DNA of 64,000 bases from a virus, in the IMG/VR virus record IMGVR_UViG_3300025030_000053, positions 41,767 through 105,766 of that record, one strand, 5' to 3'. A program made the position numbers and the translations under genes. The notes beneath the pieces are model-generated. The model was not told the DNA's origin. It saw only the letters and a list, made by a program, of their open reading frames with translations, and did no database searches. Shown in pieces: positions 1 through 64,000 of this stretch. The stretch's first letter is position 1, and each line of letters opens with the position of its first letter.

Positions 1-1142
1 CCACCAAATGGCTGCGTATATCCTACATAAAGCTGATCAGTAGCTGCTGCCTGCATAGTCCAATTCACCAAAATTGGCGCAGCGACCGCTGAAACCTCTG
101 TCAGAACACCACCGTCCTGCTGCACTACTGATGTGAATTTATCTGGCTGCTCGTTGCCACCACCAACAAATGTTGGCAAGCTGACTTCGGCTAAAACCTC
201 ATCACCTGGAACATATACTCTCTCAATCTCAACATCAGCATCCAAATCATAAGAATTGACTGCTGATGTCAATGTAATTGCCACCCAGTAGACGTTATCT
301 GTTAGTTTTGTTCCAGAATTGACGGTAGAGTGCGCAGAAGCCGTCGCATTGTATCTATCCCAATTTTCTGGTTTTTCAAACCAAGCAATTCTTCCGTTCC
401 CTCCGAGGGAAACACCCGACCTCGAAGTTGTATCAGATACATTTTCGAATGATGTCCAACTGGACCCATTCCAATATTTGACAACATTGATTTTAGCTTG
501 ATCTACGTTAGTAGATGCAGTCATATCAATATATACATTATCGAATTTGAAAGTATGTCCGATGTAGATTGTATCTTGTGCATACACCATACTATCTACG
601 GCAGTCCCGGTATCTGGAAGTCCCAAAGATGTCAACGTTCCGTTGTCATCGATATAGGCATTGGTTGTCACTTGGGTTCCACTTCCAAAATCACCTTTGG
701 TAACCAACAGGCTTCCTCTGTTATGGATGTAAAGGAATCCGGCGTTATTGTCTGGGGCAGCTCTTTGCCCAACTTTGGCAACAATTTTATCCAAGGACAT
801 TTTCTTTTTAGGTTGAAATTCGCCCATTACCAGAGAATCCACTGGGAAGTCCCAGGCAGCATTTGCGACATTTACATTGAATGTAGAAACTGGCATATAA
901 TTTCTTTTTGTAGTTCCTGCTATCCCTTCTAAATAGCCTACAAAGTTTGAAGAAAGTGCAACACCATTCTCGTCAACCTCACCTAATGGTTCTACAAAAC
1001 CCTGTTCAAGATAAGTCTGTGAAACAAGTCTGTTTGCTTCATTTGCTGGAACAACGAATTCATTGCCATAGGCATATGTATTGCCTCCGACACCTAGTCT
1101 TCCTGGACCTCTAAATGTGCATCTATATTTGAAGTAATTCAT
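1..1142 (-). CDS. Putative virion structural protein, paralogue of 1215..2831 (partial, runs off window; absent from ORF track)
   Basis: Manual translation from ATG at 1142 (RBS AAGGAG): MNYFKYRCTFRGPGRLGVGG...YWNGSSWTSFENVSDTT...GGNGRIAWFEKPENW aligns with MANFHAYRCTYRGPGFFAVG...YWNGTGWTAFENVTDTT...GGDGWIAWYEQPVNW of the adjacent gene. Confidence 0.85.
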   Translation of the reverse strand, partial: MNYFKYRCTFRGPGRLGVGGNTYAYGNEFVVPANEANRLVSQTYLEQGFVEPLGEVDENGVALSSNFVGYLEGIAGTTKRNYMPVSTFNVNVANAAWDFPVDSLVMGEFQPKKKMSLDKIVAKVGQRAAPDNNAGFLYIHNRGSLLVTKGDFGSGTQVTTNAYIDDNGTLTSLGLPDTGTAVDSMVYAQDTIYIGHTFKFDNVYIDMTASTNVDQAKINVVKYWNGSSWTSFENVSDTTSRSGVSLGGNGRIAWFEKPENWDRYNATASAHSTVNSGTKLTDNVYWVAITLTSAVNSYDLDADVEIERVYVPGDEVLAEVSLPTFVGGGNEQPDKFTSVVQQDGGVLTEVSAVAAPILVNWTMQAAATDQLYVGYTQPFG

Positions 1143-1173
1143 ATTTTTCTCCTTCTAAATTTCACTTCTTCAT

Positions 1174-1208
1174 CCTGATGGGGGAATTCAAAGAATTCCC
1201 CCATCAGG
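1174..1208. other. Perfect 16-bp stem hairpin between the two paralogous genes
   Basis: CCTGATGGGGGAATTC-aaa-GAATTCCCCCATCAGG; no U-tract on the coding strand. Confidence 0.8.
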
Positions 1209-1214
1209 CAGAAA

Positions 1215-2831
1215 TTAGATGTCCGCTCCGACGAGTTGAAGTGTAACGCCACTTAGCGCGTCAGTTTCACCTTCTATTTCTCCAACATAAACATTCAAGA
1301 AATCGCTCGGTGCAACCTCAACGTTAGTTGGGACATTGAATTCGATAGGGACTGTAGCAGATCTTATTGGATACACTCTGTTGATATCGAACAAGTTAGT
1401 TAAGTTTCCGTCCCACGTCAGTCTGACCCAGAACAAAACACTAGTTGTTGTATCTGTGTCAAGTGTTTGACTATCCATCAATGCGGATGTAGCCGCTGTG
1501 GATCTCCAATCAGCAGGTATATTCCAAGTGACGGCACCATCAACTTTCAAGGTATCTGCAACAGAATTTGTTCCGTCGGTAGCGCCCAATGATACCCACT
1601 CTGCCCCATTCCAATAGCTCGCGGTAAGAGTAGATACAGCATCATTGACCGTGGTCCCAACATCAACAAGAACTCCGCCAAAGATATCTGCATAACCGAG
1701 ATAGAGTGCATCATCAGCGGCATTAGGTGTCGGCCAATCTGTAATCATTGCCGATGTAGACGCATAAACATCATTTAATGTAGTATCATCTTGCTGAACT
1801 ACAGAATCGAATGTTTCCCTGCTCGCAATTACCTTTTCACCATCTTTGACGGCAATCATATTGATTTCAGCTAGTGGCTCATCGCCAGGCACCCAAATTC
1901 TATTGAGTTCTGTATCAGCATCAAAAGTGGTTGCTGAACCGTCGGTCAAATACTGAACGGCGACCCAATAAACATCATTTGCTAATGCTGTTCCGGAATT
2001 AACTCCTGAAACACGATGTGCAGAAGCAGTAGCACCATCTGGATCCCAGTTTACTGGTTGTTCATACCAGGCAATCCAACCATCTCCACCGAGAGGGGCG
2101 CCGGCACGAACTGTAGTATCTGTGACATTCTCAAATGCTGTCCAACCAGTGCCATTCCAATAGCTTACTGAATAAATGTATCCACCATTACCATTGACTG
2201 AGCCGGCGACCACATCAACATAAACACCAGAGAATTTAGCTGTATGCCCAATATAAATTGTATCTTGAAGATATGTAAAGCTGTCAAGAACTGTAGTAGT
2301 CAAAGGAAGTCCTAGTGTTTCCAGTGTCCCGTTATCATCAGTCCAGCCATTTGTCGTGATTTGAGTAGCTTCTCCAGAATCACCCTTGGTCAAGAGCATA
2401 TGAACTCGGTTGTCTAGATTCAATGTGCCAGAACCATCGTCAGTAGCAGGAAGTACCGCTTGATAAGATACAACTTTGTCAAGCATCAGCCTTCTTTGAA
2501 CATTATAATCAGACACAACTTTTACACCAGCAGTGTCAAAAGCAGTATCTGGCAATGGTATGTCAATTGTGACAGCCGGCAGAACATTTTTGCTCAACGT
2601 CCATTGTTTACCATCAAGCAAACTTTGAATATTCGGTGAAAAATATCCGCCAGCAGTATCTACCTCGCCGAGATATTCAAGATGTTTTCCTGTTAAATCT
2701 GCTGTTTTAACTTTTCTAGCGGCTTGTTCGTCACTGAGAACGATTACCTGTCCATATGTTGCTGGAATATCACCAACAGCAAAGAAACCAGGCCCTCTAT
2801 ATGTGCATCTATATGCATGAAAATTAGCCAT
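1215..2831 (-). CDS. Putative virion structural/decoration protein with two YWNGxxW beta-sandwich repeats
   Basis: 538 aa, T/D/G/V-rich; internal repeat (IYIGHTAKFSGVYVDV..YWNGTGW..VYWV / LYLGYADIFGGVLVDV..YWNGAEW..LFWV); RBS AGGAGG; next to terminase. Confidence 0.65.
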   Translation of the reverse strand: MANFHAYRCTYRGPGFFAVGDIPATYGQVIVLSDEQAARKVKTADLTGKHLEYLGEVDTAGGYFSPNIQSLLDGKQWTLSKNVLPAVTIDIPLPDTAFDTAGVKVVSDYNVQRRLMLDKVVSYQAVLPATDDGSGTLNLDNRVHMLLTKGDSGEATQITTNGWTDDNGTLETLGLPLTTTVLDSFTYLQDTIYIGHTAKFSGVYVDVVAGSVNGNGGYIYSVSYWNGTGWTAFENVTDTTVRAGAPLGGDGWIAWYEQPVNWDPDGATASAHRVSGVNSGTALANDVYWVAVQYLTDGSATTFDADTELNRIWVPGDEPLAEINMIAVKDGEKVIASRETFDSVVQQDDTTLNDVYASTSAMITDWPTPNAADDALYLGYADIFGGVLVDVGTTVNDAVSTLTASYWNGAEWVSLGATDGTNSVADTLKVDGAVTWNIPADWRSTAATSALMDSQTLDTDTTTSVLFWVRLTWDGNLTNLFDINRVYPIRSATVPIEFNVPTNVEVAPSDFLNVYVGEIEGETDALSGVTLQLVGADI

Positions 2832-2895
2832 ATAATTTTCCTCCTAAATCCTCACAGCGAGGATGAAATTTATCCTTATTGGATTATATTTGTTT

Positions 2896-2920
2896 ATTCT
2901 TTAAAAATTTAGATATTCCT
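2896..2920 (-). promoter_or_regulatory. SigH-type promoter AGGA-N17-GAAT
   Basis: gaAGGAatatctaaatttttaaaGAAT upstream of the 2831 start; matches the SigH consensus. Confidence 0.75.
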
Positions 2921-2966
2921 TCTTTTTCAAAAATTTTTTTGGTTATTTTTTGTGGTTAGTTTTGTT

Positions 2967-5123
2967 TCACCATCCAGACTTTCCAGTACGTCGACTCCCA
3001 ATAGAACCATACATCCTTTCCGCAGAGTCAATGTTCAATCTGTAAGCCCTAATTCTTGGCAAAGATGCCATAATAGTGTTTTGAAGAGACATATAGGCAG
3101 CAGCCGCTATGCAATCAGGAATGTCATCGTTATGTCCATCGGTGGCTTGAACACGGAAACCTCTCCGTCCATATTTTTTTTGCAGAAACATAAATTGATC
3201 TTTAATATCTGGCACCCAAGGACCAGATCCATATATTTCCAATCTCTCATCTTGCATAAGATGCAAAAGAGTTTCATATATTTTTTCTTTGAAACTTTGA
3301 TTGAAAGTAGTTTGAACTGATTTGATGCCTTTTTTGTGCATTTTTTGAATGGAAGTAATAGAATTCATTTGATCATAGCTAAGAGATACTACATTAAATT
3401 TCTTTTTGCATATTTCAATAATATAATCATCAACTTCATCAATCATTATTGCTTCAAGTTTGTTTTTTGCTTTCCACATTTCCACATGATCAACAATAAC
3501 ATATTTCATCAATTCATTAGTTCCGGGCATTATCCTGTCTTCTGTATGGACAACAGCCAAAGCGTAATTATCGCTAGTAGTAGCCGGATCGGCATGAGCG
3601 TAGTAATTGATTCCTGGTGTCCCGTATGGGGCCCGACGTCGTTCGGGTTTAATTGCCAAATCAATCAAAATAGGAGAAAACATAGGCTCGGAAGCACCTT
3701 CTGAGAATTTAGCCATATATTGCATTTCATAAAGTGCGGGATCTTCATTTTTCTGTTCTTGAAGCCATTGTTTATCAACGCTAGGATTACATGTCTCGGT
3801 TGCTAACTGAAACATCAATGGGTTTCTATCGTTTCTTAAGGAATTATTGTATAATTTCCATAAAATTCCTTCTTGGGCCAAAGGATTAGAAATTACGCAA
3901 ATTTTTCCATACTTTCCGAATGTTGCCAATGAAGGTTTTAATTTTTTATATAATTCAGAATCACTAGTCTTTGAATCTTCCTTTTTGATCATTTCGGCAA
4001 CTTCGTCGATAATAATAACTGCACATGTTTTGCCTACCTGACCACTGGCTTTTGAAGTCCCAGATTTAATTTCTATTGATCCTGGCAATGTAGGAATTCC
4101 ATCCATTCTTCTTTCTTCATTTTTTCTAAGATCTTTTGGTGAAAGAAGAATCATTGATTGGTCGCTAGTTCTGTCTTTGTTTATATGTTTTTTAAAGAAT
4201 GGAGAATTTATAGCCATAGATTTAATTTTGCTAAATACAGAATCTTTTCCCTGATCTTCATTTCCGGCAACATTCATAATGGTAATCATATCATCATCAA
4301 GAAGTCCAAAATAATTTTGTGGATCATCAAGTTTGATCAGTCTGTATGCTTCATATAATGCTATTATTGCGACTAATAAGCTTTTTCCACTCCGGCGCCC
4401 AAGCACCAAAACTAAGTCTGTAAATGGCAATCCAATCTTTCTGATTATCTGATTTCTAACTAATTCTGTATCACTCAAACTTCCTCTGGAATCTTCTATA
4501 AGATAATTTAATATTTCATCATCTAAATTCTCATTATCTTCTATTTCACTATTCGTATTATTCTGATTATTCTGATAATGTTCTATTAGGATGTATTTGG
4601 CTTGATCATACACCATATCAGGAGGCAATCTATTGCCCTCTGGTGTCAAGTCTTGAAAAATCATCTGCATTTCACTCAAAAAATTAGATTTCAACTCTGT
4701 ATTCAATTCCCATTTTTTTATCTGTGATTCAGAAAATTTTCCTATATTTATTTGTCTTTGCAGATATTCTTTTTTTAAATTTTGATCGTATAATTTGCAA
4801 GACAAACAAGGAGAATCTAATTCCTGAAGTCTATTTTTGTTCCAAACACAATTATAGCAAGCTTCTTCTACTGGATCAAAACTGATAGATAATTTTTCAT
4901 TTCCGTGCGATCCCATATAGAAAACTTTAAGAATTAACATTTGCCAAGGATATAATTTTTGATGTAGATATCTGTCATCTTCGACAAATTTGACTATATC
5001 TACAAATTGATATTGATTTTCGTCAAAATCTATTGGGGCATCTTCCTCCATCTGCCCCAATAGTAAGTCCAACTTGTCAAAGATGACACTATTTATATTG
5101 TCTTCAAAATTGGTCTTTATCAT
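2967..5123 (-). CDS. terL: Terminase large subunit
   Basis: LYPWQ adenine-binding motif, Walker A GRRSGKS, Walker B IIIDE, motif III ISNP, nuclease HADPA...YDQ...DDIPD. Confidence 0.93.
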   Translation of the reverse strand: MIKTNFEDNINSVIFDKLDLLLGQMEEDAPIDFDENQYQFVDIVKFVEDDRYLHQKLYPWQMLILKVFYMGSHGNEKLSISFDPVEEACYNCVWNKNRLQELDSPCLSCKLYDQNLKKEYLQRQINIGKFSESQIKKWELNTELKSNFLSEMQMIFQDLTPEGNRLPPDMVYDQAKYILIEHYQNNQNNTNSEIEDNENLDDEILNYLIEDSRGSLSDTELVRNQIIRKIGLPFTDLVLVLGRRSGKSLLVAIIALYEAYRLIKLDDPQNYFGLLDDDMITIMNVAGNEDQGKDSVFSKIKSMAINSPFFKKHINKDRTSDQSMILLSPKDLRKNEERRMDGIPTLPGSIEIKSGTSKASGQVGKTCAVIIIDEVAEMIKKEDSKTSDSELYKKLKPSLATFGKYGKICVISNPLAQEGILWKLYNNSLRNDRNPLMFQLATETCNPSVDKQWLQEQKNEDPALYEMQYMAKFSEGASEPMFSPILIDLAIKPERRRAPYGTPGINYYAHADPATTSDNYALAVVHTEDRIMPGTNELMKYVIVDHVEMWKAKNKLEAIMIDEVDDYIIEICKKKFNVVSLSYDQMNSITSIQKMHKKGIKSVQTTFNQSFKEKIYETLLHLMQDERLEIYGSGPWVPDIKDQFMFLQKKYGRRGFRVQATDGHNDDIPDCIAAAAYMSLQNTIMASLPRIRAYRLNIDSAERMYGSIGSRRTGKSGW

Positions 5124-5851
5124 TTAGATTTTCTTTCTAATTTAGATTTCAAAAAATCTTGAAAATCTTTAATTCCATCTTTTATATATTCTTTGTTGTC
5201 GATTCCTGTTATTTTCTGCATTAAATCTGCCATTACTTCTGTAAATTTGTCTGCCATTTCCATAACTGCCGATTCTGCCTCATCTCTCAGTCCAGAAATT
5301 TCATATTCCAATGTGGTAAAATTTTTGTATGTTCCAAGCAAACTATTTACTACCTGATTCACTTTTATCAACTGATCAAGATTCTTGCTTAGATCAATTG
5401 ATTTCATTTCTGCAATCATGTCTATCAACATTCTTTTTCCATATCCTATTGGTTCTCTCTCGATTACAGAATATTCCTCCTTGGTATCTTGAATCCTTTG
5501 CATAAAATCAATAGAGATAGGAGTAAAATCAACATGCTCCCTCATGTGTGTGTCCACGGTGGCCCACGACCACGATGGATTGCTGACTCCTCTCTCTTTG
5601 TCTTTTTCAATAAGCAACTTTCTGACTGGGTCTATCTTCCTGATTTCAAGATATAATTTCTCTGCCTCATCTCTATATATTGATTGACACAGGCTACATC
5701 TATTCTCATTAAATTTTGCATATTGTGTATATTCGCCATTGTCAAGAACAACTGCTTTCAAAATTGGATTCAATTTTTTTGTTTTTTCTTTGTATTCTTC
5801 TATTTGTTGAAGAACCTTTTCATTTGACAATCTCAAATCTTCTGCTGGCAT
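5120..5851 (-). CDS. Probable terminase small subunit (CxxC...HxxxH Zn-binding N-terminus, helical C-terminus)
   Basis: Overlaps terL start (ATGA); CSLC...HMREH; position and size. Confidence 0.55.
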   Translation of the reverse strand: MPAEDLRLSNEKVLQQIEEYKEKTKKLNPILKAVVLDNGEYTQYAKFNENRCSLCQSIYRDEAEKLYLEIRKIDPVRKLLIEKDKERGVSNPSWSWATVDTHMREHVDFTPISIDFMQRIQDTKEEYSVIEREPIGYGKRMLIDMIAEMKSIDLSKNLDQLIKVNQVVNSLLGTYKNFTTLEYEISGLRDEAESAVMEMADKFTEVMADLMQKITGIDNKEYIKDGIKDFQDFLKSKLERKSK

Positions 5852-5878
5852 AATTTGCTCCTCTCAACTTAATTCATC

Positions 5879-5904
5879 ATTCTCAACTTAAAGTTGAGAA
5901 TCCT
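5879..5904 (-). promoter_or_regulatory. SigH-type promoter AGGA-N18-GAAT overlapped by a perfect palindrome
   Basis: ATTCTCAACTT-A-AAGTTGAGAAT at 5879..5901; extra half-site TCTCAACTTAA at 5862..5872. Confidence 0.7.
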
Positions 5905-5958
5905 TTTTTTATTTTTGAAGGAGGATTTTTTATGATTTTATATAAAACAACGATGAGG

Positions 5959-6669
5959 GAAATAAAAATGCTGAAACAATTAATAAAAATTGCAAATTCA
6001 TTAGATGGTCATAATATGCTCAATGAATCTGAAATTTTAGATTCTGTGATATATAAACTTGCCTACACATCTGAAATGCAAGGCACAGCATCAGAAATGG
6101 CAGCGATTGATCCAGAAAAAGCGCAATTTGAGCATTTAGGATTGTTCAAGAAAATTTCACAACAACCAATCAATTTAGTCAGCCGACTCAGTCGTCCAGA
6201 AATAGCAATTGAATCTTTTCTAGGTGGTGCAAATATACAAGACATGGTGAGCAGAGCAGTAATGGAATTGAACATCCTTGCTCAACGACTCGGAGGATAT
6301 GAAAAAGAAATGGGTATGCCTCGATTGCAGCAAATGGGATCTGTTAAGGTGCTGGAAATGATGAATCATCCAGAAATAGAGGCAATATACTATTCCGACC
6401 CAGAATCCCTAGAACACGAACGAAGACACCAGCGGGGAGAAACCAAGACTCCAGAGCAAGTCAAACAGGACATTGCTTCACAATTGCAATCAGTGTTTCC
6501 GCAGGAAGTTCCGCCAGAAGAAAGACAAAGAATCATCAGTGAATGGATGGATAATTATATTTCCAACCTTGGGAGATATTACGCACAAGGCGAAATTCCA
6601 GGAGAATTAGCTGCTGATCTTCCTACAATCACAGATAAGGCAAAGAAAGATTTGAGTCAGATGTTTTGA
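5959..6669 (+). CDS. Putative virion protein with 'KIAxxLD' helical leader and HExxH motif
   Basis: Likely start 5959 (RBS GAGG) MLKQLIKIANSLDGHNMLNESEILDSVIYKLA; LEHERRH...GEIPGE. Confidence 0.6.
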   Translation, partial: EIKMLKQLIKIANSLDGHNMLNESEILDSVIYKLAYTSEMQGTASEMAAIDPEKAQFEHLGLFKKISQQPINLVSRLSRPEIAIESFLGGANIQDMVSRAVMELNILAQRLGGYEKEMGMPRLQQMGSVKVLEMMNHPEIEAIYYSDPESLEHERRHQRGETKTPEQVKQDIASQLQSVFPQEVPPEERQRIISEWMDNYISNLGRYYAQGEIPGELAADLPTITDKAKKDLSQMF

Positions 6670-6869
6670 TTGTTTTCAATTACGTCATCAACACTAAAAC
6701 CAAAAAAATCAGCCAATTCTTCGATAGATGGCTGATTCAAGTCTCGATGAATAGTATCCAAAAAAAGTCCTTGTAATCCACGATTCCCCCTGGTCATATC
6801 ATTAGGATTTTGAATTAAAATTTCATCCGATGAAAAGACAGATGATTGTTTTTTATTCTTCTGTTTCAT
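6657..6869 (-). CDS. Hypothetical protein
   Basis: 70 aa ORF overlapping the upstream gene. Confidence 0.5.
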   Translation of the reverse strand: MKQKNKKQSSVFSSDEILIQNPNDMTRGNRGLQGLFLDTIHRDLNQPSIEELADFFGFSVDDVIENNQNI

Positions 6870-7677
6870 TTAAACTCGCTAGAATATTCTTTTGCATATT
6901 TTTAATGACATGTTCTCTATCAGTAGATTGAAGTGTAGAAATGATGTGCTCACACGGAATCTCAAAAGTTCTAAAATTACCTTCTACATATCTTGAACAA
7001 GTGCAGACTCTATTTTTTGAATCTACGCCTACCAATTCCTTGTCATCTCTAACCGCAAAAACATTCTTTCTTTCAGTTCTTGAAATTTTGATAACTGGAT
7101 ATTTCACCTCTGCCAGCAAATAACTCTTCTGAATTTCCCGATCAACGTGAGGAGACATTGCTTTGTGGAATGCATTTATAGCAGTAGGCTCATTTTTGCG
7201 ATAATCAACATATCTCAATATTTCTTCAAAATTTGCTTCTTCATCTTTTGAGGAAAAAACAATCAAAGAATTTTTATATGTGTGGTCATTGGTTGCTAAT
7301 TTCAAGAATTCCTTTGGGGACATAGACAATACCAATGATTCTAGATGATCTTTAAGATCATCATATTTCTCTGGAATTTCATTTTTGACTTGTGCATATA
7401 CTTCATTTGTAATTCTTTTCACATCTCCAACACTAGACCCTTCTGAAATTAACACATCCTGAGTATCGCTTTCGAAAAATCCAAGATCTTTGTATTTTTT
7501 TGCTTCCTTGAACAAATTTTCAATTTTTGTCATAGGATTGACAGAACTTTGCTTTGTCCAATTCAAATAGACATCAGATCTAACTTTTGGAAGTTTCGGC
7601 TCAACATAAACTTCTCGATTATCTTGGTTGGATTTTTTGATGAAATCCAGAATTGTGTTGTCAGTTTTTACGCTCAT
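6853..7677 (-). CDS. SWIM zinc-finger protein
   Basis: C-terminal CTC-x(12)-CEH; RBS AGGAG; upstream AGGA-N18-GAAA at 7708..7733. Confidence 0.7.
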   Translation of the reverse strand: MSVKTDNTILDFIKKSNQDNREVYVEPKLPKVRSDVYLNWTKQSSVNPMTKIENLFKEAKKYKDLGFFESDTQDVLISEGSSVGDVKRITNEVYAQVKNEIPEKYDDLKDHLESLVLSMSPKEFLKLATNDHTYKNSLIVFSSKDEEANFEEILRYVDYRKNEPTAINAFHKAMSPHVDREIQKSYLLAEVKYPVIKISRTERKNVFAVRDDKELVGVDSKNRVCTCSRYVEGNFRTFEIPCEHIISTLQSTDREHVIKNMQKNILASLNETEE

Positions 7678-7703
7678 TGAAAACTCTCCTAATTAACTTT
7701 TTG

Positions 7704-7925
7704 TTATTTTCTATACTTCTGTGGGAGATTCCTTTCTTTTTTTAAATCTTTCCACCAAGTAGTTCCACAAAATGGACATTCAATTTCCCAGGAAATAACA
7801 TCGCCAGATTTATCTTTGATTGCCCTAATTTCAAAAAGTCTTGAATTCATATTCGTACAAGGCTTTCCTCTTACCTCTTTTGATCTACAAGAAGTTATAA
7901 CCGGTTGTTGTGGACTATTTCTCAT
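7704..7925 (-). CDS. Small zinc-ribbon protein
   Basis: C..C and CPFCG; RBS AGGAGG. Confidence 0.6.
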   Translation of the reverse strand: MRNSPQQPVITSCRSKEVRGKPCTNMNSRLFEIRAIKDKSGDVISWEIECPFCGTTWWKDLKKERNLPQKYRK

Positions 7926-8565
7926 TGTTCTCCTCCTTAAATTCTACCATCAATTCCTCCTTGGCAATCTCAATGCTGTTGGAAGTGAAAAATGCCACAC
8001 AAAAACCAATAGCATCAGCTCGGTGGGTAAAAATTCCAGTTTGTGTAATTCTACAATCTTTGAGAGAATTTGGAAAATATTCTTTTGCCTTTTTTTGAGT
8101 AGCAGTTTTCTTGTCTTTTCTAGCCATTCCTCCGGTGTTCGCAAAAACACATCCCATTGAAATTGTGTGAATGGGTTTGACCTCGGCTCCGACCATCAAT
8201 GATGCAAATTTGATTATTCCGGTATTTTCCCCAAGTTTTTCTCTGGCGGGAGCATTGCCAAACCCGATAGATCTTTCCATCAATGAGGCTATAACAGGAT
8301 TATATTTATTTTTTAGATCGTTTACAAAATTATATATCGTGATCAATCTCTCTAAATCATCAGGTGGCATCAATTCTAACCCTGAGTCGATATATCTACC
8401 TTTTCCGTCTTTGTATTGCATTACTGCCCAGCCGAGATTTTTTGTTGTAGGCGGGTCAAAACCAAAAACAAAGCCTCCATCAATCAACTTGTCTTTGTTG
8501 ATGATGAAGGCTGCTTGTTTATTAACTGGTGGAATATCTCTGCTTCTGAATCTTTTCTTTCTCAT
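7915..8565 (-). CDS. ruvC: RuvC-like Holliday junction resolvase
   Basis: FGFDP..NLGWA, LMERS, DKKTATQ, HRADAIG acidic RNase H-fold motifs. Confidence 0.8.
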   Translation of the reverse strand: MRKKRFRSRDIPPVNKQAAFIINKDKLIDGGFVFGFDPPTTKNLGWAVMQYKDGKGRYIDSGLELMPPDDLERLITIYNFVNDLKNKYNPVIASLMERSIGFGNAPAREKLGENTGIIKFASLMVGAEVKPIHTISMGCVFANTGGMARKDKKTATQKKAKEYFPNSLKDCRITQTGIFTHRADAIGFCVAFFTSNSIEIAKEELMVEFKEENNEK

Positions 8566-8619
8566 AGCAAAGATATTATATAGAAAATATCAAAATATTA
8601 TTGGATATATTGTATATTT

Positions 8620-9597
8620 TTAACTCAGGTCTACTATCAGAGAATAGATTAAAAATTGATATGGAATATCTTCCCTAATTTTTTCATTATATTTTTCACA
8701 TTTTTTCAAAATCTGGACGCATCTATTCAAATATTTAGGATTTTTAAGTTTTTCGATAGTTTTATATATTCTATATGGATGAACTGAAAGTTTTGATTTT
8801 TTTTCTTCATCACCCTCTATCAAATATCCGAAATTATTTTGCATTTGATAAACTTTTTGGAGAATCGCAGTAGGATTTTTGTTTTTCATAGAAGCTACAA
8901 GCATTCCCAACCTAGCTTCTGAAATCAGCAAACCAATGAACATCATCACATGGGTCAGATCGATCACAGTTCCATCAACTAGCGGAACGGCATCAAGAAT
9001 ACGCCCTTCAAAAACACAATCTATTAATTCCCAAGAATTCGCAATTTTAGATTTACATACAATTTTTTCTGCTATTTTTTCATCAATATCGTGCATCAAT
9101 TTCAATTTTTCAATTTCTTGTTTAATTTTTTCTATGTTTAATACTTTTGTTGCAACTTTGTTTCCTTTGTTGTTCTCAATATCTGCAAGGATGTATCCAG
9201 TTTTTCTGTATATTATCTGACAGATTTCATCTTCAAATCCAGATAGATTTTTGATTATATTGATGCATTTGTTTTCGTTTGATTGTTCTATATACCCACA
9301 TTTAACAATTTCTTTGTTTTTGAAAAATGACAATCTTTTGTCAATAGATTCAGAACAAATTGCTACATAATTGTTTTTAATTATATTTTTTTCAATAATT
9401 TCCAAATTAGAAATCATATCTTTGTTTGGATTTTTGATTATGTATATATTTTTTTCAAAACTAAATGGATTGATCAAATCTTCAATATCAGAAGACCGGT
9501 GCAAGAGTTTTATTTCTGCACCGGTCTCTGCCCCCCATTTTACTATTGCCGAATTTGCAATCGCAAAATCTCCTACGAAAAGTTTAATTTGACTCAT
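8620..9597 (-). CDS. holA: DNA polymerase III delta subunit-like clamp-loader component
   Basis: IDKRLSFFK, IKQEIEKLKL, WELIDCVF, VHPYRIYK resemble HolA; in operon with dnaN and dnaX. Confidence 0.6.
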   Translation of the reverse strand: MSQIKLFVGDFAIANSAIVKWGAETGAEIKLLHRSSDIEDLINPFSFEKNIYIIKNPNKDMISNLEIIEKNIIKNNYVAICSESIDKRLSFFKNKEIVKCGYIEQSNENKCINIIKNLSGFEDEICQIIYRKTGYILADIENNKGNKVATKVLNIEKIKQEIEKLKLMHDIDEKIAEKIVCKSKIANSWELIDCVFEGRILDAVPLVDGTVIDLTHVMMFIGLLISEARLGMLVASMKNKNPTAILQKVYQMQNNFGYLIEGDEEKKSKLSVHPYRIYKTIEKLKNPKYLNRCVQILKKCEKYNEKIREDIPYQFLIYSLIVDLS

Positions 9598-10741
9598 CTT
9601 CGTCTTTCGCCAGTGTCAATATCAAATATCTCCAATTGTCAGTTTCAAACATTACAAATAAATTCACAGATTGAATTCCAGATGGTGGTGTGATCAGACT
9701 AAATTTTACTTCCATCTCATCATATATTTTAATTCCTTCTATGATTCTGTGGAATGGGATAATTACTTTTAGATTTTCATCTTTCAATATTTCTACATCA
9801 TCACAATTGATGACATCTTCCACCGAAGTTTTAGATCCAACTGACTTGAATGCTAAATGATCTTTTTCCATAGAAAGCATCATTCTTTTCTTCAATCTAT
9901 CTTCACTTCGAGTCAAAGCATCAGAAAGAGAAAGTTTATCAGTTATTTCTTTCAATGATATTGTAGCAGATGCAACCACCTCATCTGTAAAAAATACATC
10001 AAGATTGGGGAATTTTTCTCCATCTGACTCTTGGGCGCCGACATATACAAAATTGTCTTCACTTGAAAACTCCATCAGTTTGTCATCGCATCTTATTTTG
10101 ACCTCGGCACCATAAGGCAACGACATAAGGTTGTCTAAACATTGTTTCGGAATGAAGCAAACAATCTCATCAAAATCACATTTGACATCAAAGTCTGTTT
10201 GAAACTTAGAAATTCTTCCAGTGTCTGTTGAATATGTTTTCAACGATTTGTTGTCAATTGACAATCTGACACTTGTGATTGGAGATTTGTTTTTTGATGG
10301 ATGAACCGAAAATGATGTTTTTTGAAGAGATTCAAGAAAATCAACAGAATTAATCTCCGCACCTTTTTCGCACATAGATGATGTATCTGGAATTTTTGGA
10401 CAATGAAGGTTGTATCTACTAAATGAATATCTCCCTTTTTCTCCAGAAATACCGCACACAATTTTATCATCTTTGACAACAAATAAAATTGTATCTGATC
10501 GTATATTAGAAATAAATGCCTGAATTTCATTATATGGCAAACACAGGATAATCTCATTGTCAGTTTTAGCTTTGTCTAGTGGATTAATCTGGCAAAAATT
10601 ATTTCCATCACTAGCTACGAACTTGACTTGTCCGTCAGCAGAGATTTGCATCCAAAATACCTTGCTTTCAGATGCCCCAACAATTTTAGCAAGAGCAGAT
10701 AAAGCCTCAGATATTGGGTCTTTTTCATAAGAGAATTTCAT
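9584..10741 (-). CDS. dnaN: DNA polymerase III beta sliding clamp
   Basis: 385 aa; FVASDG, KTSFSV, TYSTDTGRIS, FPNLD, YLIL at positions typical of beta clamps. Confidence 0.85.
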   Translation of the reverse strand: MKFSYEKDPISEALSALAKIVGASESKVFWMQISADGQVKFVASDGNNFCQINPLDKAKTDNEIILCLPYNEIQAFISNIRSDTILFVVKDDKIVCGISGEKGRYSFSRYNLHCPKIPDTSSMCEKGAEINSVDFLESLQKTSFSVHPSKNKSPITSVRLSIDNKSLKTYSTDTGRISKFQTDFDVKCDFDEIVCFIPKQCLDNLMSLPYGAEVKIRCDDKLMEFSSEDNFVYVGAQESDGEKFPNLDVFFTDEVVASATISLKEITDKLSLSDALTRSEDRLKKRMMLSMEKDHLAFKSVGSKTSVEDVINCDDVEILKDENLKVIIPFHRIIEGIKIYDEMEVKFSLITPPSGIQSVNLFVMFETDNWRYLILTLAKDEDESN

Positions 10742-10752
10742 TTCATTTTCCT

Positions 10753-11616
10753 TTATTGTCTTTTTTTAGAACGATATATAATCGTAGATATAGATGTCGG
10801 ATCAATTTCACTAAAAATTTTACTTGCTTTTTTTCTAATTCTTCCAAGACTATTATCAACACATTTTACGGATATTTCAAGTTTTTCTGCAATTTCTCTG
10901 TATGGGTCGCCACGGTCATACCCATCGAGCACCGCGCATTCCAATTGCGTCAATTCTGAGTCTAAAAAGTGTCTAATTTTATATTTTTCTTCATTTTCTA
11001 TAATCATTTGCAATGGATCCATATCAGAAGATTCTATTAGATCGCCAATAGTTTGAGAAGAATTTTCTTCCTGGCTGGATACTACTTGAACGTCAAGAGA
11101 TGTAGCAGTATTTAATGGAATAGATTTTTGTCTTTTTATAGACCTATCAAGTTGAGTTAATATTCCTCTTTTGACACATAATCTTATTGCGAAATTTTCA
11201 AACGAAATATTTTTGTCATATAAATAGTCTCTTGCCGCATTATATAATATTATTCTTGATTCCTGAAATAAATCTTCTTGATCTTTACCTTGAACATAAT
11301 ATTTTTTGCAGATAGATTTGATGTATTGCTCCATATATTTTATTAATTGATCAAATGAATCTTCATCATATCCTGATATAATTTTTTCTGATTTATATTT
11401 TCCAACTATTTTTGATACTACAAATTTATCTTTGTTGTTTGATTCTTCAAATCTGTGTTTGATATCGGAATCAATAATATATACTATTTTCCGTCCTGAT
11501 TTATATTCTACGCATAAAACATCATTGACTATTGAATATTTAGATATTCGAGATCCTTGTTTAATGTTTTCAACAAGTTTCAAAATTTTATCACTGGAAT
11601 ATTTGCGAAATGCCAT
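10753..11616 (-). CDS. sigH: RNA polymerase sigma factor, SigH/Spo0H-like, with N-terminal extension
   Basis: YYVQGKDQEDLFQE..LYNAARDY..SFENFA..LCVKR..RQKSIPLNTATSLD..LTQLE..YREIAEKL..KCVDNSLGRIRKK is collinear with Bacillus SigH. Confidence 0.88.
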   Translation of the reverse strand: MAFRKYSSDKILKLVENIKQGSRISKYSIVNDVLCVEYKSGRKIVYIIDSDIKHRFEESNNKDKFVVSKIVGKYKSEKIISGYDEDSFDQLIKYMEQYIKSICKKYYVQGKDQEDLFQESRIILYNAARDYLYDKNISFENFAIRLCVKRGILTQLDRSIKRQKSIPLNTATSLDVQVVSSQEENSSQTIGDLIESSDMDPLQMIIENEEKYKIRHFLDSELTQLECAVLDGYDRGDPYREIAEKLEISVKCVDNSLGRIRKKASKIFSEIDPTSISTIIYRSKKRQ

Positions 11617-12723
11617 TCAGTCCTCCAAAAATTCATCATCTCTCAAAGCTAATGAGAGATCTATCAAACCATTTGTGAGTACAAGATCCTTGGCAACATT
11701 TCTATAATTAATTGCCTCAAACAAGGATATAATAACCTTCGAAGCTTTGCGAATCCTCTTTTTCAAAGATTTTTGTGGAATATTTTTCAAAATCGATTCC
11801 ATTTTAGATATAGAAACTGGATCAACATCTAATTTTACCCCAGCGATGAACCGAATCAGATTCGACACATCCAAACTCAATTGTTTCAAAACTAAAATCA
11901 AATTTTTCCCTTGGGAATTCAGGATGTCGACAATGTTGATCAGATATTCTATATTCCCACTTGAAGCCCCTAAAAGAATGTCCAAACTCAAAGCCCTGGG
12001 TGTAATTTTCAAAATAGTTTCTACATTATCTACATTGATTTCGTCGCTGCATATCTGCTCCAACAACTTTATTGATTTTCTTGGAGAGCCATCAGAGACC
12101 ATCGCAATCATTTTCAATGCTTCTGCTGAATATTCAAAATTTTCTTGCTGACATATCTTTTCAAGATTTTCTGTCAATACTTCTTCGGAAACTCTGTCAA
12201 ATGACCACTCTTGAGCCCGGCAGGAAATTGTGTCAATGATCTTGTCTACCTCTGTTGTGCAAAGAATGAAAACTACATGATCTGGCGCTTCTTCGAGCGG
12301 TTTCAAAAGGGCATTTTGTCCTTGTGATGAAAGACAATGTGCCTCATCGAGCAGGAATACTCTGTACTTTCCCAATACTGGCATCAAATGATATTTTTCA
12401 TCAATCATTCTTCGTACATCATCAATTCCTGTTTTTTCTGCAACATTGATCTCTTCGACATCCATAGAAGTAGATTGTGCTATTCTCTTGCAGCTTTCGC
12501 ACGATCCGCAAGGCTCTTGATCATCTGATAAATTCTGACAATTCAAAGCCATCGCATATAGCCTCGCCAAAGACGTTTTACCAATTCCAGTCCAACCTGT
12601 GAATATCAATGTATTTGGAATTCTTTGATATTTGATTGAATTTTTCAATGCTTTGACAATGTGTGGTTGAAACATATCGTCAAATTTTTTAGGACGATAT
12701 TTCAAATCAAGTGGAACGTTCAA
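11617..12723 (-). CDS. dnaX: DNA polymerase III gamma/tau clamp-loader ATPase
   Basis: LKYRPKKFDD, Walker A GWTGIGKTS, PCGSCESC, LLDEAH, NALLKPLEE; TTG start. Confidence 0.93.
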   Translation of the reverse strand: MNVPLDLKYRPKKFDDMFQPHIVKALKNSIKYQRIPNTLIFTGWTGIGKTSLARLYAMALNCQNLSDDQEPCGSCESCKRIAQSTSMDVEEINVAEKTGIDDVRRMIDEKYHLMPVLGKYRVFLLDEAHCLSSQGQNALLKPLEEAPDHVVFILCTTEVDKIIDTISCRAQEWSFDRVSEEVLTENLEKICQQENFEYSAEALKMIAMVSDGSPRKSIKLLEQICSDEINVDNVETILKITPRALSLDILLGASSGNIEYLINIVDILNSQGKNLILVLKQLSLDVSNLIRFIAGVKLDVDPVSISKMESILKNIPQKSLKKRIRKASKVIISLFEAINYRNVAKDLVLTNGLIDLSLALRDDEFLED

Positions 12724-12734
12724 TTCATTTTCTC

Positions 12735-13025
12735 CTAATTAATCGGATGTTCGTGCATATATTTTGTAATTTTATAGGAATATTCTGGAATATCAAAAAT
12801 TAATTCTTCAGGTACTCCTATGTCTATCAATCCATCTTTGAAAGATTGATTTGCAGAATAATAATCATAATTATTTTTAGATATAAAATATTTAATTAAA
12901 TATATATCAATCAGGGATTCTCTTCCGGATTGTGTCGGAAGAGCATTAAGCACGACACTCTTCAAATCACTCATCATTTTCTCCTTTGATTCTCTTCTCT
13001 GGCAATGTCTTTGAATTCTTTCCAA
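12735..13025 (-). CDS. Hypothetical protein
   Basis: ORF in operon; true start probably about 12977 (RBS AAGGAG). Confidence 0.55.
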   Translation of the reverse strand: MERIQRHCQRRESKEKMMSDLKSVVLNALPTQSGRESLIDIYLIKYFISKNNYDYYSANQSFKDGLIDIGVPEELIFDIPEYSYKITKYMHEHPIN

Positions 13026-13159
13026 GCTCTATCACTCAATTCTGGCAGTTTTTCTTTGACTTTATTCAAAAATTTTTTTTCAGATGGGAGGGCTCCCCCG
13101 GCATATTTTACTGCTTGCAGCACACCAGATTCAAGTCCCCAGTCGAAATTCTCTTCCAT
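12974..13159 (-). CDS. Hypothetical protein
   Basis: 61 aa, RBS GGAGG. Confidence 0.6.
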   Translation of the reverse strand: MEENFDWGLESGVLQAVKYAGGALPSEKKFLNKVKEKLPELSDRAWKEFKDIAREENQRRK

Positions 13160-13191
13160 AATTGCCTCCGAATAGATATTCTACTCAATTA

Positions 13192-13671
13192 TTAAGGAAT
13201 TTTAAATGATGAAAATTTAGTCTCATTTCCGTCATTTTTGAAAATAACTATTGCCAAAGGTTGCGGTAATCCATGTGTGGCACTACAAAATTTAGGACGG
13301 CCTTCAATAAATCTTACTTCTGACGCCCTCATGCAATAATTATGCCACCATTTGGTATTTGTTCTGGATGGAATTAACATCACAACGACACAATCTAATC
13401 TTCTAGATTCATCATATGATTTTTTGACCCATTTCTGTAAAGAATGTTTTCCATAATTTCCATAAGGAGGATTCAACCATCCTATTCCAGCCCATGACTG
13501 CGACATCGCATCTTTCTTCTCGTCAAAAAATACTCCACATTTAGAATTATTTTCATCAGCAGCTAAATCTATATCAAATTTAAATTCTTGATCAAGAAGA
13601 AAATAAATATTATTAGGAGTTATCCAATCTTGTTTTTTACTATTGAATCTTCCATTTTTAAAGTCAGCCAT
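13192..13671 (-). CDS. Phage DNA N6-adenine methyltransferase (Dam, T1/HP1-like family)
   Basis: DWITP, FDIDLAA...NSKC, WLNPPY, MLIPSRTNTKWWH, RFIEGRPKF. Confidence 0.9.
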   Translation of the reverse strand: MADFKNGRFNSKKQDWITPNNIYFLLDQEFKFDIDLAADENNSKCGVFFDEKKDAMSQSWAGIGWLNPPYGNYGKHSLQKWVKKSYDESRRLDCVVVMLIPSRTNTKWWHNYCMRASEVRFIEGRPKFCSATHGLPQPLAIVIFKNDGNETKFSSFKIP

Positions 13672-14799
13672 TCAAATTCCTTTTCTTCCTGTTAATTTCT
13701 CTTGTTCCAATGATTTCTCAATTTTTATTTTCGCCTCATCAATCATTGGCTGGTTTCCCCAAATCCATCTAAAATTTTTGTAAATTTTACCAGAATTACA
13801 AGCTGATGTAATTCTGCCACATGCATTCGATGGTTTTAGTCCTATTTCTTGACCCGCATCTGTCATAGATTTATATTCTTTTTTATTTCCATTTTGATCT
13901 ATTCTTAGAACAGATTTTTTGTATTGATTTCTTAATTTATTAATACCAGGATTCATTGCAAAAAATGCTTTGCAATTTTCCTTTTGAGTCATCCATTCCA
14001 AGTTCTCTGCTCGATTGTCATATTTGATGTGATTGATGTGATTCACGACGAAATCTTCTGGATTGTCAATTGGGTGGAAGGCTTGACAAACGAGACGATG
14101 ACATTTTATTCTTAAATGTTTTTGAGAAAACATCATATATCCATTTTTACATTTAGACCCAAATGTTCTAGATAATTTTTTATTTTCATATCTTCCCATA
14201 TTAGATATTTTCCATATGTATTCTCTATAAAATATTTCTTTCCAAATTTCCCCATCTAAATCTTCATCAATTTTATATTTCCAAATAAATCCATATGCAG
14301 TTTTTTCTCGCCCACTAGCGGCGGCAGAAATTAAGGATACTGCACGTTTTGAATGTGGACGAACTGCCATCGTAGCCTCTTTAATAGAGGAATATTCTTT
14401 GATAAATATATAATGAAGATCATATTGCATGACACTTCTGATATATTTATCTTTTTTATTTTTAATACTTAATTGTGAATTTTCTCTTTTAGTAGTTATT
14501 TTTAAATTATAAAATTCACAATTACTTCTGTTAGAATCTATATGATGAATAACTAAATTATCATCTTTTATTTGTTCATCAGTATAATTTAAAAAATATT
14601 TTGCTACTAAAATATGTGTCTGTTTAAAATAATATTTTTTATCAGATCCGTATAGAGAATTTACTATATATCCTAATGAATTTTTGCTTTTGATATGAAT
14701 ATAATTATTGTTATTACTTCTTATATATCCATTATTAGAAATAGAATATTTCTCAAATGGATATTCCATATTTTTCCATTCTATTTTTTGCCCTTCCAT
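13672..14799 (-). mobile_element. Free-standing homing endonuclease with two tandem NUMOD4-HNH-NUMOD1 modules
   Basis: Start 14799 (RBS GGAGGA); [34 protein letters not shown] and [42 protein letters not shown]. Confidence 0.85.
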
Positions 14800-14971
14800 T
14801 AGAATCCTCCAAAAATCGTTCAATTTCGGAGATTCTATATCTGCGATGCCCACCAGCAGTTCTTAATGCTATAAATTTACCAGAATTATCCCATTTTAAT
14901 AATGTATCAGGATGTACCCCTAGTAATTTTGCTGCTTTGCTTACTGATATCAGTATTGAATCATTTTCCAT
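14753..14971 (-). CDS. MerR/excisionase-type HTH protein
   Basis: [24 protein letters not shown]...RTAGGHRRY, as in IS607 TnpA N-terminus; RBS GGAG. Confidence 0.85.
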
Positions 14972-15029
14972 ACTTAATCTCCGTATATATTATACTATGA
15001 TTTTCAGAGAAATACCTACTTTTAATATT

Positions 15030-15329
15030 TTATATTAGAATCCCATCTACAACTTCTTGCCTATAAACTTCTAAATCTTCTATGCCGCCGGGAAAATCTC
15101 GATGAATCCTTGGTTCTGCAAGAGGGTCCTTGATAGTCATCATCAAACAAACATCTTTTGAGGGAGGATCTTCTGGTTTGTCGTATTGGGTTTTGATTTC
15201 TGCACCATTCTTCCAAGTTTGCACTACTGCTGTCTCCCACGCTTCAGGCAATGTATCTGCCACAACGTGTAGGACTGGCAACGTCAAACCAGGTACGCAA
15301 AAATATACTGCTTCATTTTTTGTTTTCAT
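15030..15329 (-). pseudogene. N-terminal fragment of an archaeal-type ThyA-family thymidylate synthase
   Basis: TLPEAWETAVV..TQYDKPEDPPSKD..PLAEPRIHRDFPGGIEDLEVYRQEVVDGI then stop; catalytic part not found in the window. Confidence 0.65.
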
Positions 15330-15666
15330 TGTATTTTTCTGTCAGCCAAATATCGTGTTCTTGGTCAAATTTTTTACATTTAATTTCATCAGCATATATA
15401 GTATGCATCAATGTATCTATAAATTCTGATGACATAAGATATTCTTTTAATTCTTCTTCTGTACTCAAATATTTAATATCCATAGATACTATCCAACTTT
15501 TACATTTTGGATCGTATTTGGCTATCGCCATTCCAGGAGCGATTCCACCAGTGAAATATTTATTAATCATTCTAACAATATATTCTCTGCACTTATATGG
15601 TTTATTGGTATCAACTAATTTATTATCTTTTCTGCTCGAAACTCTATATTCTTCAAATACATTCAT
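15313..15666 (-). CDS. Hypothetical protein
   Basis: 117 aa, RBS AGGAG. Confidence 0.6.
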   Translation of the reverse strand: MNVFEEYRVSSRKDNKLVDTNKPYKCREYIVRMINKYFTGGIAPGMAIAKYDPKCKSWIVSMDIKYLSTEEELKEYLMSSEFIDTLMHTIYADEIKCKKFDQEHDIWLTEKYNENKK

Positions 15667-15676
15667 TTCATTTCTC

Positions 15677-16195
15677 CTAATTCTGTTTCAAAAGTTTCAC
15701 TTTTGGCTGCTCTCTAATTTCCTCAACTTCTTCTTCCTCCTCAGTTTCCTGTCCTGGAAGAGCCATCTTTTCAGAAACCTCATCTGAAAGCAATTCTGGA
15801 AGAACATTCCCAATGTCTGCTTCTAATTCCCAATTCCATCCAAGCAACTCAAACACACAGGAATGCCCAACAATGTCTGGTTTTATTTTTGCTATTTGTA
15901 GCAATGATTCAAAAACTTTCCATTCTTTCTTCTGTTTTGACCAGGAATCCCATTTTTCATCCCACACTGCTAAACAAAACAACTTCTTGGTGTGTTTTTG
16001 CACCCATTGTTTGGAATTTTTGTCAATATACACATCTTGTGAATTTTTCGGTTTATTTCCAGCAATCAACGCACACCATATATCACTAGGATCCACATAT
16101 TCTTCACCCATAGAACTTCCATATTTTTGAGTGATTTCTTCAAGGATGTCAGCCATTTCAGTACATTCGTAAAATTGTCTTTGTTGTCGAGCCAT
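15677..16195 (-). CDS. Putative phage metallopeptidase-like protein lacking HExxH; acidic tail
   Basis: FCLAVWDEKWDSWSKQKKEWKVFESLLQI..KPDI resembles the phage metallopeptidase core with HELxH replaced. Confidence 0.45.
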   Translation of the reverse strand: MARQQRQFYECTEMADILEEITQKYGSSMGEEYVDPSDIWCALIAGNKPKNSQDVYIDKNSKQWVQKHTKKLFCLAVWDEKWDSWSKQKKEWKVFESLLQIAKIKPDIVGHSCVFELLGWNWELEADIGNVLPELLSDEVSEKMALPGQETEEEEEVEEIREQPKVKLLKQN

Positions 16196-16261
16196 TTCAT
16201 TTCCCTTTCGTCAATTCAAAATCTCAATGCTGTTATAGATTACTGGGGACTGATGGCAAAA

Positions 16262-17095
16262 TCAAGAGCGTTTTCTTGTTGGATCGCCAACCCGGATGTC
16301 GTGCTGTCCTCTGGCTTGCATGACTTTGTTCACGGATTTGAAAAATCTTTCAAAAATAGGTTTCAAAACATCTCTTTGCCATTCTTTAATTTTTTCATTT
16401 AATTCTAATAATCTTTTTTTCTCTGATTGTTCAACATATCTTCTACGAACCTGACCATGCTCTTGAAAAGTCTTTTTATAATCAGGACTCAATTCTGACA
16501 AGTCTAATAATCTTTTTTGCTGATCTGGACTCATTCTGATATGCTCTGCTGAACTTTCCTGAAGTTTCCTTAGCCTATCCAATTTGTCTTGGCGCCCCCG
16601 GAGTGGATACAAAGATGATTCTTCCTGTTGTCTTAGTACATCATCAATTGGTTTTTTCCATTTCCAAATCTGAGCAGTTTTCAAAAATTCATTGAAACTT
16701 GAAGATTCTTTATGAATCACTCGTTCCTTTGCAAAATCTATTGCCTTGTTCTTGTTATGAAGAATATTTCTTATTAATTTTGCATATATCTCTTTTTCAT
16801 TATTTCTTTCAGTTTTTTTAAACATTTCATAAAGTCTATCTGTGATAAATTTTAATTCTCTATTGAATTGTGATATTACAGCATCTAAATAAGACTCTGC
16901 TCCTTTTCCTTTGACACCACTGATCCCAGAAACACCAGAAATCCAATCTTGTCCACCAATATATCCCAGTCCTTCAAGTCCTTTTCTTTTCAACCTTTGA
17001 AATAAATTTTGAGCAATCTTTTCCATAAAATCATCAGATTGCTCAAAATTGGAATCAAAATCTAATTGTTCAGAAAATATTATATCTTTTTGCAT
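16262..17095 (-). CDS. Hypothetical protein with K-x-A motifs (putative virion cargo)
   Basis: Likely start 17095, just after AGGA-N17-TAAA (17108..17132); MEKIAQ, FLKTAQ. Confidence 0.55.
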   Translation of the reverse strand: MQKDIIFSEQLDFDSNFEQSDDFMEKIAQNLFQRLKRKGLEGLGYIGGQDWISGVSGISGVKGKGAESYLDAVISQFNRELKFITDRLYEMFKKTERNNEKEIYAKLIRNILHNKNKAIDFAKERVIHKESSSFNEFLKTAQIWKWKKPIDDVLRQQEESSLYPLRGRQDKLDRLRKLQESSAEHIRMSPDQQKRLLDLSELSPDYKKTFQEHGQVRRRYVEQSEKKRLLELNEKIKEWQRDVLKPIFERFFKSVNKVMQARGQHDIRVGDPTRKRS

Positions 17096-17136
17096 AGCAA
17101 CTAATATTTTATTTAAATCAAATAATATTCCTACAA

Positions 17137-17952
17137 TTAATCCAAAATTTTCCAAAGAATATCAACAGATTTAACCAGCAACAATCTGGCTACTTCTTCC
17201 CCAGCACTTATCTGCTGGGTTGTCGTCCCAGATCCTTTACCAAAATGATAGACATGTACAACCAATTCTTCATCATCACTGGACAGCACCAATTGTGGAG
17301 CGCTGACTATTGTAATGTTCTTGTCTTTTACAATACGTGGATTTGGTACTACCATTCCTACATATCCATCAGGAATTCTAACAGACAATCCGGTTGAGAC
17401 AACTGAAGAAACTCCAGGACGAAGCATCACATTAATCACAGATTTCAAAGAAACTACCCCAGAATCAATTTGCGGATAAACTGATAAAGGATCTAAAAGT
17501 AATATTTCACCAAAATGCTGACTTGAATCTGTTTTATTATCCAAAGATGCTTGTGATGGTTTAGTTTCTATTTCAACATTATTTTTTGTCATATTTATAT
17601 CCTCTCTGAGATACGCCTTTCCATATTTCTTTTCCCAATACGGTTTCAAAATTGCGGAAACTTTGCTCATGCGAAATTGAGTCAGTATGGCTACTGAAGC
17701 CATATCATGATCAAAACTTTCACCTTGGGAATGATCGTTAAAAACTTGCAGCATATTATGCTGATCAGTTTGTCTTATTTCTCTATCTCTTGATTTATAT
17801 ATTTCTTTACCACTATCATCTTTCTTGCGAAGATGGTATCTGACGCTCTCATCTGAGCCTAATTCGAAAAATTCTGCAATTTCTGAAATAGTTTTCTCTT
17901 GAACATAATATTTGATCAACAAATCAGATTTTTGTATTTTTGATTTTGACAT
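17137..17952 (-). CDS. HTH-like domain fused to a degenerate trimeric dUTPase fold
   Basis: LRPGVSSVVSTGLSVRIPDGYVGMVVP..ISAGEEVARLLL is dUTPase-like but RSG, GxIDxDY and motif V are absent; N-terminal KTISEIAEFF..SVRYHL. Confidence 0.65.
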   Translation of the reverse strand: MSKSKIQKSDLLIKYYVQEKTISEIAEFFELGSDESVRYHLRKKDDSGKEIYKSRDREIRQTDQHNMLQVFNDHSQGESFDHDMASVAILTQFRMSKVSAILKPYWEKKYGKAYLREDINMTKNNVEIETKPSQASLDNKTDSSQHFGEILLLDPLSVYPQIDSGVVSLKSVINVMLRPGVSSVVSTGLSVRIPDGYVGMVVPNPRIVKDKNITIVSAPQLVLSSDDEELVVHVYHFGKGSGTTTQQISAGEEVARLLLVKSVDILWKILD

Positions 17953-18017
17953 TTCATATCCTCCAGACTTAATTATATTATATAGAATATATGACTACTT
18001 TTACTATTTTGACTATT

Positions 18018-21000
18018 TTATTGACCACACGACCCACTTGAAAAATTACATCGCTTGCATCTCAAAACACAACTTTTCTCTTTGACCATATCGAGGCTTC
18101 CGCAGGCAGGACACTGCTCTAATGAAGGTTTTTCTTTAGACGAAATTCTTATAATTTCATTTGAAACAGAAAAATCTACTGATTCTATTTCTTCTGCATA
18201 TATTTTTTTAACCTGTTCTATTTTCTCAACAGAAGATACTTCAACAGCATTGACGTCATTGTCGTATTCATAGGATCCAATTTTTCCTATCACATCATAG
18301 ATTGATTTAGCTATTTTTACGTTCGGATGCAACACCTGCCCGCTTGGATCTTGGGCTATAGATCTCAACATAGAGAAATATTCCTCTTGGGGGACTCCGT
18401 GTTGCAATCCAATTGACACAGAACGCCCCAGTGCTCCTAGCGCAGTCCTTGTTGCTGCATCTTCTTCGGCATAATCAATGAATATTTCACCAAGAGTCCC
18501 ATCTTCATATTCGCCCGTTCTCAAGAATATTTTATGATACGGGCCACCAAAAGGACCAATTTGAAATTCATGTGTCTGTCCGAACCTCTTGTTCGGAAGT
18601 TTCCTTCGCTGAGCAACAAAGATATTTTTCTCTTCAACTTCAATTGACTGATTCAAATCGGTCAAAAATTCTACTGACTTGGAGAGTGTATTCAATGGTT
18701 GTGAAAGTTTACAACCATCGCGATAGAGTGCCACACATTTAACACCCAAATCGTGTGCCAGCCAATAACAATTTTCTACATCTTCAATAGTCGCATCTTC
18801 GAAGAGATTAATTGTTTTGCTTGATGCCCCACTTAGAAAAGATTGAGCAGCAGCCAATGCTTTGATGTGAGCATTATGATGAATATATCTGTTCCCATTT
18901 CCTGCTGGGACAGCACAATCAAACACTGGATAATGCTCTTCTTTCACATGCGGTGCCCCTTCAATTGTTTGGTTGCCACAAATATAAATATTAGCTTGTT
19001 CTACTTCTTTATCTGTAAATCCCATCGATTTCAATATTTGTTTTCCTATATCCATAGAATATAATTGTTCTTCTGGAATCCCAATCTCGATGCAATATTC
19101 TCGCCCGAGGGTGTGAGTGTTAAACGATTGGGAAATATGAGAGAGTGATGGCAAAGAATCTTCAATATTTGCTAATTGTTCTTCGGACATAAGCTCCAAT
19201 AAACTTTCCTCATCTAATCCGAAGTCTGGTAATTGTCCATGTCCTACAATATATTTTTCAATATCATCTATTTGCTCTGAAGTGTATCCAAGTTTTAGCA
19301 GTGCTTTAGACACCATTCTATTGACTATCTTGATATATCCTCCACCGGCCAATTTTTTGTGTTTCACTAGCGAAAAATCTGGTTCTATGCCGGTTGTATC
19401 ACATGACATCAAAAGACCAATGGTGCCACAAGGGGCCAAAAGTGTCGTCTGGGCATTTCTAAAACCATATTTTTCACCTTCAGAAAGTACTTTGTCCCAT
19501 ACTTTTTGCGCATAGTTTAAAAGATATTCAGGACAAAAATTAGGATCAATACCCATCGGTGGGACATTCAACATCTCATATTCATCTATCTTAGAATTAT
19601 ATGTTGCTCGTCTATGATTTCTAATAATTCTAATCATGTGTTCTTGATTAGCTTCATATCGGTTGAATGGTATTTTTTCTTTTGCCATTTCTATTGAAGT
19701 CATATAAGATTCTCCTGTCAAAATAGCAGTCAATACGCCGATCCAAGCCCTAGACCTGTCAGAATCATATGGAATTCCTTGAAGCATCATCAAAGCTCCA
19801 ATATCAGTATATCCCAATCCAAGTGTTCGGTAATCCTCTACGCCTTTGGCGATAGCTGGTGTTGGAAGCAAAGCAGATTCTATTGTCATCTCTAATACAG
19901 AAGTCATCAAATGAACTACATGTCTGAATTGTTTAAGATCAAATTTGCCATTCTTTTCATCAAAGAATTTAGTTAGCCTGATAGACGCCAAATTGCACGC
20001 CGAAGAATCGAGCCATACAAATTCCGAGCATTGCGAAATTAAAATACCATTTGCATATACCAAATTATTTATAGGTTCTGTAAGATTATATGTATCTTCT
20101 TTACCACTATACTCAATTGATTGAATTACTATTTGATTATTAAAATTTCTTAATTTATATTTATTATTTTCTTTAATTATAATTGTTTTTTTATTAAAAC
20201 AATCTATAATTTTTTGTGCTAATCTACATTCTTTTTCATCATCGAAATCTATTATTTCATATTCATTATTTAAATTAAAATATTTAGAATCCAATTGTAT
20301 ATTATTTTGTAAATTATCTATTAATTTAGATTTATTATCTTTAATTGATATATCACTAAATAATGAAATAGGCATCCCTATTTTTAGATTTTTAGTTTGA
20401 ATTTTTTCTCCATTAATATACCAATTATGATTTTCTGTACATTTAATTTCTCTACCATCAGAAAGAGTAATTTTATAAACATCATTCACTCCCGTGTACA
20501 TATACGCCACTGGTCGACTAACAACGCCACCTTTGGTATATACCTCAGTCATAATTCCTAAATAAGACTTTTTTACTAACTCCTCAATTGTAATTAAACC
20601 ATCTGGTGTAGCAATGCGTGTATCACCAGTAAAGCATGGATTGGTTGCGTGTATTTCACCATCATTCAAACAAGTATTCCAAGAGTTCATCGTATCTTTG
20701 TAATGAACTCCCGGATCAGCGCTCAACCATGCAGAGTAGCACAGCTTGTTCCACAACAAATTAGCGTCAATTGTTTTATAAATTTTTCCATCTGTTCTAT
20801 TAGTCAGATTCCATTCTGAATTCTTTTTTACAGAATTTAGAAAATTATCTGTTATGCAGATAGAATTATTAGAATTTTGTCCAGATATTGTATGATATGC
20901 CTCATCATTGAAATCATTAGTTAATTGAATAAATTCCATTTTATTTTTACCTTGTTTGGCTATGTCTATGGCTCTTTTTATATAATTTATTTCAATATTA

Positions 21001-23075
21001 TGAGATAATGCAAGGTTTATTAGATTTTTAATTTTTTTATGTTTATAAGAAGCATTTTTGCCCAATTCTTGCCAACATCTAATTATTTCGTTCAGAATTT
21101 GATCATTAGATTTAGACCCGGACAGCATTGACGCCACTTTCTGTTCCTCATTCACTTTCCAATCGATGAATTCTTCAATTTCTGGATGATCAATGTCCAA
21201 ACTTACCATCTTCGCAGATCTTCTCGTATTAAATACAGCTATGCCAGATCCAGATATCTCAGAGGTAGACCAGATTACGAAATTATGCCCACTTTGTGGA
21301 CTTTTGTCATCTGGCGTTTCGCACTCAACCTCAATATCATATACCGGCATAATTCCTATATTTTCTACAGAAATTACTTTATGATTATTTTTATATACTT
21401 CTTTGACAAAATTATTATAATTTCCAAAATTATTATTTATTTTCTCTTTTAATTGTTTAATAGATCCTATTCTTCCAATAACTATTTTTCGTCCATAAAC
21501 ATATTCTTCAAATTCATTAATAGAATATCCACTATTTATTATTTTATATGCAAGATTCATCATTTTAAACTTTATAGATTCTTTTTGCATATCCGTGGAT
21601 CTACAGGAAGATATTAAAATTTTAGATTGTTTTTCTTTAAATTTATGAACTCTATTAGTATCTTTCCAAAATTTTGAAGATTTATGCATTCCATTATTTT
21701 CACCACTATGGTCAAATTTAATCATTTGAAATGTATGTTTACCCTCTTTAGATAAGCCCAATCCGTGCAATCGTGCATGCTGAGATTGTGTCATAATTTC
21801 AAAATTAGACGGATGATTATTGTATATGTTGCCATCTTTATGGTGAATAATTTTTCCATCAAGTTCAATACCCATAAGATCTCTGGCAACCATTCGGTGC
21901 CAATCTTCTTTACCAGAAAATCCATCTCTTCTTTCTATCCTAGCATATCCATCTTTGCGTTTGTTCATATGGCAAGCAAATAAAGAATTTCCAGGAATCA
22001 AATTACCAGCTAATACCATTTTCCCATCAGACAATTTTACCGGATGATCAAATGATAATTCGAATTGACCTTTATCTGTAATAATTCTGACTACTTCTTT
22101 TTCTCCCGAGTACCATGCTTCAGCCCATTTGGCCTTATATCGTTTTGCTGGAGGATCATAACTAATGACAACAAATTTATTTTTTTGATCAGATAATGTT
22201 TTAATCGGAATTGGACCTTTTTCAGTATAAACCATCTGATGCCCAGGCAAACAAGCCCCTCCGGATTTTACAGCATCTGCCGATCTATCAAAAATTTTCA
22301 AAAATGACATTACTCCTGAAGATGTTCCCCCAGAAGATAATTTTTCTCCACGACCACGCAAGGCAGAAACATTCATTCCGTTGCCACTACCAGTCCGAAA
22401 TATTTTTGCTTCACTAACTAAAGTGTCATAAATACTTTTTTCACCGAACATAGAATCTTTAATTTCAGATACAAAACACGCGTGTGCCGCTGCTCGACAA
22501 ATAGAATCATCTTTGTCCTCAAGTGTATGCACGATTCTGCCATGTTTCTCTGAAAAATAAAAATATTCTGCATCTTGGTGTTCAATTCCGTAAGCCCATC
22601 CCAAGCCAGTATTGAAAAACTGAGGAGAATTAGGAGCGGCAATCTGGTTGATCAAAATGTAGCACAATTCATCGTAGAACACATTTGCGTCCTCCTCTAA
22701 TTTGATATAACCAGTCTTGATCATCCAATACGTCCAAGTACCTGCCAAACGATGAGCCACCTGCTTCAATGAATTCTCACGCCCGAATACGCACCCTTCA
22801 GCAGGAATGCTGCGATAGAATTTTGGGAAAATGCCTTCTTCTGGCACAGGAATGGTTTCTGATGGAACCCTTGCTCTTTTGAAATATTTATTGGAAAGAA
22901 TTGATGTTGCTACAGATTCCCAAAAAACAGGGACTTCAACAGAATCCTGTTCAAAAATATAATTTCCATTGTCTTCTTTTATTTCTACTATTCTTTCTTC
23001 CCACTCCACCATATCAAAAGGCGACAAAGATCCATCGGTATAATAACGAACGAAATTCATGTACTTGCTCCTCAA
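18018..23075 (-). CDS. nrdJ: Class II (B12-dependent) ribonucleotide reductase with two inteins and a C-terminal TSCPD/Zn-ribbon domain
   Basis: APNSPQFFNTG, ACFV, KSGG/TRRSAKM, NPC/SE, ACNLAS, LGLGY, APCGTIG, SKTIN, LYRDGCK, RRKLP..CPAC..CKRC. Confidence 0.95.
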   Translation of the reverse strand: MRSKYMNFVRYYTDGSLSPFDMVEWEERIVEIKEDNGNYIFEQDSVEVPVFWESVATSILSNKYFKRARVPSETIPVPEEGIFPKFYRSIPAEGCVFGRENSLKQVAHRLAGTWTYWMIKTGYIKLEEDANVFYDELCYILINQIAAPNSPQFFNTGLGWAYGIEHQDAEYFYFSEKHGRIVHTLEDKDDSICRAAAHACFVSEIKDSMFGEKSIYDTLVSEAKIFRTGSGNGMNVSALRGRGEKLSSGGTSSGVMSFLKIFDRSADAVKSGGACLPGHQMVYTEKGPIPIKTLSDQKNKFVVISYDPPAKRYKAKWAEAWYSGEKEVVRIITDKGQFELSFDHPVKLSDGKMVLAGNLIPGNSLFACHMNKRKDGYARIERRDGFSGKEDWHRMVARDLMGIELDGKIIHHKDGNIYNNHPSNFEIMTQSQHARLHGLGLSKEGKHTFQMIKFDHSGENNGMHKSSKFWKDTNRVHKFKEKQSKILISSCRSTDMQKESIKFKMMNLAYKIINSGYSINEFEEYVYGRKIVIGRIGSIKQLKEKINNNFGNYNNFVKEVYKNNHKVISVENIGIMPVYDIEVECETPDDKSPQSGHNFVIWSTSEISGSGIAVFNTRRSAKMVSLDIDHPEIEEFIDWKVNEEQKVASMLSGSKSNDQILNEIIRCWQELGKNASYKHKKIKNLINLALSHNIEINYIKRAIDIAKQGKNKMEFIQLTNDFNDEAYHTISGQNSNNSICITDNFLNSVKKNSEWNLTNRTDGKIYKTIDANLLWNKLCYSAWLSADPGVHYKDTMNSWNTCLNDGEIHATNPCFTGDTRIATPDGLITIEELVKKSYLGIMTEVYTKGGVVSRPVAYMYTGVNDVYKITLSDGREIKCTENHNWYINGEKIQTKNLKIGMPISLFSDISIKDNKSKLIDNLQNNIQLDSKYFNLNNEYEIIDFDDEKECRLAQKIIDCFNKKTIIIKENNKYKLRNFNNQIVIQSIEYSGKEDTYNLTEPINNLVYANGILISQCSEFVWLDSSACNLASIRLTKFFDEKNGKFDLKQFRHVVHLMTSVLEMTIESALLPTPAIAKGVEDYRTLGLGYTDIGALMMLQGIPYDSDRSRAWIGVLTAILTGESYMTSIEMAKEKIPFNRYEANQEHMIRIIRNHRRATYNSKIDEYEMLNVPPMGIDPNFCPEYLLNYAQKVWDKVLSEGEKYGFRNAQTTLLAPCGTIGLLMSCDTTGIEPDFSLVKHKKLAGGGYIKIVNRMVSKALLKLGYTSEQIDDIEKYIVGHGQLPDFGLDEESLLELMSEEQLANIEDSLPSLSHISQSFNTHTLGREYCIEIGIPEEQLYSMDIGKQILKSMGFTDKEVEQANIYICGNQTIEGAPHVKEEHYPVFDCAVPAGNGNRYIHHNAHIKALAAAQSFLSGASSKTINLFEDATIEDVENCYWLAHDLGVKCVALYRDGCKLSQPLNTLSKSVEFLTDLNQSIEVEEKNIFVAQRRKLPNKRFGQTHEFQIGPFGGPYHKIFLRTGEYEDGTLGEIFIDYAEEDAATRTALGALGRSVSIGLQHGVPQEEYFSMLRSIAQDPSGQVLHPNVKIAKSIYDVIGKIGSYEYDNDVNAVEVSSVEKIEQVKKIYAEEIESVDFSVSNEIIRISSKEKPSLEQCPACGSLDMVKEKSCVLRCKRCNFSSGSCGQ
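20031..20636 (-). mobile_element. Intein 2 in nrdJ (202 aa mini-intein ending in Gln)
   Basis: NP|CFTGDTRIATPDG...CTENH...TYNLTEP..ANGILISQ|CSE; splits the catalytic NPCxE motif. Confidence 0.9.
21228..22253 (-). mobile_element. Intein 1 in nrdJ (342 aa) carrying an HNH endonuclease
   Basis: GGA|CLPGHQMVYTEKG...SFDHPV...VYDIEV...IAVFN|TRR; internal HRMVA..IIHHKDGNIYNNHPSNFE..H. Confidence 0.9.
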
Positions 23076-23498
23076 TTAATCATTTTTAGACAATGATGTA
23101 ATTGTTTTCAATTTTTTTATAATTACTTTATTAATTTTTCTTTCAAAAATTCCAAGATATTTCAAATCGATTCCAGTGAATTGAAGTGCCATTTGTATTT
23201 CTCGCAGCATATATGCTGCAATCAGTATCACAAACATAGATACAATTAGAATCATCGCCTGAATGACTCCAAACATCCCTAAAATCAACGTAGTCAGGAT
23301 ACTCCCCCAAAAACGGCGAATAAAGATTCGCAAATCAAAGATGTCCTCCAATTCTGGATTCCTTTTTTTCATTATCTCTGAAAACAAAATATTCAACGAA
23401 GTACAAACAATATTTAACATCAATACAGAGTAGCATAGTAAAAATGATAAACTTGATAAAACTTCTAAATATTGACTGATAAATTCATTCATCTTCAA
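23076..23498 (-). CDS. Membrane protein
   Basis: Two to three hydrophobic segments. Confidence 0.6.
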   Translation of the reverse strand: MKMNEFISQYLEVLSSLSFLLCYSVLMLNIVCTSLNILFSEIMKKRNPELEDIFDLRIFIRRFWGSILTTLILGMFGVIQAMILIVSMFVILIAAYMLREIQMALQFTGIDLKYLGIFERKINKVIIKKLKTITSLSKND

Positions 23499-23737
23499 TT
23501 CTCATAATCATATCTTCTAATATATTTAAGTTGATCAATGGGGTTTGATCTCCTTTTTTGAGCATTTTTTATTACTTCTATGATGAATCTGTCATCAAGT
23601 TGCACGTCGTCATTGTGCTCAATCTCATACCTTTTTTTCATAGCCGCAGAATATAAAATTTCCATTATATTATTCGAGGGGGCATTTAATATTTCTTTTT
23701 CAAAATCTGACCAAAGTCTGCTAAGTCTCATTCTCAA
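23495..23737 (-). CDS. Hypothetical protein
   Basis: 80 aa, RBS GGAG. Confidence 0.55.
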   Translation of the reverse strand: MRMRLSRLWSDFEKEILNAPSNNIMEILYSAAMKKRYEIEHNDDVQLDDRFIIEVIKNAQKRRSNPIDQLKYIRRYDYEN

Positions 23738-23821
23738 TCTCCATTATCTTTGAAAGATAGTCTATATTAGATATAATTTGATTATAAAACCTATATCAAA
23801 TATATTGTTTATTGGTAAATT

Positions 23822-23834
23822 TTCTATATAATAT
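23822..23834 (+). promoter_or_regulatory. Extended -10 motif TTCTATATAATAT (also on minus strand at 8573..8585 and 17975..17987)
   Basis: Identical 13-mer just upstream of three gene starts. Confidence 0.65.
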
Positions 23835-23851
23835 AGAAGGAGATCAAACAA

Positions 23852-24472
23852 ATGACATATGAACAACCGCCAATACTTATGGTAAAAGGCGCCAAAGCAG
23901 GAGACAACTATATATCTAATCTATCCAGAACTACTTCCAAAATGATTGAAGATTTTGGATATGTAGAAATGCAATCTGTTGGACCACCTTCTATCAATAA
24001 CATGATCAAAGCTTATATCAAATCAAAAAATAATTTGTTTATGAGCGACAACAGCCTGAGACTGATTTGCCAATTCGCTTATCAAAAACCATCAATTGAC
24101 GACAAGATCAGGACTGCAATCCGTGGTAAATTTTTTCCAGTAAATTCTAAAATAATAATGACTCCGAAATCAGACTGCCCCATTCTTCTAGCAAAGGGGG
24201 CTGGAGCAGAGTCGAACTATATCAAATCATTATCAAATGCTATGATTCAATCATTAGATGAATATAATTGCTCACAAATTCAATCAATAGGACCAGTAGC
24301 AATTAGTAACATCATAAAATCATACATCAAGGCAAAAGGATTGATATCTGAGTACACAAATGGATTATCACTAGTGTCTCAATTTTCCTTTCATAAACCA
24401 GAAATCAATGGTGAAGTAATCACAGCAATTAGAGCCAGTATTTTTGCTATAGAAGATAAATATGTTATATAG
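23852..24472 (+). CDS. spoVS: Tandem (double) SpoVS-family protein
   Basis: Two repeats, VEMQSVGPPSINNMIKA..LICQFAY..IDDKIRTAIR and SQIQSIGPVAISNIIKS..LVSQFSF..INGEVITAIR, match SpoVS (EIQAIGAGALNQAVKA..LICIPAF..IDGEERTAIK). Confidence 0.8.
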   Translation: MTYEQPPILMVKGAKAGDNYISNLSRTTSKMIEDFGYVEMQSVGPPSINNMIKAYIKSKNNLFMSDNSLRLICQFAYQKPSIDDKIRTAIRGKFFPVNSKIIMTPKSDCPILLAKGAGAESNYIKSLSNAMIQSLDEYNCSQIQSIGPVAISNIIKSYIKAKGLISEYTNGLSLVSQFSFHKPEINGEVITAIRASIFAIEDKYVI

Positions 24473-24532
24473 TTTTTTTCCTATTGAATTCGATTCCCAA
24501 TATGAATATTATATATCGGGAATGGAGTCTAT

Positions 24533-25477
24533 ATGAAATGTCAAAATGCAGAAGAGGCTATTGAAAAATATCAAGAAGCAAAAAATAGCAACAACTTTTC
24601 CGAAGCAGAAATATGGTATGAAGAAATACTAACTCATTATAATCCTATAAATTACAGAAATGTATGGTGGAGAAAATACGGATGGTTATATAATTTTGAA
24701 ACTAATGATTTTAATAGTGATTATATTATAAAATTTATAGATTGTTTGAACAAATTCAAATCAAAAGATTCAAAGGGTAATTATAGAAATATAAATAATT
24801 ACTTTTTTTCAGCAATCAAAAATATGTATTCTGCGATGATTTACAACATCAATAAATCAGATAATAATCCAAAAATTAGATGTCCTGCTTGTGGAAAGAT
24901 AATCAAAAATGCTTATTTGCACATCAAAGAAGAACACAATGATATTCTGTGGGAAAAAATAACAGAATTGGGAATATCTGAGCAAAGCTTTGAAAAAGGA
25001 TGTCCTATTTGCCCGCATTACCTGCCTCGAAAACAATGTAAAACTACTGATAAAAATAAAATACTAGATCATGTATTAAAGATTCATTCTTCATTACTAT
25101 TTGAAAAATTTAAAGAATTATATCCAGGAAATTATTTAGAATGCAAAGATATAATTAATATTTCAGATTTAACATCTCTATCCGAAGATGAACAAGATTT
25201 TCTAGAATTTATAGAAAATAAAAATGAAATTTCAGATATGTCTAAATCAGTATCGGTAGAAAATTTTATTTCATCAGATAAAACTGAAATAGAAAAATAT
25301 ATTGTAGATTATATTTTTGATGCAAGATTGTCATCCATAGACGACGGAAAGATGAACCATAGAAAAATAAATAAATGGCTTGAAAAATGTAATATAAATC
25401 TTTCAATATCTAAAAAAGAATATGATTTATCTATCGAGTCATTGAAATGCAAGTTGATTGAATCTGGAATATTTTAA
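24533..25477 (+). CDS. Divergent sigma-like protein with two C2H2 zinc fingers
   Basis: Region-2-like DFNSDYIIKFIDCLNKF..INNYFFSAIKN; CPACG..HIKEEH; CPICP..HVLKIH. Confidence 0.45.
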   Translation: MKCQNAEEAIEKYQEAKNSNNFSEAEIWYEEILTHYNPINYRNVWWRKYGWLYNFETNDFNSDYIIKFIDCLNKFKSKDSKGNYRNINNYFFSAIKNMYSAMIYNINKSDNNPKIRCPACGKIIKNAYLHIKEEHNDILWEKITELGISEQSFEKGCPICPHYLPRKQCKTTDKNKILDHVLKIHSSLLFEKFKELYPGNYLECKDIINISDLTSLSEDEQDFLEFIENKNEISDMSKSVSVENFISSDKTEIEKYIVDYIFDARLSSIDDGKMNHRKINKWLEKCNINLSISKKEYDLSIESLKCKLIESGIF

Positions 25478-26517
25478 TATGTTATAAGATTCACTATAGC
25501 ATCAAAAATATTAGTAGATCTGTCCCAGCAAATACTATTGTATTCACAATAATAGCACCCAAAGCAATCTGCGCGGTTTGCCCATCCTGGCTTTGCTGGA
25601 ATTCTCAATTTTCCATCATTAGAATCTTCTATCATTTCCCAAAGTTTTTTACAAGCAGAATGGATGCTATCAACTAAAAATTGATTTTTATAAATAATTA
25701 AATCACAAACAATCTGATTGTCTTTGTTTTCATACCAAAATATAGTTTGATCAACACCAACTGCATCCATGTATGCGTTGGCTTGAATTACATGTTTCTT
25801 CTGAGGAATAGCTAATTCATAATGATATTCCATCAAATGTTCTGCCATCGATTTGCCGAATCTCATCCTTTCGCCGCACACATGGCAGATTTTATCATCT
25901 GACATATCCGATACATATTGATTTTTTAGTTCTGAGTTATAGAACAATCTTGTAAAACCTTTTGTATTTATTGATTTAATTTCTAAGATTGACGGAATCC
26001 CATTTTCAGTAATTATTCCATCAATATGCCCGCATAAATGTATATCTGATATTTCGAATGGAACTTCTGATAAATAAAATTCATCTCCAATTTTTAATTC
26101 TGAAATATTATTTTTTATTTTGTTTTTAGTAGTCCAAACCTGATCTTTATTGTTAAACGGATATCTTCTTCCAGATTCTCCATATATAGTAGTCTTGCTG
26201 TTATATATTTGTTTTTCATTTTTTGTGTTAAAAGATACTAATGATTTTTCTTCTTTGATGTCTATTATTTTATCTGTCATCATCAATTCGGAATCTTTAA
26301 AATACTTCTGAATTCTATCATGAGTATGATGCCCATTATCAAATATAACTAGTACATTGTCTTTGATGTCATCATCTCCTGGAATTGACATGGTTTGGAA
26401 ATAGGTTGCACGCGGGCAACCTCCGATGCTACTTGGATGAAAATGAGAATAATCTCTATCATCTGATTTGTTTCTATTTCGTAGCATATTATATATTTGT
26501 CTTCTTGACTCCGTCAT
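25474..26517 (-). CDS. Cas4-like PD-(D/E)xK exonuclease
   Basis: HPSSIGGCPR, GHHTH, GHIDG, LEIKS, QANAYM, CxxCxYxxxC; not CRISPR-associated here. Confidence 0.85.
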   Translation of the reverse strand: MTESRRQIYNMLRNRNKSDDRDYSHFHPSSIGGCPRATYFQTMSIPGDDDIKDNVLVIFDNGHHTHDRIQKYFKDSELMMTDKIIDIKEEKSLVSFNTKNEKQIYNSKTTIYGESGRRYPFNNKDQVWTTKNKIKNNISELKIGDEFYLSEVPFEISDIHLCGHIDGIITENGIPSILEIKSINTKGFTRLFYNSELKNQYVSDMSDDKICHVCGERMRFGKSMAEHLMEYHYELAIPQKKHVIQANAYMDAVGVDQTIFWYENKDNQIVCDLIIYKNQFLVDSIHSACKKLWEMIEDSNDGKLRIPAKPGWANRADCFGCYYCEYNSICWDRSTNIFDAIVNLITY

Positions 26518-27263
26518 AAAATTATTTCCTTTTCTTTGTTTTTTATTTTATCAATTATTATTTTATTAATATCTGTATTGTTTGTTCTAATGAAATCTTC
26601 TGGATCTTGATTATCTGGCAGCCTGAAATGATAAATATTTTTTGTATATAATGATAGCATTTCTTCAATTTTGACTCTGGCTTTATCTCCAGATTCATCT
26701 CTATCAGACATAATTACAATAGTATCTGTATATCTCAACAACAAAGCAATATGATGATAGCTGAAAACCTGAGAACCGCAAGTGGCGACGCAATTTCTTA
26801 TACCATGATCATACATAGAAATGACATCCAAATTTCCTTCAACTATGATTACATAATTATTGTCTAATATATTTTTTTTATTAACATTGAGACCAAATAA
26901 ATTTTTAGATTTTTCGTATGGTTCATTTATCCATTTAGCTTTATCCCAATGATAGAAGATATCTAAACCCTTTTCATATTCTTTCAAAAGAAAACTCAAT
27001 ACTTTTTCTGAATCTTGATCAATTTTTCTTCCAAAAAATGACAATAAATTTCCATACACATCGTAGCAAGGAATAATAATTCTTCCCTTCAAAAATGGGA
27101 AAGGTCTATATTGGACGTGTGGCGGACAATATCCGATTTGCCAAGTATATATAGTATCTTCCGAGAATGGTCTAGATTGTATGAAATTTATTTGATTTAT
27201 TCCCTCGTCTTTATCAAAGAGTGCTGCTGTAAATAATTTGGATAGTTTCTGTTTGTCAATCAT
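26514..27263 (-). CDS. dnaG: DNA primase catalytic core (TOPRIM) without zinc-binding domain
   Basis: GRIIIP..FFGR, KSKNLFGL, IVEGNLDV, VATCG, SDRDESG, QDPED. Confidence 0.9.
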   Translation of the reverse strand: MIDKQKLSKLFTAALFDKDEGINQINFIQSRPFSEDTIYTWQIGYCPPHVQYRPFPFLKGRIIIPCYDVYGNLLSFFGRKIDQDSEKVLSFLLKEYEKGLDIFYHWDKAKWINEPYEKSKNLFGLNVNKKNILDNNYVIIVEGNLDVISMYDHGIRNCVATCGSQVFSYHHIALLLRYTDTIVIMSDRDESGDKARVKIEEMLSLYTKNIYHFRLPDNQDPEDFIRTNNTDINKIIIDKIKNKEKEIIL

Positions 27264-27283
27264 TTTAACTTCCTATTTTCTAG

Positions 27284-27322
27284 CAAAAAATCACAGAGAG
27301 ATGATCTCTCTGTGATTTTTTG
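27284..27322. terminator. Bidirectional intrinsic terminator downstream of recA
   Basis: CAAAAAATCACAGAGAGAT-G-ATCTCTCTGTGATTTTTTG perfect inverted repeat with T/A tracts. Confidence 0.85.
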
Positions 27323-27336
27323 AAAGCATCAATTGA

Positions 27337-28485
27337 TTATTCTTCTTCTAGAGCATTTATATCGTCCCAGGAATCTTCTTCAGATGGAGAAGATTCAATA
27401 ATATTACTTATTACCTGCTCAACATCATCAAATCCAAGATCCTTTGCTATTTGATAGATATGATCTCCATCTATTAACGCCCGCTTGAAGTCATCAATCT
27501 CTTTTTCTTTGACAATTGGCTCTTCTATGGGGTATCTGTAATATCTACTTGCATATTTCATTATTCCTTTTCGTTCCGCGAAGGTAAAGAATTCTAAAAA
27601 TGGGTCTCTAGTCCTTTCTACGAAGTAAATTGGGAAATCACACTCTTCGAACGGCATCCCATATCTTGTTTTGATAAGCCGACACTGGGTCATATTACCA
27701 ATTACTTTTTTATCTTTGTCAAGAATCCTGCTATCTTTTGCCTTTCTAGCCTGAAGCCTAATTCTAACATGAGAATAGAATTTCAATGCTTTTCCGCCAG
27801 GAGTTTCTTCTGTAGCACCCATGAATGATCCAAGATTTCCAGAACGAGTTTGGTTGATAAATACAACAATAGTTTTCTTGTTTTTGACACTATTTGCGAT
27901 TTTTCTCACAGCTCTTGACATCATTCTGGCGTGAAGTCCAAGCCCAACACTTTGAGAAGTATCTACATCAACTTCTTCCTTCGGAAGAAGTGCAGCAACA
28001 GAATCAATCACTACTAATCCGAAAGCCCCAGTTTCCACTATATGATCTACTATATCCAATGCTTGATTACCAGAATCAAACTCATTCATCCATCTAAATG
28101 ATTCCTTGTCCAGTGTATCTACTCCGACAGCTCTCGCCCGAGCGGGGTTCAACGTCCCTTCTATGTCCAAATAAAGTACTGGAAGTTTTGGCTCTTGATT
28201 TTGACAGGACGCGGACAGGATATATGCTAACCAAGTTTTGCCACTTTGTTCTGGCCCGTATATTTCTACAATCGTACCCCAAGGAAGTCCTCCAATCCCA
28301 AGCATAGCATCTAACTCTGGAATAGTAGTAGGAAGACAATCTATGTGTTCATCTGATTGGACAAAAGATCTAAATTTATTTTCGTCTATTTTCATACTTT
28401 TAGAAACATTTTTAATTACTGCATCAATATCTGATTTAGTTGTAGCCATTATTTCCTCCGCCAGTGGAGACCAAATGGTCTCCAC
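27337..28485 (-). CDS. recA: RecA recombinase
   Basis: LGIGGLPWGTIVEIYGPEQSGKT, VIDSVAALLP, ARMMS, FINQ, TPGGKALKFY. Confidence 0.95.
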   Translation of the reverse strand: METIWSPLAEEIMATTKSDIDAVIKNVSKSMKIDENKFRSFVQSDEHIDCLPTTIPELDAMLGIGGLPWGTIVEIYGPEQSGKTWLAYILSASCQNQEPKLPVLYLDIEGTLNPARARAVGVDTLDKESFRWMNEFDSGNQALDIVDHIVETGAFGLVVIDSVAALLPKEEVDVDTSQSVGLGLHARMMSRAVRKIANSVKNKKTIVVFINQTRSGNLGSFMGATEETPGGKALKFYSHVRIRLQARKAKDSRILDKDKKVIGNMTQCRLIKTRYGMPFEECDFPIYFVERTRDPFLEFFTFAERKGIMKYASRYYRYPIEEPIVKEKEIDDFKRALIDGDHIYQIAKDLGFDDVEQVISNIIESSPSEEDSWDDINALEEE

Positions 28486-28499
28486 TGGCTTCTAATTGA

Positions 28500-29468
28500 T
28501 CACCATTTATCGTCGTCATCAAAGATATCATCAGAATCGTCCGTATCTTTTTCATCAGATACATCTTCTTCAACAACTTCTACTACTTTTTTACCTGGTT
28601 TCTTTCCTAACGAAGCTTTGAGATTAGTTTTTTCAACAACTCTCTCAAGGTCGGCTACATCATCTTCGTCGGCGACAACCATACCTGAGCGTTGCTGTTT
28701 CTTGGCTTCTTTCTCGGCAACAGATTCTGCCGTAGCAACATCAGAGGATGCAGTATACCATGAATAATCATGAAGATATCGTTTGTAATCTCCTACTTCT
28801 GAACATTCATCAGAAGCTTCTGGATGGACTGCGACGATTGCCTCCAAGATTTCATCATCAATTCCAAAGAGATTTCTTGTGGCGGTGGCACTATAATCAA
28901 TTGTGCCTTTGCCAAATGTATTTTTTCCAGATTTGTTGAGAGCGGTAATGATAAAATCTGGTACAGCTTCATCCCAGCTCTCTGGTGTATAAATTTCCCC
29001 TTCTTCTCTTGCATTTTTGACATTCTCCATTATTGCCTCAATAACTTTACCGGTGACTTCACATATTCTTATGGTCTTCGTTCCTCTGTCATATACATTG
29101 AAAACAAATTTCACCTGGGTATTATATCCAGCTTCACACCAAGGACATGGTGTGTCCTTGTCAAATGTCATTTTACCAGTTGCTGCGTTCCTTACGAACT
29201 GTCTGTGGCAGTTTCTGGTTTTTTTATCAGAAAACTCCGAGTCAAAGAATGGAGCATTGACTCTCTGTCCTTCTTTGTCAAGCTTATTAGCCCAATGAAC
29301 AACTCTAGGTTGCGGACGTTGCAGAATTTTTACACGATATTTAGAGGTTCCACCCTTGTCCTCTGGTGCAGTAGGTCGCAAAAACAGATCTTCATAATCA
29401 ATTTTAGGACCACGGTTAGAAACAGAACTGGATACGTCTAGGACGTCATCCCAACTAATGGTACTCAT
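28500..29468 (-). CDS. Single-stranded DNA-binding protein, T4 gp32-like
   Basis: Start 29468 (RBS AAGGAG); CPWC, FVFNVYDR, DFIITA, acidic tail DDIFDDDDKW; adjacent to recA. Confidence 0.7.
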   Translation of the reverse strand: MSTISWDDVLDVSSSVSNRGPKIDYEDLFLRPTAPEDKGGTSKYRVKILQRPQPRVVHWANKLDKEGQRVNAPFFDSEFSDKKTRNCHRQFVRNAATGKMTFDKDTPCPWCEAGYNTQVKFVFNVYDRGTKTIRICEVTGKVIEAIMENVKNAREEGEIYTPESWDEAVPDFIITALNKSGKNTFGKGTIDYSATATRNLFGIDDEILEAIVAVHPEASDECSEVGDYKRYLHDYSWYTASSDVATAESVAEKEAKKQQRSGMVVADEDDVADLERVVEKTNLKASLGKKPGKKVVEVVEEDVSDEKDTDDSDDIFDDDDKW

Positions 29469-29554
29469 ATTATATTTTTCTCCTTTGTGGGCTATAGGGT
29501 ATTGCATCTTTATAAGATTTCGCCCCTTCGTGCCCGATGTAATAGTTTACTCAA

Positions 29555-30235
29555 TCATCGTCGATTTTTCGAGTAGACCTGTCGATTTATTTCAGAAATT
29601 TCTGTCCAACCAGTCGAAGGCTCGACGCCCGCGGGATCATTTTCTTCATCGTAGGCTGTGTTTCCACGGCTAAGATAATACTGGTTTGGTCTAATTTCCA
29701 TCAGTCTTAAAATTCTACTTAATTGCATAGCAGTAGAATCAAGATTGTCAATGATATCAGTAAGAGTGTCAAGGGCATCTTTTGCATCACCAACTTCTTT
29801 TTCAAACGATGCTAAAACATCTCCTGCCTTGGCATCTTTTTCAACCTTGGTGCCTTTTTGCTTGCCGGTGATGCTCCTAGACAACGAACTATAACTTCTA
29901 TTTTTAGCAGAATAGATTCTTCTCATTTTTATTTTCATTCTAATAAGTTTGTTTCTAAAAGCAATAGCTCTTGCATAAGAATATACCATATCTTGCGGAT
30001 CAATATAATTTTCTGATGGAAGTTCAATAAATAGTTCTGATGCTTCATTCAGAATTTCTTGATAATCTGGCGTTCCAATTGAATTGAAAACTTTTTCCCA
30101 CATATAGACTATTTCTTTTGGATCTAAATCTCGTTTAGGATCGTCAGATTCTTGTTTTTCGTCAAACAAATTGTCCCATCCAAATTTTTCTTCGAAATTT
30201 TCAAAAGGATCATATTGTTCAATATCTTCATTCAT
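29555..30235 (-). CDS. UvsY-like recombination mediator (helical coiled coil)
   Basis: Helical pattern GTKVEKDAKA..DIIDNLDST..LSR; position next to SSB and recA. Confidence 0.45.
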   Translation of the reverse strand: MNEDIEQYDPFENFEEKFGWDNLFDEKQESDDPKRDLDPKEIVYMWEKVFNSIGTPDYQEILNEASELFIELPSENYIDPQDMVYSYARAIAFRNKLIRMKIKMRRIYSAKNRSYSSLSRSITGKQKGTKVEKDAKAGDVLASFEKEVGDAKDALDTLTDIIDNLDSTAMQLSRILRLMEIRPNQYYLSRGNTAYDEENDPAGVEPSTGWTEISEINRQVYSKNRR

Positions 30236-30611
30236 GATGTGTATCCTCAATGTTGTCCATTTCGACTCTGCCTCCCGGCTTCTCAACCATTCCGCCTAGT
30301 TTTGATGGCCATCCTGATCTGGGAAGCCTATTCCATTGTTTGAATACTGAATGCCCAGCAGTCACTATATCCGCTGCGCAATCCAAAAAAAGATCTTTGT
30401 GGATTTCATATTCCTCTTCGTCGGTGAGGTTATTTGCCACAACTAATGATCTGCTTCCTGAAAATTTTATAGTTTCAGATTTTGATGTCTGCACAACTAT
30501 TTCAAGTCCTGTAGAAATAGTCTTTTGAACTACATCAATAGTCTCGTATATTTTTTCTGCTTCCCTGGTCTTCGTTCGAAAGACCCTGGCTCCATCTTTT
30601 TGTATTCCCAT
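30228..30611 (-). CDS. Hypothetical protein
   Basis: 127 aa, RBS AGGAG. Confidence 0.6.
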   Translation of the reverse strand: MGIQKDGARVFRTKTREAEKIYETIDVVQKTISTGLEIVVQTSKSETIKFSGSRSLVVANNLTDEEEYEIHKDLFLDCAADIVTAGHSVFKQWNRLPRSGWPSKLGGMVEKPGGRVEMDNIEDTHHE

Positions 30612-30630
30612 TTATTTCTCCTGCATCAGT

Positions 30631-33600
30631 TTACTCATTTTTGTCCTTCATTTCCACGGATTGACCCCAGTCTTTTCCGAACAATTGCATCACGTCTTCT
30701 GTCTGCGTTTCAGATATGTAATTTGTTTTTTTATCCTCTTGCCAAGCATCTCTTGCATTTTGGTACTCTCTAACTAGATCTAAAGAACTTCCAAATAATT
30801 TCAGTGCTCCCGCTTGTAGAAGTTTTTCAAATAATTTTTTATCTGGTTTTACTTTGAAACAAAAATCTTTGAAATTTTCAAATGGTTGATTATTCACAAC
30901 TTCGATGGCATTTTTGCCGACGCCTTTGATTATGTTCAACGGAAGTATGATGCTAGTTGTTTCATAATCAACATAACACTGCATCGTAGATTTATTTACA
31001 TCTGGCCTAAATATCGGTATTCCCATATATTTAGCTTCTTTGAGATATCTCGTATATCTATCTTCTTTGTCCACATCCTCATTGATTGAAGCGGAATACC
31101 ATTCTAGAGGAAAATTAGCAAGAAGATATGCGTTCCAATAGCCTATCAGAGCATAACTTGCACTATGTGCCTGGTTGAAACTATAACTTGCAAAATCTTC
31201 CATCATTTTCCAAATAGAAAATACTATTTTGTCATCATATCCATTTTTCTTTGATCCTTCAAAGAATTTCAACTTGCATTGCTCAAACAAACTTCCTAAT
31301 TTCTTTCCAATTGCCTTCCTCATCACATCTGCTTCCTGGAGCGTGAAACCCCCGAATTTTTGAGAAATTGACATCGCCTGTTCTTGAAATACAAGAATAT
31401 TGTATGTCTTTTCAAGAATAGGTTCCAGATCTGGATGGATATATTCTATATTCTGTGGATTTTGCTTGTTTTCAGCATAGGTCATTCCAAAATGCCAATT
31501 TGGATCGTCTTTGGATTTGAACCTCTCATACATTCTCTTTGAGATATATTTCATAGGACCTGGGCGATACAATGCATTTACAGCAACAAGATCGTTGAAA
31601 CTATCTACCCCTACGTCCTTCAATGCATTTTTGATCCCATCACTTGCAAACTGAAAAATAGTTTCTGTTTTTCCTTGTGCAAATATTGACAATGTTTTTG
31701 GATCATTTCTGTGAATTTTTCTAAAATCTATTTGTTTTCCAAATCTTTTTTCAATATGTTGGTTGCAAATCGCCATTTTACCAACATTTGAAAGTCCAAG
31801 AAAATCAAACTTGATATATCCAGCTTTCTCAATGTCTGTCATGTCGTATTGAGAGACAATAGATTCTCTTGAACGATGCATTGGAACTTTGTTTTCTAAT
31901 GAAGTTGGAGCTATGACTACACCTGAAGCATGTTCTGACACATTAGAGAAAGCAGATCCTTCAATTTTGATTGCATTTTGGATAATAGAAGGAGAAACTT
32001 TATACCTTTGAATCATAGATTGAAAGATGTCTAATTCCAAAGCCTCTGAAAGTGTATGATTGAAAGGAATTATTTTAGAAATTTCATTTGCATCTTCAAA
32101 GGAATACCCAGAGGCTTTCAAAGTTTCCTTCAGAGCCGCGCGGGCGCGGTATTGCCCATAAGTTCCTATGTTGATGACGTGATCTTCACCATACTTGTCT
32201 TTGATATACTGAATGACATCATCTCTCCGGTTTGGATCAAAATCTGAATCCACATCTGGCAACGATCCCATTTTGATTACCTTCAATTTATCAGTAGGTT
32301 TCGGTGCAATACCGAAATAATATAATATCCACGAATTGGAATCATTTTTACCGCATCTGATATTTGAATTCAAAGCATCATATATATATGAATCTAACTC
32401 TTGGTTCTCTAATGGCAAAATTTCTCTGATAATATTTGGAAAACATTCTCTAAATAGAGATTCATTAGTTGGAGCAGACAGTTCATCATCAATCAATTTT
32501 CTTAATTTTCCTTGATAATCTTTTCTTTCCCATAATTCAATAGGAAATTCTGGAATATTGAAATCATATTGAGAACTTCTACCAGGATTCAAAAATCTTT
32601 CAAACATCAACTTCATATCTTCATCAAGCGGGTTGATGGCTGTAATTTCCATTAAAAATAGCACTAACGATCCCACGCCGCTGCCACGACCGCAACCTCG
32701 GGATATGTTATTTTTCTCGCAAAACCTGAACACATCCCACAAAATCAAGAAATATTCTTCAACTGACATTTCAAATATTTTTGAAAGTTCATATTTAAGT
32801 CTATCTTTGTGTTCTTGATTTTTGTCAAATCCATATTTTTTCAATCCTTTTAGGCAAATATATTGCAAATATGCCTGATATTCTCCGTGATATGGCATAT
32901 ATTTTTCTTTCCAATCTTCAAATTTTTCTATTTTAGGAAGACTGAAAATCGGATATTCCCAAGGAGTTTTAGTCGGAAAACGGAATGCACATTTTTCTGC
33001 CACTTCAATTGTATTTTTGCATACTTCTGGATATTCTTCCCAAACATCATACATTTCTCTGGCACTTTTCAAATAAAACTCACCAGTAGGATATCCCTTT
33101 CCTGTATTTTCCGTGCTGTTCATTCGCATAGATTTCAATAGATCATGTGCCTTCTTGTCGGAGGGATTGAGATAATGAACATCATTGGTAGCAATCATAG
33201 GTATTTTGTGTTTTTTAGATAATTCTATGACAGCCTTAGCAATTTTAAGTTGCGCCTCAATTCCGTGGTATTGGACTTCTAAATAGAAATTGTCTTTGAA
33301 CACAGATCTCCAAAAATCGAGAAGAAAATCTACTCTTTTGAAATCATCTTTCAATATCGCTTGCGGAATCATACCAGATATGCATCCAGAAGTTGCAAGA
33401 ATCCCTTCTGAATATTTTTCTACAACAGGAAGATCCACACGAGATTCATAATAAAAACCAGTGATATATCCTATATTAGTAATATTTATAAGATTCTCAT
33501 ATCCAGTTTTGTTAATGCATAGCATTGTCGCATGATAATGTTTAGGTCTCCGCTTCTTGACAATCCCACTAATTTCACGATCCACACTTTCTTTGACCAA

Positions 33601-33843
33601 CATATCGCCATCACAGATATAGATCTCACACCCACAGATAGCCTCAAGAGTCCGTCCTTCTTCATCCGGCTCTTGTGATCTGACAGCCATTCTGGGAATA
33701 CCGCCCATCCTCCCGTGGTCTGTCAGAGCAAGATATTTGAAGCCAAGTTGTTTGGCCCGATCAACCAGATCCTCAACTTTACAAAGTCCATCATTAACAC
33801 TAAATTGACTATGGCAGTGGAGATGCGTAAACATGTTCATCAT
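30631..33843 (-). CDS. dnaE: DNA polymerase III alpha subunit
   Basis: PHP HLHCHSQFS, ALTDHG, GRGSGVGS, FERFLNP, PDVDSDF, KFDFLGL, IFQF, LYRPGP, FQEQ, FNQAHS. Confidence 0.96.
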   Translation of the reverse strand: MMNMFTHLHCHSQFSVNDGLCKVEDLVDRAKQLGFKYLALTDHGRMGGIPRMAVRSQEPDEEGRTLEAICGCEIYICDGDMLVKESVDREISGIVKKRRPKHYHATMLCINKTGYENLINITNIGYITGFYYESRVDLPVVEKYSEGILATSGCISGMIPQAILKDDFKRVDFLLDFWRSVFKDNFYLEVQYHGIEAQLKIAKAVIELSKKHKIPMIATNDVHYLNPSDKKAHDLLKSMRMNSTENTGKGYPTGEFYLKSAREMYDVWEEYPEVCKNTIEVAEKCAFRFPTKTPWEYPIFSLPKIEKFEDWKEKYMPYHGEYQAYLQYICLKGLKKYGFDKNQEHKDRLKYELSKIFEMSVEEYFLILWDVFRFCEKNNISRGCGRGSGVGSLVLFLMEITAINPLDEDMKLMFERFLNPGRSSQYDFNIPEFPIELWERKDYQGKLRKLIDDELSAPTNESLFRECFPNIIREILPLENQELDSYIYDALNSNIRCGKNDSNSWILYYFGIAPKPTDKLKVIKMGSLPDVDSDFDPNRRDDVIQYIKDKYGEDHVINIGTYGQYRARAALKETLKASGYSFEDANEISKIIPFNHTLSEALELDIFQSMIQRYKVSPSIIQNAIKIEGSAFSNVSEHASGVVIAPTSLENKVPMHRSRESIVSQYDMTDIEKAGYIKFDFLGLSNVGKMAICNQHIEKRFGKQIDFRKIHRNDPKTLSIFAQGKTETIFQFASDGIKNALKDVGVDSFNDLVAVNALYRPGPMKYISKRMYERFKSKDDPNWHFGMTYAENKQNPQNIEYIHPDLEPILEKTYNILVFQEQAMSISQKFGGFTLQEADVMRKAIGKKLGSLFEQCKLKFFEGSKKNGYDDKIVFSIWKMMEDFASYSFNQAHSASYALIGYWNAYLLANFPLEWYSASINEDVDKEDRYTRYLKEAKYMGIPIFRPDVNKSTMQCYVDYETTSIILPLNIIKGVGKNAIEVVNNQPFENFKDFCFKVKPDKKLFEKLLQAGALKLFGSSLDLVREYQNARDAWQEDKKTNYISETQTEDVMQLFGKDWGQSVEMKDKNE

Positions 33844-34996
33844 ATAATTTCCTTAATTCATTCCATTTCATTTTATATTTAACATCTATAATCAATAATT
33901 CTATATTGTTTTCTTTTGCCAGTTTTACTTTTGTTTCAAAATTTTTGCAATATTTGTTAAAATTATCAATTGTCTGATTTGGAAATCTTTTGTGATAATT
34001 TTCCCAGGAATAATGACAAGGCTCATTCAATTCAACTAATAAATTTCTTTCTTTTGAATAATAATCATATCTCAAAAGAGTATTATCATTATAATTTAAT
34101 ATATTTTCAAAAATTAATCTTGATACAGAATATTCTTTAATATATTCTTTATAATAATATTCAAACACGAAATGATGAAGTATTTTCTTAGATTTTTTAT
34201 ATTTTTTTATTAAATCTAAATTTTTATCGAATTTAATATATAATTTACTGCAATTACCACATATTTTATGATTATTAATATGATTATTTATTATTTTTAT
34301 TTGATTACATATATAACATAATTGTGAATTATTTTTAGATAAACAATAGTTGCATATCGGTTTACCATCATTATTTCTTGTTGCTACTCGTTTTAATAAT
34401 CCACATTGAAAACATATTAATTTATTATCATTAGCATAACAATTGACACATATCGGTTTTTTATCATTGGATCTGCTATTTACTATTTTCAATTTATTAC
34501 AAATAGAACACATTTCTTTATTTATTTTTGATTTACATAATCTACATATAGGTTTGTTATTTTTATCTCTACTATTTACTATTTTCAATTTATTACAAAT
34601 AGAACATATTTCTTTTCTTTTTTTAGCATTACAATAATTGCATATAGGTTTGTTATTTATTCTTATATCAACCAATTTTAAGATTCCACATTCTGAACAT
34701 ATTTCTTTATTCATTGCTCCCCTGCAATGAGAGCAAATAGCTTTTCGATTAACATCTCTCAGACAAACTGGTCTATTATTTCCACATTTACTACAAATTT
34801 CTTTGCGTTTTTCTATCCAGCACACACCACATATAGAATATCCATTTGTCATTCCAGATTTAGGAATTTTAAATTTTCCACATATCGAACATTCCTGTGG
34901 TTGATTAACAAATATTTTTTTACATTCTTTGGAACAATATATTTGATTATTCCCAGTAGCTTCAAATTCTTTTTCACATTGTTTGCATATTTTCAT
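33809..34996 (-). mobile_element. Cys-rich repeat protein with C-terminal PD-(D/E)xK/Vsr-like nuclease (probable homing endonuclease)
   Basis: About 7 CxxC-x(14-16)-CxxC repeats; LRYDYY..LLVELNEPCHY..KVKLAKENNIELLII. Confidence 0.7.
34476..34606. repeat. Intragenic tandem repeat with 96-nt period
   Basis: Identical CTATTTACTATTTTCAATTTATTACAAATAGAACA at 34476 and 34572. Confidence 0.85.
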
Positions 34997-35816
34997 TCTT
35001 CATCCACATATTTACATTCTGTCTTTCTTTTGTTGGAGTCCAGTCTTCCAAATAACTACCTATGTTAGACATTCCTTTGAAAATATATTTCGTATCAGCA
35101 GTCTCTGCTCTTCCGTATATTCTTGTCCTGCTGGAATGTAATAGGCTACTTGATCTAATCTTGCGATTCAATGCCTTGGGGGATACTCGGTCCCACAATT
35201 CAGTTTGGTAGCTATTAGGCATTTGTTTGACCAAGTATATCCCACTATCATCTTTTATGATATGATTGTCTTTTGGTAATTGTCCAGATATAGTTTGATT
35301 CAATTTTCCAATTGATTGATAATTTGACACCAAACAATAATTCTTTATTTTATTTATATTTGGACATATATTGATATATTCTATTGCTGTTCTTCTGCAA
35401 ATTCCACAACGTTCTGCTATGTTGATATATGATTGTGGATTATTTGTTTTCGAGATGACCATTGAAAACAAGAATGCTTTTTGCCGCTTCAGCGAGCACT
35501 GATAAAAATAATCTATTGGAACAAAATATCCTTTTGAAAGTCTTTCAATATTGTATTTTTTGCAAATAGTTTTTATTCCAAAAAGATATATATCTTTTTG
35601 GTTTTTATTCCAAAATGAGTTATTGCTGAGATGCCTATATATAGACGATTGACTATATTTTTTAAGAATATCTTTTATTTTTGAATATTCCAATTTCCCA
35701 TCAGCATTTGTCAGATTGTCATATGATTTCAAAATTGTCCAGATAATTAATTCATTTATTTCTTTGTTTTTGAATGCATTTTCTATAATTTCAGGAAATA
35801 TTGCTGTTCCGTTCAT
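34974..35816 (-). CDS. Putative DNA-binding protein with two HTH-like segments
   Basis: YSQSSIYRHL; SYINIAERCGICRRTAIEY. Confidence 0.5.
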   Translation of the reverse strand: MNGTAIFPEIIENAFKNKEINELIIWTILKSYDNLTNADGKLEYSKIKDILKKYSQSSIYRHLSNNSFWNKNQKDIYLFGIKTICKKYNIERLSKGYFVPIDYFYQCSLKRQKAFLFSMVISKTNNPQSYINIAERCGICRRTAIEYINICPNINKIKNYCLVSNYQSIGKLNQTISGQLPKDNHIIKDDSGIYLVKQMPNSYQTELWDRVSPKALNRKIRSSSLLHSSRTRIYGRAETADTKYIFKGMSNIGSYLEDWTPTKERQNVNMWMKNENMQTM

Positions 35817-35817
35817 T

Positions 35818-36198
35818 TTAAGCTTCTATGTCAATTGACAGATCTTCATCATAATCTATTTTTTCATCAATTATGTTCATTATTTTTTGTCTAATTAGTC
35901 CCAATTCATATGTCTTTAAAAATATTCCAGTATTAATCAAATAATATATTAATTCTTCTTCTGTCAATCCAAGCAAAGTGCAATATATAGTAGAAATATG
36001 TTCAAATCTCAACAATTGCAGACCTGAAAATTCTATATTTACATTGATTTCTTTTTTATTTTTTAAAATATTTTTGTTGTTTTTTATTTCTTCAAGTTTG
36101 TTTTCAATATTTGCGTATTCTTTTTTGAGCCCATCGGGGTCTGAAAGAATTTTCTTTTTTTGTTTTTCAACTTTTTTAATAATTTGATCTAAATTCAT
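35818..36198 (-). CDS. Hypothetical protein
   Basis: 126 aa ORF in operon. Confidence 0.6.
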   Translation of the reverse strand: MNLDQIIKKVEKQKKKILSDPDGLKKEYANIENKLEEIKNNKNILKNKKEINVNIEFSGLQLLRFEHISTIYCTLLGLTEEELIYYLINTGIFLKTYELGLIRQKIMNIIDEKIDYDEDLSIDIEA

Positions 36199-36893
36199 TT
36201 TGTCTCCATTGCCAATTTATATGAATCATACAGATGTTTGGTCAGTAGATCTCTTTTCTCCGATACGCTCATAGCCATCATTTTTTGTCCGTTGGAAAGA
36301 TCTGTTGTATCAAAAGTTCTTCCTGGTCTCAGGCAAAATGACGGATGAAATGTTGCACAATATTTTGTATCTAAATTCAAAGCTTTGATGTTCCAATCAA
36401 AAATCTTTCCATATACATTTGAAATCCTTTCATCAGATTTGAAAATATATTTCAATGGTTGACCTCCTAATCCTACAACAATCTTTGGGCGAACAATAGC
36501 TATTTGTTTTCTTGCCCATTTGATACACACATCAACGCATTTATGAACGTCATCTCCTTGTGGGAATTTGTTTCTAGGCGGGCGGCAGTTGATCACATTG
36601 GCTATATATAACATCTCTGGGTCTGCTTCAATTTCTTCCAGACACTCCCTCAACAAAGAACCAGCCTTGCCCACAAATGGTTTATTTTTAACGACTTCAT
36701 CTGCTCCTGGGGCTTCTCCAAAAATCATCATTACAGCTTGATCGCTTCCGATCCCGGGGACTGGATTGCCGTATTCTGCATTTATTTCATCGGGTATCAG
36801 ATTCCTTAATCTTTCATTTTCCTGACGAAGAGGACACATGTCGCAATTAAAAATTTCTTTTCGAATATTTTTTATTTGTTCATTTTTTTTCAT
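36195..36893 (-). CDS. Uracil-DNA glycosylase, family 4 (Fe-S)
   Basis: CDMCPL, FGEAPG..E, PFVGKAG, NVINCRPP.N, FHPS. Confidence 0.92.
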   Translation of the reverse strand: MKKNEQIKNIRKEIFNCDMCPLRQENERLRNLIPDEINAEYGNPVPGIGSDQAVMMIFGEAPGADEVVKNKPFVGKAGSLLRECLEEIEADPEMLYIANVINCRPPRNKFPQGDDVHKCVDVCIKWARKQIAIVRPKIVVGLGGQPLKYIFKSDERISNVYGKIFDWNIKALNLDTKYCATFHPSFCLRPGRTFDTTDLSNGQKMMAMSVSEKRDLLTKHLYDSYKLAMETK

Positions 36894-37527
36894 TTTTATT
36901 CCTTAAGTTTTTTAAATGTTTTGGTAATTTTTTGAATATTTTTTGTAGATTACAATATGTTTCTAACTTTAAATTTTTATCTATATATTCATATATTTTT
37001 TCTATTTCATCAAATGATTCTTGATTTTTTTTAAGAAATTCTCCGCACATAGATGAAATTGTAATATTAAATATTTCTGGACTCATTCCGCATATTTGTT
37101 CCTGTTCGTAATAATTTTCCTCAAATGAATCTATTCTATTATTTATCAATTCATCATCAGAAATATCTGAAATTTTGCATATATTAGACAACGTCTTGAT
37201 TGAATCTGACAATTTAGAATTTTTGTTCATTTTTGAAATGAAATCAATAATATTTCCTTTTTCTCCGCACGAGAAACAAAAAAATACTTTTTTGTTGATG
37301 TTGATAAACATATTTGGATTTTTTATATCATTATGAAATGGACAAAAAATCAAAAATTCTCCATTATTTTGAATAGAATATTCTATGGAATAATAATTTA
37401 ATACATCTTCAAATACAGATTTATTCAAGATGTATTTTATTTCTTCTCTTGAATATATTTTTTGATTTTTTTCTTCTAAAATTTGATTTATGTCTTCTAT
37501 TTCCTCAAAAGAGATTGTATCATTCAT
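36880..37527 (-). CDS. Stand-alone CHC2 primase zinc-binding-domain protein
   Basis: CPFHND..P....FFCFSCGEKGNIIDF. Confidence 0.88.
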   Translation of the reverse strand: MNDTISFEEIEDINQILEEKNQKIYSREEIKYILNKSVFEDVLNYYSIEYSIQNNGEFLIFCPFHNDIKNPNMFININKKVFFCFSCGEKGNIIDFISKMNKNSKLSDSIKTLSNICKISDISDDELINNRIDSFEENYYEQEQICGMSPEIFNITISSMCGEFLKKNQESFDEIEKIYEYIDKNLKLETYCNLQKIFKKLPKHLKNLRNKNEKK

Positions 37528-39041
37528 TCTAAATCTCCAACATCATCATCAAAGTCTATGATTGATTTTTCATTAGAAAAAATATTATTAAAATTGCTAT
37601 TGTCAAACAAATATTTAATTGTATTAGTATTTTTTTCTATTGGAATAATTTTAGCCATTTGTGGAATATACAAAGAACAAAAAGGATCAAAATGAGTGTC
37701 TCTAGCTTTGACCTTGTGAAACCACATATAATTTTGCCCACTTGGGTCGTTTGGATCGAAACAAGGATTGATTCCTATAACAAAATCAGCATAATCCATA
37801 GTCTTTTTAGAATCCTGGACCATTTCTGGCTGCCATTGAATTTTATCAAAGTCTGCTGTTTCTTCTTTTTTCCTGATGCCTTTTAGCCCTTCACGATTGA
37901 TTTGCTGAGCAGTAATTACCGGAATCCTGTATCTTCGTGCCATTTGTCTCAGTCCGACCGTGGCTCGAGATATAATTTCATATTCTTTCATTCCAGATGA
38001 CGATTCAGCCAATGCCATATTACCAAGATAATCTACAAAAATAGCATCTGGTTTTCTATCGGCTGCGCAAAAATAACGCATCCTTGATTCAATCTCTTCA
38101 ATAGTTGTATTGTCAGGCTGGTCGATGAAATAAAAATAATTGTTGCTCGATGTTTCCTGATCTATAAGAAATTCTTTCCAAGTTTTCATTTCATTTTCGT
38201 CTAATGAAAGATTTTTGTATTGTTCATACATCTTGTTAGTTTTTATAGAAAAATATCTTGAAAGACATTGCCATTGTGGCATTTCAAATGAAAAGAACAA
38301 GATGTTGTTTCCTCTTTCGTGGGCGCCGACTGCCCAATTCAACAGGACCGTGGATTTGCCTTTCCCGAGCTCCCCAAGGATAATAATCAACTGACCTTCA
38401 CGAAATCCATTGGTGGCATTATCTATTTCAGGAATGCCTATTTTTAATCCGCCATCTCTGGATAAATTTTTCTTTTCTTCTTCATACAAAGATATGATTT
38501 CTTCTGCACTTCCGGAAGCATTAATTATTCTAGTTTTTTGCCCCACAGATCCTTTTGAAGAACGAATATCACTAAATTTAGATATTATTTCATCAAGTGC
38601 ATTTATAGGATCTTTATCTTTCAGGATTGATTTCATATCTGGCAGATATTCAATAATTTCTCTTTTTATAGATCTGTCTCTAAGAATATCTAACAGATAT
38701 TCGAAATTTAGATCACTGATATCTTCACTCTGAATTTTTATAAATAATTTGATTATATTAGAAATTATAGATTCTCTAATTTTAGGATCAGAATTGATTT
38801 TCTTGCTATTAATTTCTTTTTGAAAAGAATCAAAAGTAATCACCTCATTATATTTAGCATAAAATTCGACAATAATTTGAAATATTCTTGAATATAATGG
38901 AATGTTAAAATTTTCTGATTTATAATTGAAATAAGATAAATTTATATTCTTGTTTATAGCATTCAGCAGATTGTCTTCACTATGAAGTATGCTTGCAAGT
39001 ATTTTTAATTCTAATTCTTCCTGAATAATTTCGTTTTTCAT
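37524..39041 (-). CDS. dnaB: Replicative DNA helicase
   Basis: GIPEIDNATNG, GELGKGKS, FFSFEM, FVDYL, TAQQINR, ADFVIG, KARD. Confidence 0.9.
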   Translation of the reverse strand: MKNEIIQEELELKILASILHSEDNLLNAINKNINLSYFNYKSENFNIPLYSRIFQIIVEFYAKYNEVITFDSFQKEINSKKINSDPKIRESIISNIIKLFIKIQSEDISDLNFEYLLDILRDRSIKREIIEYLPDMKSILKDKDPINALDEIISKFSDIRSSKGSVGQKTRIINASGSAEEIISLYEEEKKNLSRDGGLKIGIPEIDNATNGFREGQLIIILGELGKGKSTVLLNWAVGAHERGNNILFFSFEMPQWQCLSRYFSIKTNKMYEQYKNLSLDENEMKTWKEFLIDQETSSNNYFYFIDQPDNTTIEEIESRMRYFCAADRKPDAIFVDYLGNMALAESSSGMKEYEIISRATVGLRQMARRYRIPVITAQQINREGLKGIRKKEETADFDKIQWQPEMVQDSKKTMDYADFVIGINPCFDPNDPSGQNYMWFHKVKARDTHFDPFCSLYIPQMAKIIPIEKNTNTIKYLFDNSNFNNIFSNEKSIIDFDDDVGDLE

Positions 39042-39767
39042 TTATATTTCCTTAAATATATCTCTTGTAGATCCTGAAGGAAGTTTTACAATTATCGCAT
39101 TTTTTATGAATGACTGGGTAATCGGGCCAAACATCTCACATAATTTTTGCCCAGATACATAACTGGTCCAAATATTAGGAAGTTTCTCATAATTCCTTTT
39201 ATTAGTGATATACTCCATTTTTTTCAAAAAGAAATTGTTGTTATTATAAGCATAATTTGTAATTCCATCAATAATAATTAATTTTGATGAAATTAATTTT
39301 TCTTCTAATTCATTGACAATATTTTTGCTGTCAAAATCACTCAGTATTGAATAAAAATATATCCAAGGAATAAATAGTATATTTGTATTTTTTTCTATTG
39401 CAGATTTCAATATTATTGAAGACAACAATGTTTTGCCACTACTATTATCCCCTTGAAAAATTATATTTTGACTGCTAATAATTCTATCATTTAAATTTGA
39501 ATTATATTCTAAATTATTACCATTCATAATATCTTCTATATTTTTAGAATATTGAAGAGTTATTTCATAAGCTTTTTTCTTTTGTATTTTTTCCGAAGAT
39601 GACAATTCGTTTCCAAGGGAATCTTGGTTGATGGTGAAATTTTCTATTGTAAGATCCCAGTATTCTGTTGGAATACCAATATTTTTGAATATTTGTTTTT
39701 TTTTGTAATCTATTATTTCTTGCGATGGCACTGCATATCCATTATTTATAGTAAATCCTTTAATCAT
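39042..39767 (-). CDS. DnaC/DnaI/IstB-like helicase loader ATPase
   Basis: IGIPTEYWDLTIENF, GDNSSGKT, LIIIDG, PNIWTS; directly upstream of dnaB. Confidence 0.75.
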   Translation of the reverse strand: MIKGFTINNGYAVPSQEIIDYKKKQIFKNIGIPTEYWDLTIENFTINQDSLGNELSSSEKIQKKKAYEITLQYSKNIEDIMNGNNLEYNSNLNDRIISSQNIIFQGDNSSGKTLLSSIILKSAIEKNTNILFIPWIYFYSILSDFDSKNIVNELEEKLISSKLIIIDGITNYAYNNNNFFLKKMEYITNKRNYEKLPNIWTSYVSGQKLCEMFGPITQSFIKNAIIVKLPSGSTRDIFKEI

Positions 39768-39775
39768 AATTTTTC

Positions 39776-40087
39776 CTATATATTTATTTCCATTGTAGAT
39801 AATATATTGCTCAAATATATAATAGCAAATATATATAATATAACTAATATATTTTCTATTTTTATTTCATTATTTTTAGTTTTCATTATTCCAGTATATG
39901 GTGATGGAATGTTGTCATTATTTGATACAATATCAATTATTTGCCCACTTATAATTGATATGACAAAAATTGGTATATATGACAAAAACAAAAGAATGAT
40001 ATTAATATTTGGAATCATATTATATATACAGATAATTGGATATATTATTGTTGATATATAAAATAATGCTTTGCTATTTTCTGACAT
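39776..40087 (-). CDS. Small membrane protein
   Basis: Three hydrophobic segments. Confidence 0.5.
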   Translation of the reverse strand: MSENSKALFYISTIIYPIICIYNMIPNINIILLFLSYIPIFVISIISGQIIDIVSNNDNIPSPYTGIMKTKNNEIKIENILVILYIFAIIYLSNILSTMEINI

Positions 40088-40865
40088 TTACAATCTCCAA
40101 ATAATGTTTGGGAATTTCTGAATTATAATCAGCATTTCTCCACCAATTTTGTTTTGTGCAATCAAATTTATCCCATATATATGAAAATTCTTCTCTCCAT
40201 TTCAACAGATTGAAATTTTCTGGGTAAGGAGACATATTGATGCTTTGTTTGGCAATTTTGTTGATTGAATTTACTTTTCTTTCATTCACTAATTTTATTA
40301 ATTTTTTTTCTATATTTTTGTAGATCAATGATTTGTCTTTGTCCATAATATATTCAATATATGTAGATATAATCGGTATTCCATATGATTCTAAAAGATT
40401 AGTGATTGGTTTTCCATTTTTTACAAATTCATTCAATCTTTTCAAGAATTCTGTGTCATATTCTATGGAATTTTCTTCTTTTGCAGAGAAATTATTTAAA
40501 AATAGTTTCAAATCGTGCAACATAAAATCTGGATTTTTTTGTAAAATTTCTGATTTATTTTCTTTGCACCAATCTAAAAATAATTTTAGATCTTTTTTTC
40601 TTTTGTGTCCATTCTTGCTTAATTCTGATTTAATTTTCTGTATTTCTGGTATATCAATAGCGAATGTTATATTGTAATCTGAATCTTTGACTTCAAAAAA
40701 TATATTTTTGAAATATAAAACAAAATCTTTATTAGTCCATTCTTCTATCGGTTTTGATGTTATATTGTCCCATCCAAAATTCCAATCAGATTCGCCCGAT
40801 GAATCAAGACTTTGATTCACTTTTTCATTGATTTGATAAATTATTTTCTCTATGTCAGTCAGCAT
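40074..40865 (-). CDS. Hypothetical protein (possible replication initiator)
   Basis: KPIEEWTNKDFVLYF; upstream of loader and helicase. Confidence 0.5.
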   Translation of the reverse strand: MLTDIEKIIYQINEKVNQSLDSSGESDWNFGWDNITSKPIEEWTNKDFVLYFKNIFFEVKDSDYNITFAIDIPEIQKIKSELSKNGHKRKKDLKLFLDWCKENKSEILQKNPDFMLHDLKLFLNNFSAKEENSIEYDTEFLKRLNEFVKNGKPITNLLESYGIPIISTYIEYIMDKDKSLIYKNIEKKLIKLVNERKVNSINKIAKQSINMSPYPENFNLLKWREEFSYIWDKFDCTKQNWWRNADYNSEIPKHYLEIVNVRK

Positions 40866-40876
40866 CTTGGCTCAGA

Positions 40877-41593
40877 CTACTCATCAACATCGGAAGTTTC
40901 AGGTTCGGAGTCAAACAAGCCTACGGCGTCCGAATATTTCTGGCTGACATCCTCTACATGGCTGGTATCGCCAATTTTCCTGAAATACCATATTTTATCA
41001 GCATACTGCAAAAATTCTTTGGCATGGGTAATCATGATTAGCTGCCTTCCAGACCATGCAGCGCCTGCGTTGTCGGGGTTGATGATTTCTAGGATGACCT
41101 CTGTGGCAGCAGCACGAAGATCGTCTGACAAAAATTTGAAATATTCATCAGACAATATCGGGCCTTCGATCGTTGGCGTCATCAATTCCAATTGAGAAAT
41201 ACAAAAAACCATAGACAGCAGATCAACCATTCCGCCGCCGCACTGATCCAAATCAATACTTACCTTTTCATTATTTTCAATTGGAATGCCTATATTTATA
41301 TTCGCAACAGAACTCCTTCTGTTTTCTGAATATTCTATTTTGAGATCATATCCTTCTCCAAACACAGATGACAATGCGGTAGTCCCAAGTTCTTCAAAAA
41401 CACTTTTTGATTTATCTCTACATGTTTCCATAAATTGAAGAATCATTGAAGATGATTCTTCATGAATTGCCTTCTCTTTTTTGATTTTTTCAAGATTTTC
41501 TTTTGTTTCTTCAATTTTAGAAAGTATATCTTCTCTTTTAGATTGTTGTAATTTTAATTTTGATAATTTTTCTATAAATCTATTTTTATTCAT
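40877..41593 (-). CDS. sbcC: SbcC/Rad50 C-terminal half
   Basis: Coiled coil, signature CGGGM, Walker B ILSDE, H-loop MITH. Confidence 0.85.
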   Translation of the reverse strand: MNKNRFIEKLSKLKLQQSKREDILSKIEETKENLEKIKKEKAIHEESSSMILQFMETCRDKSKSVFEELGTTALSSVFGEGYDLKIEYSENRRSSVANINIGIPIENNEKVSIDLDQCGGGMVDLLSMVFCISQLELMTPTIEGPILSDEYFKFLSDDLRAAATEVILEIINPDNAGAAWSGRQLIMITHAKEFLQYADKIWYFRKIGDTSHVEDVSQKYSDAVGLFDSEPETSDVDE

Positions 41594-41846
41594 TAAAATC
41601 TTCTTCTGACACGATCTTTTTTATTTCATCTAATCCTTCTTGGAGTTCTTTTGTCCATTGTGATATATTTTTTTCAATATCTTTGATAGAAATTCCAAGT
41701 TCAGATTCTAATTTTTTCAATAATTCATTTTTTTGCAATAACATTTGTTGCTTTTCACCCTCCAACCTATCTATTTTGGATTGCGCATTCTTGGCAACTT
41801 GTTTATATTTTTTTATTTCATCAAAGAAAATATTTATATCATTCAT
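41586..41846 (-). CDS. Small coiled-coil protein inside the SbcCD cluster
   Basis: 86 aa heptad-rich sequence. Confidence 0.65.
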   Translation of the reverse strand: MNDINIFFDEIKKYKQVAKNAQSKIDRLEGEKQQMLLQKNELLKKLESELGISIKDIEKNISQWTKELQEGLDEIKKIVSEEDFNE

Positions 41847-42810
41847 CTATTTTTCTCTCATTCTTGATTTCATCTATAATAGATGAAATCAATTTAATTA
41901 TTTCATCTTTGTTTTTATGATCTTTACAAAATATTTTAAAATCATCAATAATTGAATCTGATAATTTAAATATACCAGACGATCTTAATCCATCTAATTT
42001 CTTGGCTAATTCATTTCTACTTAATCTTTTATTTTTGTTGTCCAAAGCCGCTTGTAGATTGAATATCTGCTTTCCTATGCCAGCAGTTTTCAGCGGTATG
42101 TTGGCTATTTTTAGATTATCTTGATCTATGTCAACGAACAGAACTTGTAATTTTCTTTCTATGTCAGATTTAGTGGCAGATTTTCTAGCAATTGCACCTG
42201 GGTTGCAAAAAATTACACCATCGTCCCGGTGAACAGAAGGATATCCTGGATGATAATGCCCTGATATGACCAATTCAGTTTTTTGATGAACCTTGAAATC
42301 TTTTATCAAAATATGATCATCGCTGATAAATGGTGTAGGAAGTATATTAGCGTGCATCACATATATTTCACAATCATTATTGCTGTGATCTATATGTTCT
42401 ATGTCGTGCTGATAATGTCCAAAATAAATTGATGTATCTTTTAGTTTAAGTTTTTTATGTGGAATTTCTAATCCACATTGTGATAATGTCCCCAATGCAG
42501 TACGCATCAGAGAATCTGGATTATGTCCTATGATGTCATGATTACCTATCACAGAATACATAGGTATTCCCCAGGATTCGCCAGATGGTGAAGTTTGAAA
42601 TATTTTAATTATTTCATTTCTAACAATTCCATTTGGTTCAAATGAATCAAATATATCTCCTAAAAAAATAACTGCTTCACATTGCTTGTTGGCAGCAATA
42701 TTTAATGATTCATTGATGCAATTTTCAATATCTTCTCTATAACAATCAATTCTTAATGATGGATTAGTGTATCTATAATGAGTATCACCTATAAAAAGAA
42801 TTTTAGACAT
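41839..42810 (-). CDS. sbcD: SbcD/Mre11 metallophosphoesterase nuclease
   Basis: GDTH, LGDIFD, GNHD, MH, SGHYH, NPGAIAR. Confidence 0.9.
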   Translation of the reverse strand: MSKILFIGDTHYRYTNPSLRIDCYREDIENCINESLNIAANKQCEAVIFLGDIFDSFEPNGIVRNEIIKIFQTSPSGESWGIPMYSVIGNHDIIGHNPDSLMRTALGTLSQCGLEIPHKKLKLKDTSIYFGHYQHDIEHIDHSNNDCEIYVMHANILPTPFISDDHILIKDFKVHQKTELVISGHYHPGYPSVHRDDGVIFCNPGAIARKSATKSDIERKLQVLFVDIDQDNLKIANIPLKTAGIGKQIFNLQAALDNKNKRLSRNELAKKLDGLRSSGIFKLSDSIIDDFKIFCKDHKNKDEIIKLISSIIDEIKNERKIDE

Positions 42811-44057
42811 TATTCTTCTCCTAGATGATAAGCTATATGATCATAGTCTTTGTCGCCAAGTTGGTGATCACATAATGGACATTGATTATTTTGGTTAAAA
42901 TATTTATATATGTATAATTTCATATTATTTATATCATTGCTCTTTGATTTTTTAAATTCATTGATTTTATTTTCTATTGATTTTTCTTCGTCAGATATGT
43001 TGGAAATAGTTTTTTTATATTTTTCATATTTCTCTAAAATATTGATTATTTTTTCATATTTATTTATATTCAGGTTATATTTTGTTTGGTTGCTATTAAT
43101 GGAATTATCTATATTTTTCAGATTTTTATTTATTTTGTCTATTTGAATGATTATTGTATTTGACAATTCCATTTTAGAAATAAGTAAATCTACATATTGC
43201 AATTTTGTCTCCACAGAAACAAATTTATTTAATTTTTTTATTTCATTATTGACAATTGAATATCTATTTTTTAGATATTCTGCTTCAATCAATATTTTCT
43301 TTGCTATTGAAATTTTTCGCTCTAATTCCTCATTGCGTTCAATTTTAGGAATAATAATATTTTCAATTAAATTTATTTTTTCTGATACATCTGGGAAAAA
43401 TTCAATTTCATTCGTAAGTCTGGCGTATTCTTCTGCATATATTTTTTCTTTTGTTGGGAATTCTCCATGATGATGTATTCTTGAATTGATCACAGACAAA
43501 GCTTCTTCAAATAAATCAAGGTTATTCAACTTTGAAATGATTCCAGATAGAGCATTACCTTGATATGTTAAAGCCCTCGGTGGCTCAAATTGGGCCAGAT
43601 AATTGACTATATTCTTTTTGCCTCCGATGAGAACTGAACCAAAACCTAAAACTTCTTTGATTTCGTCTGGAACATCATATCCGAACTGGTTGTAGGTAGT
43701 TTCTCCCACATCTGGATTTATCAAAATATATTTATTCGCTGATCCGCCGGTAGAATCCTGATTGCCGGATCTTCTACGGATAACTTTATATCCATTAGAA
43801 AGTTCTATTTCAACAGATGCAATATTGTGTTGTTTTCTTTTTTTATCAGATTTTTGAGATTGTATAGAATCGTAATCTTTTCTAACAAATTTATTAGAAG
43901 ATGGTTCATTAAAACAAACCCATATGATTGCTCTGATCAATGAAGATTTACCAGAATTTGAACTACCAGTAAGAATGTTGAATCCTGGGCTAAATTCAAC
44001 ATATGTATCTTTGTGGCTTTCAAAGTTTTGTATTTTTATATTTTTTATCCAAATCAT
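42810..44057 (-). CDS. sbcC: SbcC/Rad50 N-terminal half ending at the zinc hook
   Basis: IQNFESH, Walker A GSSNSGKSS, Q-loop LAQF, coiled coil, terminal CPLC. Confidence 0.9.
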   Translation of the reverse strand: MIWIKNIKIQNFESHKDTYVEFSPGFNILTGSSNSGKSSLIRAIIWVCFNEPSSNKFVRKDYDSIQSQKSDKKRKQHNIASVEIELSNGYKVIRRRSGNQDSTGGSANKYILINPDVGETTYNQFGYDVPDEIKEVLGFGSVLIGGKKNIVNYLAQFEPPRALTYQGNALSGIISKLNNLDLFEEALSVINSRIHHHGEFPTKEKIYAEEYARLTNEIEFFPDVSEKINLIENIIIPKIERNEELERKISIAKKILIEAEYLKNRYSIVNNEIKKLNKFVSVETKLQYVDLLISKMELSNTIIIQIDKINKNLKNIDNSINSNQTKYNLNINKYEKIINILEKYEKYKKTISNISDEEKSIENKINEFKKSKSNDINNMKLYIYKYFNQNNQCPLCDHQLGDKDYDHIAYHLGEE

Positions 44058-44839
44058 ATTTTATATTTATTCAAGATATATTCCATATAGTCAGAATTAT
44101 TTTTAGATAGTTTGTTTTTGATATTTTTTTCTCTTGCTTCATAATTGAAATGCTTCATCATCGCACTTCGATCTTGAATATCTCCGGTAAAAGGAGACTC
44201 TTCAACAACGCGATTTTCAACTGGATTAATATTGCTTTGCTCGATCCTTCGTTCGGACATTTCTCGCGCCAAAATAGAATTTTTTACTTCAATGGAAACA
44301 CCATCTTTTTGCATATCAATAATATCTTTTGAAATATTTTCTATATCTTTAAATATGGAGCATCTTTCTTCGTGAATGGAAACTATTTTTGGGTTTATTT
44401 TATATACAAACATTTGATTATCTATATATTTTTCTAATTTTAACTCTTGAATATAATTTTCAAAATTATTCCATCCATCATCTAAAAGTTCTCTCAACAA
44501 GTGAGAATATGACATAATAAAATCATATATATTTATTGAATCATCTATGTATTTTTCAAACACGCCGCTCAGCGGTGCATCTAATGCTTTCTTTGTGTGT
44601 GTCAGAACTATTTCATCATCTTTGACTTTTGTGGCACTATAATATTCCAAAAATCCCTCTGATACTGCCATTCCTGCACGAAGTATTCCAGAAATTTGCA
44701 ATGAATCATGATTTTTTGATTGTTCTAAAAATTCTTTTATAGATTTAATATAAATGATGTTTTCATTATCTGGCAAAAATTTCAGACTATTAAGATAGTC
44801 TTCGTGTTTTCCATAGATGTATAATTTTATTAAAGGCAT
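44054..44839 (-). CDS. Hypothetical protein
   Basis: 261 aa, RBS GGAG. Confidence 0.65.
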   Translation of the reverse strand: MPLIKLYIYGKHEDYLNSLKFLPDNENIIYIKSIKEFLEQSKNHDSLQISGILRAGMAVSEGFLEYYSATKVKDDEIVLTHTKKALDAPLSGVFEKYIDDSINIYDFIMSYSHLLRELLDDGWNNFENYIQELKLEKYIDNQMFVYKINPKIVSIHEERCSIFKDIENISKDIIDMQKDGVSIEVKNSILAREMSERRIEQSNINPVENRVVEESPFTGDIQDRSAMMKHFNYEAREKNIKNKLSKNNSDYMEYILNKYKI

Positions 44840-44879
44840 TTTTTATTCTCCAAAGAAATAATAGTTTGGGAGTGATATT

Positions 44880-45086
44880 ATGTCAAAAGTATTGAAAAAA
44901 ATTGTAGATTATGAAATTGCTATGGATTTGATCAATGATTTGAGAGCAAAAATAAAAATAAATCCAACTATGGAAGATTATGACGATTTGTTGCAATGTT
45001 GGAATAGACTATATGAATATATGTCGACTGCCCCAGTAGAACAAACAGGAGCGTCACTCCCCAGGATACTCACCGCTCGGCGATGA
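44880..45086 (+). CDS. Small hypothetical protein under a SigH-type promoter
   Basis: RBS GGAG; AGGC-N17-GAAA at 44834..44858. Confidence 0.6.
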   Translation: MSKVLKKIVDYEIAMDLINDLRAKIKINPTMEDYDDLLQCWNRLYEYMSTAPVEQTGASLPRILTARR

Positions 45087-45425
45087 ATTCAAGCACAACC
45101 TAGACGATAATCTGATATTTTTCAATATATTTTCTATAATTTCAAATGATTTTTTTATAGATTTCAAAAGATTGATATCAAGAAATATATATATTTCTTC
45201 TTCAATTTCTCTGATATATAAATTATTTAATCCCTTGAATGAATCTTCTATTGCAATAGAAGATATATATTTTATTTTAGAATATGGAATATTTTGAAAA
45301 TGGTTAGATAGAATTTCTTTTAGTGCTATATCTATTTGATATTTGAGAACATTTATGTTCTCATTTGTAGATATTGAAAACAAAATTTTATCGCTGCCGT
45401 AATCCCACTCAAATTTATTTAACAT
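45054..45425 (-). CDS. Hypothetical protein
   Basis: 123 aa, coupled to the upstream stop (TAATG). Confidence 0.55.
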   Translation of the reverse strand: MLNKFEWDYGSDKILFSISTNENINVLKYQIDIALKEILSNHFQNIPYSKIKYISSIAIEDSFKGLNNLYIREIEEEIYIFLDINLLKSIKKSFEIIENILKNIRLSSRLCLNSSPSGEYPGE

Positions 45426-46198
45426 TATTTTCTCACAAATATTTCAGAATTATTAGTTGTTTGTTTTGATTTTTTCCAATCTTTTTCACAATCATAACAA
45501 TAGAATGAATCTATTCCTAAATTTAGGATATTGTTTCCACACTCACCACAATATGGGCATGATACTCCTTTGAGATTAGAAAGTTCTTCTTCTTCATTGA
45601 TCTCAAAATATTCTATCATAAATTCCTTGTCATCGAAATCAGCATCTATAAATATTGAATTTTCTTCTTTTAATATTTCTTCATAATTTTCACTAATTTC
45701 TTTTAGTTGATTAGATACAAATTCAATTCTGTCATCTTCTGAAATTCCTACAACAGAATTGCTTGATGATGTTTTCTTTGTTCTCAATATTTCTAATGAT
45801 CTTTCTACAAAAATATAAATATATTCATTCAAGATTGGCAAATCTGATTTTTTGAAATCATCTAAATTAGGAATAAATATATCTGTATCCTTGGTGATGT
45901 TCAAAGATATTATATGATCTAATTTTTTTAGAATATTTTCAATATTAAATTTTTCTTCATCTATAATTTTTGATACATATATCAGTAGACAAGCAAATGA
46001 AACTTTGAATAAATTTTCTTTTGATATAGATTTTATATTGATGCTGACATTGTTCAATTTTATATTTAATTCAGATTGTTTTTCTGAATCTAATAATTCC
46101 AGATATTTAGGATATTTCATTTCACAATATGAAAGAAATTTATCTTCTGATGTCATATCAACTAATATTCCATTATTATTTTCCATATATGTCTCCAT
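45425..46198 (-). CDS. Hypothetical protein with C-terminal zinc ribbon
   Basis: CPYCG...CYDC. Confidence 0.6.
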   Translation of the reverse strand: METYMENNNGILVDMTSEDKFLSYCEMKYPKYLELLDSEKQSELNIKLNNVSINIKSISKENLFKVSFACLLIYVSKIIDEEKFNIENILKKLDHIISLNITKDTDIFIPNLDDFKKSDLPILNEYIYIFVERSLEILRTKKTSSSNSVVGISEDDRIEFVSNQLKEISENYEEILKEENSIFIDADFDDKEFMIEYFEINEEEELSNLKGVSCPYCGECGNNILNLGIDSFYCYDCEKDWKKSKQTTNNSEIFVRK

Positions 46199-46261
46199 TA
46201 AAAAGGTTTCAAGGATATTATATTAGAATTAAACTTCAAATATCAAATTTTGGAGAGTAAA

Positions 46262-46714
46262 ATGGAAAATGAATTATTGGGATTTCAAAAAGAATATTGG
46301 CGAGCATTGACATTCAACAACAAGCAAGAAGCAGATGATATAGAAAAAAGATGGGAGAAGCATTCAAAAAAGCAATTAGACTTGTTGAAAAAAGAAGCAC
46401 AATTAAAAATTATTGAAGATATTTATGATAATATAAATTATTTAGATAGTTTAGCGTATGCTAATGATAATAATTCTAATTGGAATGATTATCTGGAATT
46501 TTTAAAAGAATCTAAAAATAACAGAGAAATTATAACCAAATTTGCATCTAATTCTGATTATATCTATGGCAAAAAGTTTGTTGTATCTAATAAACTTTTT
46601 GAAGAAAAAATGATGACATTAGAAAATCCAGTAATTGAATTCAAAATTTTAAGAAATAGTTTAAAAGATTTTCAATCAGAACTAGAATCGGAAATTTCTT
46701 CACCGACTTCATAG
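46262..46714 (+). CDS. Hypothetical protein with K-x-A motifs under a SigH-type promoter
   Basis: ATG 46262 with RBS GGAG; AGGT-N18-GAAT at 46204..46229; LKKEAQ, ITKFAS. Confidence 0.6.
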   Translation: MENELLGFQKEYWRALTFNNKQEADDIEKRWEKHSKKQLDLLKKEAQLKIIEDIYDNINYLDSLAYANDNNSNWNDYLEFLKESKNNREIITKFASNSDYIYGKKFVVSNKLFEEKMMTLENPVIEFKILRNSLKDFQSELESEISSPTS

Positions 46715-46953
46715 TCTAAAAATGAAAGTGCCCCTCCTCTGTATATAAAATCTTTTAGTCCAGATATATCTTTATTTAGTTCTGGAACATTCAATGTATT
46801 TCTAAAAATTATTTCAATGTAATCTTTCATTTCTGACATAAGAGAAATTTGAGTACAGATCAAAATTCTATCAATATTTTCTTCCTCTATTGATTTAGCA
46901 AATATATTTATAAATTGTGATTTTTTCAGTCTTGGTAGTCTATCATTCATCAT
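46672..46953 (-). CDS. Hypothetical protein
   Basis: 93 aa ORF. Confidence 0.5.
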   Translation of the reverse strand: MMNDRLPRLKKSQFINIFAKSIEEENIDRILICTQISLMSEMKDYIEIIFRNTLNVPELNKDISGLKDFIYRGGALSFLDYEVGEEISDSSSD

Positions 46954-47461
46954 TGTTGGCCTTTCTAATAATTATATTTTGATCATCAACCCTGTCGCCA
47001 TTTGAAATTTCATTAGGCATCACACCACTAATTATCACTTTGTCGTTCTCATTGATATTTCTAGGGACTATATTCGTAGATATATAAAATATTTTATTTT
47101 TTTGTTTAATCAAAGTGTATTTGTCATCTATTTTTTTGACATGTGCTATTGACTTATTATTGGATTCTTTTTCAAAGAACTCTTTTTTATTGATGTAGTT
47201 GCAAGACAAGCATCTAATTAAATTTATATCTAATTTGTTGAATTTAATATTTCTTGATATATACTTGTTTAATTTCTTGTTGAAAATAATTTCTGATATA
47301 AAATCTTTGGAATCAATCCAGAATGCAAAAAAATTGTTATTTATATTTGTCCCACAATTTGGACAAACTATTTCTATTTTTTCTATCGCCTCTCCTACTG
47401 GAGAATAATTAGATGCCATCGGAAAAAGGACTTCTGAATTTTTTGAAGAATTTATTTTCAT
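46943..47461 (-). CDS. Zinc-ribbon protein
   Basis: CPNCG...CLSC. Confidence 0.55.
   Translation of the reverse strand: MKINSSKNSEVLFPMASNYSPVGEAIEKIEIVCPNCGTNINNNFFAFWIDSKDFISEIIFNKKLNKYISRNIKFNKLDINLIRCLSCNYINKKEFFEKESNNKSIAHVKKIDDKYTLIKQKNKIFYISTNIVPRNINENDKVIISGVMPNEISNGDRVDDQNIIIRKANNDE
47427..47451 (+). promoter_or_regulatory. SigH-type promoter AGGA-N17-GAAT
   Basis: aaAGGActtctgaattttttgaaGAAT upstream of the HD gene. Confidence 0.7.
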
Positions 47462-47484
47462 AGTTTAGGAGAGTACTCTTATCA

Positions 47485-48522
47485 ATGACAACTTTCAACT
47501 GGCTAAAAATGGCATCTGAGGAAATAAAAAACCAAGCAAACGGAATTTCAGACTTTGAAGGACACCAATGGCGCGATATCGGTGCTGATGAACTTCAAAA
47601 TTTGAAGCATAAATTTGACTGGATGAATGAATATTACTCTGATGAAGAAGAAATTCCACACGATACTCCATACCACCAAGAGAGTTTAATTGAACACATA
47701 CGACAAGTATCACAACAAATCAAAAATTTTCGAGCCTACCCAAACAATCCGCTCCTGGCTGATTTACTAGCAATTGCTGGAATTTTTCACGATCATTGGA
47801 AAATCAGAACCAGGGCGCCAAAAACAAGATTCATTTGTCCAGATTGCAACTATCCAAACACCAAATCAGAAGAACCTTGCAAAAATTGCGGCAGCGAATC
47901 TTCCAAACAAGAAAAAGAAGTAATGGGATATCACGGACACGAGGAATTAGGATCTAGAAGTGAAAATCTTTTTCCAAGACTAGAATCTATTGGTGTTCCT
48001 AGACAATATTGGGAGATTGTCCAATTTTTAGTCAGAAATCATCTAGCAATTCACGATCTAATTGAAACTCTCGCCCACAATGATCAATTATCTGAAAAAC
48101 AAATTTCAAGATGGTCAAAAATGTTCAGCAACAAAGTTGGAATACCATTGGAAGATATGATCAGAATGTCTATCATTTTGTCAATGGCTGACAATTTGGG
48201 TAGAATCACTCAATTGCCATCAAAATACACAATGAAAGATTTATCAAGGGGTAAAGTCCAAGAAACTCAATTACTGGCTATTGCTGATTTGATGACCGCA
48301 GTTGTAGTCAAAGCAATTCAAGGAAATAATGTTTCTAAAAAATCAAAACCTGATATTTCTAAAACATTCACACCAGAACAAATTCAAAGAATAGACAGGA
48401 TTCTTGATCAAGTTGGAATCAGTCTATTTGATACCGAAGCAACTGATAGAAACAAATTATTCAATCTGCTTTCAAGACTTGGAATGAAAAGATTGATTCA
48501 AGAAATTTTAAAAGTACTATAA
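47485..48522 (+). CDS. HD-domain phosphohydrolase with inserted zinc ribbon and NWLKMA leader
   Basis: HDTPYHQE..EH, FHDHWK, CPDC..CKNC, YHGHEELG, RNH, ADNLGR. Confidence 0.85.
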   Translation: MTTFNWLKMASEEIKNQANGISDFEGHQWRDIGADELQNLKHKFDWMNEYYSDEEEIPHDTPYHQESLIEHIRQVSQQIKNFRAYPNNPLLADLLAIAGIFHDHWKIRTRAPKTRFICPDCNYPNTKSEEPCKNCGSESSKQEKEVMGYHGHEELGSRSENLFPRLESIGVPRQYWEIVQFLVRNHLAIHDLIETLAHNDQLSEKQISRWSKMFSNKVGIPLEDMIRMSIILSMADNLGRITQLPSKYTMKDLSRGKVQETQLLAIADLMTAVVVKAIQGNNVSKKSKPDISKTFTPEQIQRIDRILDQVGISLFDTEATDRNKLFNLLSRLGMKRLIQEILKVL

Positions 48523-49839
48523 AGTTTTACCATCATTTTTTGGTATCAATATATTTTCTGATATTTTTTCTATTGTTCTTTCAAGATTGGAATATTCTGA
48601 TCCAAGAATTTGAACATCAAACATTGTCATCGCCAAAGATTTCTCTAATGACGGCATCTTCATCACTTCATCAGAAGTAGCAAATTCTTTTTTGAAATTT
48701 CTAACTAATTGATTGTTTAATTCTCCAATTTGTCTTATTCTATTTGAATATTCTTGTTTCCATTGATTGATAATTTTTTGAATTATCTGAATCATTTCTG
48801 ATATTTTTTCTTTTCTTTGAATGTAAATGTCAAACCATTTTTTAGATTGTTCAATAATTTCATAATCATATTCATTTTCTTGCATTGCGTCTTTGAAATC
48901 TTGTTTTGAAATTAAAAATTGTTCTGATTCTTTTGATTTCTTTTCGCAAATCTCAACTAGAACCTTGTATGTAAATTTAGAATGCATCCTGTGCATTGCC
49001 AGATATTTTGGCCCCTTGATTTTTGTCATCAAAGGCTCATCTGGATGTCGGACCACTACACCCTCATCTTCCCATTCTCCAGATTCTTCCATTTCTGTGA
49101 TTATTTTTTTGATTTGTTTCGGACCAGCAGCCGAATTCAACTTTTCAACAATTGAAACCAAATTCAGACCAGAGTTTCTGGCAATTTCTTGCAACTGGCT
49201 CCACGGCAACATTTGTTCAGATTCTTTTTCTCTGGCGTGGATGAAGACTAAATCTGATTCTGGATATTTGATCACAGAATCATTATCTGGACCTACATAT
49301 TCAAAATACATTTCCATATCTGGACTGAAATTTGGGTCCAGAACCTTTGGATAGGCTGTTTCAAATTTTTCAACAACTGAATATCTCCACGCACCAAGAA
49401 GAGTAATCAATTGGTCAGAAGATCCTTGATCAACAGATATCGCCCCACGAGTGCGAAGAATCACAACACCTTTGAAAACAGACCTAATGATCAAAACTCC
49501 ATCTTCTTTTTTGGTGATTATTCCTCTTTTCTGTTTGATTGCATCTGAAATTTTCTGATCCCAGGATTGTAGTTTTCCAGACTCATCCAATTGCTCTCCG
49601 TAATTCATAAATTTATTCAGACCACGAGAAACAGGAATGAAATTTGGTAATTCATAGATTACCGATCTTTCTGTCATCTCATCTGGTAAATAAAAATATT
49701 TATCCTTCTCTGGCACCAAATGCACCCAATTTGGATGTCCAGCCACAGAACGCAATTTGAACCCTCTGGAACGAACCTCTTCGGGGTTCTTGATCCAATC
49801 TGGTACCGATGCTAATTTTATTGTTTTGAACTTAGACAT
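48517..49839 (-). CDS. RNA ligase 1 (T4 Rnl1 family)
   Basis: RGLNKFMNYGE, motif I KEDG, RTRG, FEYVGPDN..VIKY, EGVVV, KIKGPKY. Confidence 0.88.
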   Translation of the reverse strand: MSKFKTIKLASVPDWIKNPEEVRSRGFKLRSVAGHPNWVHLVPEKDKYFYLPDEMTERSVIYELPNFIPVSRGLNKFMNYGEQLDESGKLQSWDQKISDAIKQKRGIITKKEDGVLIIRSVFKGVVILRTRGAISVDQGSSDQLITLLGAWRYSVVEKFETAYPKVLDPNFSPDMEMYFEYVGPDNDSVIKYPESDLVFIHAREKESEQMLPWSQLQEIARNSGLNLVSIVEKLNSAAGPKQIKKIITEMEESGEWEDEGVVVRHPDEPLMTKIKGPKYLAMHRMHSKFTYKVLVEICEKKSKESEQFLISKQDFKDAMQENEYDYEIIEQSKKWFDIYIQRKEKISEMIQIIQKIINQWKQEYSNRIRQIGELNNQLVRNFKKEFATSDEVMKMPSLEKSLAMTMFDVQILGSEYSNLERTIEKISENILIPKNDGKTL

Positions 49840-49871
49840 ATCATTTGTTTATATCATCAAAAAACAGAATT

Positions 49872-50024
49872 CTATTTATCTATCCACATCAATACTAATC
49901 CAATAACCATAATAATTGATCCTGCTACAATTAATCCAGGATCCCCATTACCACCAACATACTTCAAAAAAGGTACAAAAGCAACAATCATAGTTAAACT
50001 GGTCCATAATAATTTAGTTCCAAT
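49872..50024 (-). CDS. 50-aa two-helix membrane protein with probable ATT start (not in ORF track)
   Basis: (M)GTKLLWTSLTMIVAFVPFLKYVGGNGDPGLIVAGSIIMVIGLVLMWIDK; GAGG 7 nt upstream; AGGT-N18-TAAA at 50044..50069. Confidence 0.6.
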   Translation of the reverse strand: MGTKLLWTSLTMIVAFVPFLKYVGGNGDPGLIVAGSIIMVIGLVLMWIDK

Positions 50025-50139
50025 ATTTTTTCCTCTGATTAAATTTAACTATATTTGTTGGAATTACCTCTTTCGTTTGAATGAAAATTATAGTAGGAAA
50101 ATCTACTATTTAGATATAATATATAGGAAAGGAGCAAAT

Positions 50140-50349
50140 GTGTCAAAATTTAAAATTAGAAAAGAAATCAGACGATCATTTGATATGATGAAATATAGTG
50201 GATTCACATACTATCAGAGTCTATCAATTATATCATTGATTTATTCAATCAGTCTAGCGTTGAAGGAATTAGAGAATCCGCTTGAGATAATCAATGAAGT
50301 TGCCAAGGAGGTCTATGACATCGGAGAAGAAGATGAATCAGAAGAATAA
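50140..50349 (+). CDS. Hypothetical protein
   Basis: GTG start after AAGGAG; TATAATAT upstream. Confidence 0.55.
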   Translation: MSKFKIRKEIRRSFDMMKYSGFTYYQSLSIISLIYSISLALKELENPLEIINEVAKEVYDIGEEDESEE

Positions 50350-51271
50350 AATTCTTGTCATAGGTGATTTGATGATTGATGAATATATCAATTGCGAGGT
50401 GAGCAGAATATCTCCTGAAGCACCAGTTCCTGTCGCAAAGATATTGAACAAAAAATATTCACTAGGCGGAGCTGCCAATGTTGCTTCGTCGTTGGCAATG
50501 TTTGAAGAAAATGATGTCAGATTCCTTTCTATATCTGCAAAAGAAAGGAATGGAAATCTTTTTGAAATGTTTGAACAAGAAAACATCTCAAAATTTTATG
50601 ATCTTCCATTCTTTCAAAACGACATCATCAAGACTAGGATTCTGTCGCACGGGCACCACATTGTCAGATTAGACACAGAATGTTTGGAACTGATAGATCC
50701 AGATGTAAATATCTATCTTCAACACTTGAATGGCATATTCAATTGGCAACCGGATCTGATAGTTATTTCTGATTATGACAAAGGAACTATAGATTTTATT
50801 CAAAATGATGTCAGTGATACGATTCAAGGATTGAATTGTCCTGTAATTGCAGATCTAAAACCAAAAAATTTCAGAGACTCAAAAATTATCTTTGGAAAAA
50901 CTCTTCATTCCATCCTTCCAAACAGAAAAGAATTTCTCGAAAGTGTGCCTGGAATGGAATACGAAAACATAATTCTTTTCTGGCAAGAATTTGAATTATG
51001 TGAAAACATCATAATTACCAAAAGTGAAGATGGTGTAGAGATAATCAACGACTCAGGTAGACAATCATTTCCATCACACGTCGTTGAAGTGAATGATGTC
51101 ACCGGCTGCGGAGATACGGTGACCGCAGTATATGCTCATTTAATTGCACAAAAAGAAAAACCAGAACAAGCAATTCAAATTGCCAATCGATGTGCAGGAA
51201 TTACTGCCTCTAAAATTGGAGTTCACAAGATCACTCGTGAAGAATTAGAAGCTTGTTCCGCCGACCTGTAA
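50333..51271 (+). CDS. rfaE: HldE/RfaE domain-I-like heptose-7-phosphate kinase (PfkB family)
   Basis: ILVIGDLMIDEY, RISPEAPVPV, GGAANVA, KTRI, ISDYDKG, PNRKE, DVTGCGDTV. Confidence 0.88.
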   Translation: MNQKNKILVIGDLMIDEYINCEVSRISPEAPVPVAKILNKKYSLGGAANVASSLAMFEENDVRFLSISAKERNGNLFEMFEQENISKFYDLPFFQNDIIKTRILSHGHHIVRLDTECLELIDPDVNIYLQHLNGIFNWQPDLIVISDYDKGTIDFIQNDVSDTIQGLNCPVIADLKPKNFRDSKIIFGKTLHSILPNRKEFLESVPGMEYENIILFWQEFELCENIIITKSEDGVEIINDSGRQSFPSHVVEVNDVTGCGDTVTAVYAHLIAQKEKPEQAIQIANRCAGITASKIGVHKITREELEACSADL

Positions 51272-51400
51272 ATAGTAAATAAGTAATGGATGCATCTACC
51301 TAAGATAATAGGGTGCAAAAAATGGGAATTTTTTTGGCGTGAAATTGATGGAAATTGATTCAGGCAGAAAGTAGTCTGATCTGCACATTGGAGAAGTGGA

Positions 51401-52876
51401 ATGACGGGAAACTACACCAGCAACAATGACAGAAATATATATGCTATATACAATCTTCCAGAAGAAGTAATTGCAGTACTTTTTGCTTTTTATTCAAGAT
51501 CGAAAGGCTCATTGAGAGAAAACCTTCAAAAAATGATTAATGATGGAAATTTGTTTGATGAACCAAATTGGGTCGAAGTGAGATTGCAATTAGACGAACA
51601 AGTTAAAGAAAAACTGGACCAATGGCTCGAATTGAGGAAATTTGGGACAACAGAGCAGGCTAAAAATTTCCACGAAAAATGGGTTTTAAATTTTGGACAT
51701 GCCTCATGCGCTGAACACTCAATTATTCATCTTGCCATTGAAGAAGTTTCTATGCTTGCCGCCAAAGCCATCGAAGATTGTAGACTTGCTAGTTATACTG
51801 AAAAATCAACAAGATATGTAGTCTATGACAATATAGGATTCACAACTCCATCAGAATTATCTGGAATGTCAAAAGATATATACAAGGCAAATTGTCAAGA
51901 TTTGATAGATTTTTATTTAAAATCCCATTCAACTATGAGTGAAAAAATAAAATCACAAGATCCAGAATTGAAACCAGGGCAAGTTAGATCAAAAGCCTGT
52001 GATATTTGCAGGAATATTCTTCCAGTTTCAATGCATACCAATCTTGGAATGACCATCAATGCAAGAGTGCTAGTCAGAACCATAGTCAAAATGCTTTCAT
52101 CGAAAAATGAGGAATTCATCAGAGTGGCAAATCAAATGAAGGAAGAAGCACTGAAAGTTTGTCCAACGCTTCTGAAATATACTGACAAAAATGACTACAT
52201 CGAGAAGTTAGATGAAAAAATAAAAAAACACATCACAACAAATTCCATAGATGAACAATCAAAAGGAATTTTGAAGACAAACATCACAGAAGATGAGATG
52301 CTCCGCAAACTGGTTCAGTCTATTCTCCTGGAGCGCTCTCAGATGCCATACGATGCCGCAGAAAAAATTGCATGCAATTCTTCGGTAGAAACCTGCCAAA
52401 ACATCTTGCAACATTATTGTGAGGGTCGTAGCGCCCACGATGACCTTTTGAGAGTTTTTGAGCAGGTATATCTGACTCACGAAATTGTTGTTGATTTTGG
52501 TGCTTACAGAGATATTCAGAGACATCGTATGAATACCCAGATTTCTCAATTACTGACTCCCAAGCTGGGATATGTAGTGCCAGATGAATTCCAAGGAACA
52601 GACTTGGAATTAGATTTTGAAAACAAGATGAAACGATCGGAAAGGATATATTATCAAATATTGGTAAAAACAAATGATCCTAAAATTGCACAATATTGTT
52701 TGCCTATGGCTTTCAGAAAAAGAGTAATTTTCAATTGGAATCTGCGAGAAATGAGTCATTTTGTAAATTTGAGAAAAAGACCAACTGGACATAAAAACTA
52801 CATTGAAGTCGCCAAGCAGATAGAACAAAATTTTAATTCCAATTTCCCATTCATTGGAAATCTGGTTTTTGACTAG
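51401..52876 (+). CDS. thyX: FAD-dependent thymidylate synthase, long two-domain type
   Basis: YSRS, FGHASCAEH, EKSTRY, DICRNILP, NAR, RDIQRHR, AQYCLP, NLRE. Confidence 0.9.
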   Translation: MTGNYTSNNDRNIYAIYNLPEEVIAVLFAFYSRSKGSLRENLQKMINDGNLFDEPNWVEVRLQLDEQVKEKLDQWLELRKFGTTEQAKNFHEKWVLNFGHASCAEHSIIHLAIEEVSMLAAKAIEDCRLASYTEKSTRYVVYDNIGFTTPSELSGMSKDIYKANCQDLIDFYLKSHSTMSEKIKSQDPELKPGQVRSKACDICRNILPVSMHTNLGMTINARVLVRTIVKMLSSKNEEFIRVANQMKEEALKVCPTLLKYTDKNDYIEKLDEKIKKHITTNSIDEQSKGILKTNITEDEMLRKLVQSILLERSQMPYDAAEKIACNSSVETCQNILQHYCEGRSAHDDLLRVFEQVYLTHEIVVDFGAYRDIQRHRMNTQISQLLTPKLGYVVPDEFQGTDLELDFENKMKRSERIYYQILVKTNDPKIAQYCLPMAFRKRVIFNWNLREMSHFVNLRKRPTGHKNYIEVAKQIEQNFNSNFPFIGNLVFD

Positions 52877-52928
52877 AATCAAAGGTTTTTTGACAAATTA
52901 TATATAATTCATCATTGAGAGGAATGTA

Positions 52929-53456
52929 ATGAATGACATAAAATTTTTTGGTATAAAAAATAATCATTTGATATTTGAAAATTCAGATAAATACCCTATT
53001 GCATTTGAAATAAAAAACATCAATGAATACAACGGGGAATATATATCACTTTGGAATTTCAAGAGATATATAACCAAGAACAGACAAAATGAAATAATTT
53101 GGGATTTTAAAAATGACAACATTATTACTAAAAAATATATAAATCATTTGACAATATATAACAACATCAAATCTAATTCAGAATTAGTTATTTCTAAAAA
53201 TCAATTGAAAGACATTCTGATAGATGAAATAGGATTAGATTATCAATTTAATTGTTTTTGCAATGATTCGGAATTGATCATACATGATATTCAATTTATA
53301 GTTATATTTGAAGTAGTCAGGGGAATAAAAACCAGGATAGTTAGGAATATAATCAATAATTTGATTAAAAATCCAGAAATTTCAAAAATGGATAAACAGG
53401 ATATGAAAGATTTTTTAGCAATCATTGTTGAAAACATAGTTAAGGAAAATAGATGA
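52929..53456 (+). CDS. Hypothetical protein
   Basis: RBS GAGG; AGGT-N18-TAAT at 52883..52908. Confidence 0.6.
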   Translation: MNDIKFFGIKNNHLIFENSDKYPIAFEIKNINEYNGEYISLWNFKRYITKNRQNEIIWDFKNDNIITKKYINHLTIYNNIKSNSELVISKNQLKDILIDEIGLDYQFNCFCNDSELIIHDIQFIVIFEVVRGIKTRIVRNIINNLIKNPEISKMDKQDMKDFLAIIVENIVKENR

Positions 53457-53956
53457 AAATAAACGCACAGACAAATTCTATGAATGTTGTTGAAGAAATA
53501 GGATTAGACATACGATCTATAACTCAAATTCTTCCAGAAATTGATGCCTCTGGTCAGAAATTGATGTCAGCACTGATATCTGCACAGAGTGCTATTGCAC
53601 CACCTGTCCCAGCAACACCTGACGCTCAAAATTTGCAAGAAACACAAGGGCTACCGGTGGATCAGCCATCAGAAATTCCACAAGAAACTATTGCCGCTGC
53701 GAAATTTAGGATAATTACTGCGCAAGGAAGACTGGACATATCAGAGCAAAGTGCAGCAAGGTTGCAACAACTTCAACAAATCAATTTGAACAGGCTGTGG
53801 GACAACTTCAACAAGGTATTGGTTATGCTTGAAAACAATCCAACAGTTCTGCAAGAAATAAATTTGTTCATCCAAGAATTCACACGAATTGTAGATCAAC
53901 TTAAATCTGTTGCTTCATCCCCAAGAACTGGATTTTTGAGTGAATCACTTATTTAG
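53453..53956 (+). CDS. Hypothetical Q/P-rich protein (putative virion)
   Basis: MKINAQ, FRIITAQ. Confidence 0.6.
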   Translation: MKINAQTNSMNVVEEIGLDIRSITQILPEIDASGQKLMSALISAQSAIAPPVPATPDAQNLQETQGLPVDQPSEIPQETIAAAKFRIITAQGRLDISEQSAARLQQLQQINLNRLWDNFNKVLVMLENNPTVLQEINLFIQEFTRIVDQLKSVASSPRTGFLSESLI

Positions 53957-55128
53957 AATCGCTTGTCAGATCCAGGAGCCCAAGGCAGTTGCTCGTCCGG
54001 AGTTAGGTCGACTGCTACTGGTATTTGTTCTTGCTTGCCTCTGCCACCAGACGAAGGCTTTGGGGGCAAGTTGAGTTCCGCAGGAATTTCTCTTTCTTGG
54101 TCAATGTCTGGTGGTGGGAACAATCTCCCGTCTTCAATTGCGCCAACCGAATATCCATTTCCTTTTAGGAAATTGATCATAGCAATCAGTGATGTCCATT
54201 GATCTTTGGTCGCCAAGGCGGAAGTGAAGAAGGCTCCTATGCCACGACCTAATCTTCTTGCATAATCTACCATTTGTTGTTCATTGTTGAAATCTAAATC
54301 ATTGAAGCGCAAATATGCCGTGTGTGTTTCTGGATTGAAATGAATGGGACTTTTCTTTTTTTGATCTTCTTTTGTTTCAAACAACATTTCTAATGCTCTA
54401 ATTTTTTGATTACTTCCATATGAAGACTCTAAAATGTTTTTGATTTTAAAAATCAATCCTCCATCTTGATCATACTTTCTCCACTCAGAAGATAGTCTTT
54501 GGTCTTGTGCAATTGTTGAAAATGCCGCCCAGGCGTTGTTTAATTGATCAGGCTGAACCAATCTAATTGCAGAGGCAACAGCTTCGTCAAACTCATTTTT
54601 AATAGCCTCATTGTTTTGACCACCAGAAGTGGCGGTGTCTAGATCAAAACTACCTTCTGTGTCTGTCTGTGGTTGCTGCCTTCTGTTCAAATAATTTGAT
54701 GGGTCAAGCCGTTGGGATTCACCTTTTGACAAGTTTCCTTTCTTCTTCAAAGATGGCATATATATCTTTCTTGCTTGGACAAACTGCTCAATTGAGATGC
54801 TTTCTCCTTCGACGTTGATTGAAGCCATTGGTTGATATTCTTGTTCTTCTGCGGTTTGTTTGCCTACTGGAAGAGAAACATTTTTGAAAGCGATAGGCAA
54901 CTGCTCTGACTCGGTGGCATATACTCCACGAATTATTTCAGCGGCAGTGGCAGTATCCTGCGGATTCAGTACCCATTCTTCACCATAATTCGTCATTCCT
55001 TGGAAAAAATCAGAAACTCCTTGCCACCAGGGTGCAGCAGTTTTCATCAAATAGTCGGCAGATTCGTGTTTTCCTTTTTGATCAAGATACTCTGCATATC
55101 GCAGCATTTTAGAGAATTTCTTTTTCAT
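53953..55128 (-). CDS. Putative virion protein with 'AxxLDxxGxxxxADxLMKTA' leader
   Basis: Start 55128: MKKKFSKMLRYAEYLDQKGKHESADYLMKTAA. Confidence 0.65.
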   Translation of the reverse strand: MKKKFSKMLRYAEYLDQKGKHESADYLMKTAAPWWQGVSDFFQGMTNYGEEWVLNPQDTATAAEIIRGVYATESEQLPIAFKNVSLPVGKQTAEEQEYQPMASINVEGESISIEQFVQARKIYMPSLKKKGNLSKGESQRLDPSNYLNRRQQPQTDTEGSFDLDTATSGGQNNEAIKNEFDEAVASAIRLVQPDQLNNAWAAFSTIAQDQRLSSEWRKYDQDGGLIFKIKNILESSYGSNQKIRALEMLFETKEDQKKKSPIHFNPETHTAYLRFNDLDFNNEQQMVDYARRLGRGIGAFFTSALATKDQWTSLIAMINFLKGNGYSVGAIEDGRLFPPPDIDQEREIPAELNLPPKPSSGGRGKQEQIPVAVDLTPDEQLPWAPGSDKRF

Positions 55129-55137
55129 ATAGCATCT

Positions 55138-55196
55138 TTTCAAACAATTCAAAACTTTTTCCTTCAAAAAAAGGAAGAAGTTATTTTTTAGAGAAA
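55138..55196. promoter_or_regulatory. Back-to-back divergent SigH-type promoters
   Basis: Minus AGGA-N18-GAAA (55138..55163) and plus AGGA-N17-GAAA (55172..55196), each 9 nt before an ATG. Confidence 0.7.
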
Positions 55197-55205
55197 TATT
55201 TCTTG

Positions 55206-57041
55206 ATGCAAATAGCAAACGTCATTCAACAAGCAGATTTTTTTGATTCTTGGTCGCAGCACAATGTTTCTGATTGGCTGATGAAAGAAGCTGAATTGTT
55301 GATGGATGACAGGATGATCAAAACTGCATCGACTCCTGCGGATCGGCAATGGATTTCAGAACCTTCTCAACAAAATACAGGATATTGGGCCCCAGCAGCA
55401 GGATATGGCACCGCGGCGGCTGGAGTAGCAGCTACTCCATTGATATATACAATTCGCAAAGATGCGATGTTAAGAAATATATATAAAGCCATTCGGTCAT
55501 CTGGAATGCAACAGTCAGGTCATGGGATAGAAAGATATACATTATCAATAGCAAAAAAATATGGAAAAAATTGGCCACATGGCATTCTTGAAGAATTAAA
55601 AATACTTTTGGCTCGCAATCCTCAAAATGAAAATCTTGCTAATAATTTAACAAATTATAGCAAATTTATTAGGGAAAATACAAATGCTATTAGGGAAATA
55701 GCAGAATCAATTACTCCAGTAGAAAAGGGAATATTAACACAATTGGCAGATGGTGAAATTGGTGCTATGGAAGCATTAAAAAAATCTGTTAATAAAGGAG
55801 TTAGAAATATGGCCCGGGATGTGACAGATCCATTGGGAGGAATTAAACGAAGGACAATATCTCCTTTACGAAGTGGAATTCAAAAAAGAAAAAATAAACA
55901 AATAGAAAAAGGTATAGCAGGTCGAGCCAAAGCCAGAGAAATAGCAAGAAGTACGATAGACAGAAGAACACAGACTCTAGAAAATGCTCACAATATCCAG
56001 TCACAAGGTGTCGATGAAGCAGTTAGGGCTGGAGAAGAAGCTGCTAAAAAAATAAAACCAGGTCAATCTTACATTACCCCCGGTGCTAGCAGTCGAGCAG
56101 CCTGGGATAGATCAGTATCGCTTCCCGGAGCAACACCTAGCGGATCAGTGGGTGCATCTCCAGCGACAGGAGCTACTCCTTTGAGCCCACAACCAAGAAC
56201 ATCTCTCATCACTCAATCAAAGAAAAATTTACAACAACACCTTGAAGACTCATTTGAATTACTTAAACAAAATATAAAAAATGCAACACAATCTCAAAAT
56301 TTTAAAGGGTTGATTAAAAATATTTTAAAAAATTGGATAAATGGTATCAAAACAAGTATATCTAATGGGACTATCTATGCCAAAATTGGAAAAGGGGCAA
56401 TGCATATAGGAGCATCTATACTTTTAGGATGGGTAGGAGAACATCTTCAAAGAATGGCTTATACAAAACCATTAGAAATGCAAAAAGAGAATGGATGGGA
56501 CGACATGAAGACAGCAGTAGTACAGGCTGCTTTAAATGGATTGGTTGCCGGAGCGGGAGCAGGAGCAGCAATTAGTGGACGTCCAGATTTAGCATTCGGA
56601 GCGGCTATAGGTTGGATGGAAAATATAAAGCAAGACTACCAAAAAACCAAACAAGTGATCCAACGGGCACTTCAAAGCGGACAAGAAGCGCAAAAAGCAG
56701 ATGCTGGAATTAAGGCACTAGAACAAATCAAAGAAATACACAAAGCAATGCAACCAATTTATAATGAATTAGTATCAATGCAAAATCAAGGAGCAACGCA
56801 ACAACAAAAACAACGATTATATCAAGAATATTATAAAATGATGAGAATGGTAGATGATTTGAGAACACAAGCTGATTTAGTTTCTCAAAAAGGAATGACT
56901 CAAAAAGGAATGATTGATTGGGCAAAACAACGTGGAATCAATCCACAACATACCACCCAGCCACAACAACCTCAACAACCATTGCCCAAGGTAAATCCAT
57001 TGTTGTTGGGATTGGGAATGCAAAAAATGCCAGGACAATAA
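55206..57041 (+). CDS. Putative internal virion/ejection protein with Gly/Ala-rich hydrophobic segments
   Basis: Leader QADFFDSWSQHNVSDWLMKEA..MIKTAS; AAGYGTAAAGVAA, GLVAGAGAGAAISG; Q-rich tail. Confidence 0.6.
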   Translation: MQIANVIQQADFFDSWSQHNVSDWLMKEAELLMDDRMIKTASTPADRQWISEPSQQNTGYWAPAAGYGTAAAGVAATPLIYTIRKDAMLRNIYKAIRSSGMQQSGHGIERYTLSIAKKYGKNWPHGILEELKILLARNPQNENLANNLTNYSKFIRENTNAIREIAESITPVEKGILTQLADGEIGAMEALKKSVNKGVRNMARDVTDPLGGIKRRTISPLRSGIQKRKNKQIEKGIAGRAKAREIARSTIDRRTQTLENAHNIQSQGVDEAVRAGEEAAKKIKPGQSYITPGASSRAAWDRSVSLPGATPSGSVGASPATGATPLSPQPRTSLITQSKKNLQQHLEDSFELLKQNIKNATQSQNFKGLIKNILKNWINGIKTSISNGTIYAKIGKGAMHIGASILLGWVGEHLQRMAYTKPLEMQKENGWDDMKTAVVQAALNGLVAGAGAGAAISGRPDLAFGAAIGWMENIKQDYQKTKQVIQRALQSGQEAQKADAGIKALEQIKEIHKAMQPIYNELVSMQNQGATQQQKQRLYQEYYKMMRMVDDLRTQADLVSQKGMTQKGMIDWAKQRGINPQHTTQPQQPQQPLPKVNPLLLGLGMQKMPGQ

Positions 57042-57469
57042 TGAAAACTTCGCAACTATATCGCTGGATGAAAAGCATTGATCAATTTCTTCGAAGCAGT
57101 CAATGGGGAGCGATCAAAGATAAATGGAGAGAGACTGATCCTTGGAGAAGACCATATCCACCAGAAGTTTTGACCAAACTTTTCCACGAAGAAACACCAA
57201 TTGGACTTTCGGACGATTTCTATCAAGATGTATATTCAGGTGCCAAACAAATTATAGAGAATCACGACAGATTCATCGATCCATATATCTATCCATTGGA
57301 ACAAGATGCAATTGATGAAATCCAAGACAGCGGAGTTCAACAATATATGGAGACTGCTTGCAGAATGATTGAAAGCAAAATCAACAGACTTATCAATTGG
57401 TTAGAAGGAAGGCAATCATTGAGAGATTTGGAAAATCCACCATCAGATTTTCCAGAGGCTCCTGAATGA
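57041..57469 (+). CDS. Hypothetical protein, tandem paralogue A
   Basis: Start 57041 MKTSQLYRWMKSIDQF..WRRPYPP..WLEGRQSL..PSDFPE. Confidence 0.75.
   Translation: MKTSQLYRWMKSIDQFLRSSQWGAIKDKWRETDPWRRPYPPEVLTKLFHEETPIGLSDDFYQDVYSGAKQIIENHDRFIDPYIYPLEQDAIDEIQDSGVQQYMETACRMIESKINRLINWLEGRQSLRDLENPPSDFPEAPE

Positions 57470-64000: not shown

Follow-up and report, generated by a model that had tools for sequence, protein, structure and literature searches.

The RNA ligase RnlA (Rnl1, gp63) and the Pnkp of phage T4 carry out tRNA repair against the PrrC anticodon nuclease, and phages are known to counter the anticodon nucleases and toxin RNases of their hosts with RNA-repair kits. Packaged proteins also have precedents in the T4 capsid-targeting sequences, whose tag ends in L/I-x-E, and in the P1 Dar proteins. 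In Runella slithyformis, an RNA repair gene cluster encodes an HD-Pnk, in which an HD 2′,3′-phosphoesterase is combined with a P-loop 5′-kinase, and an ATP-dependent ligase, the ORFs of the two overlapping (PMC6097658). The available part of a jumbo-phage review describes kits of ligase, PNK, and phosphoesterase as common in jumbo phages and assigns the 3′-end-healing step to HAD, 2H, or cRec enzymes (PMC7824862). HD domains in general hydrolyze many substrates. According to another article, which cites Yakunin 2004, the HD domain of the E. coli CCA enzyme removes 2′,3′-cyclic phosphate from tRNA, and the CCA-enzyme type is the one HD lineage with this activity on tRNA documented (PMC6961547). 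Is a comparable set encoded by the phage studied here?

The source is a partial record (IMGVR_UViG_3300025030_000053) of an uncultured, very large phage, with 106 kb in the record and a completeness of about 30%. The window analyzed is a stretch of 64,000 nucleotides (positions 41,767 to 105,766 of that record), and positions are those of the window unless the genome is named. It was found that a gene for an HD-fold protein and a gene for an Rnl1-type RNA ligase meet tail to tail in this window. There is a little better than an even chance that these two proteins and a 5′-kinase encoded outside the window form an intracellular heal-and-seal set for the repair of RNA, most likely tRNA. The features are as follows.

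47427..47451, plus strand: promoter-like AGGA-N17-GAAT of the phage-sigma / SigH-like class, with 33 nt between it and the start codon of the HD gene
47467..47472, plus strand: AGGAGA, the ribosome-binding site for the HD gene, whose ATG (47485) follows after 12 nt
47485..48522, plus strand: gene of the HD-fold protein (345 aa), apparently of a headless-CCA-enzyme type with a Cys4 zinc-ribbon insert
47497..47517, plus strand: codons for N-W-L-K-M-A-S, the W-leader of the HD protein
47836..47889, plus strand: Cys4 zinc-ribbon insert (C118, C121, C132, C135), flanked by the HD helix and the GYHGHE segment
48517..49839, minus strand: gene of the Rnl1-family ATP-dependent RNA ligase (440 aa)
49848..49873, minus strand: AGAA-N18-TAAA, once proposed as a weaker promoter of the ligase gene, ending 9 nt before its ATG
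49872..49991, minus strand: putative small ORF (39 aa, hydrophobic) between the sigma-70-like promoter and the ligase gene
50118..50146, minus strand: near-consensus promoter of the sigma-70 type (TTGACA-N17-TATATT) preceding the small ORF and the ligase gene
Genome 35986-36708, minus strand: CthPnk-like 5′-kinase, a separate gene 5 kb upstream of the window

The two convergent genes overlap by 6 nt (CTATAA), which are both stop codons read against each other. An earlier note on this DNA had described this overlap and had named the two products as an Rnl1 ligase and an HD protein; both ORFs and the overlap were found again, and both identifications hold in the form given below. No intrinsic terminator was found between the two genes. 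Since they are convergent, they do not form an operon, and lying side by side links them less strongly than a common transcript would. Both lie within a replication and nucleotide-metabolism block, outside the head module, and the neighbors of the HD gene include genes for ThyX and a PfkB/HldE-like kinase. No tRNA gene was found in the 106-kb record, which is about 30% complete. The DNA of the region and the HD protein had no match in the phage collection in DNA and protein searches, and the HD and ligase family profiles found no relatives in IMG/VR or in the GTDB genome contigs. A scan of one metagenome yielded only L008, a truncated distant member of the HD family, and L009, a fusion of a CCA head and an HD part. 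An HD orthologue (P0031) is located on a 55.8-kb contig, and ligase orthologues (P0034 and P0040) are located on contigs of 31–37 kb.

The ligase is an Rnl1-type ATP-dependent RNA ligase with intact catalytic motifs. Pfam, PHROG, fold, and alignment agree that it is a genuine but divergent enzyme of this type. It passed the gathering threshold of PF09511 (E = 3.9e-13; 50.2 bits, cut-off 28.3) and matched phrog_562 over residues 49–384 (E = 5.4e-28). Its score against the TIGR02308 equivalog model (61.4 bits) is far under the cut-off of 242.25. Thus, it is a member of the Rnl1 family but not an equivalog of T4 RnlA. Its matches in the phage collection were T4-like RnlA genes only, with 22–31% identity. 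Motif I (K111-E-D113-G114) is invariant in the family and aligns with the KxDG of T4-type RnlA, while motifs III, IV, and V (E180 in FEYVGP, E259-G260, and K273-I-K275) and the Rnl1-specific upstream elements (R58 and K76-F77-x-N79) are invariant with the T4-type RnlA of SP18. In the Foldseek search, the top three matches were T4 Rnl1 structures aligned at full length (about 435 columns). The low TM scores (0.28–0.33) are due to the poor quality of the ligase model (pLDDT 64), in which residues 290–430 are confidently helical. In the C-terminal region, the phrog_562 and TIGR02308 alignments reach residues 379–384.

The HD protein has the homology, the fold, and the conserved metal ligands of an HD-fold protein of the CCA-enzyme type, as judged from family-profile homology, fold, and the Pfam HD scores of its relatives. 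The protein itself had no match in Pfam, PHROG, or NCBIfam. Its score against Pfam HD (PF01966) is 13.2 bits, under the cut-off of 22, whereas its relatives P0024 (33.6 bits), P0014 (29.5 bits), and the L009 fusion (31.3 bits) are above it; thus, its HD membership rests on transitive homology and fold. The family is small, with 22 representatives in 1.84 billion. It was revealed that the family profile aligns with the HD region of 3wfo, a class-II tRNA nucleotidyltransferase (E = 3.3e-9), pairing HDxGK, (Y)xH, HHL, and (S)xAD, and that the alignment continues through the following helices into the 3wfo tail region. The model of the HD protein is helical and of moderate quality (pLDDT 71.6). 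In the VIA structure comparison, its best match was 3wfo_A residues 224–448 (Z 13.7), followed by an Arabidopsis CCA enzyme (Z 10.2) and then HD hydrolases (Z 8–10). Its structural neighbors in the Atlas are CCA enzymes with an HD domain and an AAA_33+HD polynucleotide-kinase family, and the viral neighbors include 'polyA polymerase' and AAA-HD phage proteins. Two members of the family, P0023 and L009 (876 aa), are fused to a PolyA_pol head.

Among 21 sequences of the HD family, H64, H71, H102-D103, K106, and H152 are invariant, and E66, H186, and D236 are nearly so. The H...HD...D pattern of metal ligands is present as H71, H102-D103, and D236 on an all-helical core. The close subfamily reads HDHWK, in which H-W replaces the G of HDxGK, and this may signal an altered specificity. 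The four Cys residues of the zinc-ribbon insert are nearly invariant across the family. The aligned segments of 3wfo skip profile positions 110–145, and thus the Cys4 insert has no counterpart in 3wfo. No match to the PolyA_pol head (PF01743) was found in the HD protein or elsewhere in the 106-kb record. The protein is homologous to the HD/tail part only and is therefore not a CCA-adding enzyme. It also lacks a P-loop domain, that is, it is not a fusion of the HD-Pnk type. In summary, the HD protein appears to be a CCA-adding enzyme minus the polymerase head, plus a zinc ribbon.

The earlier note had seen no 5′-kinase in the window and had advised a search of the rest of the genome. Indeed, none lies within the window, and the search led to the CthPnk-like gene listed above. 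Its product matches AAA_33 (3.6e-15), and its best solved relatives are structures of the kinase domain of C. thermocellum Pnkp; the alignment pairs the P-loop, SxDxxR, and DAT segments. The distance between the kinase and ligase genes is 53 kb. In the proposed pathway, the HD protein would be a metal-dependent phosphoesterase that derives from the HD and tail region of a class-II tRNA nucleotidyltransferase, having lost the head and gained the Cys4 ribbon. It would bind tRNA and clear the 2′,3′-cyclic phosphate or 3′-phosphate left by metal-independent host tRNases, the stand-alone kinase would phosphorylate the 5′-OH end, and the Rnl1-type ligase would seal the resulting 3′-OH/5′-PO4 ends. 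What the HD protein acts on, that the three enzymes work together, and when they are expressed are my inferences.

The SigH-type promoter previously assigned to the HD gene can be read at 47427-47451, with the AGGAGA between it and the ATG. The genome-wide count of AGGA-N17-GAAT is not enriched (11 sites vs 8.3). Of the 11 sites, four are found no more than 80 nt upstream of a start on the same strand, where chance would give about 0.5 by my own estimate; the HD site is one of the four, and another of them precedes the gene of the head-protease polyprotein. The HD gene is probably read from this phage-sigma-type promoter class shared with the head gene. The site once assigned to the ligase gene (AGAA-N18-TAAA) is also present, but its frequency is that of chance (18 vs 16.8 ± 3.5 in shuffles). 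Because of this frequency and its end only 9 nt before the ATG, it was dropped as a promoter. The best site in the region is TTGACA-N17-TATATT at 50146-50118 (11/12). In the intergenic DNA, which makes up 4.3% of the genome, there are four such sigma-70-type sites, this one included (about 0.3 expected), and all four point at minus-strand genes of the replication block. Lying behind such a near-consensus site, the ligase gene is probably early and is probably read from a host-type promoter; the 39-aa ORF, if coding, would be co-transcribed with it. Judging from these sites, the HD and ligase genes appear to be in different promoter classes.

The two N-termini, MTTFNWLKMAS in the HD protein and MSKFKTIKLAS in the ligase, are as quoted in the earlier note, which regarded both as K-x-A leaders. 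The leaders exist, but the loose motif fails as a signal: a hydrophobic-K-x-A starting in the first 15 residues occurs in 5 proteins vs 3.3 expected, which is chance, and it was dropped. The pattern [LMI]K[FLIMV]A[QS] within the first 25 residues is found in three proteins (the HD protein, the ligase, and a 701-aa protein) vs 0.06 in shuffles, and none of 2000 residue shuffles reached three such proteins. In the called proteins, W[LM][KE]xA is N-terminal in 4 of its 5 occurrences vs 0.24 expected. With alternative starts, the N-terminal cases rise to six, in proteins unrelated to one another; the HD protein is among them and the ligase is not. The W-leader genes co-occur with the AGGA-N17/18-GAA promoter class (Fisher p = 2.6e-6), and W6-L7-K8 is invariant across HD orthologues of only 35–40% overall identity. 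In the HD protein, both the tag and the late-type promoter are real. The idea that this W-leader arises purely at the DNA level was rejected: the codons vary, the upstream DNA is unconserved, and 48 nt separate the tag from the -10 element, with an ordinary ribosome-binding site in front of the gene. The back-translated leader pattern had 4 matches in IMG/VR, which is about chance by my own estimate and none of which is at an ORF start, and a literature search with the leader string gave no relevant match. The leader of the ligase has no Trp and is missing from three of the closest orthologues. In T4-type RnlA, the segment aligned with it is the native N-terminal helix. The TIKLAS of the ligase may be simply this native Rnl1 helix.

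Are the enzymes delivered with the phage DNA? The earlier note had proposed late expression and a packaging tag for both, and delivery inside the virus particle is not supported as stated, with a chance-level "promoter" and a Trp-less leader on the ligase and a sigma-70 site in front of its gene. It is very unlikely that both enzymes are made late, targeted to the capsid via a protease-cleaved K-x-A leader, and injected with the DNA before host tRNases act. The HD protein would suit such a route, with its promoter site also found before the head-protease polyprotein gene, its invariant W-L-K, and a leader that it shares with unrelated proteins in linkage with one promoter class, whereas the ligase has neither the Trp nor an AGGA-N17-GAAT promoter and is probably early. 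The N-terminal enrichment of [LMI]K[FLIMV]A[QS] covers both proteins, but only 6 of the 26 occurrences of this pattern are in head-module proteins vs about 6.5 expected (my own count), which is no enrichment, and the loose K-x-A motif is at the level of chance. A ligase of a sister lineage begins with MWFRKAMA, and a CCA-HD fusion begins with MWYEKTIKIAQ, in register with the ligase N-terminus; these similarities favor the delivery model, while the alignment of the ligase leader with the RnlA helix, its absence from three of the closest orthologues, and the location of both genes in the replication block argue against it. It is also quite unlikely, though slightly less so, that M-W-[LM]-[KE]-x-A serves this huge-phage lineage as a signal for capsid addressing or some other sorting, by which the HD protein is packed and injected with the DNA; an SNF2 helicase and a number of uncharacterized proteins would travel with it, as would the Rnl1 ligase in sister lineages. 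The distance from the end of the -10 element to the ATG is only 8–11 nt in several W-leader genes, and thus a start-site or leaderless-mRNA context could account for part of the similarity in their 5′ codons. If the sorting signal is true, a packed HD healer would be the first case of a pre-packaged RNA-repair counter-defence. The tight link of a six-residue N-terminal tag to one promoter class offers a concrete way to test how a huge phage that is uncultured sorts its proteins or controls its start sites.

Two other roles of the HD protein were considered. It might serve the 3′ (acceptor/CCA) end of tRNA rather than the ligase, clearing 2′,3′-cyclic or 3′-phosphates from truncated acceptor ends so that a host CCA-adding enzyme can rebuild them, with the ligase adjacency only loosely meaningful. 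This is improbable, since it leaves unexplained the tight juxtaposition with Rnl1 and the presence of a Pnk, although the closest homologues are the HD/tail parts of tRNA nucleotidyltransferases with an alignment entering the 3wfo tail, two independent CCA-head fusions occur in the family, and the role matches that documented for the E. coli CCA HD domain (PMC6961547). As the phage fragment has no CCA head, a host partner would be needed; a phage-encoded head may exist elsewhere, as the genome is 30% complete. One enzyme could heal both types of ends, and so this role is compatible with the heal-and-seal set. Alternatively, the HD protein might be a dNTP/NTP pool enzyme, might hydrolyze (p)ppGpp, or might break down cyclic oligonucleotides that signal in defence, lying next to the ligase by coincidence. 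SAMHD1, GppA/PPX, Rel, HD-GYP, PgpH, and PDEs are structural neighbors at Z 7–9, but the tRNA nucleotidyltransferase match scores clearly higher and is the sole one with sequence-level support. The location of the gene near ThyX and the PfkB/HldE-like kinase fits a nucleotide hydrolase, and seven conserved His/Asp/Glu positions would suit a binuclear phosphodiesterase site. The fusion partners of the family, on the other hand, are tRNA nucleotidyltransferase heads and not signalling or nucleotide-metabolism domains, and I regard this assignment as unlikely. In the favored heal-and-seal set, the likely 3′-end healer, as predicted from its homology, would belong to a very rare HD family, with the protein itself invisible to Pfam. 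If it works as proposed, it would be a new end-healing module for phage RNA repair and a natural case of the reuse of a tRNA-binding scaffold.

How does this locus compare with the known systems? T4 RnlA is the best match of the ligase in both fold and sequence, with shared Rnl1 membership and all catalytic residues present, and the pathway logic of a kinase, 3′-end healing, and sealing, proposed here from sequence, is that of T4 RnlA and Pnkp. In contrast, the identity is only 22–30% and the TIGR02308 score is 61 vs 242 bits, the T4 3′ healing is done by a HAD-type (DxDxT) phosphatase domain where an HD metalloenzyme is proposed here, and the kinase, which resembles the bacterial CthPnk, has a gene of its own, with the three genes dispersed. 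The HD protein resembles the class-II tRNA nucleotidyltransferases (E. coli Cca; 3wfo) in sequence (E 3.3e-9), fold (Z 13.7), and the H..H / HDxGK / H / HHL / D pattern. However, it lacks the nucleotidyltransferase head and neck, has a 36-residue Cys4 zinc ribbon after the HD helix, reads HDHWK instead of HDxGK in the close subfamily, and carries a W-leader without counterpart. The HD-Pnk cluster of R. slithyformis likewise has an HD domain, a kinase, and an overlapping ligase. In the phage, the HD protein and the kinase are encoded by separate genes 53 kb apart, and the overlap of the ligase and HD genes is tail-to-tail (convergent) rather than operonic, with a ligase of the Rnl1 type. As in the T4 capsid-targeting sequences and P1 Dar, a short N-terminal tag is common to unrelated proteins, and its promoter class is shared with the head-protease gene. 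The phage motif M-W-[LM]-[KE]-x-A differs from the T4 sequences and does not clearly tag the ligase.

The HD ORF (345 aa; 47485..48522, plus strand) and the ligase ORF (440 aa; 48517..49839, minus strand) converge, and the earlier note was right about their overlap: the six shared bases, CTATAA, are both stop codons, one read against the other. Since the two genes are convergent, they are not an operon. The virus record that carries them is single, linear, and 105,766 bp long (GC 35%), and the window is its final 64 kb. The CheckV completeness of this 106-kb record is approximately 30%. Thus, the record is a fragment of a huge phage, probably of the 300-kb-plus class, and every statement of absence is therefore provisional. 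No tRNA genes were found in the ~106-kb record (~30% of the phage), and most of its structural proteins have no match among the PHROG families. A 138-kb contig carries the same HD and ligase proteins. The two genes lie far from the head module, next to SbcC-like, ThyX, and PfkB/HldE-like kinase genes; nearby ORFs of 1070 aa and 505 aa, judged by eye from their N-termini, are putative PolIII-alpha and DnaB genes, respectively.

Record 15118-15978: major head protein
Record 19618-23841 (-), outside the window (L011, a segment of the record, 4618-8841): 1407-aa protein, N-terminal head-maturation-protease domain (phrog_18299, E 4e-17)
Record 23920-27177 (-), outside the window (L011:8920-12177): portal (phrog_16240), LAGLIDADG-like insert and C-terminal DUF559/MTES_1575 endonuclease-like domain
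Window 10753-11616: phage sigma factor (Sigma70_r2)
Window 49872-49991 (-): small hydrophobic ORF, 39 aa, between a sigma-70-like promoter and the ligase
Window 50294-51271 (+): PfkB-family kinase, near the heptose-7-phosphate kinase domain of HldE (TIGR02198, E 1.4e-62, under its cut-off)
Window 51401-52876 (+): unusually long ThyX (491 aa, two Thy1 stretches), directly after the PfkB-family kinase

The kinase and the long ThyX possibly serve nucleotide-sugar or DNA-modification chemistry, and the 39-aa ORF may specify a small membrane peptide that shares a transcript with the ligase. The portal-gene inserts suggest invasion by an intein or homing endonuclease. The 1407-aa protein may be a self-processing polyprotein; [IL]-[KE]-hydrophobic-A motifs occur in it at residues 23, 489, 758, and 936.

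The ligase is a real, though divergent, member of the Rnl1 family, as had been proposed. It passes the gathering threshold of PF09511 with E 3.9e-13, matches phrog_562 ("RNA ligase and tail fiber attachment catalyst") across residues 49-384 with E 5.4e-28, and scores well below the TIGR02308 equivalog cut-off. T4 Rnl1 is its sole solved sequence relative, and the best three full-length Foldseek hits are T4 Rnl1 structures. In an alignment of the ligase with four orthologues and one annotated T4-type RnlA, the catalytic motifs are invariant (R58, K76-F77-x-N79, K111-x-D113-G114, E180, E259-G260, and K273-x-K275).

The HD protein itself has no match in Pfam, PHROGs, NCBIfam, or PDB sequences (Pfam HD score 13.2 bits, cut-off 22), and only three relatives, with 35-40% identity, were found among 5.8 billion clustered proteins. 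A profile search extended the family to 22 representatives among 1.84 billion, of which the more remote ones clear the HD cut-off of Pfam. In the family alignment, H64, H71, H102-D103, K106, and H152 are invariant, E66, H186, and D236 are near-invariant, and four Cys form a zinc-ribbon insert. The family profile matches the HD region of 3wfo, a class-II tRNA nucleotidyltransferase (E 3.3e-9), in segments that omit the zinc ribbon and run on into the C-terminal tail. The AlphaFold model (pLDDT 71.6) matches 3wfo_A residues 224-448 (Z 13.7), the Arabidopsis CCA enzyme (Z 10.2), and then many HD hydrolases (Z 7-10). Two family members, P0023 and the 876-aa ORF of metagenome contig Ga0209518_1003236 (L009), are natural fusions of a CCA-type PolyA_pol head to this HD domain. 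Atlas and BFVD neighbours, taken as leads only, agree with the CCA-enzyme link. The HD protein is thus best described as a CCA-enzyme body and tail without the head, plus a zinc-ribbon insert. For the proposed "HD phosphoesterase", fold and homology hold, and the substrate is entirely inferred. The 876-aa fusion gene adjoins genes for a 724-aa Metallophos protein, a dual-specificity phosphatase, and a class I/II RNR large subunit with a TSCPD domain; this locus (L009:1719-10930) may be another phage RNA-end-processing cluster.

The promoters speak against late expression of both genes. The SigH-type site of the HD gene is present: AGGA-N17-GAAT at 47427-47451 (+) is followed by AGGAGA and the ATG. 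The exact pattern is not enriched overall (11 sites vs 8.3), and 4 of the 11 lie at most 80 nt upstream of same-strand starts (chance estimated at ~0.5), all four with T-rich spacers. One of them stands immediately in front of the head-protease gene; it is therefore plausible that the phage sigma factor serves this class and that late genes are among its members. The weaker site assigned to the ligase, AGAA-N18-TAAA, does end 9 nt ahead of its ATG, yet it occurs at chance frequency (18 vs 16.8 +/- 3.5 genome-wide). Sigma-70 sites close to consensus (11 or more of 12 positions) likewise show no overall enrichment (7 vs about 6). Four of the seven, each with 11 of 12 positions, fall in intergenic DNA (4.3% of the genome), and all four face minus-strand genes of the replication block.

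Window 23750-23777 (+): near-consensus sigma-70 promoter
Window 44858-44886 (-): near-consensus sigma-70 promoter
Window 46217-46246 (-): near-consensus sigma-70 promoter
Window 50118-50146 (-): TTGACA-N17-TATATT, upstream of the 39-aa ORF and the ligase

For the plus-strand inserts of this block (the HD gene, 44880-45086, and 46250-46714), AGGA...GAAT-type sites are reported or shown instead. It looks as if two promoter classes are interleaved on opposite strands; the ligase is probably part of an early unit of the host type, and the HD gene is an opposite-strand insert with a phage-sigma-type promoter.

A K-x-A leader had been ascribed to both proteins. The loose hydrophobic-K-x-A motif is at chance, while the tight form [LMI]K[FLIMV]A[QS] within the first 25 residues is found in three proteins (HD, ligase, and a 701-aa protein) vs 0.06 in shuffles. 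Another tight form, the W-leader M-W-[LM]-[KE]-x-A, starts the HD protein and five otherwise unrelated proteins, a SNF2 helicase and four unknowns.

Record 9115 (-): W-leader gene
Record 37983 (-): W-leader gene
Record 39724 (-): W-leader gene
Record 101083 (-), window 59317: W-leader gene
Record 104857 (+), window 63091: W-leader gene
Window 47485 (+): W-leader gene, HD protein

The codons differ among these genes, and the upstream DNA is not conserved. N-terminal W-L-K is invariant in the HD family despite 35-40% overall identity, and W-[LMI]-[KQ]-[FY]-[AM] is kept in more distant full-length members. AGGA-N17/18-GAA[TGC] lies within 70 nt upstream of 5 of the 6 W-leader genes vs 3 of 105 others (Fisher p = 2.6e-6). 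This association, which reaches well beyond the HD and ligase genes, is the most unusual observation; the HD protein has both leader and promoter, the ligase neither.

The ligase N-terminus, which lacks Trp, is ambiguous. MAFFT places KTIKLASVPD on the N-terminal helix native to T4-type RnlA, and three orthologues begin directly at the conserved (K/R)FPWF. However, a sister-lineage ligase begins MWFRKAMA, and a CCA-HD fusion begins MWYEKTIKIAQ, in register with the ligase MSKFKTIKLAS; a degenerate tag therefore remains a candidate beside a native Rnl1 helix. As for the W-leader, capsid targeting is possible, given that the head-protease gene has a promoter of the same class; head-module proteins show no enrichment of the tight leader motif, according to a count of my own from the motif listing. 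The -10 element of several W-leader genes stops 8-11 nt short of the ATG, a spacing that implies near-leaderless mRNAs. Thus, start-site or leaderless-mRNA context may contribute to the leader. The HD gene is exempt, with its tag 48 nt from the -10 element and behind a normal ribosome-binding site. Virion delivery of both enzymes, the core of the earlier note, is unsupported for the ligase, and for the HD protein it is speculative, although the W-leader and phage-sigma-type promoter are real.

The pair itself is real, and so is its enzymology. The polynucleotide kinase sought beyond the window, missed in the earlier note, was found.

Record 35986-36708 (-), outside the window (L002, a segment of the record, 15986-16708): stand-alone polynucleotide 5'-kinase, C. 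thermocellum Pnkp type (AAA_33, E 3.6e-15)

Among solved structures, it is closest to the kinase domain of C. thermocellum Pnkp (PDB 4gp6, E 1e-5); the alignment takes in the P-loop, the general-base segment S-x-D-x-x-R, and the DAT segment. A Dam-family methyltransferase gene adjoins it. Its distance of 53 kb from the ligase and the convergent, non-operon layout of the pair are weak points of a joint pathway, and no close relatives of the pair for synteny comparison were found in IMG/VR, GTDB contigs, or a metagenome scan. In E. coli, 2',3'-cyclic phosphate at the 3' ends of tRNA is taken off by the HD domain of the CCA enzyme (PMC6961547, which cites Yakunin et al. 2004). Runella HD-Pnk pairs an HD 2',3'-phosphoesterase with a 5'-kinase, and an adjacent ligase ORF overlaps its gene (PMC6097658). 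Ligase/PNK/phosphoesterase sets are common in jumbo phages, and the end-healing phosphoesterases named are 2H, cRec, and HAD, as far as the excerpt of PMC7824862 goes. Given these precedents and the kinase, the most economical reading, held with moderate confidence, is that ligase, HD protein, and kinase form a three-enzyme heal-and-seal pathway. As a kind of system, phage RNA repair is known; the HD member adds a new variant to it.
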